From the NCBI GenBank assembly GCA_007133925.1, contig SLLU01000038.1, forward strand, positions 1-42,314: a DNA stretch of 42,314 bases, written 5' to 3'. How positions within the stretch are numbered: the stretch's first letter is position 1; each line of letters opens with the position of its first letter. The position numbers and the translations under genes are program-made. Positions 1 to 42,314 of this stretch are shown piece by piece. The notes under the pieces were generated by a model. It ran no database searches and had not been told where the DNA came from. It saw only the letters and a list, made by a program, of their open reading frames with translations. This DNA comes from Candidatus Halarchaeoplasma halalkaliphilum. GTDB taxonomy: Archaea; Thermoplasmatota; Thermoplasmata; Halarchaeoplasmatales; Halarchaeoplasmataceae.

Positions 1-40
1 CACGTACATGCATAAAACATTTTTCCCCTTTACACTAGTT

Positions 41-63
41 AAAGTGCCCGATCCGGGATTCGA
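41..63 (-). repeat. Partial duplicate of the 3' end of tRNA-Arg (23 bp identical to 128..150); att-like scar
   Basis: The exact string aaagtgcccgatccgggattcga occurs at 41..63 and 128..150. The second copy covers the T-arm 3' half, the acceptor 3' strand and 4 nt of flank of the intact tRNA. The copy at 41..63 has no matching 5' half, so it is not a tRNA. Confidence 0.8.
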
Positions 64-131
64 TTCATCGGAACAAGTTCCTATACTCTCATCCCGTTCC
101 GGTCACTTTTTCTCCCCGTCGGTCGTAAAAG

Positions 132-205
132 TGCCCGATCCGGGATTCGAACCCGGGTAAGAGGCTCCGCAGGCCTCCATGATATCCAGACTACACCAAT
201 CGGGC
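132..205 (-). tRNA. tRNA-Arg (anticodon GCG), 74 nt, no encoded CCA
   Basis: The reverse complement folds as a cloverleaf. Acceptor stem GCCCGAT/ATCGGGC; D arm GTGT..TCAT with GG in the loop; anticodon stem GAGGC/GCCTC; anticodon loop CTGCGGA; 4-nt variable loop; T arm CCGGG-TTCGAAT-CCCGG; discriminator A. Confidence 0.9.
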
Positions 206-303
206 GTTGGTAACGTGGGTTCCTAAGGCAAACTACTAATTTAATTTATCGTATTGCGGAGGAAAATCATTATCTATCCCCCCATACATGGGGGTCCAAG
301 GTC

Positions 304-1494
304 ATGAACATGGAAGTAGGACTGGTAGGAAAACCGAATGTGGGAAAGAGCACCTTCTTCGCCGCGGCAACAAGGACCGAGGTGGAAATGGCGTCTTATC
401 CATTCACAACCATAGAAGCGAACATAGGGGTGGGATACATACGGGCACCGTGTCCCCACGACGAGCTGGGGGTAACCTGTGAACCGAACCACACCCCCTG
501 TGTGAACGGGATACGGATGATACCCGTAAAGATGATAGATGTGGCGGGGCTTGTACCGGATGCCCATGCGGGAAAGGGTCTGGGCAACAAGTTCCTGGAC
601 GATCTCAGACAGGCTTCGGTCCTCATCCACATAGTGGATTCCAGCGGGTCTACCAACCCAGAGGGAGAACCCTGCCCGGTGGGTCAACACGATCCGGTAT
701 CCGACGTGGCATTCCTGGAAAGGGAGATAGACCTGTGGATAAAAGGTATCCTGGAAAACAACTGGAAGAAGGTATCGAGAAAACTGGAACTTGTTGGAGG
801 TAAACTGGACCGGGTGATCTTCGAACAGGTCTCGGGATTGGGGGTCAGCGAGGCAAAGGTATCAGCGGCCATACGGGACTCAAAGGCGCCGCAAAATCCA
901 AAGGACTGGGACGAAGAAACCCTTTACGAACTCGCCAGGAATTTGAGGTTGAAGAACAAGCCCATCATAATAGCGGCCAATAAGGCAGACCAAGCCTCCG
1001 AGGAAAATCTCACCGCCCTGGGGTCCCTGGATACTCCGGCGGTTACCACGTCGGCGGAATATGAACTGGCCATCAGAAAGGCATCGGAGAAGGGATTGGT
1101 CGATTATTCACCTGGGGAGGATAAATTCAATATCAAAAAGGATGACATAACCCCACCCCAGATGAACGCATTGCAGAAGATACGAGGGTTCATGGAAATA
1201 AACGGCGGGCTGGGGGTACAGCAGGTTCTGGAGAAGGCGGTTTACGATCTGCTGGATATGATCGTTGTTTATCCCGTGGAAAATGAACACAACTACACGG
1301 ACAAGGAAGGCCGGGTACTACCAGACGCATATCTGATGCCTAGGGGGAGCACTTCACTTGACCTTGCCTACGCGGTGCACACGGACATAGGCGAGGGTTT
1401 CATCCGCGCTGTGGATGCACGGAGTCAGAGGGTAATAGGCCGGGATCACGTCCTGAAGGACGGTGACATAATCAAGATAGTATCATCGAGGTGA
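304..1494 (+). CDS. Obg-like GTPase (Ygr210/YchF-related subfamily) with C-terminal TGS domain
   Basis: P-loop GKPNVGKST directly at the N-terminus; G2 region YPFTT; G3 DVAGLV; G4 NKAD. The C-terminal region (VIGRDHVLKDGDIIKIV) is TGS-like. A length of 396 aa is typical of the archaeal family. Confidence 0.88.
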   Translation: MNMEVGLVGKPNVGKSTFFAAATRTEVEMASYPFTTIEANIGVGYIRAPCPHDELGVTCEPNHTPCVNGIRMIPVKMIDVAGLVPDAHAGKGLGNKFLDDLRQASVLIHIVDSSGSTNPEGEPCPVGQHDPVSDVAFLEREIDLWIKGILENNWKKVSRKLELVGGKLDRVIFEQVSGLGVSEAKVSAAIRDSKAPQNPKDWDEETLYELARNLRLKNKPIIIAANKADQASEENLTALGSLDTPAVTTSAEYELAIRKASEKGLVDYSPGEDKFNIKKDDITPPQMNALQKIRGFMEINGGLGVQQVLEKAVYDLLDMIVVYPVENEHNYTDKEGRVLPDAYLMPRGSTSLDLAYAVHTDIGEGFIRAVDARSQRVIGRDHVLKDGDIIKIVSSR

Positions 1495-1496
1495 CC

Positions 1497-3875
1497 ATGA
1501 AAGAGCGGTTCAGGATATTGGCAGGAAGTTACTCTGGCGTTGAGAACGGGGTGGTAATAGAACTGTTCTGCCGTAGCGAACAAGGCTATTCTGCCACCCT
1601 TCTATACGAGGATTTCAAGCCTTATTTCCATCTGGTTGAACCGCCACGGGATGTAGTGCATGAATTCAAAGAACAGGATGAGATAACTGATATAATAGAT
1701 GTGGAACTGTGGGTCGATGGACGTAACCGACGGTGTAAAAAGGTGGTCTGTACTTACCCCTGGAGGGTACCGGACTATAGAAAACAGGTGGGTAACCGAT
1801 GTAAAATACTCGCGGCGGACATACCCTTCGTTCAACGTTTCTTGTACGATCTGAACCTTCCTTCCACGGTGACCATTGAAGGAATGGAGGTAGAAGTGGG
1901 AAAATATCTCACCGAGAAAGTTTACAAAGTCAGCAAGTTCAACGATGCAGAACATTTCAAGCCTGAACTATCCTATCTCAGTTTCGATCTGGAAAACAGT
2001 TTGGACGATGATACCATCTACACCATATGTGCGGTTGTGGATAATGGAAAGGAGCGAAAGAGATGCTGCTTTGACGGTGACGAAGAAACCATCATCAAGG
2101 ATTTCCTGAGTTTCGTTTCTGAGGAAGATCCAGACGTGATCACAGGATACAATATAAACGGCTATGATATCCCCATGATCGTTAAGAGGGGAGAACATCT
2201 TGGTATGAACTCTCTCCCTCTAGGCAGGGATGGCTCCGAACTGAAAACCGTGGGCAACCGTATGTGGAGGGCTGCAGGTCGTATAATCGCCGATACGTGG
2301 TGGGCGGTCAGAAGCGAGCTCAATCTAAAACGGGAGACACTGAACGATGCGGCCCTAGAGGTCCTGAACGAAGAAAAGATGGATGTTGACCCACTTGAGA
2401 TGGACAGGGAGTGGGCGGAGAACCCTGAAAAGGTGAAGAAATATTGTCTCAAGGATGCGGAACTGGCCTTGGACATCCTCCTGGAACTGGGTGTTATGGA
2501 TAAGGCCATGGACATGGCAACGGTTTCCCGCCTCCCTGTTGACGAGGGGTTGAACGGACGAACATCCACCCTGGTCGACTCCATCCTCATAAGGGAAGCG
2601 GACAGGAAAAAGTTGGGGGTTCCCTTAACTCGCCGAGGGGGAAAGCGAGGGAATATCAAGGGAGGATATGTGCATTCCATCGAACCGGGACTGTACTACT
2701 GGGTAAGCGTACTTGACTTCAAAAGCATGTATCCCAGCATCATAATGGAAAACAACATCTGCTTCACTACACTTTCAGAAAACGGCGAAATAGCCAGCCC
2801 CACCGGAGATCGTTTCATGAGCAGGTCGCAGAAGGAGGGGCTCTTGCCAACCATACTTTCAAATCTCATGGAAGAAAGGGACGATGTGAAGAAAAAGATG
2901 CGCACGTCCAGGGGCAAGGATAAGGAGTATTACAACGGACTGCAAAATGCCATCAAGATACTGATGAACTCCTTTTACGGTGTATTCGCCTCCTCATTTT
3001 ATCGTTTTACCGATCCCAGGATAGGGGAGAGCATCACAGCATTCGCCAGGGAGAACATCAAGAAGGTGATAGATGATCTGGAATCCGAGAAACTAAAGGT
3101 TATCTATTCGGACACCGACAGCGTGTTCTTCCAGTCTCCGGAAGAGGATCTGGATAAAACAGTAAAGCTCAGCAGAAGGATCGCGGAGGAGCAAAGCAGG
3201 GGAGACATCGTGTTGGAATTTGAGAAGGTACTGAACCCTCTTTTTAGCCACGGTATGAAAAAAAGGTATGTTGCCAGGGTGGTATGGCCGGAGGAGGATA
3301 TGCTGGTTCGGGGATACGAACTCAGGAGAAGTGATTCTTTTGATGCCCAGAACGAATCTCTTGAGGAGGTGTTCAATCACATTCTTGACGGTGATCTGAA
3401 GGGTGCCATGGAAACCGCTCGAAATCGGGTGGATATGGTACGTAGCGGGAATTTGAAGAAAGAAAAATTGGTCATATCCCGTTCATGCAAGGACTTCGAT
3501 TCCTACGTTAATCCAAACAGCATGCCCAACGTTCAGGCTGCCAGGAAGATGAAGGAACGTGGCTACAGGTTCATCCCGGGGATGAAGGTGTCCTGGATCG
3601 TGACCGATGCCAGCAGGACACCCCAAGAAGTGGAGCCCTGGATAGCGGATACCGAAGACACTATCAAACCGGACTACCAGTACTACGCCCAGCGGGTTGC
3701 TATGACCCTTTCCAGGGTAACTGAGGTATTCGGATGGGACGAGAAAGGCCTTCTCATGGGGAACCGACAGTCGAACCTGTTTTCATCTCAGTTCAACGAC
3801 AAAGGGGATGAGGAGAAAAAAAATAAACCGGAGTCTACAAATAAAAAGAAACTCACCCTGCACGACTTTATGTGA
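1497..3875 (+). CDS. polB: Family B DNA polymerase (PolB)
   Basis: Exo I motif FDLEN; Exo II GYNINGYDIPMI; Pol motif A LDFKSMYPSII; motif B KILMNSFYG; motif C YSDTDSV. The ATG at 1497 is preceded by GAGGTGA, which complements the 16S 3' end. The ORF track begins at the GTG at 1491, which overlaps the upstream stop codon. Confidence 0.95.
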   Translation: MKERFRILAGSYSGVENGVVIELFCRSEQGYSATLLYEDFKPYFHLVEPPRDVVHEFKEQDEITDIIDVELWVDGRNRRCKKVVCTYPWRVPDYRKQVGNRCKILAADIPFVQRFLYDLNLPSTVTIEGMEVEVGKYLTEKVYKVSKFNDAEHFKPELSYLSFDLENSLDDDTIYTICAVVDNGKERKRCCFDGDEETIIKDFLSFVSEEDPDVITGYNINGYDIPMIVKRGEHLGMNSLPLGRDGSELKTVGNRMWRAAGRIIADTWWAVRSELNLKRETLNDAALEVLNEEKMDVDPLEMDREWAENPEKVKKYCLKDAELALDILLELGVMDKAMDMATVSRLPVDEGLNGRTSTLVDSILIREADRKKLGVPLTRRGGKRGNIKGGYVHSIEPGLYYWVSVLDFKSMYPSIIMENNICFTTLSENGEIASPTGDRFMSRSQKEGLLPTILSNLMEERDDVKKKMRTSRGKDKEYYNGLQNAIKILMNSFYGVFASSFYRFTDPRIGESITAFARENIKKVIDDLESEKLKVIYSDTDSVFFQSPEEDLDKTVKLSRRIAEEQSRGDIVLEFEKVLNPLFSHGMKKRYVARVVWPEEDMLVRGYELRRSDSFDAQNESLEEVFNHILDGDLKGAMETARNRVDMVRSGNLKKEKLVISRSCKDFDSYVNPNSMPNVQAARKMKERGYRFIPGMKVSWIVTDASRTPQEVEPWIADTEDTIKPDYQYYAQRVAMTLSRVTEVFGWDEKGLLMGNRQSNLFSSQFNDKGDEEKKNKPESTNKKKLTLHDFM

Positions 3876-3877
3876 TA

Positions 3878-4687
3878 TCACCTTTCGGCGGTAACGATCC
3901 ATGCATCGGACCCATGTTCACCTTGACCTTCGAAATGATGATTACGGATGTTCTCGAACCCGGATTTCGCAAGAAGGGTGTTGATCTGATCTTCTGTGTA
4001 TAGTTTGAGTTGTATGTCGTACTCACTCTCGGTGATGACTCCCTCTTCGTTGACATGCAGTTTCTCGACTATCTCCAGTATCTGGGTGTCGGAATGATAA
4101 CTGCTCCTGTTCATCTTCCATACCTTCAATCCTCTTGGGGTTTCACGGATGGGGATGAACCTCTTCTCGGGTCGTTTGAAGTCTTTTTCCGGTGGCTTGA
4201 ACAGTTCCAGGGCCATGCCACCCCCGGGCCGGAGATGGGCATAGATCTTTCCCAATGCATGTTCGATATCCTCCGGCTCCATAAAGTGATGGAAATCACC
4301 AGTGGAAACGAATATGAAATCGAAGGTCCTACCCAGCTTGAAGTATCTGGCATCCTCCACCACCAGATCGGTAGGGTCCAGGTCGTTCTCCTCGAATTTC
4401 TCCCTTGCACGGTATATCATGGACCGTGTAAGGTCTACCCCTGTGACTTTGAAGCCTTTCTTTGCAAGGCCCGTCAGTATCTCACCGGTGCCGCACATAA
4501 GATGAAGAACTTTATCGCCGTAACCGGATGCAAGTTCTGCCCAGCGGTCGATCTCTTCTTCTCGCTCCGGAAAAAAGTAATCTATGGTATCAGCTCGAAG
4601 GGCATACATCTCGGTTATATCCGCGGGCCTTACACTCTTCATGGTTTGGAAACAGTACCAGATTATATAACTCTTTTGAAGGGTCAT
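3878..4687 (-). CDS. Class I SAM-dependent methyltransferase
   Basis: Motif I VLHLMCGTGEIL followed by VTGVDLT (acidic residue at the end of beta2). The ATG at 4687 overlaps the radB stop as ATGA. The longer ORF reaching 4723 would overlap radB by 40 nt. Confidence 0.78.
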   Translation of the reverse strand: MTLQKSYIIWYCFQTMKSVRPADITEMYALRADTIDYFFPEREEEIDRWAELASGYGDKVLHLMCGTGEILTGLAKKGFKVTGVDLTRSMIYRAREKFEENDLDPTDLVVEDARYFKLGRTFDFIFVSTGDFHHFMEPEDIEHALGKIYAHLRPGGGMALELFKPPEKDFKRPEKRFIPIRETPRGLKVWKMNRSSYHSDTQILEIVEKLHVNEEGVITESEYDIQLKLYTEDQINTLLAKSGFENIRNHHFEGQGEHGSDAWIVTAER

Positions 4688-5364
4688 TCCAGAGAGACCA
4701 GACCCTCGTCGGTTATACGGCACTCTATGCTCATCATCTCGGGCAGGGACCTGTGCTTGATGACCGAAAGTCGGCGTGTATGCCTTCTCCGGCCCTTCTC
4801 GATCTTGATTATGGTCTTGGAGTTGTGATAGAGCATGTGTCCGCCAAGGGGCTGCTCAGTACCGTTGCTCTGGTCCTGGTAAACCTGGGTGGTGATGACC
4901 ACGGGAACGTCCCTTTTCCTGGCGATCTTTAGCAAACGTACCATCTGCCGTCCCAGTATTGAACTGGCCTGACCCTGAGCTTCGCAGCCGATGAGGGTCC
5001 TGTAGAAGATGGTTATGCTGTCCACCACTATGAGACCTATGGAGATGCTGCTGTTGAAAGCCAGACGTTCGATCTCCTCCAAACGTTTGGTCTGCTCCTC
5101 AAAGGAATGTGCCCGGAAAAAAAGGGTGTTCTGCAGTACGTCGTCGGAACGATCCTTCGACATCTGCTTCAACCTCTCGGTAGAGATCCCCTCGGTGTCC
5201 AGATATATCACCTTTTTACCTTGGAGTGCGACATTTCTGGTGAGCTGGAGGCACAGGTTCGTTTTTCCCGTTCCTCCACCCCCGTATAGCTCCGTGATGG
5301 AACCTGATTCTATGCCCCCTTTGAGCATATCGTCAAGGGGGATGCACCCCGAAGGTAATTTCAT
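4684..5364 (-). CDS. radB: RadB, archaeal RecA/RadA paralog
   Basis: 226 aa with no N-terminal HhH domain. Walker A GGGGTGKT; YLDTEG; Walker B-like LIVVDS. The overall layout matches the RadB family. Confidence 0.85.
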   Translation of the reverse strand: MKLPSGCIPLDDMLKGGIESGSITELYGGGGTGKTNLCLQLTRNVALQGKKVIYLDTEGISTERLKQMSKDRSDDVLQNTLFFRAHSFEEQTKRLEEIERLAFNSSISIGLIVVDSITIFYRTLIGCEAQGQASSILGRQMVRLLKIARKRDVPVVITTQVYQDQSNGTEQPLGGHMLYHNSKTIIKIEKGRRRHTRRLSVIKHRSLPEMMSIECRITDEGLVSLE

Positions 5365-5393
5365 GGAGTAACCGAATAAGGTGGTTGATTTAA

Positions 5394-7253
5394 TTATTTG
5401 CGGTTCCCGGGTCTCTTTCGATAGTACCCGTCGTAGAACGAGGGGGGATCGTATCTACCCCAGCGCCTGTACCAGTGTATGAACCATGCTATGAGGATAG
5501 AACTTACTATGAGTGTGGGAAGAACAAAACAGTACACCACGGAATAGCTGGTTGTGGGCATGGCACTTACGTCCTGGGTACTAGCCCCTTCGCCAGCCGG
5601 GTTCACCGCGCTCACACTGTAGTAATAGGTTACCCGATTCGTAACGTTTTTGTCTTCGTATTCGGGTGTATGAGAAGAAACGATAGCTACGAGTACGCTC
5701 TCGTTCCCCTTTTCTCTACGATAAACGAAATATTCGTCCAAGTCCACACCTCCCAAATACTCCGGGGGTTCCCAGACCAGACGAACCATTGAATCACCGG
5801 GGTGGGATTCCAATCCCCTTGGTTCCCCGGGCACAACAGCTGCCGTGGCATTGACAATCTCGGACATCAAACCTTCCCCGCCGTAATTTATGGCGCTGAC
5901 CATGTAGTTGTAAGTCTCACCTATGGTAACTTCATCGTCAATATAGGACGACCTATCGGGGATCCAGGTATGCCTGGTGATGTTATCCTGAGGAGTCCAA
6001 CGATAGATCCAATAACCCTGTATCTCACCTCCGCCTACGTCAAGGGGATGCTCCCAGTTCAACAACAACCGACCGTCATCGACACTAATGGTGAGATCAC
6101 GGGGGGCCGAAGGCACGCCGATGAAAGCAAATAACATACCCCTTGTGGATGCCATGAATACAGTGCCGTGACAGCCTATGGCCGGAGAGGACACTACCGT
6201 GCCACCCATATCCGTTCTCCATTTTTCCGTACCATCGCTGTTGACTGCATAGGCAAAACCATCGTGGGAACCAAAATATACGGTACCATCTGCCCCCAAT
6301 GCCGGTGAAGCTTCAACGGGCCCACCGGTTGAAAACTTCCATATCAGTTCACCCCGCTCATCCACGGCATATAGATGTCCGTCATCGGAACCGAAGTAAA
6401 CCACTTCATCCTTACCAACAGAAGGGGATGACCTGATAGGACCATCTGTGGTGAAGTGCCAAAGGTAACCGCCCCGGAGATTCAAGGCATAGATCTTGTG
6501 GTCGGAGGAACCGAAATATATGGTACCGTTGGGGCTCACCGCGGGGGACGAATGGATCTCTCCACCGGTTTCGAATCTCCACCGTAGGGATCCTCCAGAC
6601 CCACTCAGGGCTAAAAGATCACCCCCGGAGGTGCCGATGTAAACTGTCCCGTCTACCCCTATTGCAGGTGAGGAGGTTATAGGGCTGTTGGTAGGATGAC
6701 TCCACCTTTCTGTACCGTCCGGATTGACTGCATACACATGGCCATCCCGGGATCCCACGTAAACAACACCGTCGGCGGATATGCCGGGAGATGACGTTAC
6801 GGCACCCCGGGTCTCGAATTCCCATAATTTTCGACCTCCGGAATCCAGGGCATACAGATTACGATCATTAGATCCAAAGTAAACATTACCATGGGGATCC
6901 AACGCAGGGCTTGATACCACTGTACCCCCGGTTTCGAAACTCCATCGGTTAACGAAATTTGTGTCGTAATCGAAGGCGTGAAGGTAACCGTCATCCGAGC
7001 CTATGAAAACCCTGGAATCGGCAGATACCGCCGGAGAAGACAAGAAAGGATGTGTGTGCCCCCAGCTGCGGTGATTCCTACCGTCCACTTGCCCTGTAAA
7101 GCGTGTACTCAAACCAGTATTCCCCGGGTTTCCGCCGAAACCCGGCCAAGGATGGTCCGGTACATCGGGTTCTTCGGAGGTCACCATGTGTGTGGAAAAC
7201 ACGGACATGGACACCAGCAAGCCCGCCACTAACAAGATTCGGAGTGCATTCAC
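5394..7253 (-). CDS. Secreted or anchored PQQ-like beta-propeller repeat protein with two FN3-like domains and a C-terminal TM anchor
   Basis: N-terminal signal-like hydrophobic segment. About 8 repeats of the ...G.VY.GS.DG.LYA.. / SSPA.. blade pattern. Two roughly 90-aa Ig/FN3-like segments (APRDL..W.P; PGEPRGL..LVWEPP). C-terminal TM helix followed by a basic tail. Confidence 0.75.
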   Translation of the reverse strand: MNALRILLVAGLLVSMSVFSTHMVTSEEPDVPDHPWPGFGGNPGNTGLSTRFTGQVDGRNHRSWGHTHPFLSSPAVSADSRVFIGSDDGYLHAFDYDTNFVNRWSFETGGTVVSSPALDPHGNVYFGSNDRNLYALDSGGRKLWEFETRGAVTSSPGISADGVVYVGSRDGHVYAVNPDGTERWSHPTNSPITSSPAIGVDGTVYIGTSGGDLLALSGSGGSLRWRFETGGEIHSSPAVSPNGTIYFGSSDHKIYALNLRGGYLWHFTTDGPIRSSPSVGKDEVVYFGSDDGHLYAVDERGELIWKFSTGGPVEASPALGADGTVYFGSHDGFAYAVNSDGTEKWRTDMGGTVVSSPAIGCHGTVFMASTRGMLFAFIGVPSAPRDLTISVDDGRLLLNWEHPLDVGGGEIQGYWIYRWTPQDNITRHTWIPDRSSYIDDEVTIGETYNYMVSAINYGGEGLMSEIVNATAAVVPGEPRGLESHPGDSMVRLVWEPPEYLGGVDLDEYFVYRREKGNESVLVAIVSSHTPEYEDKNVTNRVTYYYSVSAVNPAGEGASTQDVSAMPTTSYSVVYCFVLPTLIVSSILIAWFIHWYRRWGRYDPPSFYDGYYRKRPGNRK

Positions 7254-7403
7254 CCAATCACCGACCTTTGATCGTTCCAGAAAGATCTTTCTATCATTCG
7301 AGTATTAATCACTGAACAAAGATATAACGTTTTGGGATGAGAACATATCTCAAGGTAGGGAAATCTTTTTACAGATTTGTGTTTTCCAGTGATATGATCA
7401 AAC

Positions 7404-8594
7404 ATGAAATGCAACGGTAGTGGAAAGGGGTTGCCCGAACTAGTGGGACCCGCCGCCTTTGGGATAAAGATGGGGGTCATCCTCCCCGGGATCCCCGTGG
7501 ATGAGATGATAATCGAAAGGATGAGTGAACTCAACGGAGAGGGGCTAGTGGATAATGGGGACATACTGTGCATAACCGAATCCGTTGTTGCCCGATCCCA
7601 GAATAATTTCATAACCCTGGACATGGTGGCCCAGGAGGTAGGGGAGAAGCTGGGGCTACAAAAGGATGGTTCCTTGGGAGTGGTATTCCCCATACTGAGC
7701 AGGAACCGCTTTTCTCCCATCCTAAGAGGCCTTTCCAGAGCGGTCAACAGTGGAAAAGTAACGGTTCAACTATCATTTCCCACAGACGAGGTGGGGAATC
7801 CGATACTGGATGATGAGATACTAAAGGAACTAGGGAAAGGTAGGGTGGATACCATCACCATGGCCGACCTTCAAGGATTCGATTACAAGCATCCCCTGAC
7901 CGGTGTTAACTACATAGAGTTTTACCAGGAGTTGATCACCGGCGAAGGGGCGGAGGCTGAGATCATCCTCTCCAACGATCCCCTTGAGATATTGAAGTAC
8001 GAACCAGAGGGTGTGATAGCTGCGGACATACACACTTGTGAGTCCACACTGAGTTCACTGAGGGAGAAATTCTCCAACTGCATTTCATTAAAAGACCTTT
8101 GCTGCAAGGGAGAAAAATGTTCCGAATGGGGTCTCTTAGGTAGCAACCTATCCAGTGGGGACAAGTTGAAACTCCTTCCCAGGGATGGAGACTCTTTCGT
8201 TGAACGCCTCCGGAAGGATATAGAGAATGCCACGGGGAAAAATATACACGTGATGATCTACGGAGACGGGGCATACAAAGATCCGGAATCCGGCATATAC
8301 GAACTCGCGGACCCCAAGACTACTTTCGGAGCCACCAAGGAACTCACCGACCGATACCGAGACGGTATCAAATACAAGTTCGTCGCGGACTCCCTTAGCG
8401 AAGAGGGAAAAAGTGCGGAAGATATAGAACGGGCCATGGAACGGGTAAAAAAGAAAGGTGGGGAAAGAAACTGCATGGAAACCGAAGGTACCACTCCCAG
8501 GCAACTTACTGACATACTGGCCAGCCTCGCTGACCTTGTCAGCGGTTCCTCTGATGCAGGAACACCTGTAGTGCTGGTCAAGAACTTCTTCTGA
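7404..8594 (+). CDS. CofE-like (F420-0:gamma-glutamyl ligase family, COG1478-like) protein with a large insertion; function uncertain
   Basis: N-terminal GDILCITESVVARSQ and C-terminal ILASLADLVSGSSDAGTPVVLVKN resemble the conserved ends of the CofE family. The central part was not recognised. Confidence 0.45.
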   Translation: MKCNGSGKGLPELVGPAAFGIKMGVILPGIPVDEMIIERMSELNGEGLVDNGDILCITESVVARSQNNFITLDMVAQEVGEKLGLQKDGSLGVVFPILSRNRFSPILRGLSRAVNSGKVTVQLSFPTDEVGNPILDDEILKELGKGRVDTITMADLQGFDYKHPLTGVNYIEFYQELITGEGAEAEIILSNDPLEILKYEPEGVIAADIHTCESTLSSLREKFSNCISLKDLCCKGEKCSEWGLLGSNLSSGDKLKLLPRDGDSFVERLRKDIENATGKNIHVMIYGDGAYKDPESGIYELADPKTTFGATKELTDRYRDGIKYKFVADSLSEEGKSAEDIERAMERVKKKGGERNCMETEGTTPRQLTDILASLADLVSGSSDAGTPVVLVKNFF

Positions 8595-8614
8595 AGCAAC
8601 GTACCCGGATAAAC

Positions 8615-8624
8615 AAAAAAAAAA
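8615..8624 (-). terminator. Oligo-T (T10) archaeal terminator downstream of the wHTH regulator gene
   Basis: The A10 run on the plus strand is T10 on the minus strand, 14 nt past the stop at 8638. It sits in the convergent gap with the 7404..8594 gene. Confidence 0.4.
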
Positions 8625-8637
8625 GAACGAAAGGGGT

Positions 8638-9012
8638 TTAGTAGATCGCTTTTACCAGTTCGTCGATCTTCTTCAAGTTGCTCTCCATCTCCGATATACG
8701 GGCTTTCTCTTCCTTCTGTATCTCCAGGAATATCTCGTCTATGGGTTTGTCCAACTTGTAACCGTGAACCGGACGGCCCTTGCCTTCCTTCTTTATGTCT
8801 CTCTTATCCATCCAATCCTTCATCCTCATAGCCTGGGTGGCTATGGATACCTCGGGTTGTTTCAGACCGGTTGCGCTCTCTATCTCTCTTCGGGTAGCTT
8901 CATCTCGCCCCGCAACGTATACCAGTGTCAGGGCTATATTCCTTTCCACACCCGCTTTTCTGAGTCTTTCGACCAAATCCTTTTGCTTTTTAGTCAAGGT
9001 TTTTTCTGCCAT
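8638..9012 (-). CDS. Small winged-helix (ArsR/TrmB-like) transcriptional regulator with a C-terminal coiled-coil tail
   Basis: 124 aa. HTH-like RREIESATGLKQPEVSIATQAM, followed by a wing KGRPVHGYKL, followed by a heptad-like tail. Confidence 0.6.
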   Translation of the reverse strand: MAEKTLTKKQKDLVERLRKAGVERNIALTLVYVAGRDEATRREIESATGLKQPEVSIATQAMRMKDWMDKRDIKKEGKGRPVHGYKLDKPIDEIFLEIQKEEKARISEMESNLKKIDELVKAIY

Positions 9013-9189
9013 TTTTTACACCTTTTTCGTGAACGTTATGTCTTTTATTGTACATATGATATCGTTACTACTTTTTATATTTATGGGTTCATTTATGGAA
9101 TGCCCTATCATGAACAAAACAGCTATTTTTACATGAATATATATACCTTTGCACCAACATGCTAAGTGCCCCTAGGTCAAAATCTATAT

Positions 9190-10002
9190 ATGTCCGAGAC
9201 CCATCACCGAAACCACATGAAAGCCACCCTGGTTCAGAAAAAACACATTCCGGGAGATAAGGAGCACAACCTGGATATCATATCTCAAGCGGCATCATCC
9301 GTGGATACGGACCTGCTTATATTCCCAGAGATGTTCCTCACCGGTTACTCACTTGGAGACGGCCTTTTCGAGATGGCGGAAACCATCCCCGGGCCTTCAT
9401 CCGATCTCATATCCCGCCTGTCCGTTGAGAACGATACCACCATTATATGCGGGATGCCCGAGAAGGAATCTCCAGGGAAGGGGCGGGTATTCAACTCGGC
9501 CCTTGTGACCACCCCCGAAGGGGATATACACAGTTACCGGAAGATACACCTCCCAAATTTCGGTCCTTTCCAGGATAAGCGATACTTCGAGGCGGGTGGC
9601 CAACCATCCCTGATCAGCACCCCGGCGGGAGACCTCGGTGTGATCATATGTTACGACATTTTTTTCCCTGAACTGAGCAAGTACTATGCCATGAATGGAG
9701 CGGACATCATAGTTTGCATCTCGGCATCTCCATCCACTACCCGTGTATTCTTCGAAAGGGTGATGTACGCCAGGGCCATCGAGAACACCTGTTTCTTGCT
9801 TTATTCCAATATGCTGGGAAGAGAAGAGCAGATGATGTTCTGGGGCGGTGCGACTGCCATATCACCCAAGGGTATCGAAATGGCAAAGGCCCCCTATTTC
9901 AGGGAATCCATACTGGATGTAGAATTGCACACGGATGCCGAGGTCGAAAAAGCGAGAAGGGGTCGTCCCGCATTGGACGATACCACCGATCTGTTCAGAT
10001 AA
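9190..10002 (+). CDS. Carbon-nitrogen hydrolase (nitrilase superfamily)
   Basis: Catalytic-triad context: Glu in LIFPEMFLTGY, Lys in YRKIHLP, Cys in VIICYDIFFPE. Start ambiguous: GTG 9166, ATG 9190, or ATG 9217 (MKATLVQ, the best fit by family alignment). Confidence 0.85.
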   Translation: MSETHHRNHMKATLVQKKHIPGDKEHNLDIISQAASSVDTDLLIFPEMFLTGYSLGDGLFEMAETIPGPSSDLISRLSVENDTTIICGMPEKESPGKGRVFNSALVTTPEGDIHSYRKIHLPNFGPFQDKRYFEAGGQPSLISTPAGDLGVIICYDIFFPELSKYYAMNGADIIVCISASPSTTRVFFERVMYARAIENTCFLLYSNMLGREEQMMFWGGATAISPKGIEMAKAPYFRESILDVELHTDAEVEKARRGRPALDDTTDLFR

Positions 10003-10070
10003 TTGTACTTTTTGAGCCTTTACATGAAAAAGATTTAAAATCAACCTCGTGATATACCCCCTTGATTACC

Positions 10071-10328
10071 ATGTTAGAAGAAGTATCGGATATGATAGGT
10101 CTGCAGGTGTACACCAAGACGGGATTGTTCCTTGGCACTGTAAACAACCTAGTGATGGACTTGGAGGAAGGGAAACTCGACGGGATCTTCGTGGGAGATA
10201 CAAATCCCCTATTGGTGGAGGATTCCAAAAGCGTGAACGTTCCCTTCCGATGGGTCAGTGCCGTTGGGGATATAGTACTGCTGCGGTATTTCCCCAAGAG
10301 GGTATCGATTTCCAAACCAGGACAGTGA
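10071..10328 (+). CDS. PRC-barrel domain protein
   Basis: About 85 aa with the pattern GLQVYTKTGLFLGTVNNLVMDLEEGKLDGI ... VGDIVLL, typical of archaeal PRC-barrel proteins. A TATA-like gatttaaaa lies about 35 nt upstream. Confidence 0.7.
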   Translation: MLEEVSDMIGLQVYTKTGLFLGTVNNLVMDLEEGKLDGIFVGDTNPLLVEDSKSVNVPFRWVSAVGDIVLLRYFPKRVSISKPGQ

Positions 10329-10337
10329 GTTGTTTTC

Positions 10338-10847
10338 ATGACTGTCAAGGTACCGGCCTCGTGCTTCGTGGCCAATGATGCAATAATAATCGGAGATGTG
10401 TCTATGGGAGAGGGGTGTAGTGTCTGGTTCAAGGCAGTGATAAGAGGAGATCAGAATAGTATAGAGATCGGAGAGGGTACCAACATACAGGACTGTGCGG
10501 TGGTCCACGTGGATAACGAGCATCCTACCACTATAGGGAAGAACGTTTCAGTGGGGCACGGTGCAGTGGTACACGGATGCACCATAGGAGATCATGTTAT
10601 AGTTGGTATGAACTCAGCCATCCTGAGTGGAGCGAAGGTAGGGAAAGGGTGTATAATAGGGGCTAAAGCCCTGGTCACATCCACCATGGATATACCGGAC
10701 CACAGTTTGGTGGTAGGGGTTCCAGCTAAGGTGATAAAAACCGACGAAAAACTCATGGAAGCCATTAAGGGAAATGCAGAAAGGTACCATGATATGAGGG
10801 ACGCCTACAAAGCGGGTCGGTTCAAGCCCTATACACCGTTTGAGTGA
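10338..10847 (+). CDS. Left-handed beta-helix (hexapeptide) protein, gamma-carbonic-anhydrase / PaaY-like
   Basis: Consecutive hexapeptide repeats (IGDVSMGEGCSVW, IGEGTNIQD, IGKNVSVGHGAVVHG, IGDHVIVGM, VGKGCIIGA) with conserved His positions as in the gamma-CA family. Confidence 0.85.
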   Translation: MTVKVPASCFVANDAIIIGDVSMGEGCSVWFKAVIRGDQNSIEIGEGTNIQDCAVVHVDNEHPTTIGKNVSVGHGAVVHGCTIGDHVIVGMNSAILSGAKVGKGCIIGAKALVTSTMDIPDHSLVVGVPAKVIKTDEKLMEAIKGNAERYHDMRDAYKAGRFKPYTPFE

Positions 10848-11004
10848 AGAAAATTAATCCATCCAGGGCACCTAGGTACCAGAACATCGTCACTATCGTC
10901 AATACCAGTACTACCACGGCCAGTAATTTGATCAAGTGCCATACCAAGGATGCCATTAAAGCCACCACGAGGACCGCCAAGATCAGTATGACGAACAGAG
11001 ACAT
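10822..11004 (-). CDS. Possible small hydrophobic (2-TM) protein
   Basis: 60-aa ORF that is almost entirely hydrophobic. A TATA-like GGTATATATCG lies about 30 nt upstream on the minus strand. No homology recognised. It overlaps the convergent gene end by 26 nt. Confidence 0.35.
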   Translation of the reverse strand: MSLFVILILAVLVVALMASLVWHLIKLLAVVVLVLTIVTMFWYLGALDGLIFFTQTVYRA

Positions 11005-11084
11005 GTTTTTGTAGCACTATTTTACGATATATACCTTACTGATATGTGCCGGATTTTTCCGACTGTTGTCAGACATTATTACCC

Positions 11085-11100
11085 AAAACCTTTATTTAGA
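11085..11100 (+). promoter_or_regulatory. BRE/TATA-like promoter element (AAAACCTTTATTTAGA)
   Basis: A-rich BRE-like stretch plus TTTATTTA, about 55 nt upstream of the ATG at 11152. It is nearly identical to the element at 11563..11577. Confidence 0.4.
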
Positions 11101-11151
11101 CGAAAATGTATGTCATATATAGTGAAATCGTCAGACAAGTAGGTGTTAAGG

Positions 11152-11406
11152 ATGGGATTCATAGGAAGCATAAAAAACAGGAACTGTGTGCTGGACGGGG
11201 ATAAGGATTCAGGCATCCCGGATTTGGTTACCGCTCTTTTAAAGGAAGACTACGATGTTGAGTATGTAACCCTGAGGAACGGCAGGAGGGAGATCAACCT
11301 GAAGAAGGACAGAAAGGGTATCTCCGTTCAGTACAGGGATGGCTCAGGCCATGGGGATCCAAGAGAGGATTTCAGGCTGACCATGGACCTTTTGCAAAAC
11401 AAATAA
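11152..11406 (+). CDS. Hypothetical small protein (84 aa)
   Basis: ATG preceded by AGGTG at the appropriate spacing. The composition is protein-like and charged. No family recognised. Confidence 0.5.
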   Translation: MGFIGSIKNRNCVLDGDKDSGIPDLVTALLKEDYDVEYVTLRNGRREINLKKDRKGISVQYRDGSGHGDPREDFRLTMDLLQNK

Positions 11407-11562
11407 GCGTCTTACTTTTGTCAGACATTTCTGCGATATCGATTAGAGAGAGAGGGGGAAGTTCGCCTATGACATCTATTCATGAGAATGGGGAAGATAT
11501 CTTCCTTTGATAATGTTTCCAGATACCCCGACACAACACCCATATATTGACCAACTTGACCA

Positions 11563-11577
11563 AAACTTTATTTAGAA
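11563..11577 (+). promoter_or_regulatory. BRE/TATA-like promoter element (AAAACTTTATTTAGA) for lonB
   Basis: Lies about 40 nt upstream of the ATG at 11615, consistent with a short-leader or leaderless transcript. Confidence 0.4.
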
Positions 11578-11614
11578 CGGCGTTCCATCAAATCATGGTC
11601 AATCGGTGCTATCA

Positions 11615-13630
11615 ATGACAGAAAAGGATGCCACAGACAGCGGAGTCGTCCGGAAAAATGAAACGTTGCCACCTGTGAACGAGTGGATAAAGGGGGTAGG
11701 GATCAAAACATCCAAGGACATACCAGTTCCCGAACTACTTGCGGAACAGGTGATAGGTCAGGACGAAGCTGTAAGCGTGGTTAAGAAAGCTGCAAAGCAG
11801 CACCGGCACGTCATGCTCATAGGGCCTCCAGGTACAGGTAAATCCATGTTGGCCCAGTCCATGATCGACTTTTTACCAGCCAGTGACATGGAGGATATAC
11901 TGTGCTTTCCCAACGAGGATGACGAGAACTGCCCAAAGGTAAGAACGGTGCCCGCAGGAAAGGGAAAGGATATCGTTGACGCCCACAGGAGAGAAGCATC
12001 CAAGAGAGTACAGGCCAAGAGCCAGGGTCTGCTTATCATACTGGCACTTGTGATAGGCGCGGCGGTCCTTATATCGATCTTAACTGGTAATTTTCTAATC
12101 ATGTTCTTCGGAATAATCGCAGCGGCCATGCTGCTCATTGCCATGCGCGCTTCTCCCCTGGGAATGGGGAACGAGATGGAAAAGCAAGTACCGAAGCTGC
12201 TAATTGGTCACAAACCCGGTGACAAGCCACCCTTCATCGACGCTACAGGGAGTCAGGCCGGAGCGCTCTTGGGGGATGTTAAGCACGATCCGTTCCAGAG
12301 CGGAGGCCTGGAAACACCTTCCCATCAAAGGGTCGAAGTTGGTGCCATACACGAAGCTCACAAAGGAGTTCTTTTCATAGATGAGATTAACATGCTCCGT
12401 ATGTCATCCCAGCAGAGCCTTCTCACGGCCATGCAAGAAAGAAGGTTCTCGATAACAGGCCAGAGTGAAAGGAGCAGTGGAGCCATGGTCAAATCCGAGG
12501 CGGTCCCCACGGACTTCATACTTGTGGCCGCGGGAAATCTAGATTCCATATACGGTTCACCGGAGACCGCAGGAGGTATGCATCCTGCCCTGCGCTCCAG
12601 GGTGAGGGGTTACGGATACGAGGTATATGTGAACGACACCATGGATGATACCCACAGTAATCGCATGAAGCTTCTGCGCTTCATAGCCCAGGAGATAGAA
12701 AAGGACAAGAAAAAGATACCTCACTTCTCCCCAAAGGCCATGGCAGAGGTACTCAGGGAGGCCCAAAGGAGGGCGAACAAACGGGGTGAACTCACACTGA
12801 GGCTCAGGGAGCTTGGAGGATTGGTCAGAGTCTCCGGGGATCTGGCATCCGAAAGGGGACATAAGATGGTGGTCGAGCAGGATGTTGTTGATGCAAAGAA
12901 TATCGCCCGTTCCCTGGAACAACAAGTGGCGGACAGGTATATCAAAAGGAGAAAGGAATACAGCACTTACCAAACCAGAGGTTCAGTGGTGGGCGTGGTC
13001 AATGGTCTGGCTGCCCTAGGAGGCGATCAGGCAGGTATATCAGAGTACTCAGGGATACTGCTGCCCATTGCGGCCGAGGTGACGCCCGCACACTCCCGGG
13101 ACGAGGGGAAGATAGTGGCCACCGGGAAACTGGGGGATATAGCAAAAGAGGCAGTGCAGAACGTTTCCGCCCTTGTGAAGAAGTACACAGGAGAGGACAT
13201 ATCCCGATACGATGTCCACATACAGTTCATAGGTACACAGGAGGGGGTGGAAGGGGATTCCGCCTCAATATCCGTTGCCACAGCGGTGATATCGGCCCTG
13301 GAGGGCATACCCATTGACCAGAACGTAGCCATGACCGGTTCATTGAGCGTTAGAGGACAGGTACTGCCAGTGGGAGCGGTAACGGCAAAGATAGAGGCAG
13401 CTGCGGAGACTGGTATCAAACGGGTGATCATACCCAAGACCAACCTAAGAGATGTGGTTCTCGAGAAAAGGTATGAGGGTAAGATAGAGATAATACCTGT
13501 TGACAACCTGGGAGAGGTACTCGATAATGCACTCATAGGGGAGAACAAAAAGAAACTCCTGGAAAAACTGACTTCACTGCTCGAGATAAAGACCATACAC
13601 ATACCCGCGGACCAGCCCGCTATCCATTGA
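11615..13630 (+). CDS. lonB: Archaeal membrane-bound Lon protease (LonB)
   Basis: AAA+ Walker A GPPGTGKS. Two TM helices are inserted in the ATPase domain ([18 protein letters not shown] / [14 protein letters not shown]). Walker B LFIDEI. The protease domain has [16 protein letters not shown] (catalytic Ser) and a downstream Lys. The ORF track starts at the GTG at 11606. Confidence 0.93.
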
Positions 13631-13643
13631 TGGTGATTGGGAT

Positions 13644-16394
13644 TTGGGTGCTTTTGATCTACTTTCCGGAGATATTCACCATATCCTGACGGAACTGGGT
13701 ATAGAATCCGAAACCCGGGCCCAGGAGGAAGCCATACCATACATAATGAAGGGAGAACATACGCTGGTGATAGCTCCCACGGGAGTGGGGAAGACCGAAG
13801 CCGCACTTCTGCCTCTCCTGGAGAAACTCAGAAAAGAGAAAAAACCCGGTTTCCGGCTTCTGTATATAACACCCCTGAAAGCGCTCAACAGGGACATGGT
13901 GAGGAGGATCCAGTTCTTCGCGGATCGACTGGATATGACCGTATCGGTACGGCACGGGGATACCTCAAAGGCCGAACGTGCCAAGCAGTCCCGGTCTCCT
14001 CCCGATGTACTGATCACTACCCCCGAAACCCTCCAGATCATGTTCACCGGACACCTTCTGAGAAAGGCCCTTGGTAGGGTGGAGTACGTTGTGGTGGACG
14101 AGCTTAATGAACTTGCCTCCGACGAGAGGGGCAGTCAGCTCGCCCTTGCTCTGGAGAGACTGGTGGAACTGACCGGTAAGAGATTCCAACGTGTTGGGCT
14201 TTCCGCTACGGTTGGGAGTCCCGAAAAGGTGTTGAATTTCCTTGTGGGAACCCAGGGAGAGGGAAAGATCGTGGAGATATCGGGAAAGGGCAGCACCGAG
14301 ATCCGAGTGGTGTACCCCTTACCGGAAGATGGGGATAAGGAACTGGCAGAGATCATGCGATGCGAGCTTGAAGGGGCCTCTACTGTGAGGATATGTCGAG
14401 AGCTCATAGACGCACACCTCTCGGTACTGATATTCGTGAATACCCGGGATTCGGCTGAAGCCTTGACTTCCCGCTTCCACCTGTGGTTACCGGATTTCCC
14501 CTTGGGCGTTCACCATGGCTCTTTATCCAGAGAAGCGAGGATGGATGCCGAGGAACGTTTCAAAAAGGGTGAATTGAAGGCCCTTGTTTGCACTTCTTCC
14601 ATGGAGTTGGGTCTGGATATGGGGGATACGGACCTGGTCATACAGTATCAATCTCCAAGGCAGGTCACACGGATGGTGCAGAGGGTGGGCCGTTCCGGAC
14701 ACCGCATAGGTTTGACCTCAAAGGGGGTTATAGTGGTAACACCAGAGGATGAGATAGGGGAATCAGTGGTCATCGCAGAGGGTACACTGGAAAGGGACCT
14801 GGAATCCACCGAGATACCCCAGAAGCCCATGAGCGTCCTGGCAAACCAGCTCATATCCGCGGTTAACTCCGAGAGAAGGTTGGACATGAGAAAATTTTTT
14901 GATATGGCCAGGAGGGCATATCCCTTCAGAGAACTCACATGGGACGAATACGTCGAAATGGTTGAGCAACTCCAGGAGATCAGGGTGCTGTGGAAGGAAG
15001 GAGAAGAAGTGGGAAAACGCCGGGCATCCCTTAGATATTTCTACGATAACATTTCAATGATACCTGACGAGAAGACTTTCCTTCTGAAAGATATATCCAA
15101 GAACTCATTGGTGGGTACCCTGGACGAGAGTTTCGTGGCCAGCAACATCGAACTCGGAGGGGTGATCACCCTACAAGGAAGGGCATGGAGGGTGGTTGAC
15201 ATAGACGAGGATACGGTCATAGCTCATCCGGTATCGGACCAGGGAAAGATACCGGACTGGTCAGGCGAGGATATACCTGTCCCCTTCCATATAGCAAGGA
15301 GGGTAGGTGAACTGCGTCGGAAGGGAATCCACGACCATCAGTTAATGGAAAAAGGAGCGGAAGATCGTTTTATGGAATATCTGGTATCCCAGCCTCCATA
15401 TCCCATGGGTACCGGGGATACAATAGTCATAGAGACCGGATCAGATACCGTAGTGGTAAACGCATGCTTCGGAAGCAGGGTTAACGAGACCCTGGGGCGC
15501 TTGATCGCCGCACTGCTCTCCGCCCGGTTGGGTGAAAGCGTCGCGGTGCACACTGACCCCTACAGGGTGATGCTCAAGGTTCCCAGGAGGGTACCCCCGG
15601 CCATGGTGGAGGATATATTGAAGAAAACAAAGCCCGAACACCTGGAGGATATCCTCCGTATGGCCATAAAGCGGTCTCCCTTTTTCAGGTGGAGATTTCT
15701 TCATGTTGCAAAAAAATTCGGAGCGGTAAGAAAGGATGTTGATTACCGTTCCCTGGCCCTGGACCGTCTCATGGAAACCTTCGAGAACACTGTGATGTAC
15801 CAGGAAGCCCTGGACAAGGTATTCAGGGATAATCTCAGCATAGAGAAAACAAAAATGGTCCTAGAGCATATATCCAATGGAGACATGTCCGTTGTGATCT
15901 CCACCTCCGGATTGTCACCCGTGGGGAGAGCCGGACTGGAAAAAAACATGGAACTCATGGACACCAGCAGCGTGAGCCAGGCAGTCCTGGATTCCTACAA
16001 AAAAAGACTCGAGGGAGAGACCCTTATCCTTAAATGTCTTAAATGTGGGAGCGAAAGGAGGCGAATGGTAAGGGACATAGACAAACCGCGATGTCATCTC
16101 TGCGGAGCATCCATGGTCTCTCTCCTGAACAGGTATCACGACGCATCCCTGTTGAAAAAAGACCCTATGGACCTGGATGCGGATGAAAGAAGGAAGGTGA
16201 AGGAATTCTACAAGCTCGCTGATCTGGGCAGGGTTTACAGGAACAAAGCGGCCTTAGCTCTGGCGGCTAGGGGTGTCGGGCATGACAAAGCCGCCAGGAT
16301 ACTGGCAAGGGAACACAGAGACGAGGCCGAATTTCTCAAAGCACTCCTGGAAGCGGAGATACTCTATGCCCGGACGAAACGCTTCTGGGATTGA
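13644..16394 (+). CDS. lhr: Lhr-family superfamily-2 ATP-dependent helicase with a C-terminal Zn-ribbon
   Basis: Motif I APTGVGKTEA; motif II VVVDELNE (DExH-like); motif III SATV; motif VI QRVGRSGHR. A long Lhr-type C-terminal extension carries CLKCGS..CHLCGA. The TTG start is preceded by GGTGAT. Confidence 0.85.
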   Translation: MGAFDLLSGDIHHILTELGIESETRAQEEAIPYIMKGEHTLVIAPTGVGKTEAALLPLLEKLRKEKKPGFRLLYITPLKALNRDMVRRIQFFADRLDMTVSVRHGDTSKAERAKQSRSPPDVLITTPETLQIMFTGHLLRKALGRVEYVVVDELNELASDERGSQLALALERLVELTGKRFQRVGLSATVGSPEKVLNFLVGTQGEGKIVEISGKGSTEIRVVYPLPEDGDKELAEIMRCELEGASTVRICRELIDAHLSVLIFVNTRDSAEALTSRFHLWLPDFPLGVHHGSLSREARMDAEERFKKGELKALVCTSSMELGLDMGDTDLVIQYQSPRQVTRMVQRVGRSGHRIGLTSKGVIVVTPEDEIGESVVIAEGTLERDLESTEIPQKPMSVLANQLISAVNSERRLDMRKFFDMARRAYPFRELTWDEYVEMVEQLQEIRVLWKEGEEVGKRRASLRYFYDNISMIPDEKTFLLKDISKNSLVGTLDESFVASNIELGGVITLQGRAWRVVDIDEDTVIAHPVSDQGKIPDWSGEDIPVPFHIARRVGELRRKGIHDHQLMEKGAEDRFMEYLVSQPPYPMGTGDTIVIETGSDTVVVNACFGSRVNETLGRLIAALLSARLGESVAVHTDPYRVMLKVPRRVPPAMVEDILKKTKPEHLEDILRMAIKRSPFFRWRFLHVAKKFGAVRKDVDYRSLALDRLMETFENTVMYQEALDKVFRDNLSIEKTKMVLEHISNGDMSVVISTSGLSPVGRAGLEKNMELMDTSSVSQAVLDSYKKRLEGETLILKCLKCGSERRRMVRDIDKPRCHLCGASMVSLLNRYHDASLLKKDPMDLDADERRKVKEFYKLADLGRVYRNKAALALAARGVGHDKAARILAREHRDEAEFLKALLEAEILYARTKRFWD

Positions 16395-16460
16395 TTTATT
16401 TGCGATGTGTTTAAATATATTCGGAGGTGTCTAAGCATCATGTTATTCGAAAATTGTACC

Positions 16461-16473
16461 AAAGTATATATAC
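16461..16473 (+). promoter_or_regulatory. TATA-like element (AAAGTATATATAC)
   Basis: About 57 nt upstream of the ATG at 16530. It is followed immediately by the inverted repeat at 16475..16491. Confidence 0.35.
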
Positions 16474-16529
16474 AGGTTATTACGAATAACCCTATAAGTC
16501 GTTCCATTTATACCCCCGAGGAATAATTC

Positions 16530-19106
16530 ATGGATGAAAACAATAAAGAAACCATGGAAAAGGAGATAGCATCCTTGATGACGGTTCCCTCCATAGGCGA
16601 ACTGACTGCCCGAGCATTGATCAAAGGAGGTTTTAATGACATCGGATCAATTGAAGAGGCAGGTTTTGAAAAAATCAGCAAGCTGGAAGGCATGGGTGAG
16701 AACAAGGCAAAAGGGATACTGGATGAGATAAGGGGGATCATACCCGGTTCCGCGGATGTGAGCGCAGAGTTCATTTGCCCAGGGTGTGGTGCCATTTTAA
16801 GTCTAAACTCGGAGATGTGCCCAGAGTGCGACGCGAGTTACTCCACGGAGGAGGAGGTGTTCCTACCGGGAGGTATACTCCTTGATGATCCTTTGGAAAC
16901 CCTTTCTGAATATGATGTAAAGATCACCGACGGGGAGGATGACGAAGATGTGTGGTTCGGACGTGGTGCTATACTGGAATGTATGGGAGCCTACGAAGCA
17001 GCCTACGAATCCTTCGATATGGTTATCGAATTCGATCCGTTGTACGATCAGATCTGGAACGCACGAGCCCGGCTTGCCATGAAGCTAGGAAAGATAGAAG
17101 AAGCTGCCAGAGCATACAAGCTTGTCGTGAACTCCAAGATGGAAGGGTTGGAAGTTCTCCAGAACATGTATTTCGGTGGACAGGACGAAGAGGATATACC
17201 AAAAAAGGTACATTCCATAGAGGCCGAGGTGGTGGAACAATCCCTGGCAAAGGCACGGAGGGAGATATCAGATCTGAAAGGAAAAACGGAATATGTGGAT
17301 AATCTGCAAGATATACTGGGTGAAGCTTCCAAGGCACGTAACGTGGACGATCGGGAAAAAGCGGTGGAATTGGCTAATGAGGTTACGGATAAGATCGCAG
17401 CTCTCAAAGAGACACTGCCACTATTGGAAGAGATCCAGGAAAAACTGGCGCTATTCGAAGATGACGAGAAGAATCTGGAGATGTTCTACAACAGATTCCA
17501 GGAATTGATACAGGGTATACAGGAAGGTTTGTTCACGGAGATGGTTGAAAAGGCGAAGGGTATCCATGGAGATATGAGCGAACTGCTGCAGGATGGAAGC
17601 ACCGTGGAGGAGGCTGCGAAACCCGAGATCACACTCAAAGAAGATATCGTTGAGGAAGATAGTCTGCCCGAAGAGGAAACAGGAGTGGAAGAACCGCTAT
17701 CCGAACCAGAAACAGAGGCGGAAGAACCAATACCAGAACAGGAAACAGAAGTGGAAGAACCACTACCCGAACAGGAAACAGAGACTGCAGATGAATTCCA
17801 TGACGCTCTGGAGGATGCCAGGAAGTTACAGGAAGAAACCGATGAATACATAGCCGAACAAAAATCCTTGACAGATGTGGAGACACCGGAACAGATCACC
17901 CAAGGTTTATCTGAAGCGGAGTTGGAGGAGGTCCTTTCCGATGCTAGGAACGCCCTGGCCGAGGCAAGAGACACCGGTCTCAGGCTGGATAATATTAAAA
18001 CCACTCTCAAAGCGGCTTTGGAGTTAAAAAATGAAGGAGCCCTTGAAGAAGCCAGGGAAAGGATGGAACAGGTCATCAATGACTCAAAGTTGGTTACAGA
18101 TATATTCGGGATACTCGAATGGGGGAAAAAATACGTTATGCGTATGAAAGATTCTGATATGGAGTTTAAACTTCATCTCAACAAGCTTAAGGAAATAAAG
18201 GCCCTTGGCGACCAAGGGGATTACCAGGACGCAATATCCCAGGGAGAAATAGCTCTCAGAGATATGAGGAATATTCTGGGTATAGAAGAAGAGGAGGAGA
18301 TGCAGTATCCGAGACCCGAGCAGGGGGATGTGTCAGATGGAGAGAAGGAAAAAAACCTCAAGAAGGGTATAGAGGATTTGAAAAAACTCATAGTATTGGC
18401 AAGGACCAACCATATGGATGTGACCAAGGTGGGTGAGCTGATCAACTCAGCCATGATATCCGCCAACAAAGAGTCTTACGAGGAGGCGATCTACTTCATG
18501 AAAGAAGGAACCGTTCGCATGAAGGAACAGATAGATGAATTCCTTTCTGAGAAGATCCAGTATCTGGAAAATATGATGGAGAGACCCGATGAGGATGGGT
18601 TAATGAAAGAATGCCCGAAATATCTGGAATCCGCCCGTAAGGCCTGGGAATCCGGGGAATACGATTCCGCCATCGAACAAGTGAAGAAAGGGCAAAAATT
18701 ATGCGAGGCGGCTAAAACCCCCGTGGACGTGGCCAGGGACAAGATAAAAGAACTGGAGCAGCTGGTGGAGGATGCGGAATTCATAGGGATGGACATGAAA
18801 AAAGAACGCAGGATCCTCCATGATGCCATGGGGAACATAGAAAGTGCTCCAACTGACGATGCCATGGCCAAGGCCCTGAAGACGGAGGTCGAGAGGGAAA
18901 TAATGAAAGATTTGCCAGATAAGCTTAAGGTAGCCATGAAAAATGCCCAGAAGGACCTCCAGGATGCAAAGGTTTCAGGAAAGAACATCTCCAATCAGAT
19001 CTACCTTTTAAAGCAAGTGAATATCGACGCAAAAGAAGAAAACATCATAAAAAGCGTCAAATACCTCAAAAAATACAAAAATGATATGCGCGATATGGCG
19101 GAATGA
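16530..19106 (+). CDS. Acidic coiled-coil protein with N-terminal 2xHhH, Zn-ribbon and TPR-like segments; function unknown
   Basis: HhH pairs (VPSIGELTARALIKGG; LEGMGENKAKGIL). Zn-ribbon CPGCG..x12..CPECD. TPR-like helices (WFGRGAILECMGAYEAAYESF..). These are followed by about 650 aa of E/K-rich helical sequence. The GAGG before the ATG is SD-like. Confidence 0.8.
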   Translation: MDENNKETMEKEIASLMTVPSIGELTARALIKGGFNDIGSIEEAGFEKISKLEGMGENKAKGILDEIRGIIPGSADVSAEFICPGCGAILSLNSEMCPECDASYSTEEEVFLPGGILLDDPLETLSEYDVKITDGEDDEDVWFGRGAILECMGAYEAAYESFDMVIEFDPLYDQIWNARARLAMKLGKIEEAARAYKLVVNSKMEGLEVLQNMYFGGQDEEDIPKKVHSIEAEVVEQSLAKARREISDLKGKTEYVDNLQDILGEASKARNVDDREKAVELANEVTDKIAALKETLPLLEEIQEKLALFEDDEKNLEMFYNRFQELIQGIQEGLFTEMVEKAKGIHGDMSELLQDGSTVEEAAKPEITLKEDIVEEDSLPEEETGVEEPLSEPETEAEEPIPEQETEVEEPLPEQETETADEFHDALEDARKLQEETDEYIAEQKSLTDVETPEQITQGLSEAELEEVLSDARNALAEARDTGLRLDNIKTTLKAALELKNEGALEEARERMEQVINDSKLVTDIFGILEWGKKYVMRMKDSDMEFKLHLNKLKEIKALGDQGDYQDAISQGEIALRDMRNILGIEEEEEMQYPRPEQGDVSDGEKEKNLKKGIEDLKKLIVLARTNHMDVTKVGELINSAMISANKESYEEAIYFMKEGTVRMKEQIDEFLSEKIQYLENMMERPDEDGLMKECPKYLESARKAWESGEYDSAIEQVKKGQKLCEAAKTPVDVARDKIKELEQLVEDAEFIGMDMKKERRILHDAMGNIESAPTDDAMAKALKTEVEREIMKDLPDKLKVAMKNAQKDLQDAKVSGKNISNQIYLLKQVNIDAKEENIIKSVKYLKKYKNDMRDMAE
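17666..17790 (+). repeat. Four tandem 33-nt (11-aa) repeats inside the coiled-coil gene
   Basis: The anchor string (g/a)gaaaca recurs at 17675, 17708, 17741 and 17774, an exact 33-nt period. It encodes PEEETGVEEPLS / EPETEAEEPIP / EQETEVEEPLP / EQETETADE. Confidence 0.8.
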
Positions 19107-19109
19107 CTT

Positions 19110-19709
19110 TTGAATAGATCGGATTCAATCATCATAAAGGAAAATGAGAGGGTGTATTCACCCGACGATGATACTCATCTACTACTTGATGTGGTCGATG
19201 TGGATGAGGGGGAGGATGTATTGGAGATCGGATGCGGCACGGGGATCATATCACTACATTGTGCAAAGCAAGGTGCCAATGTGACCGCGGTTGACCTGAA
19301 TGAGGAAGCGGTGCGGCTCACGAAGTTGAACGCCGAGCTCAACGATATAACTCTCACGGACGTGCGCTGGAGTGATATGTTCCTGAATATCGAAGGTTTG
19401 TGGGATGTGATCCTTTTCAACCCACCCTATTTACCCGCCATCAAAGGTGAGCCTCTGGATCCCAGATGGGACGGTGGGGAATTGGGGGACGAGACCGTCG
19501 TCAGATTTCTTGAAGAGGCATTTTCCCGCCTCCGTCCCGGAGGACGGGTCTATTTTTGCTGTTCTGACAGAGCGCCCCTTACCAGGATATTCAATACCGT
19601 GGAAATGGGATACGTCATGGTTGAGCAACGGGAAAAGACCTTTGACTTCGAAACCATATACGCTTTTTCCCTGGTAGCCGCGAACACACCCCAAACGGGT
19701 CTCTTTTGA
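19110..19709 (+). CDS. HemK-related N5-glutamine methyltransferase (archaeal Mtq2-like)
   Basis: Motif I VLEIGCGTGIIS; VTAVDLN; catalytic NPPY motif (ILFNPPYLP). About 200 aa, like the archaeal HemK-related family. TTG start 3 nt after the upstream stop. Confidence 0.75.
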   Translation: MNRSDSIIIKENERVYSPDDDTHLLLDVVDVDEGEDVLEIGCGTGIISLHCAKQGANVTAVDLNEEAVRLTKLNAELNDITLTDVRWSDMFLNIEGLWDVILFNPPYLPAIKGEPLDPRWDGGELGDETVVRFLEEAFSRLRPGGRVYFCCSDRAPLTRIFNTVEMGYVMVEQREKTFDFETIYAFSLVAANTPQTGLF

Positions 19710-19734
19710 GAAGAGGGTAAACAAATAAATATAT

Positions 19735-20235
19735 GTGATGAGATTGGTTGTAATGCAACGAAATATATTCGCTGCGGGCTTTGTGATCTTCATCCTAGGT
19801 CTATTTCTGGTCCTTGCTTTCTGGCCTATCTTTGCCACATCTGCGGGTACGCTGTATGAAGACCGTTCGGGGCTGGTGTACCAGTCTTACGATAGGGGAG
19901 ATAAGGTCACCACCCACGGTACAATCACAAATATATCGACCACTGGTTTCCCCGGATGGATGGAAGACATGGGATTCAGGAACGTGGTTTACGTGGAGGT
20001 GGATGACGGCTTCGCCTTCCTGATCCCGGATCGAACGGAGATCAAATTCTCGGAAGGAGATCAGATCTACGCCCGTTTGACCTTGGTAGAAGAAAGCCTT
20101 GTCCTAGGTTGGGGTAGGATACAGTACTGGGAACTGTCCGGAACCATGGGTAACAAACAGATGGTGAACCTTGTATTCTTCATCACATTGGCCCTGGGAG
20201 CAGTGATCACCGTAGCCGGTGCGGTCAAGGATTGA
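19735..20235 (+). CDS. Hypothetical membrane protein (N- and C-terminal TM helices)
   Basis: TM segments FAAGFVIFILGLFLVLAFWPIF and VNLVFFITLALGAVITVAGAV flank a roughly 100-aa soluble part. No family recognised. Confidence 0.55.
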   Translation: MMRLVVMQRNIFAAGFVIFILGLFLVLAFWPIFATSAGTLYEDRSGLVYQSYDRGDKVTTHGTITNISTTGFPGWMEDMGFRNVVYVEVDDGFAFLIPDRTEIKFSEGDQIYARLTLVEESLVLGWGRIQYWELSGTMGNKQMVNLVFFITLALGAVITVAGAVKD

Positions 20236-20278
20236 CAAGCCGCAAAATACAATTATACCCGTTCAGATTGTCCATGAG

Positions 20279-21661
20279 ATGGTAACCACCATGAATACTA
20301 TGGATTGGACTGAGAAGTACCGACCGGATACCCTCGAAGATGTTGCGGGGAACAGCGACGCAAAAAAAAGACTGGTGAGGTGGGCAAACCAGTGGAGCAG
20401 CGGAAAGCCAAAGAGAAAGGCGGTCATACTTGCGGGAAAGGCCGGGATAGGGAAGACTTCCGCGGCCCTGGCCCTGGCAAACGATATGGGTTGGGACGTG
20501 ATAGAGATGAACGCCTCGGATCAGAGGAACAGGGAGGCCATCCAGAACATAGTGGGCAGAAGTGCCGTGGACGACACATTCTCTTCTGACGGTGATTTCA
20601 TACCCTACAGGGAAGGAAAACGAACACTCATCATACTTGACGAGGCCGACAATATATTCGGTAAGGAGGATTTCGGAGGTGTTCAGGAGATCGCAAAGGT
20701 GATAGATCAAACCGAGCAACCCATACTACTCATAGCCAATGATTATTATTCATTACAAAGACGTTCCAGATATCTCAGTGATAAACTGGAGAAGATAGAA
20801 TTCAAGCCCCTGGATCAAAGCTCCATAGCCCTGCTCCTCAGAGATATCTGCAAAAATGAGAACATGGGATACGATTCCGAGGCCCTTATGACCCTTGCCA
20901 AACGATCCGACGGAGATGTGAGGTCCGCAGTAAGGGACCTACAGAGCATAGCTACGGGGAAAGAACACATAGAGCTGGAGGACCTTGACGTCCTGGGTCA
21001 TCGAAACAGGGAGGAAGAGATATTCCCGAGCCTCAGGATAATACTTCAGGGAACGGATCCTCACACATCCAGGGAGACCCTTTCCCAGTTGGACGAAGAA
21101 CCCCGGAACCTGATCACGTGGATAGACGAGAATCTGCCCAGGGAATACACGGACAGAAAGGAGTTGATAAGAGGTTTCGATAGTCTGTCCAAAGCCGATG
21201 TTTATCTAGGCAGGGTTTACCGAACTCAGTATTACCGCTTCTGGGCATACTCCAATGATTTCATGAGTGCCGGGGTCAGCCTGGCCAAAGAACATACTCA
21301 CACTGGATTCAACAGGTATGCCTTCCCCACATGGATCAAAAAGATGACCAGATCCAAGGTAGACCGGAAGACCAGATCGGATCTATCCAAAAAGATCGCT
21401 GTACACACCCATACCACAACGAACAGGGTAATGGAGGACATCTATCCATTCTTCAGATACCTCTTCAACAACGATCCGAGATTCAGGCATTCAATGGTAA
21501 ATAAACTGGATTTGAGCAGAACCCAGGCAGCTTTTCTGATGGGTACCGACGCAGGATCGAAAGAGGTGATCAAGCTGTATATGAAAGAACCCGTGGTGGA
21601 AACGAAGGTGGAAGAGAAAAAAGTTGAGAAAAAGAATCAAAGATCCCTGTTGGAGTTCTGA
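20279..21661 (+). CDS. rfcL: Replication factor C large subunit
   Basis: WTEKYRP..LEDVAGN box; Walker A GKAGIGKTS; Walker B ILDEADN; SRC-like SDGDVRSAVRDLQ; basic/acidic C-terminal tail. Start ambiguous among ATG 20279, 20291 and 20300 (MDWTEKYRP); the ORF track starts at GTG 20219. Confidence 0.9.
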   Translation: MVTTMNTMDWTEKYRPDTLEDVAGNSDAKKRLVRWANQWSSGKPKRKAVILAGKAGIGKTSAALALANDMGWDVIEMNASDQRNREAIQNIVGRSAVDDTFSSDGDFIPYREGKRTLIILDEADNIFGKEDFGGVQEIAKVIDQTEQPILLIANDYYSLQRRSRYLSDKLEKIEFKPLDQSSIALLLRDICKNENMGYDSEALMTLAKRSDGDVRSAVRDLQSIATGKEHIELEDLDVLGHRNREEEIFPSLRIILQGTDPHTSRETLSQLDEEPRNLITWIDENLPREYTDRKELIRGFDSLSKADVYLGRVYRTQYYRFWAYSNDFMSAGVSLAKEHTHTGFNRYAFPTWIKKMTRSKVDRKTRSDLSKKIAVHTHTTTNRVMEDIYPFFRYLFNNDPRFRHSMVNKLDLSRTQAAFLMGTDAGSKEVIKLYMKEPVVETKVEEKKVEKKNQRSLLEF

Positions 21662-21663
21662 TC

Positions 21664-22587
21664 ATGCTTGGAAGTAAGAAGGAGATCCTGAAGAAGCACG
21701 GATACGTTCTGACCGGTGATGAATCCGCCGTAAAACTATGCCACTGGGTAAGAGAGAAGCTGATATCAGGTAGATCTTGCTACAAGGAAGATTTCTACGG
21801 TATAGAGTGCCACCGCTGCCTTCAGATGTCACCGGCGGTGGATGTGTGCAATCACACCTGCCTGTTCTGCTGGAGATACCAGGATTATGCGGTCAGGGAT
21901 GAGAATATCTCATACGATCTCCCGGAAAACATAGTGGAGAAGAGCATTGAAGCTCAGAGGGAACTGGTCAGCGGTTTCAGGGGTGACCACAGATGCAGCG
22001 AGTCCATGTGGCAGGAAGCTAGGGAGCCGAATCAGGTGGCCATAAGCCTAGCTGGAGAGCCTGCCATGTACCCTTACCTTGGGGATCTCATAGAGGAATA
22101 CACAAAAAGAAACATGACAACATTCCTCGTGACCAACGGAAGTCTTCCCCGGGTACTGGAAGAACTGGATACCCTCCCAACACAGCTGTACGTGACCCTG
22201 GCTGCGCCCAACGAAACAATCTACAAACGTCTCTGCGTACCAAAGGACGGCGCATCCTGGGATGATCTGAAAAAGACCTTGAGCATACTTCCGTCCCTGG
22301 ATACCAGGACCGTGATAAGACATACCCTGGTGAAGGGTTGGAATCTGGGATGGGAAAGAGAATACGCCCAACTCGTAAGGACCGGCGACCCGGATTTCGT
22401 GGAGGCGAAGGGGTACGTTTTCGTGGGAGATTCCAGGAGAAGGATGAACCTGGATAACATGCCCTCTTACGATACCATAAAATCCTTCGGTGAGAGGGAG
22501 GCCGAACTTCTGGGCATGTCACTTCTCAAGGAGAAAAGGGACAGTCGTGTGATACTGCTCGGTAACCAGGAAGCGGGGCTGAAGTGA
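21664..22587 (+). CDS. taw1: tRNA 4-demethylwyosine synthase Taw1/TYW1 (radical SAM)
   Basis: Radical-SAM cluster CNHTCLFCW. There are additional N-terminal Cys residues (C..C..C) for the auxiliary cluster. The length of about 307 aa and the GEP..YP motif fit archaeal Taw1. Confidence 0.88.
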   Translation: MLGSKKEILKKHGYVLTGDESAVKLCHWVREKLISGRSCYKEDFYGIECHRCLQMSPAVDVCNHTCLFCWRYQDYAVRDENISYDLPENIVEKSIEAQRELVSGFRGDHRCSESMWQEAREPNQVAISLAGEPAMYPYLGDLIEEYTKRNMTTFLVTNGSLPRVLEELDTLPTQLYVTLAAPNETIYKRLCVPKDGASWDDLKKTLSILPSLDTRTVIRHTLVKGWNLGWEREYAQLVRTGDPDFVEAKGYVFVGDSRRRMNLDNMPSYDTIKSFGEREAELLGMSLLKEKRDSRVILLGNQEAGLK

Positions 22588-22594
22588 TCCGGAA

Positions 22595-24025
<1,431 letters not shown>

Positions 24026-24317
24026 TTAGAAGACGAAAATGTATTATTTGGGTAGAAAAATCAAGATATGTAACCACTTTTAACAAACCTAACTGAGTAT
24101 CATCAATAGATGAGTGAAAAAGCAGGTACCAGTAGTATGAAGAAAAAAGGGTGGGAAAGGGTTTGTTTATGGAGTTTATGCGGCAATTTTTTTCTCTGAA
24201 TGGGCAGAATTTGGGAAACGGAGGAAGAAAACAATATAATAGTTGGACACAGGTAAGCAACAATACGACCACTGCGGTACACTCTAAGTAGGCCGAGGGC
24301 TAGGTAGTCCTTTCAGT

Positions 24318-24330
24318 AAAGTTATAAAAG
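24318..24330 (+). promoter_or_regulatory. TATA-like element (AAAGTTATAAAAG)
   Basis: About 46 nt upstream of the ATG at 24376. Confidence 0.3.
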
Positions 24331-24375
24331 AGGTTGTAGATATCCAGTACCTATGCGAGACCGGGAGTTACGGAC

Positions 24376-25182
24376 ATGAAATGCATCTTCGTCTCTGACC
24401 TTCACGGTTATCCGGGCAGATATGAGGCACTGTATGATCTGGTGTCACGAGAAGAGCCTGATGCCGTGTTCATGGGGGGAGACCTGCTTCCGGTTAAAGA
24501 TGTGGCGAATTTCTTCCAGGAATACATCTCCCGAAGAACGAAAGCATTTCCCACCCGATTCTTCGCCATCATGGGTAACGACGACCCCAGAGGCTACGAA
24601 CCTTTATTCGTAGAGGCAGACGGGAGGGGAGATCTGGAATACATACACATGCGTCCAAAGATATTGGGAGATCTATGGGTCATCGGTTACTCCTACGTAC
24701 CCCCTACGCCCTTCATGCTCAAGGATTGGGAACGGTACGATGTATCCCGGTATGTTGACGTGGGCTGCATACATCCGGATGAAGGGATAAGAACAGTAGA
24801 ACAGGAGGATGACGGGCTCAAAACCATAAAGGAGGACCTGGAAGAAATATCCCTACTGACACCGCCGGAGAGTACCATATACCTGTTCCACTCACCACCC
24901 TACGGGACCTCACTGGATCTAACAGGTAACACGGGCATTTTGGTGGATCACGCGCCGGTGGATACCCATGTGGGAAGCATATCCATCAAAAATTTCATCG
25001 AGGAACGGAAGCCCCTTTTAACCCTCCACGGACACATACACGAATCAGCCCTACTCACGGGTTCTTGGAAAGAAAGGATAGGGGAAACGTACGCCCTGTC
25101 CGCCGCCCATAACGGACCTGAATTGGCCGTAGTGTGCTTTGATACGGAGCGTCGGGACAGGGCAACCCGCATGCTGTTATAG
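24376..25182 (+). CDS. Calcineurin-like metallophosphoesterase
   Basis: Motifs in the canonical order: DLHG, GGDL, GNDD, HSPP, GHIHE. Confidence 0.8.
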   Translation: MKCIFVSDLHGYPGRYEALYDLVSREEPDAVFMGGDLLPVKDVANFFQEYISRRTKAFPTRFFAIMGNDDPRGYEPLFVEADGRGDLEYIHMRPKILGDLWVIGYSYVPPTPFMLKDWERYDVSRYVDVGCIHPDEGIRTVEQEDDGLKTIKEDLEEISLLTPPESTIYLFHSPPYGTSLDLTGNTGILVDHAPVDTHVGSISIKNFIEERKPLLTLHGHIHESALLTGSWKERIGETYALSAAHNGPELAVVCFDTERRDRATRMLL

Positions 25183-25188
25183 ATGTCT

Positions 25189-28100
25189 TCACTCCAGGGG
25201 GATCTTCCTAGCGGAATTGTATGGTGAATCGATGTGGCACGCCCACGAGGTCCTGTTCTTTATATCCGCATCGGTTACCAGGTGCACATCCAATAACTGG
25301 TCCACATGTTGTCCCGTCCGGTGCATGTTCTCTTGTTCGAAGACCCTGCCCTTTTTGTCCAACCAGTCCAGCAGGGCCTCCTTGCGTTCCCGGTCATCGT
25401 CTATGTGTATGATCAAATCGATATCACTGCGGGGACCTGCGGTGGCCTCCTTTGTGCTCCCGATGACATACAGACCTTTGACCTTGAAAAAATCTGCATC
25501 CATTTCCCTGGCCAACTCTTTTACCTTTTCCATGCGCCATGCCCAGTGATCCGGGGGTTTCAGGTAAGCCATGGCTTGATTGGAATCCCCATCCATCACC
25601 ACCTCCAGAGTACCATCCTTGATGAGATCGGTGACCCTCAACACCCTAACCACATCCTCCATGTGCTTCCAGTCCGGCAGCAGTTCTTCCAGTCGGTTCG
25701 GAGATGCTAATAAGATATCCTCATTGTAAACGTTATCTTCCTCATGGGGATACAGAGGCAGATAGTTTATTTCGGCCTCAACAAGATCTTGGAAAAAGTG
25801 GGTTCCGAAAGACAGTTCGGGTAGGTAATCCCCTTTCTCCATGCCCACCTCTATGAGCATGGAGGTATTGTTGATATCTCTGTAATTAACGGGCACCCCC
25901 AACTTTATATCGCCCCTGCTACCCCACCTTCCCGGGCCCATCAATATGAATCTTCTTCGAGGTAAAAGGGAGTTCAGGTCGCTCACCACTCTGGCCACGG
26001 ACCTCATATCCTCAACACTTTCCAACTCCTCGTATGTTTCCGGGACCACATAAACTATGTACTCTATGTTCTCCACAAAACCGGTGGTCACATACTTATT
26101 GGCCGAGAATAATTTTCTTTTATCGGGTACGTCCTTGGGTATGGGCCTTCTCTCGGTCTCCCGGGATTGGCTTTGGGGGCGGCATTGAAGAAGATAAAGG
26201 CGCTCTCCATCGGAGGCGAATTCCACGTCCACGGGAGTGTCCATCTTCTGCTCCAGCAAGTTCATTATCTGGCGCATGGTATCCAGGAACCTTTTGTCTT
26301 TCAGTAGTCCTGAAAATGTTATGATACAATCTTCCTTGGAAAGGTCGGATAATGGTGAAGGGAGTTTCAACTGTTCCCCATCAAAAACGGATATCATCTT
26401 GTTTATCAGAGGAAATTCATCACCGTAGGTCTCGATCATTTGGCTCACCTTCACGGTTTCTATGATACCCCGATCCAGATTGATCACGTCCATGTATCTT
26501 TGGGAATACCTTATCCTCTCATCCAGCAAGGTGTTCACTCTCAACTCAGGCCTGTTGGGAGATATAAGCATGGGATAATCGTCTCCAACCCTATCCACCG
26601 CTCGGGTTCCCAGTCCCGCCACCAACCGTATAATCCCATCCCGTCTCCTGATACGGGGTGACCATCTGAACTCGTTCCTGCTGAAACCCACACCACCGTA
26701 TGCGGGAAAATAGTATGGCCCTATCTGTTTTCCCACTACCTCTTGTACCAGGATACCCATCTCCTCGTTGACGTCCAGCAAACCTCGTTCACGCCGGTAC
26801 TCGATGGGATCGGAACCCATGGTCGAAGCGTAAACCTCGGCTATGGCATTCATCAGTGCGTTCAGCCTTTCCTCATCACTACCGGTATTTGCAAGGAAAA
26901 GGCTTTTGTACTTTCCGGAAAAGGCCGCCCCGAAACTGTCCTCCAGGAGACTTGAGGAACGAACGATTATGGGTTTGCCCTTGGTATCCGCAAGTATCCT
27001 ACGAAGACCTTCGACTATCTCTGCAGTGAATACGGAATTCTTGAATATCTGCTCAAGGAACGGTTGTTCCTGCCGGATCTCCTCCGGTTCCAGATACTTG
27101 ATGTGTATCACCTCATCCAGGTCGTTGTACTGTATGATATCCATCATGGTATCCGAGGTTATGTACCAACTTTTTGGGAATGACACAAAATCCAACAGTT
27201 CCTTTTTCTCGCTTTCGATTATCTTCCTGGCAAGAAATATCCCCGAGGACTTACCACCCAGCTTCCCTGCACCCTGGGCCGGACCCACTATGTGGGTCAG
27301 AAGAGGAAGGAAATCCTCCACGGTTATGTACTTCTTTGAGATATTGATGAACTCCAATCTATCGGTGAAGAACCTCTTTGTGAGAGAGGTGCAAATACTC
27401 ATGCGGTCCTCAGGTGCGAGAACCCCCTGGTCACCGGTTGTCTCGAAGAAACGGTTAAGCTCATCGGTTATCTCCACCAAAGGTATCCCCACCCTCTGAG
27501 ATGATAGGAGTAAAGGGCGAGCCTTGTCTTCCCTCAACCAGCGATGAAAAAGATTCGAGAGTTCGTCGGGAGGTATATACTCCCGGGCCATGTCGAAAAC
27601 ATTCTGCTGGACCATCTTCAGGGACTCCATGTCCTGTCGGGGGTTGGGCATGTTTATACCGCACCATTGGGATTCTCCGGGTGAACTTGGGATCGTGCAT
27701 ACCTTGCTGAGAAGCGCATCTATTTTTTTGTTATGGGTTCTGTAGAGATGATAGACCATCCTTCGTGTCAGTCTCAACATGGTCCTGGGATCAGTCTTCA
27801 TGAGGAGATCGATTATCACCTCCCAATCTTGTTTCCCACCCAGACCGTCGGGGGAACGGGTTTCCCCGGAGATACCACCGTTACGCTGGATCCTCAATTC
27901 CTCCCTTACATTCTTCTCTTCGATGAACTTGCTCAGCAATTCGGCTATGGCATTCAAAAGGCGTTTTTCATCCTTAAGGAAAGGACCTAGGTCTGCCGGA
28001 GGTCTATCTTCAAGATAGCCTACCTCAACCCGGCCTAAGATCTCATCGGACAGAACGATATCGGATCCCAGTGTCCAGGGTGTTTCTTTGTGATTTTCAC

Positions 28101-28329
28101 TGGAGAATTCTTGGCCGTTGATCACTATTCTGGCATAGGCCACATCGTCGTGTTTCATGGCCGGTGGTAACAGTTCTATTATATCTTCCAGAGCCTTTTC
28201 AAGAGATATGTGATTATTCTTGACTATCCCGGATATCCCGTATAGACAGTTGAGCTCCTTCACCCTCTCTTTCAGTTCCTCCTCCCGATTCCTGGGTGTT
28301 CTTTCCGGTTCAGATCCATCTTGGCTCAT
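25189..28329 (-). CDS. Multidomain protein: N-terminal GAF-like sensor module, PPDK_N-type (PEP/pyruvate-binding) ATP-grasp, GPGRWG/GTHFF module, C-terminal Pol-beta-type nucleotidyltransferase
   Basis: ELNCLYGIS sensor-type motif. ATP-grasp motifs GAGKLGGKSSG, IIVRSSSLLEDSFGAAFSGKY, MGILVQEVV, VDVEFA, LLQCRP. Then ILMGPGRWGS...FGTHFFQDL. Then an NTase signature GSTKEATAGPRSDIDLIIH. The ATG at 28329 is preceded by GGAG; an alternative GTG at 28365 abuts the upstream stop. Confidence 0.8.
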   Translation of the reverse strand: MSQDGSEPERTPRNREEELKERVKELNCLYGISGIVKNNHISLEKALEDIIELLPPAMKHDDVAYARIVINGQEFSSENHKETPWTLGSDIVLSDEILGRVEVGYLEDRPPADLGPFLKDEKRLLNAIAELLSKFIEEKNVREELRIQRNGGISGETRSPDGLGGKQDWEVIIDLLMKTDPRTMLRLTRRMVYHLYRTHNKKIDALLSKVCTIPSSPGESQWCGINMPNPRQDMESLKMVQQNVFDMAREYIPPDELSNLFHRWLREDKARPLLLSSQRVGIPLVEITDELNRFFETTGDQGVLAPEDRMSICTSLTKRFFTDRLEFINISKKYITVEDFLPLLTHIVGPAQGAGKLGGKSSGIFLARKIIESEKKELLDFVSFPKSWYITSDTMMDIIQYNDLDEVIHIKYLEPEEIRQEQPFLEQIFKNSVFTAEIVEGLRRILADTKGKPIIVRSSSLLEDSFGAAFSGKYKSLFLANTGSDEERLNALMNAIAEVYASTMGSDPIEYRRERGLLDVNEEMGILVQEVVGKQIGPYYFPAYGGVGFSRNEFRWSPRIRRRDGIIRLVAGLGTRAVDRVGDDYPMLISPNRPELRVNTLLDERIRYSQRYMDVINLDRGIIETVKVSQMIETYGDEFPLINKMISVFDGEQLKLPSPLSDLSKEDCIITFSGLLKDKRFLDTMRQIMNLLEQKMDTPVDVEFASDGERLYLLQCRPQSQSRETERRPIPKDVPDKRKLFSANKYVTTGFVENIEYIVYVVPETYEELESVEDMRSVARVVSDLNSLLPRRRFILMGPGRWGSRGDIKLGVPVNYRDINNTSMLIEVGMEKGDYLPELSFGTHFFQDLVEAEINYLPLYPHEEDNVYNEDILLASPNRLEELLPDWKHMEDVVRVLRVTDLIKDGTLEVVMDGDSNQAMAYLKPPDHWAWRMEKVKELAREMDADFFKVKGLYVIGSTKEATAGPRSDIDLIIHIDDDRERKEALLDWLDKKGRVFEQENMHRTGQHVDQLLDVHLVTDADIKNRTSWACHIDSPYNSARKIPLE

Positions 28330-28365
28330 GGTCGATCTCCAGTGTATGGGTCCATAGTCCGCCAC

Positions 28366-31308
28366 CTACCTATTTTTAGTTTTCCCCTTTATTACGATCC
28401 CCTTCCCTTCCCGGCCATCAAGCCTCAGTTCAAGGGGTGTTCGGGTGGTTACATGTCTGGTGAACTCTCCCTCCTCCACTATATCCTGTTCACCAAGCCA
28501 TTGAAGATCCACCTTGGTCCCCTTCTCATCCACTATGAGATAACCTGTTTCGGAAGATACCAGGTCATGGAAGAAATGGGATCCCTGGGACGGTTCTATG
28601 TGTCTTCCTCCCATCTCGGTCTCCACTATGGCAAGGGCACCAGCTATGTCACCCCAACGTATCGGGATACCCATCCAGTGGTCCGAAGAGCCCCATCGCC
28701 CAGGGCCTATCAACAGATATTTTCGATCTCGCTTCATGAGTTTACGGTTCAATGTACTCACCTCACGGGCGATCCTTTGACTCTCTTTCGCAGCGAAGGA
28801 GTCCTCCTTGACATAGACCACATCCCGTATATCCTCCATCAAACCGTTCCCAAGGGAATTATTGCTGTACAGGAGTACATCCATTTCTTCATAGGCCCCT
28901 ATATCCACACAGGCTTCAACTTTCCGGGATACCATGCTTCTCATCTGGAGTATGTACATGGTCGCTTCCCGGCACTTATCATCCTCGAACTCCACGGTGA
29001 ATTCTATCTCCACAGGGTATCCGAGGGCCATCTTGGCCACCTTCAGAACCAGTCCTAAGCCTTTGGCCAGTGGTATGATACCCGGGGAGAGGAGTGGTGA
29101 AAAATCCAGTACCCTCGTACCCTCGTATGCGGTTCCGGGATACAGACGACCATCCTGGTAAGTAGATGCAATGCAGCGAAGCAAGCCTTGTTTTTCAGCC
29201 TCTTCCAGGTCCAGTCGAACCAAGGAGGTTTCTTCATCCATATCGAGCATCCTGTAGATCGACCTGAGGTTCAAACCGAAGAAATGTCTCTGGGAATGTT
29301 TCACCCGATCTTCGATGTCGGGAACCATGGGTCTCCTGGGATGCTCGGGACAGAAACAGTGGGACCGGCCTCCTTCAACAATGTTCTTTCCCAGCCCCAG
29401 GGCAAGATAGGCAACACCGCACTCGGGGACGCAACCGCCAGAGGGATAATGATTGTAGGAACGGGCAACACCGGATATTGAGGGATAAAAGTACTTCCCT
29501 CTTTTCTTCCCGGTGACTTCCTGAAGGATAACCGCCATCTTCTCATCGTTCAGATTCTTGGGTGTGGATCGGAGGTAGTTCCTGGCAGCTTCGAAGTAAG
29601 TGGAGGCAAAAACATATTTTATTGCATTGCAAACGTCCTGGAATCGGAAGTCCGTATCCCAGGATTCGTTGGGGAGCAGCATGGAAGCATACACCCCAGC
29701 GAAGGGTTGGGAAAGTGAATCTTCCAGAACTCCGGAAGATCTTACTATCAATGGTTTCTTGGTGTTCCTAACGAAGGAGCGTATATCACCCAGCACCGTG
29801 GGGGGAAGGCTCGATTCTATGAACTTAGCCGCGATCCTTTCGTCGGGAAGGTTGATCAGTTCTTCTATATCCAAAGAATTTTGTTTCAAGAACTTCTCGA
29901 ATACTTCCGTTGAAAGCACTATTGTCCTGGGTACAGTTATGTTCAATCCGCGGAGCATCTCTGGGCCCATGTGCCGGGATAACAATTTTGACATGAACAC
30001 CAGGCCCCGTGCCTTGCCTCCTAGGGCACCGGTACCGATCCTGCTGAGCCGTACATGGGGTCCGAAGCTCTCCCTGTGGAACTCCAGTATGGAATTTTTG
30101 TATACCCTGTACCTGTGGGCTTCCAGGAGCCTTTTCATGTCGTCCTGAAACGATCCTCTCTTACCGGTACGTAGTTCTTCAAAGGATCGAGCCAGTTCGT
30201 TCTCTCCCCGGGCTATGCACCACTTAGACAGATCTTCCGATTTCAACATCTGTTCTGTTGCCGCTTCTTGGGACCTCCCAACCGCCCTGTCAAGGTCTGT
30301 TAGGCAGCGAATGGTTACAGACTTCCCGTCACCCGTATCCCATGAGAGCTCTGTGGGTCCCAGGACCTCACTTAAAAACCTCTTCAACTCCCATTCAAGA
30401 CGGGAAGAGCTCTTGTGGAAAAAACCGATGTCCTCCGGCACCTCCTCGAGAACATCGGAAGACTGTATCATGACCGGGATATCAAAACGCTTCTTTATAT
30501 CCATGACAAGGTGGAGACCGGAATATTGACCCTCCTGATCAGAAAGGTCGCTGATAACACCTGCAAGGTTTTTGCCGTATCTTTCAACACAGAGTTCACC
30601 CTGGGTAAAATCCCCTGCCATGAGAAGCCTGGGTCTCCTGAGATGTCTGGTGATGACCTGATCCTCCGTGAGGTCCTCATCGAGTATGTTCTCAAGATGA
30701 TCTCGTATCTCGTCATATATGAGATGTACGTAGGTGGAATAGTGCTGCACTGAATCCTCGATCAGCAGTATGATCCTGCCCTCGGACTTGACATCCGGGT
30801 TGTTCTCCAACTGGATACGATCTTCTATGTACTGGAGTATATCCAGAAATATCTTCCCGTCACCGTTCCATGTGAACACGTGGTCAATGTCGTTTTCATT
30901 CACAAGTCCTTTCACATCGTTACCAACCACCGCCACCAGAAGTTTCGGGTCAAAGGACTTTACACGGCTGGCGAGTTCAACCACCCCCATATCAGACGGT
31001 TCCTTGAATATGATAACCAGATCAACGTTGTTCTTCTCGATGTACTCCAAGCCTTCCATGCCAGATCCCTTGTGGGTGAACACCGGAGGCGGCCTGCCGG
31101 GTATCGTGGGGTAATGATCTCTGAACAATCCGTTGAGCCGCCCGCCTTCTTCCACAAGGAAAAAATCGTATGTCGGAGACACCATCAGGACGTTTCCTAT
31201 CGAATGGCTGTGTAGTTTTTCACACCGGCCGTCGGTGTCCCCGATATTGGGACGTATGCCTGTTACCTTTCTAACGATCTCATCTATCTCCGAATCTCTG
31301 CAGCTCAT
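28366..31308 (-). CDS. Multidomain protein: pseudo-receiver, receiver (REC), PPDK_N-type ATP-grasp, GPGRWG/GSHFF module
   Basis: The REC-like domain (aa ~177-300) has IILLIEDS, VISDLS (putative phospho-Asp), IPVMIQSS and FFHKS. The preceding domain (aa ~38-165) has VLMVSPTYDFFLVEEGG but F-K at the acceptor position. ATP-grasp motifs GALGGKARG, LIVRSSGVLEDSLSQPFAGVY, MAVILQEV, VEIEF, ILQMRS. Then LLIGPGRWGSS...QGSHFFHDL. Confidence 0.8.
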   Translation of the reverse strand: MSCRDSEIDEIVRKVTGIRPNIGDTDGRCEKLHSHSIGNVLMVSPTYDFFLVEEGGRLNGLFRDHYPTIPGRPPPVFTHKGSGMEGLEYIEKNNVDLVIIFKEPSDMGVVELASRVKSFDPKLLVAVVGNDVKGLVNENDIDHVFTWNGDGKIFLDILQYIEDRIQLENNPDVKSEGRIILLIEDSVQHYSTYVHLIYDEIRDHLENILDEDLTEDQVITRHLRRPRLLMAGDFTQGELCVERYGKNLAGVISDLSDQEGQYSGLHLVMDIKKRFDIPVMIQSSDVLEEVPEDIGFFHKSSSRLEWELKRFLSEVLGPTELSWDTGDGKSVTIRCLTDLDRAVGRSQEAATEQMLKSEDLSKWCIARGENELARSFEELRTGKRGSFQDDMKRLLEAHRYRVYKNSILEFHRESFGPHVRLSRIGTGALGGKARGLVFMSKLLSRHMGPEMLRGLNITVPRTIVLSTEVFEKFLKQNSLDIEELINLPDERIAAKFIESSLPPTVLGDIRSFVRNTKKPLIVRSSGVLEDSLSQPFAGVYASMLLPNESWDTDFRFQDVCNAIKYVFASTYFEAARNYLRSTPKNLNDEKMAVILQEVTGKKRGKYFYPSISGVARSYNHYPSGGCVPECGVAYLALGLGKNIVEGGRSHCFCPEHPRRPMVPDIEDRVKHSQRHFFGLNLRSIYRMLDMDEETSLVRLDLEEAEKQGLLRCIASTYQDGRLYPGTAYEGTRVLDFSPLLSPGIIPLAKGLGLVLKVAKMALGYPVEIEFTVEFEDDKCREATMYILQMRSMVSRKVEACVDIGAYEEMDVLLYSNNSLGNGLMEDIRDVVYVKEDSFAAKESQRIAREVSTLNRKLMKRDRKYLLIGPGRWGSSDHWMGIPIRWGDIAGALAIVETEMGGRHIEPSQGSHFFHDLVSSETGYLIVDEKGTKVDLQWLGEQDIVEEGEFTRHVTTRTPLELRLDGREGKGIVIKGKTKNR

Positions 31309-31325
31309 CTGTACCTACTTCTTGT

Positions 31326-32612
31326 TCATATCCAGCCCCTCAATCTGCAGGCCTCAGCCACACTGTTGATGGATATCATGTAGGCTGCATCCTTGAGGGT
31401 TATATTCTTTCTCTTGGAGAGTTCCATGACCTTGTAGAAGGCGGAAGTCATCTTGTCATCCAGCTTACCAAGTACCTCTTCCTTTGGCCAGTAGTAATTC
31501 TGATTGTTCTGCACCTGTTCGAAGTAGCTGCAGGTGACACCGCCGGCATTGGCAAGGAAATCCGGTATGACCATGATTCCTTTCTCTTCCAGTACCGTAT
31601 CCGCCTCGGGAGTGATGGGTCCGTTGGCCCCGGCTCCGATGAGTTTTACACTGGGCCGTATATGATTTACTGTATCTTTGTTTATGGCATTCTCCAAAGC
31701 AGCGGGGATCAATATGTCCACATCCTTTTTCAACCAATCCTCTCCCGGAAGCCTCTCGTAACCCAGTACTTCAGCTTTTTCCTTATCCACCGTACCGTAC
31801 CTGTTGGTTATACCCCTTAATTCCTCAAGGTCGATACCACTTTCTTTGTAGTATGTGTATGCCGTTGAATCTTCCTGATCCCAACATGAAACCAACAGCA
31901 CTTTGCCTCCGTATTCCGTGAATAGTTCGATGGCATACTGTGCAACGTTTCCGAAACCCTGAACCGCAGCTGTGGTTTCGGATATATCCATTTTCAACTC
32001 CTTGAGTGCTTCTCTTATGGTGAACACAACACCGTATCCCGTTGCCTCGGTACGACCCAGGGAACCACCATGGCCCACGGGCTTCCCTGTGATAACACCG
32101 GGATACTTTCCTCCCGCGATATGCTCGTATTCGTCCATCATCCAAAGCATGTGTTGTGCACTGGTCATCACGTCGGGTGCGGGGACATCATTCACGGGCC
32201 CGATATTCTTTGCCAATTGTCTAACCCAGCCCCTGCAGAGCCTTTCCTGTTCCCTATCGGACAGGTCATGGGGATCGCATATAACTCCACCTTTTCCTCC
32301 ACCCAGGGGGATATCGGCAACGGCACATTTCCACGTCATCCACATGGCTAAAGCCCTTACCGTATCCGCAGTTTCCTGAGGATGGAACCTTATGCCCCCT
32401 TTGCAGGGTCCCCTTGCATCGTTGTGCTGTACTCGGAAACCCCTGAAAACCTTGACAGTACCGTCGTCCATTTTTACAGGTATGCTGAAGTGATACTCCC
32501 TTAAGGGCACTCTTAAAAATTCCCTGGTAGATTCGTCAAGTCCTAGCTTATCGGCAACAGTGTCAAATTGTTCCTGTGCCATCTTGTATGCGTTGAAGCC
32601 TTTTTCTGCCAT
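31326..32612 (-). CDS. gdh: Glutamate dehydrogenase, about 428-aa type
   Basis: KGGIRFHP; active site PLGGGKGGV; Rossmann motif QGFGNVAQ. The ATG at 32612 (MAEKGFNAY) is preceded by AGAGGT. The ORF track extends to 32702 through an implausible N-terminus. Confidence 0.93.
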   Translation of the reverse strand: MAEKGFNAYKMAQEQFDTVADKLGLDESTREFLRVPLREYHFSIPVKMDDGTVKVFRGFRVQHNDARGPCKGGIRFHPQETADTVRALAMWMTWKCAVADIPLGGGKGGVICDPHDLSDREQERLCRGWVRQLAKNIGPVNDVPAPDVMTSAQHMLWMMDEYEHIAGGKYPGVITGKPVGHGGSLGRTEATGYGVVFTIREALKELKMDISETTAAVQGFGNVAQYAIELFTEYGGKVLLVSCWDQEDSTAYTYYKESGIDLEELRGITNRYGTVDKEKAEVLGYERLPGEDWLKKDVDILIPAALENAINKDTVNHIRPSVKLIGAGANGPITPEADTVLEEKGIMVIPDFLANAGGVTCSYFEQVQNNQNYYWPKEEVLGKLDDKMTSAFYKVMELSKRKNITLKDAAYMISINSVAEACRLRGWI

Positions 32613-32655
32613 ATTCAGATACCTCTTTAATTTGGTGTATGGGAGAAAATAACAA

Positions 32656-32672
32656 CTGATATAAATAATCCG
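32656..32672 (-). promoter_or_regulatory. TATA-like element (GATTATTTATATC on the minus strand) for the gdh cluster
   Basis: Lies about 50 nt upstream of the gdh ATG at 32612. Confidence 0.35.
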
Positions 32673-32751
32673 TTTACAAAAATCCAGTGTTTTAATGTAC
32701 AAAATGGGTTATTTCCTTATTGGAAGATACTCATGCTGTCCACCAATGAAT

Positions 32752-33792
32752 TCAGTCACCACTGCACGCCCTCAACCGCCCTTCTATCATACCTATGGAT
32801 ACCTTCTGGGGCATTATGTTGTGAATCATCTTGGATGACAGTATTGTATTGGATAAGGCACCTATGCTGTTGGGGAACGTGTCGTACAGATTCTCACCCC
32901 ACTGAAAGAAATCCTCTATGGTCTTGAATGCGGTGAATACGAGGAAATTGTATCTGCCCGTGCTGGCCACCAGGGCCCGGGAAACCTTGTTATCCTTTAT
33001 CATCAGGTCCATGAACTCCTTTCGCTTGGATTTCACCTCGATCTTGGAAACCACCATGTTGTATCCGGGAGGTATGAACAAGTTGGGAAAGGTACATCGT
33101 GGATAACCGATGATCCCAGCATCCAACATGGTCTCGATGTGCCGCCCCACTGTCTTCCTGTTGGAAACTAGTTTCCGTGCCAGTAGGGATTCGTTTGTCC
33201 GTATGCACTCTCCCTCCATGAGTATCTTTAGTAGTTCGAACTCAACTTCATCCAGTGTTACATCGTTCAAGACAATCTTACCCTTGGATCGGAATTCCTC
33301 CGCCAATACCTTCACAAAACAGTTTGGATCGTACTTGAATGTGAGTCTATTGCTGAATATATACGCATTAGCCGGTGCCCTCCATTCCCTGGCAGGTATC
33401 CTCTTCTCTCGAACGATCTTCTCCCTCCACGAGTGATATGTTTCCAGATCCTTGAAGAATTCTATGAGAAGTGTGTTGTAGGGGCCTTCCATACATGAAA
33501 AAGCTGCGAATATGTGGGAATCCTCCCTGTAAAAGGAAGTCATCTCTTCCCCCCTGGGCATGTCCGCCTCGACTATTACGAGTAGGGGAAACTCTTGGAA
33601 TAGAGCGTCGAAGGGATATATGGGAGGCCTCACCAGATCGTTCTCGTAGAGATAATCCACCTTCTTTTTGGCTGTGGCCCTGTGTATATCGAGTCGCCTT
33701 GCCAGATGACTGATGTTAACGTTAACCCCCTCTCCGGAAACCAGATATCGTAGTAGCCTGAGGTTCAATTCGTCCTTTAACGGGTCGTTCAT
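32752..33792 (-). CDS. Transcriptional regulator with two tandem Lrp/AsnC-like modules (wHTH plus alpha/beta domain, twice)
   Basis: Two HTH segments (NISHLARRLDIHRATAKKKVDYLYENDLV; NESLLARKLVSNRKTVGRHIETMLDAGII). Each is followed by a roughly 100-aa segment with alternating beta/alpha character. The family assignment rests on pattern only. Confidence 0.5.
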   Translation of the reverse strand: MNDPLKDELNLRLLRYLVSGEGVNVNISHLARRLDIHRATAKKKVDYLYENDLVRPPIYPFDALFQEFPLLVIVEADMPRGEEMTSFYREDSHIFAAFSCMEGPYNTLLIEFFKDLETYHSWREKIVREKRIPAREWRAPANAYIFSNRLTFKYDPNCFVKVLAEEFRSKGKIVLNDVTLDEVEFELLKILMEGECIRTNESLLARKLVSNRKTVGRHIETMLDAGIIGYPRCTFPNLFIPPGYNMVVSKIEVKSKRKEFMDLMIKDNKVSRALVASTGRYNFLVFTAFKTIEDFFQWGENLYDTFPNSIGALSNTILSSKMIHNIMPQKVSIGMIEGRLRACSGD

Positions 33793-33811
33793 TCTGCTCT
33801 CTAATGCATTG

Positions 33812-33823
33812 GGATTATATCAT
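33812..33823 (-). promoter_or_regulatory. TATA-like element (ATGATATAATCC on the minus strand) for the Lrp-like gene
   Basis: About 25 nt upstream of the ATG at 33792, compatible with a leaderless mRNA. Confidence 0.3.
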
Positions 33824-33831
33824 GCTTTTGG

Positions 33832-33837
33832 AAAAAA
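33832..33837 (-). terminator. Oligo-T (T6) stop after the 16S trailer
   Basis: The A6 run on the plus strand is T6 on the minus strand, immediately distal to the 3' arm of the processing stem. Confidence 0.35.
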
Positions 33838-33845
33838 GAGTTCGG

Positions 33846-33883
33846 GACGAACCAACGGGAAATTGGTGTTTGTTTACCTGCCG
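33846..33883 (-). other. 3' arm of the 16S rRNA processing stem
   Basis: 33869..33883 is the exact reverse complement of 35443..35457 (15 bp). 33846..33858 is the exact reverse complement of 35468..35480 (13 bp). Confidence 0.7.
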
Positions 33884-33900
33884 TCAAGTTTTCTTCGCGT

Positions 33901-35370
<1,470 letters not shown>

Positions 35371-35442
35371 TGGAGTTACTTAATTTCTTGGCGGAAATGA
35401 CCACCTCTTTTAATTTTGAATCCATCGGTTGAAACCTTGAAT

Positions 35443-35480
35443 CGGCAGGTAAACAAATTGCACCTTTCCGTTGGTTCGTC
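35443..35480 (-). other. 5' arm of the 16S rRNA processing stem
   Basis: Complementary to 33846..33883 as listed above. The interior can form a 4-bp helix (35461..35464 with 33865..33868) flanked by short bulges. Confidence 0.7.
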
Positions 35481-35557
35481 TGTCGGACCCAAGAGATCAC
35501 GGAAAATACCGGGGTTCTTGGATCCCCATGTTGTATTCCACCCACACAATGCGACCC

Positions 35558-35643
35558 CTATTTAACCCTTTGGGATACCAACACACCACAAAAAGCGTGG
35601 CAAAGTGTGGGAAATGATACATGGTAGGAACATGTATTTAAGG
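35558..35643 (-). promoter_or_regulatory. Two candidate TATA elements for the 16S transcript (GTTAAATAG and CCTTAAATAC on the minus strand)
   Basis: They lie at 35558..35566 and 35634..35643, which is 190 and 265 nt upstream of the mature 5' end. Which one is used cannot be decided from sequence. Confidence 0.3.
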
Positions 35644-35671
35644 ATTGCTGAGAAGTATTATGCCCGGGGGG

Positions 35672-37180
35672 TCATCCTTTTTCCATCTCGTGCAACCACA
35701 GCGTTCTTTGGGGGAATGGGATCTCTATGTTTTCCTCTCTGAAACGTTGGTCTATCCTTTCACGGAGATCACTCATTATACTCCACTGTTTGCTTATATC
35801 ATCGATCCAAACTCGAAGGCCGAAGTCAAGGCTTGAATCACCGAAGTTCCTGAACCTCACCGCTATGGGATGCTCCTCGTCATCTATCACATTGGGATGT
35901 TCCTCAGCTACCTCCCGGAGTATCCTCTTGACCTTCTGAACATCGGAGCCGTAGGCCACCCCAACTTCCACCCTGACTTTGATGGAGATGTCCGGTTTGG
36001 TCACGTTGATTATCATCTGATTGGCCAGGGAATTGTTTGGAAGTACGATCCCCTCGTGCTCCCTTATGTTGTAGAGCTTGGTGCTCCTCATGCCGATCTC
36101 CTCGACCTTGCAGTAATCCCCGTTCTCCAAGAGAATTATATCGCCTATGACGAAGGGACGGTCCAGCAGTATATGCATGCCGCTGAAGAAGTTGCCCAAC
36201 GTATCCTGGGCAGCGAAGGCCACCACAAGACCGATCACACCAGCACCGGCGAGGAGTGCGGTCGCCTCTATCCCCAGTACCCGCAGGACCATCAAGAGTG
36301 CAGCCACGGTTATTATCACTGCAAGGCTCTTTTCCAGCATGGGCTTGAGAACCTTGGCGAAGGATGTGTTCATGCCGCCCCTCTCGATGGCGATCTGATG
36401 GAGTACGGTATCAAATATGCGATATATTATGATACCACCCATAACCAAGACCAAGACCATGTAGATCTGGTACATGGTTGTCCTGATACCCATGGTCAGA
36501 TTCAATTTCATGAAGGAATCTATGAAGCCGTAGAGTATGATAAGACCGAGTATGGGTCTGCGTAGCATCCGTATCACTATCTCATCCACGTCAGTCTTTG
36601 TCTTTTTCGTCAAGCCGTGTATGATCGGACTCACCAAAAAGTAGAATACCCAACCCAGGGCGACCCAAAAGGCCATGTTGAGTATGAAAGCTCCGTAAGG
36701 ATTGTCCAGGGGTTCCGGAAGGGGGTTGGGGTATCCACCAATGAGTGTGTTGCTCTCGGGTGCGGGTGCCACTCCACGGATCCTCACGGATATGTCTCTC
36801 GATATCATATCGTACTCGGTACTGTTTATGGGTCTATAGTAAAAGAGCACCCGGCCTTCGTACGAATTCTTTGAAGGATGTCGGGGAACCTCCATGGATA
36901 CCGTGACTATCTGGTAGGGTCCTGAATCATCCAGGACGAAATGATCCGGTGAGATGTCCGTTACCCACTCCTCCAGATCTCCATCGACCTCGACCCTGAC
37001 CACGGATGTAAAGGTACTGTTCCTATATACGGTCCACTTGAACAACACCTCGGTTTCGACCTCGGCCTCTTTATGCAAGTCCCCCTCTCCGATGAACGGT
37101 TCTGCAGACCCCACTGTGGGAACCAGTAGGACTACCACAAGTACCATAATAAACACCAGGGCTGGGAGCTTTTTGTTCAT
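35672..37180 (-). CDS. MscS-family mechanosensitive channel with a large N-terminal extracellular domain
   Basis: Signal/TM segment, then a roughly 150-aa extracytoplasmic domain, then several TM helices. The pore-helix signature is GLVVAFAAQDTLGNFFSGMHILLDRPFVIGDII, followed by a beta-domain. Confidence 0.88.
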   Translation of the reverse strand: MNKKLPALVFIMVLVVVLLVPTVGSAEPFIGEGDLHKEAEVETEVLFKWTVYRNSTFTSVVRVEVDGDLEEWVTDISPDHFVLDDSGPYQIVTVSMEVPRHPSKNSYEGRVLFYYRPINSTEYDMISRDISVRIRGVAPAPESNTLIGGYPNPLPEPLDNPYGAFILNMAFWVALGWVFYFLVSPIIHGLTKKTKTDVDEIVIRMLRRPILGLIILYGFIDSFMKLNLTMGIRTTMYQIYMVLVLVMGGIIIYRIFDTVLHQIAIERGGMNTSFAKVLKPMLEKSLAVIITVAALLMVLRVLGIEATALLAGAGVIGLVVAFAAQDTLGNFFSGMHILLDRPFVIGDIILLENGDYCKVEEIGMRSTKLYNIREHEGIVLPNNSLANQMIINVTKPDISIKVRVEVGVAYGSDVQKVKRILREVAEEHPNVIDDEEHPIAVRFRNFGDSSLDFGLRVWIDDISKQWSIMSDLRERIDQRFREENIEIPFPQRTLWLHEMEKG

Positions 37181-37223
37181 CTAAGTCATACCCATGTATT
37201 CCACGTAATTAAGTTTACCCTTC

Positions 37224-38519
37224 TCATCGTCCTATGGTCCTGTACCTCACCTTGTCGAACCCTTCCGGGTTCAGAACACGTCTTCCGTCCAGTACCACGG
37301 GGGTACTCATGACCATGAAATCCTTTTCCCCAAGAGATCTGAACTCCTCCCAGTCGGTCTGTATCAGGCATCCATGGGAACCCGTCAACGCCTCTTCAAC
37401 GGACCCTGCAAGCTCCACGTTGCTAACCTCCCCGGAGAAGTTCTTACCGGCCATGGGGTCGTATCCCACCACCCTTGCACCCCTCCTCAGCAGTTCCTGT
37501 GCCATGGGGATCGCCCGGCTCTCCCGTACATCGTCGGTATCGGCTTTGAAAGCCAAACCCAGTATGGCTATACGCTTTCCGGACAGCCGTCCCAGCATAT
37601 CCTCCAGCATGTTCACCGCATGTATGGGCTGATGCTCGTTTACCTTGATTACCGCTTCCAGGATACGGGGATTGACACCCTGCCATCGACAGAAGTGTAT
37701 GAGGGCCATGACATCCTTTGGGAAGCAGCTCCCGCCGAATCCAACTCCTGCATTGAGGAACTTTCTCTCTATACGACTGTCCAGTCCAACGCCGTCCATA
37801 ACACCGTAAACATCCGCACCTATTTTTTCGCATATCCGTGACATCTCGTTGGCAAAGGATATCTTGGTTGCCAAAAGGGCATTTGAAACGTATTTGATCA
37901 TCTCCGCGGTCTTTATGTCCGTTACCACTATCGGGGATTCGAAGTCCTGATATATCTCCCGTAGTACAGATTTGCTCCTATCATCTGCACCGCCTATGAC
38001 GATCCTATCCGGGTTCATGAAATCGTCCAGGGCCACCCCTTCCCTTAGGAATTCCGGGTTCATACCCAGACCCATATCCTTACCCATCTCCAGTCCGGCC
38101 TCCTCCATTATGGGCAACACAAGACCTTCGGTGGTCCCGGGAACAACGGTGCTCTTCACACATACCACATGATACTCACCCGTCTCCATAAGAGCTTCAG
38201 CGATATCTTGGGAAGCCCGCTCCACATAGGAAGTATCTATGCTCCCGTCCTCGGAGGAAGGTGTTCCCACGCAGATGAAAGTAACTTGGGAGTTCTTCAC
38301 CGCATTTGCCGTATCCATGGTGGCCTCCAGTTTCTCCTCTTTCACCAATCTCTCGAGCATTCCCTCCAGATCCTTCTCGAATATGGGTGGTACTCCCCGG
38401 TTGATAGAATCCACCTTGGAACCGTCCGTATCCACACAGATCACCCTATGGCCCTTTTCCGCCAGACCCACACCGGTCACCAGACCTACGTATCCCGTAC
38501 CGATTATGCTGATGTTCAT
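37224..38519 (-). CDS. ugd: UDP-glucose / nucleotide-sugar 6-dehydrogenase
   Basis: N-terminal Rossmann IIGTGYVGLVTG and catalytic Cys in GFGGSCFPKD. The C-terminal UDP-binding domain carries the GLAFKADTDDVRES motif. Confidence 0.9.
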   Translation of the reverse strand: MNISIIGTGYVGLVTGVGLAEKGHRVICVDTDGSKVDSINRGVPPIFEKDLEGMLERLVKEEKLEATMDTANAVKNSQVTFICVGTPSSEDGSIDTSYVERASQDIAEALMETGEYHVVCVKSTVVPGTTEGLVLPIMEEAGLEMGKDMGLGMNPEFLREGVALDDFMNPDRIVIGGADDRSKSVLREIYQDFESPIVVTDIKTAEMIKYVSNALLATKISFANEMSRICEKIGADVYGVMDGVGLDSRIERKFLNAGVGFGGSCFPKDVMALIHFCRWQGVNPRILEAVIKVNEHQPIHAVNMLEDMLGRLSGKRIAILGLAFKADTDDVRESRAIPMAQELLRRGARVVGYDPMAGKNFSGEVSNVELAGSVEEALTGSHGCLIQTDWEEFRSLGEKDFMVMSTPVVLDGRRVLNPEGFDKVRYRTIGR

Positions 38520-38785
38520 GGAGGTGAAATAGGGCCCTGTTTCATAATCTTTACTGTCAGGAAGGCGGGTATGTGATATATTGAAAACCTAAAGTTACCG
38601 ATACGGATGGGATCCAAGAGATACAGCACCAGTATGATCAGTACTATGATAAGGAATATCATCAATATCAACCGTATCATCTCCACGGCTGTATCACCCA
38701 ATTTATTGGCTCCAACCAGGTAGGCCACACCACCAAACAACAGCAGAAAGATTATGGTCCAACACATGTAATCCACTAATTGCAT
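38516..38785 (-). CDS. Possible small membrane protein (89 aa)
   Basis: Two strongly hydrophobic helices. The stop overlaps the ugd start by 4 nt (coupled). No family recognised. Confidence 0.4.
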   Translation of the reverse strand: MQLVDYMCWTIIFLLLFGGVAYLVGANKLGDTAVEMIRLILMIFLIIVLIILVLYLLDPIRIGNFRFSIYHIPAFLTVKIMKQGPISPP

Positions 38786-38827
38786 CCCTTAGGAAGAGGC
38801 GCGGAGGGTAAATAATCTTTCTGTGGT

Positions 38828-41731
38828 CTAGGCTGCGATCTCACCGGATCTCATGCCACCCCATAGGGAAGATGGATATCTGCCGTTCTCCCGGTGCATG
38901 GTCTCGAGCATCTCCGTTATACCAGGCAGTTGAGAGAGGTTCCCGTTCCACCCCTCTATCTCATCCCCGTACCTTTCTTCTATGTCCGCCACCAATCGTG
39001 CCATGCTCTCGTCGAGTTTGGAGGGAACCCATCCGGAAACAAAGACCGCAAGGACCACGTTCTCTCCCTTTTGAATGAATACCTTTTTGTCACCGTATTC
39101 CATACTCTTCAGCGTGTTCTTTTCGTCGCCCCCGAAGGCATCGTGGACGTAATTGTTCACCGCCACGAACATGCCGGCCAGTATATCTTCCTTGGAATAG
39201 TTGTTCAACGTACTGGAAGTGTGCTTGATCAATACGCCCGAGTCGTGTATCAGAAAAATGTCTTCCACGGTGAATTTGAATTTTGCAGCGTAGAGTATGG
39301 CACCTAATATACCCAGGGGAATCAATATCAATATCCACGGGAACCCGGTTAAACCAACCGTGGGAGCCAGATCGGACTCCACATGGACCGCTATGATGAC
39401 GAAGGTGGAGGTGAGTTCGTCTTCCAAATTCACCCTGACGTGGTGGGTTCCCGGTTCGCTGTGGCTGAAGAACAGCACATTGTCCCTGATATCCACATTT
39501 GGATCAGTCACGGATATCTTCAAAGACCGTTCTCCCAAACCAGATATGTATAGTCCCAGATCCAGGGACCCCTCACCCCGGCGTATGTTTATATCCTGTG
39601 GTATCCCGGATATCCTTTCGGAGAGGGGGCTGATGACGGAAAACAGTACTCTGCTGGAGTACTTGCCGAAAGTGGCAATGAGCGTGACCTCTCCCTCCAC
39701 ACTTCCCACATGGATGCCGTTGAATCGTTGATACTGTCCGTGTATGAGTTCCGAATCCCCTCCGTGAACTTCCCAGTAGGCATTCAGTACGCCTATGAAG
39801 CCGTGGGTGGAATTGAAGGCGGACAGGTATCCCATCTCCTCCCGACCCGTATGGACGAATCCGCCAGTTAGAGAGCTGCTCCCACCCATCTCCTTTGTGA
39901 TCCTCACGGAGTCGATACCAGGAGTGGTAAAGGTCCAGGGTCCGAAGGTCAGGGGGAATTCCTCGTGGGTGGAAACCGCATACCAACCATACTCTTTACC
40001 AGGGTTCAGATCGTTCCAGTCCATGAAGGCAACCTCTCCACGGGCCACATCTCTTACGGAGCCTATGAGAGAATCATCACGGGCATCGTAAAACCTCACC
40101 TCTGCGGTTTCGACCTCCGTGCAGTAGAAATATACCGAAAGGGTGGTGTCCAAACGGGCTGTGTGTCCCCTTGCAGGATGGATCCCCTTGGACCGAGAAA
40201 TCATCTCACCGAGGACCTCATTTAGATCGAAGGTGACCTCCTGTTTTGCCCCGTGTGCCCTGACGAAATTATGGAAGAACCTCGCGTACCCGATGCCTGT
40301 GGTGAATGTGAGGTTTACAGGATTTGCCCCGGGATACTTACCGTTGTACCGTAGGGTCAATGTGTAGTTTATATCCCCGTGAAAGTCGAAAGACGAGTCA
40401 ACCCTGTTGGGTGGTCCCGGTATCCTCTCGACTAGTACCTCGCTCACCGCCACTCCGTTCTCCTGTATAACCCCCTCGACCGTATTACCCTTTCTCCCAG
40501 CAACTGAGATGGAAAACGTGACCTCATTGCCGGGTTCCCATTCCCTGCCCGTGAAGGCACACATGTGACCGTTCCAATCTCCCACCATGACCCTGCCCCG
40601 TTCATCTATGGCTGGAGAGGAGTAAACCGTGTGACCCATATCATGGGACCATTGCAGGTCACCGTTGACGTCAAGGGCGTAGAAATAATTGTCGTAGGAA
40701 CCGAAGTATACACGACCGTCATTGCTCAATGCCGCGGACGAGCTGATCCGCCCTTCGGTGGAGAATGCCCATAGTACCTCGCCATCCCTTATTGCACGGA
40801 AGGTCCCGTCATGGGAACCTATATAGATGGTACCGTCCTTCCCTATAGCAGGAGACGGGTGTATACGGGACCCCACATGGCAGCTCCATTCCACATCACC
40901 ATCGGGGCGGAGAGCATAAAGATAGCCGTCGTAGGAACCGAAGTAAATGAATCCGTTCTCACATACCGCTGGAGAAGAGTATATCTGACCCCCGGTTTCG
41001 AACCTCCACAGTTCCTCACCGGTATCAACGTCCATGGCGTACAGATTGTGATCTCCGGAACCCACGTAAACCGCACCGTCCGATCCTAACGCAGGGGAGG
41101 ACCAGAGCCAGGAATCCGAAGTGAATACCCACCTCAGTTCCCCTTCACTATCCACTGAATAAAGGTTGCCATCGTAAGACCCCACATAGACGTTCCCTTC
41201 CTCGTCCACAGTGGGTGAAGAGTACACCTCTCCCTCGGTGGTGTACCTCCACTTCAAGCTTCCGTCCGGATTGAGTGCGTAGATATTGTGATCCCCCGAG
41301 CCAAAATAGATGGTCTCTTCACACGAAACCGCAGGGGAGGAAAGGATGTCACCATCCGTGGCGTAGGACCACAGTAGGGTGCCTTCAACAACATCCAATG
41401 CATAGAGATTGTTATCGGGACTTCCAAAGTAGAGCACCCCTTTGGAACCAATGGCAGGTGACGACCAGAGCCAGGAGTCTGTCTCGTAAATCCAGTCGAG
41501 AGTACCGTCAACATGGTCTGAATCATAGGGACTTAAACGTGTGTTCCTCATATCATATCCGAAAGACGGCCATGGTCCGGAAGAAAGGCTATCTATCTCT
41601 TCAACACAAACCGTGATAGGAGTTGGAACCGAAGCTAAAACAGAGCCGAATAGTGGTGCGAGTAGGATGGTTCCCACAGTGAGGAACACCAGATATACTC
41701 CCCTTCTTTGATGCATCGCACTAATAATCAT
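38828..41731 (-). CDS. Surface protein: signal/anchor, PQQ-like beta-propeller, beta-rich middle region, TM helix, conserved roughly 150-aa cytoplasmic module
   Basis: Repeated blade pattern (..G.IYFGS.D..LYAL..DG...W.. / SSPA). The TM helix is FPWILILIPLGILGAILYAA. It is followed by KFKFTVEDIFLIHDSGVLIKH..., which is roughly 60 percent identical (by-eye alignment) to the next gene's C-terminus. Confidence 0.8.
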   Translation of the reverse strand: MIISAMHQRRGVYLVFLTVGTILLAPLFGSVLASVPTPITVCVEEIDSLSSGPWPSFGYDMRNTRLSPYDSDHVDGTLDWIYETDSWLWSSPAIGSKGVLYFGSPDNNLYALDVVEGTLLWSYATDGDILSSPAVSCEETIYFGSGDHNIYALNPDGSLKWRYTTEGEVYSSPTVDEEGNVYVGSYDGNLYSVDSEGELRWVFTSDSWLWSSPALGSDGAVYVGSGDHNLYAMDVDTGEELWRFETGGQIYSSPAVCENGFIYFGSYDGYLYALRPDGDVEWSCHVGSRIHPSPAIGKDGTIYIGSHDGTFRAIRDGEVLWAFSTEGRISSSAALSNDGRVYFGSYDNYFYALDVNGDLQWSHDMGHTVYSSPAIDERGRVMVGDWNGHMCAFTGREWEPGNEVTFSISVAGRKGNTVEGVIQENGVAVSEVLVERIPGPPNRVDSSFDFHGDINYTLTLRYNGKYPGANPVNLTFTTGIGYARFFHNFVRAHGAKQEVTFDLNEVLGEMISRSKGIHPARGHTARLDTTLSVYFYCTEVETAEVRFYDARDDSLIGSVRDVARGEVAFMDWNDLNPGKEYGWYAVSTHEEFPLTFGPWTFTTPGIDSVRITKEMGGSSSLTGGFVHTGREEMGYLSAFNSTHGFIGVLNAYWEVHGGDSELIHGQYQRFNGIHVGSVEGEVTLIATFGKYSSRVLFSVISPLSERISGIPQDINIRRGEGSLDLGLYISGLGERSLKISVTDPNVDIRDNVLFFSHSEPGTHHVRVNLEDELTSTFVIIAVHVESDLAPTVGLTGFPWILILIPLGILGAILYAAKFKFTVEDIFLIHDSGVLIKHTSSTLNNYSKEDILAGMFVAVNNYVHDAFGGDEKNTLKSMEYGDKKVFIQKGENVVLAVFVSGWVPSKLDESMARLVADIEERYGDEIEGWNGNLSQLPGITEMLETMHRENGRYPSSLWGGMRSGEIAA

Positions 41732-41780
41732 CGGTTCCGCTGTACTAAGGGTTTTCGGTCATTTAGCAAAAAAGGAGGTA

Positions 41781-42314
41781 TTATTTTAGATCATCCATCA
41801 AACCTTTTTTCTTTCTCCAATCGCCCCGTTCGTAAACACCCCGGGTGTGGAACATGGAATTCAACATAGCATCCATATCCGGGAGGTTCCTCAGGTCCCC
41901 GCTCCATTCCTCTATGGCCCCCTTGTACTTCTCTTCTATATCCACCACAAGATTCGACATGCTATCATAGAGTTTCGGAGGGACCGCCCCGGAAAGGAAG
42001 ACCGCCAGTATAACATGGTGGCCTTTGTGTACCACCACGATGTGTTCCCCGTACTCCATGCGCTTAAGGGTTTCCTTCTCCTCTCCTCCGAAGGCGTCTT
42101 CCACGAAGTTGCTCACCGCCAGGAACATACCGGCCAGTATGTCCTCGTCTCTTTCGGCCTTCAGCGTACGGGTGTTGTGCTTTATCAATACCCCGGAGTC
42201 ATGTATCAAAAATATATCTTCCACGGTGAACTCGTGCCTTTTCATGTAATAGTACAGCCAGAGTAGGGCCATCATGATGGGGGTTAGAAGGAGTATGAGA
42301 AGGAAGGGAGAACG
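41781..42314 (-). CDS. Partial gene (5' end outside the window): TM helix plus a paralogous roughly 150-aa cytoplasmic module
   Basis: The frame stays open from 42275 to the window edge (RSPFLLILLLTPIMMALLWLYYYM, a TM helix). The same TM-then-(K/E)FTVEDIFLIHDSGVLIKH junction appears in 38828..41731, so the listed ATG at 42275 is probably internal. Confidence 0.7.
   Translation of the reverse strand, partial: RSPFLLILLLTPIMMALLWLYYYMKRHEFTVEDIFLIHDSGVLIKHNTRTLKAERDEDILAGMFLAVSNFVEDAFGGEEKETLKRMEYGEHIVVVHKGHHVILAVFLSGAVPPKLYDSMSNLVVDIEEKYKGAIEEWSGDLRNLPDMDAMLNSMFHTRGVYERGDWRKKKGLMDDLK

Follow-up and report, generated by a model that had tools for sequence, protein, structure and literature searches.

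A glutamate dehydrogenase (GDH) gene of Candidatus Halarchaeoplasma halalkaliphilum stands at the head of a tightly packed cluster with two large genes, here called P2 and P1, and the recurrence of this arrangement from phylum to phylum sets it well apart from chance. From their sequences, P1 and P2 are predicted to be paralogous ATP-dependent enzymes, each with an intact PPDK_N catalytic signature, which probably form a covalent writer/eraser system. The reading that we favor, plausible if still somewhat short of probable, is that the cluster is a signal-regulated, ATP-dependent operon dedicated to GDH, in which the P1/P2 pair switches GDH by covalent modification.

A compact gdh-P2-P1 cluster

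The window, by which we mean the whole stretch of 42,314 nucleotides that was analyzed, contains these features in and around the cluster:

22595..23929, minus strand: GDH2, an NADP-specific glutamate dehydrogenase of the E. coli GdhA type (NCBIfam PRK09414, 763 bits; cut-off 536)
24376..25182, plus strand: calcineurin-like metallophosphoesterase, 268 aa (Pfam Metallophos), facing P1 tail to tail across a 6-nt gap
25189..28329, minus strand: P1, 1046 aa (GAF-like domain, helical domain, PPDK_N ATP-grasp, new module, Pol-beta nucleotidyltransferase)
28366..31308, minus strand: P2, 980 aa (pseudo-receiver, receiver, linker, PPDK_N ATP-grasp, new C-terminal module)
31326..32612, minus strand: GDH1, a hexameric Pyrococcus-type glutamate dehydrogenase, 428 aa (Pfam ELFV_dehydrog_N and ELFV_dehydrog)
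32658..32665, minus strand: TATA-box-like element TTTATATC, read from the sequence, 46-53 nt upstream of the gdh ATG
32752..33792, minus strand: two-winged-HTH protein (MarR/TrmB-like), 346 aa (Pfam HTH_20 and MarR matches)

The minus-strand order is gdh, P2, P1, with gaps of 17 nt and 36 nt. The gdh gene runs from 32612 to 31326 and ends in TGA; P2 starts at the ATG at 31308, with AGGT ahead of it, and stops at TAG (28368-28366); P1 could start at a GTG directly after that stop (28365) or at an ATG at 28329, which is preceded by GGAG and gives 1046 aa. The first-pass annotation of this DNA had placed the genes and junctions in the same way, and re-reading of the sequence and its ORFs confirmed them; independent public gene calls give identical models of 428, 980 and 1046 aa. 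The likely start of GDH2 is the ATG at 23929, giving 444 aa.

AGAGGT immediately precedes the gdh ATG, and one TATA-like element lies ahead of gdh in this tightly packed operon. By its likeness to the known archaeal TATA consensus, it is a candidate promoter element of gdh. The HTH gene is kept upstream of GDH1 in Thermoplasmatota loci (L001, L003, L007-L009, L011, L015, L090 and L106), and its product may regulate transcription of the gdh cluster. The second gdh, the metallophosphoesterase gene and the HTH gene are part of the same conserved neighborhood as gdh-P2-P1, and housekeeping genes (16S rRNA, PolB, RFC, LonB, TYW1) surround the cluster.

GDH linkage across phyla

A scan with the P1 N-terminus, taking one genome per species, found at least 321 relatives encoded among the 600 pattern-matched stretches listed. 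In the best 80 of these, a complete GDH1-type gene adjoins P1 at 67 loci, lying upstream on the same strand in 62 and divergently in 5, and at two further loci the GDH1-type gene beside P1 is cut short where the contig stops. Of the remaining 11 loci, nine run into a contig end; L014 and L059 are without a GDH neighbor. Tested for conservation, the gene order is thus not unique to this genome: the linkage extends from Thermoplasmatota to 14 or more phyla of bacteria, with Planctomycetota, Chloroflexota, Calditrichota, Acidobacteriota, Bacteroidota/Ignavibacteria, Krumholzibacteriota, Myxococcota, Gemmatimonadota, Spirochaetota, Bacillota, Pseudomonadota, Cloacimonadota and others represented.

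This distribution bears on the idea that the cluster is a mobile defense or toxin-antitoxin-like element, its nucleotidyltransferase (NTase) working as in MNT-HEPN and its adjacency to gdh coincidental. The NTase does weakly match the MntA antitoxin and PADLOC PDC-S09 models, but these matches are limited to the generic NTase core, there is no HEPN or other defense partner, and the surrounding genes are housekeeping. Because GDH adjacency of P1 is near-universal in the best 80 loci, it is not coincidental, and we consider a defense role very improbable.

P2-type genes are often associated with the other dehydrogenase. Among 63 informative metagenome instances, a GDH2-type gene stands immediately upstream in the same orientation in 30 and a GDH1-type gene in 6; tandem GDH2-P2 arrays occur. 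For roughly 40% of the P2 genes that bear REC, the gene immediately upstream is not a GDH. Natural fusions join a P2 core to a full-length P1 (P0361-P0363), and at one locus (L130) the GAF and NTase parts occur as a separate protein. It had been suggested from the sequence that P1 and P2 are a signal-controlled pair that modifies GDH or a related small molecule; the tie to GDH holds, in the conserved order across phyla and the P2-core/P1 fusions, and modification of GDH stays tentative. Gene linkage is compatible with metabolic or allosteric coupling as much as with covalent control.

GDH1 matches PDB 1gtm at E 1e-126 and scores 494 bits against NCBIfam GdhA_Arch, under the 750-bit cut-off. 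The cluster-linked GDH1 proteins form a separate clade with clade-specific invariants and an insertion, and GDH1 is 59-76% identical to its bacterial cluster-linked counterparts. The identity matrices of GDH1 and P1 co-vary (r = 0.67; Mantel, 0/2000 permutations). Together with the linkage, this co-variation would suit a stable complex in which P1 and P2, bound to GDH, adjust its activity allosterically as sensors of ATP or energy charge and of signals, the ATP-grasp being a nucleotide-sensing or conformational module, not a transferase. GDH-binding regulators exist in other lineages (GarA/OdhI; the Thermus GdhA/GdhB/APRTh complex). However, the complete catalytic signatures of ATP-grasp and NTase, and the invariant His, Arg, Glu and Asp of the C-terminal module, have survived in all classes of paralogue across an enormous phylogenetic range, which argues for catalysis, and a dedicated phosphoesterase is hard to account for without a covalent product. 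Purely non-covalent regulation therefore seems improbable to us.

ATP-grasp domain and GRWG/HFF module

P1 and P2 share two domains, all on the minus strand:

26128..27264: P1 PPDK_N ATP-grasp, residues 356-734 (Pfam E 6.6e-53, profile positions 3-324 of 328)
28927..30027: P2 PPDK_N ATP-grasp, residues 428-794 (Pfam E 1.1e-32)
25555..26124: P1 GRWG/HFF module, residues 736-925 (alignments A1 and A2), invariant His844 codon at 25798-25800
28429..28911: P2 GRWG/HFF module, residues ~800-960, invariant His911 codon at 28576-28578

PPDK_N is near-complete in both proteins, in agreement with the first-pass annotation, which had assigned each a PEP synthase/PPDK-type ATP-grasp. Conserved residues in P1 are K360, R457-S459, E463-D464, Q529, D701, E703, Q715 and R717, and the signature recurs in paralogues of the P1, P2 and short core types. 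That annotation was also right that a TIM barrel and a canonical GG.TSH swivel are missing: neither PF02896 (TIM barrel) nor PF00391 (PEP-utilizer swivel) matches P1 or P2 in Pfam, even at E<=0.1. The presence of PPDK_N, and the names 'pyruvate, water dikinase' and 'pyruvate, phosphate dikinase' given to homologues by JGI and NCBI, might suggest a divergent PEP synthase/PPDK placed near gdh for gluconeogenesis from amino acids. Yet a PEP-utilizer mobile domain and a PEP/pyruvate-binding TIM barrel are both lacking, the NCBIfam equivalog models for PEP synthase and PPDK give 13-54 bits where their cut-offs demand 456-1063, and sensor and NTase domains are foreign to these enzymes, so that an ordinary role in central metabolism is scarcely credible.

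Downstream of the ATP-grasp, both proteins carry a conserved module of ~160-190 aa with the pattern G-x-G-R-W-G ... E ... S-x-G-x-H-F-F. Ten P1 positions (G800, R801, G803, G811, E827, S840, G842, H844, F845 and F846) are invariant in 633 instances. The AlphaFold model of the P1 module (pLDDT 94) places the invariant His at a helix N-terminus. The module had no match in Pfam, PDB sequences or PDB folds: the best Foldseek E-value was 0.04, with TM <=0.37, a PDB profile search found nothing relevant, and hhalign against the phospho-His swivel domain gave a probability below 1%. A phospho-carrier role for the His would be pure conjecture, because kinship to that domain is undetectable. The earlier likeness to rifampin phosphotransferase thus fails as membership, its swivel-His domain being undetectable by Pfam, PDB sequence search, Foldseek or hhalign.

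Signal-input domains and nucleotidyltransferase

The remaining domains, again on the minus strand, are:

30814..31197: P2 REC1-like domain, residues ~38-165 (PF00072 matches at the same region of orthologues)
30409..30777: P2 REC2, residues ~178-300 (invariant E184/D185, D254, S283/S284 and K299)
27880..28296: P1 GAF-like sensor domain, residues ~12-150, including ELNCLYGIS (AlphaFold pLDDT >90)
27295..27828: P1 all-helical domain, residues ~168-345 (highly conserved, e.g. CGINMPNP)
25192..25554: P1 Pol-beta-type nucleotidyltransferase, residues 926-1046 (Pfam PF01909 above cut-off)

In hhalign against CheY, P2 F101 pairs with D57; with Phe at the phospho-acceptor position, REC1 is therefore a pseudo-receiver. 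REC2 keeps the full phospho-acceptor set, its residue quintet being invariant in 46 P2 orthologues, and a weak CheY alignment (E 0.06) pairs VISD(254) with VISD(57) and QSS with VTA. PF00072 does not match the P2 of this genome; it matches 32 of the 46 orthologues, in P0198 at the REC2 region. With the invariant residues, these matches support the receiver first read from the sequence. The GAF-like module first noticed in P1, which has no GAF match in Pfam, is likewise supported by structure: the AlphaFold model of residues 1-355 matches GAF domains with Foldseek probability 1.0 and TM to target of 0.5-0.6, the neighbors being those of NlhH, NifA, PtsP and CodY. For the all-helical domain, no known relative was found. 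At the P1 C-terminus, the proposed Pol-beta-type NTase is intact: NTP_transf_2 matches residues 938-995 at 26.1 bits (cut-off 21), and G957-S958, D969-x-D971 and D1014 are invariant columns (alignment A5). Among solved structures, those nearest to it are the minimal NTases 2rff and 1wot, URT1, KNTase and MntA, and the NTase domain of class-I adenylate cyclase was a further, weak Pfam match (E 0.029).

In 37 of the best 80 loci, the gene that immediately follows P1 is an orthologue of this metallophosphoesterase. Sequence search found no solved relative, and weak NCBIfam matches are to YfcE-type phosphodiesterases; the protein is a candidate eraser or phosphodiesterase.

Proposed mechanism and relation to known systems

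In the mechanism we propose, a GAF-like small-molecule sensor would gate P1 and a phosphorylatable receiver P2. The two would act as a pair, probably a heteromer because some genomes fuse them. The ATP-grasp would load a phosphoryl or pyrophosphoryl group onto the GRWG/HFF module, the P1 NTase would nucleotidylate the target with AMP or UMP, and the convergent metallophosphoesterase would take the modification off. The substrate may be GDH and the chemistry phosphoryl or nucleotidyl transfer. GDH1 would be the partner of P1, and NADP-type GDH2 usually that of P2-type proteins; given this pairing, two arms may set catabolic and anabolic GDH activity reciprocally.

Alternatively, small-molecule chemistry may be coupled to GDH. 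Dikinase-like P1 and P2 might transfer a phosphate or a nucleotide to some metabolite at the glutamate/2-oxoglutarate node; or the NTase might make a nucleotide second messenger, sensed by the GAF-like domain and degraded by the metallophosphoesterase, with GDH therefore under allosteric control or merely co-regulated. To our knowledge, all characterized PPDK_N enzymes act on a small molecule or glucan, never on a protein, and the best, though weak, NCBIfam matches are PEP synthases, PigC/RedH and rifamycin phosphotransferase. GAF domains, including the NifA and CodY neighbors, commonly bind small ligands, Metallophos enzymes are often phosphodiesterases (as in the YfcE-type matches), and the adenylate cyclase match and the separate GAF-NTase protein point the same way. 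However, P1 and P2 lack a recognizable small-molecule-binding catalytic domain of the TIM barrel or rifampin-binding type, two sensor inputs with writer/eraser-like genes look regulatory rather than metabolic, and the linkage is specific to two GDH types, not to other pathway enzymes. We regard this alternative as unlikely, if worth taking seriously, and prefer covalent switching of GDH.

No description of a GDH-linked P1/P2 system was found in the searchable literature, and the pairing, present in hundreds of species of archaea and bacteria, points to an undescribed control of GDH, a central carbon/nitrogen enzyme. In dikinases the ATP-grasp is followed by a phospho-His swivel domain, whereas P1 and P2 have the GRWG/HFF module in the equivalent position; the place of the rifampin phosphotransferase swivel-His domain is likewise taken by this different, undescribed module with its own invariant His. 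Against a dedicated modifier of GDH, NTases of the MNT type also act on antibiotics or on the ends of RNA. GlnE adenylylates glutamine synthetase, and P1 and P2 may apply a similar logic to GDH. In mammals, SelO AMPylates and inactivates Glud1 (PMC12375108).

A gdh gene followed by two large ATP-grasp genes

The first-pass annotation described three co-directional minus-strand ORFs between 25189 and 32612, and reading of the window sequence bears this out. They are listed here with a second gdh gene and a convergent neighbor.

Genes of the cluster and its surroundings
32612 to 31326, minus strand: gdh, encoding GDH1, a Pyrococcus-type glutamate dehydrogenase (GDH); TGA stop codon
31308 to 28366, minus strand: P2, 980 aa; ATG at 31308 with AGGT before the start, 17 nt after gdh; TAG at 28368-28366
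28329 to 25189, minus strand: P1, 1046 aa; ATG at 28329 with GGAG before the start
24376 to 25182, plus strand: Metallophos gene, convergent on P1
22595 to 23929, minus strand: GDH2, a NADP-specific GDH of the E. coli type (PRK09414, 763 bits against a cut-off of 536)

Public gene models, which were called independently, give products of 428, 980, and 1046 aa for gdh, P2, and P1. A GTG at 28365, abutting the P2 stop codon, is an alternative start for P1; we favor the ATG at 28329 because of the N-termini of orthologues and these independent calls. The sole obvious archaeal promoter-like signal is a TTTATATC element 46-53 nt 5' of the gdh ATG, which, judged by its sequence, is presumably the promoter element of the gdh cluster. 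Both intergenic gaps inside gdh-P2-P1 are too short to hold such an element. A scan for bacterial promoters and terminators, whose models are inapplicable to an archaeon, found no excess over expectation (20 sites against 13 +/- 4; 8 against 10 +/- 3).

The window is a segment of archaeal chromosome, carrying a 16S rRNA gene together with family-B DNA polymerase, RFC, LonB, TYW1, and Lhr, and the closest homologues of P1 and P2 come exclusively from Thermoplasmata/Thermoplasmatota MAGs. No cluster-member names are on record for the window proteins. The 16S rRNA gene (33901-35370, minus strand; Rfam RF01959, 1496 bits, model 1-1478) is complete and archaeal; it is solitary, with no 23S gene within the window, and lies directly 5' of the HTH-gdh cluster in a 1.9-kb stretch left blank by the public gene callers. 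Two large proteins with PQQ-like beta-propellers are encoded at 5394-7253 and 38828-41731 (both minus strand); one of them has fibronectin type III repeats, and both are probably surface or secreted proteins. At 7404-8594 (plus strand) there is a 396-aa ORF resembling F420-0:gamma-glutamyl ligase; the whole 218-position Pfam profile is stretched across 375 residues, which implies that the domain is interrupted or has a large insertion.

P1 and P2 have the ATP-grasp of dikinases without the rest of the enzyme

Both large proteins contain the PPDK_N ATP-grasp domain (Pfam PF01326), which covers profile positions 3-324 of 328 in P1 (residues 356-734, E 6.6e-53) and is near-full-length in P2 (residues 428-794, E 1.1e-32). 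P1 and P2 are paralogues across about 590 residues (28% identity, E 1e-44), and the similarity extends beyond the ATP-grasp into the C-terminal stretch. The ATP-grasp signature (in P1, K360, R457-S458-S459, E463-D464, Q529, D/E701, E703, Q715, and R717) is conserved at 93-100% of occupied positions in P1-type and P2-type sequences and in core-type sequences, which are short proteins of ATP-grasp plus C-terminal module; no paralogue class has the look of a pseudo-enzyme. By this signature P1 and P2 are apparently catalytic ATP-grasp proteins. That they act instead as non-covalent ATP-sensing regulators, with residues so conserved, we consider quite improbable.

Pfam searches found no PEP/pyruvate-binding TIM barrel (PF02896) in P1 or P2 and no swivel domain (PF00391), either in the whole of P1 and P2 at E<=0.1 or in 22 isolated C-terminal modules at E<=10. 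Proteins with a GG.TSH motif were found neither in the window nor in the fetched loci. Scores against NCBIfam models were 13-54 bits for the PEP-synthase and PPDK equivalogs (cut-offs 456-1063), 28.6 bits for RIF_Ptrans_rph (cut-off 999), and 29-41 bits for PigC (cut-off 1300), the cut-offs of rph/PigC-type models being 999-1350. Pfam, NCBIfam, and motif searches thus agree with the earlier view that both proteins have a PPDK_N ATP-grasp and lack the barrel and the GG.TSH motif; a complete PEP synthase or PPDK was looked for by profile search as the contrary case, and both of its other domains are absent. The suggested architecture of rifampin phosphotransferase (PPDK_N plus swivel-His) had to be given up, as there is no swivel domain and the rph score is far too low. 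With swivel and barrel absent and NCBIfam scores far under their cut-offs, we reject the PEP synthase/PPDK reading and conclude that P1 and P2 belong neither to these enzymes nor to the rifampin phosphotransferases.

Public records call the P1 homologues P0036, P0049, P0068, P0094, P0096, and P0115 "pyruvate, water dikinase" or "pyruvate, phosphate dikinase". The homologues are without swivel and TIM-barrel domains, and these names are likely mis-annotations. Such recurrent misnaming may distort metabolic reconstructions, in particular gluconeogenesis calls, of sediment Thermoplasmatota and many uncultured bacteria.

A new conserved domain follows the ATP-grasp

After the ATP-grasp, both proteins have a module of about 160-190 aa (736-925 in P1, about 800-960 in P2). 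We computed its conservation over 633 non-identical instances, drawn from proteins of the P1, P2, and short core types: G800, R801, G803, G811, E827, S840, G842, H844, F845, and F846 (P1 numbering) are 100% conserved, and W802, D807, and Y856 are 97-99% conserved. An exhaustive HMMER search found the module in 1993 clusters at 50% identity, 1448 of them at E<=1e-10, nearly always as the C-terminal end of PPDK_N proteins. AlphaFold models it as an alpha/beta domain (pLDDT 94, pTM 0.91), in which a strand leads into the G-x-G-R-W-G loop and a helix has the invariant His at its N-terminus. This His may be a catalytic residue.

Because the module stands where dikinases have their swivel, and because its motif order (ILxGPGRWG / S.G.HFF / v.DG..G) loosely resembles what we take to be the PF00391 consensus, we ran explicit tests of swivel homology. 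The module against E. coli PpsA and PtsI gave hhalign probabilities of 0.1-0.7%. A 625-sequence module profile gave 0.4% against a 16-sequence PpsA-type swivel profile made from viral-contig homologues. Pfam found nothing in the module, a PDB sequence profile search returned no PEPS, PPDK, or EI chain, and Foldseek gave no PDB fold match at E<=1e-3 (best E 0.04, TM <=0.37); the weak Foldseek neighbors CD38, LD-carboxypeptidase/MccF, and TIM, all at TM <=0.37, were set aside. As the Pfam, PDB profile, Foldseek, and both hhalign tests all failed, we rejected the module as a divergent phospho-His swivel domain, and its likeness to the swivel is an analogy of position alone. Pfam and NCBIfam hold no model for the module, for the helical domain of P1, or for the whole proteins. 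The module is a new conserved protein domain, now defined across about 2000 clusters at 50% identity, with neither a Pfam entry nor a PDB match.

Sensor-like and nucleotidyltransferase domains

A receiver had been assigned to P2 and a GAF-like module to P1, and each assignment holds. The receiver is supported among P2 orthologues, 32 of 46 of which match PF00072 (best E 5e-8), mostly over a pseudo-receiver, REC1 (about residues 38-165); the window P2 itself has no PF00072 match at E<=0.1. REC1 has a Phe at the phospho-acceptor position when aligned with CheY by hhalign. In REC2 (about 178-300), E184/D185, D254, S283/S284, and K299 are invariant across the 46 orthologues, and hhalign places D57 of CheY on D254 in a statistically weak alignment (E 0.06). 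The linker from the receivers to the ATP-grasp (about 354-420) gives weak Pfam matches to DUF5752, under the cut-off (E 1e-3 to 1e-2), in 9 of the 46 orthologues, including P0148, P0198, and P0229.

For P1, the GAF-like module was recovered as a fold, and Pfam GAF gives no match. The AlphaFold model of the N-terminus has a mean pLDDT of 84, rising above 90 over residues 20-140, and Foldseek matches the GAF-like region (about residues 12-150) with a probability of 1.0 to the GAF domains of NlhH, NifA, PtsP, and CodY (TM to target 0.48-0.60; rmsd 3.3 A over 161 columns for 4g3k; whole-query E about 1e-2). Residues 168-345 are all-helical, highly conserved, and without a match to a known domain.

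The Pol-beta-type nucleotidyltransferase (NTase) proposed for the C-terminus of P1 is well founded: PF01909 (NTP_transf_2) matches residues 938-995 with 26.1 bits against a curated cut-off of 21 bits, and the catalytic motif is intact, with G957-S958, D969-x-D971, and D1014 invariant in 20 diverse orthologues. Its solved neighbors in the PDB are the minimal NTases 2rff and 1wot, URT1, KNTase, and MntA; GlnE and GlnD family domains are not among the Pfam or NCBIfam matches. One locus (L130, 2710-7523) has a split arrangement, in which the gene for a 312-aa protein, comprising just the GAF-like and NTase portions of P1, precedes a Metallophos gene and then a P2-type gene, implying that the GAF-like plus NTase unit can exist without the ATP-grasp core. 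We also considered membership of an anti-phage defence system and rejected it, since PADLOC gave just generic NTase, HTH, and Metallophos matches at 14-26 bits.

Linkage to GDH is conserved across phyla

A gene order unique to this genome was looked for as the refuting case; the arrangement in fact recurs in Thermoplasmatota and at least 14 bacterial phyla. The gdh-P2-P1 order is found in 3 of 3 Thermoplasmatota contigs (about 58-60% P1 identity), usually with the convergent Metallophos gene, a 346-aa HTH gene 5', and a second gdh nearby. When the P1 N-terminal region was scanned against one genome per species, at least 600 stretches matched, of which at least 321 encode a relative; in the best 80 of these at least 321 loci, we searched the window proteins against all ORFs. 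These best 80 span Thermoplasmatota and at least 14 bacterial phyla. A complete GDH1-type gene adjoins P1 in 67 of the 80 (62 immediately 5' on the same strand, 5 divergent) and is cut at a contig edge in 2 more. In nine of the remaining 11 the contig runs out within about 0.5 kb 5' of P1 or of its core partner, which leaves L014 and L059 as the sole loci in which 1.4 kb or more of upstream sequence is free of a GDH.

What lies between GDH1 and P1 in the best 80 loci varies. Archaeal loci have a REC-bearing P2 there, about 40 bacterial loci have a short ATP-grasp plus module protein (about 580-650 aa), and in about 20 loci no gene intervenes. A Metallophos orthologue lies directly 3' of P1 in 37 of the 80. 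A representative library also contains three fusion proteins of 1523-1654 aa (P0361, P0362, and P0363), in which a P2-type core is joined to a full-length P1, giving each a pair of PPDK_N domains and a pair of modules; the receivers are absent. These natural fusions support joint action of P1 and P2. We conclude that P1 and P2 are genetically bound to GDH over a very wide phylogenetic range, and that the phosphoesterase is a frequent third partner.

Two types of GDH are involved. Both gdh genes carry the Pfam domains ELFV_dehydrog_N and ELFV_dehydrog. GDH1 scores 494 bits against the archaeal GdhA equivalog, under the 750-bit cut-off; it aligns with Pyrococcus GDH (1gtm) at E 1e-126 and contains both the GGGKGG and the substrate motifs. 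Cluster-linked GDH1 proteins, bacterial ones included, are 59-76% identical to that of the window (P1, 42-64%), and the identity matrices of GDH1 and P1 co-vary (r = 0.67; Mantel, 0 of 2000 permutations). GDH1 proteins make up a separate clade, marked by invariants of their own: four cysteines (in CDPH, LCRG, TCSYFEQ, and EAC) and a short CWDQED... insertion relative to Pyrococcus/Thermococcus GDH, seen in the orthologues of loci L007-L086. The cysteines and the insertion may be sites of regulation or modification.

The GDH2 gene of the window has its own TATA-like element upstream. Several bacterial genome loci have a GDH2-type gene followed directly by a REC-bearing P2-type gene, and GDH2-type is the usual 5' neighbor of such genes in other genomes. 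A metagenome scan for P2 relatives yielded 63 informative instances; directly 5' of P2 on the same strand was GDH2 in 30, GDH1 in 6, and neither in 27. Tandem GDH2-P2-GDH2-P2 arrays are present on six metagenome contigs (L100, L107, L108, L135, L155, and L167), with GDH1-core-P1 after some of them; a GDH1-type gene follows in L135 and L167. The 32 P2 loci without GDH have no recurrent alternative partner, the largest neighbor family occurring in just 5.

A possible covalent switch of GDH, and its relation to known systems

GDH is where carbon and nitrogen metabolism meet, and we know of no dedicated covalent regulator of it in bacteria or archaea, unlike glutamine synthetase. Our full-text literature searches found no description of the P1/P2 architecture or of its GDH linkage; the one precedent they brought up was AMPylation of Glud1 by SelO. 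By analogy we infer that P1 and P2 may be a writer/eraser system for GDH, modifying it by transfer of phosphoryl and/or nucleotidyl groups, with the module His as would-be carrier. Taking all of the following steps together, we propose tentatively, and with some doubt, that they are an undescribed, widespread post-translational switch of prokaryotic GDH. A dikinase-type ATP-grasp would have exchanged its swivel-His and TIM barrel for a new His-bearing fold and would act on a protein, along with a fused Pol-beta NTase and a dedicated phosphoesterase as eraser; the system would be gated by a metabolite (GAF) and a two-component signal (REC); and its two arms, GDH1/P1 and GDH2/P2, might set the Pyrococcus-type and NADP-type enzymes reciprocally. 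We regard P1 and P2 as an enzyme system of the PPDK_N family; should modification of GDH be confirmed, there is a substantial chance that it is something more distinct. With such a conserved operon, in which genes for two GDH types are tied to those for sensor-gated ATP-grasp/NTase enzymes in hundreds of species, the question of covalent control of GDH becomes directly testable.

P1 and P2 share with PEP synthase and PPDK the family of the N-terminal ATP-grasp, with the GGK, RSS, ED, Q, (D/E)xE, and QxR residues kept, and a domain of about 160-190 aa at the swivel position. They differ in lacking PF00391 and PF02896, in having GAF-like and REC sensors and an NTase, and in a post-ATP-grasp domain that is unrelated to the swivel by every test applied. 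Rifampin phosphotransferase, PigC/RedH, and flavonoid phosphate synthetase also have this ATP-grasp and no TIM barrel, and PigC (41 bits) and rph (29 bits) are the best, though weak, NCBIfam neighbors of P1 and P2. However, the rifampin phosphotransferase/PigC-type enzymes retain a GG.TSH swivel and a small-molecule-binding domain, whereas P1 and P2 have neither. An alternative in which P1 and P2 act on small molecules of the glutamate/2-oxoglutarate node, or in second-messenger chemistry there, is, in our estimation, unlikely.

To return to modification of GDH by P1 and P2 as a pair, phenylphosphate synthase and the acetovanillone kinase AcvAB, in which a PPDK_N protein works with a related protein encoded alongside, offer a possible precedent for a two-protein dikinase. 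There it is the partner that has the canonical His domain, and a phenolic small molecule serves as substrate, whereas P1 and P2 each hold an ATP-grasp and the new module. For the NTase of P1 beside GDH, the closest functional analogy would be GlnE and GlnD, the glutamine synthetase adenylyltransferase and PII uridylyltransferase; these Pol-beta superfamily NTases reversibly nucleotidylate nitrogen-assimilation proteins according to 2-oxoglutarate/glutamine status. The P1 NTase instead belongs to the minimal type (MNT/KNTase/URT1-like) and shares its chain with an ATP-grasp, and its presumed target is GDH, not glutamine synthetase or PII.

SelO AMPylates mammalian glutamate dehydrogenase, Glud1, and switches it off (PMC12375108), demonstrating that GDH can be regulated by covalent AMPylation. 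Unlike P1 and P2, SelO is an AMPylase of pseudokinase fold without a dedicated operon or sensor domains, and its site is in the GDH antenna, a part that prokaryotic hexameric GDHs lack. Finally, PtsP (EI-Ntr) shares with P1 an N-terminal GAF sensor fused to a phosphotransfer enzyme of the PEP-utilizer kind and a link to nitrogen status, and its GAF structures (3trc and 3ci6) are among the structural neighbors of the P1 N-terminus; yet PtsP has a swivel His and a TIM barrel and no ATP-grasp, and P1 is the reverse.
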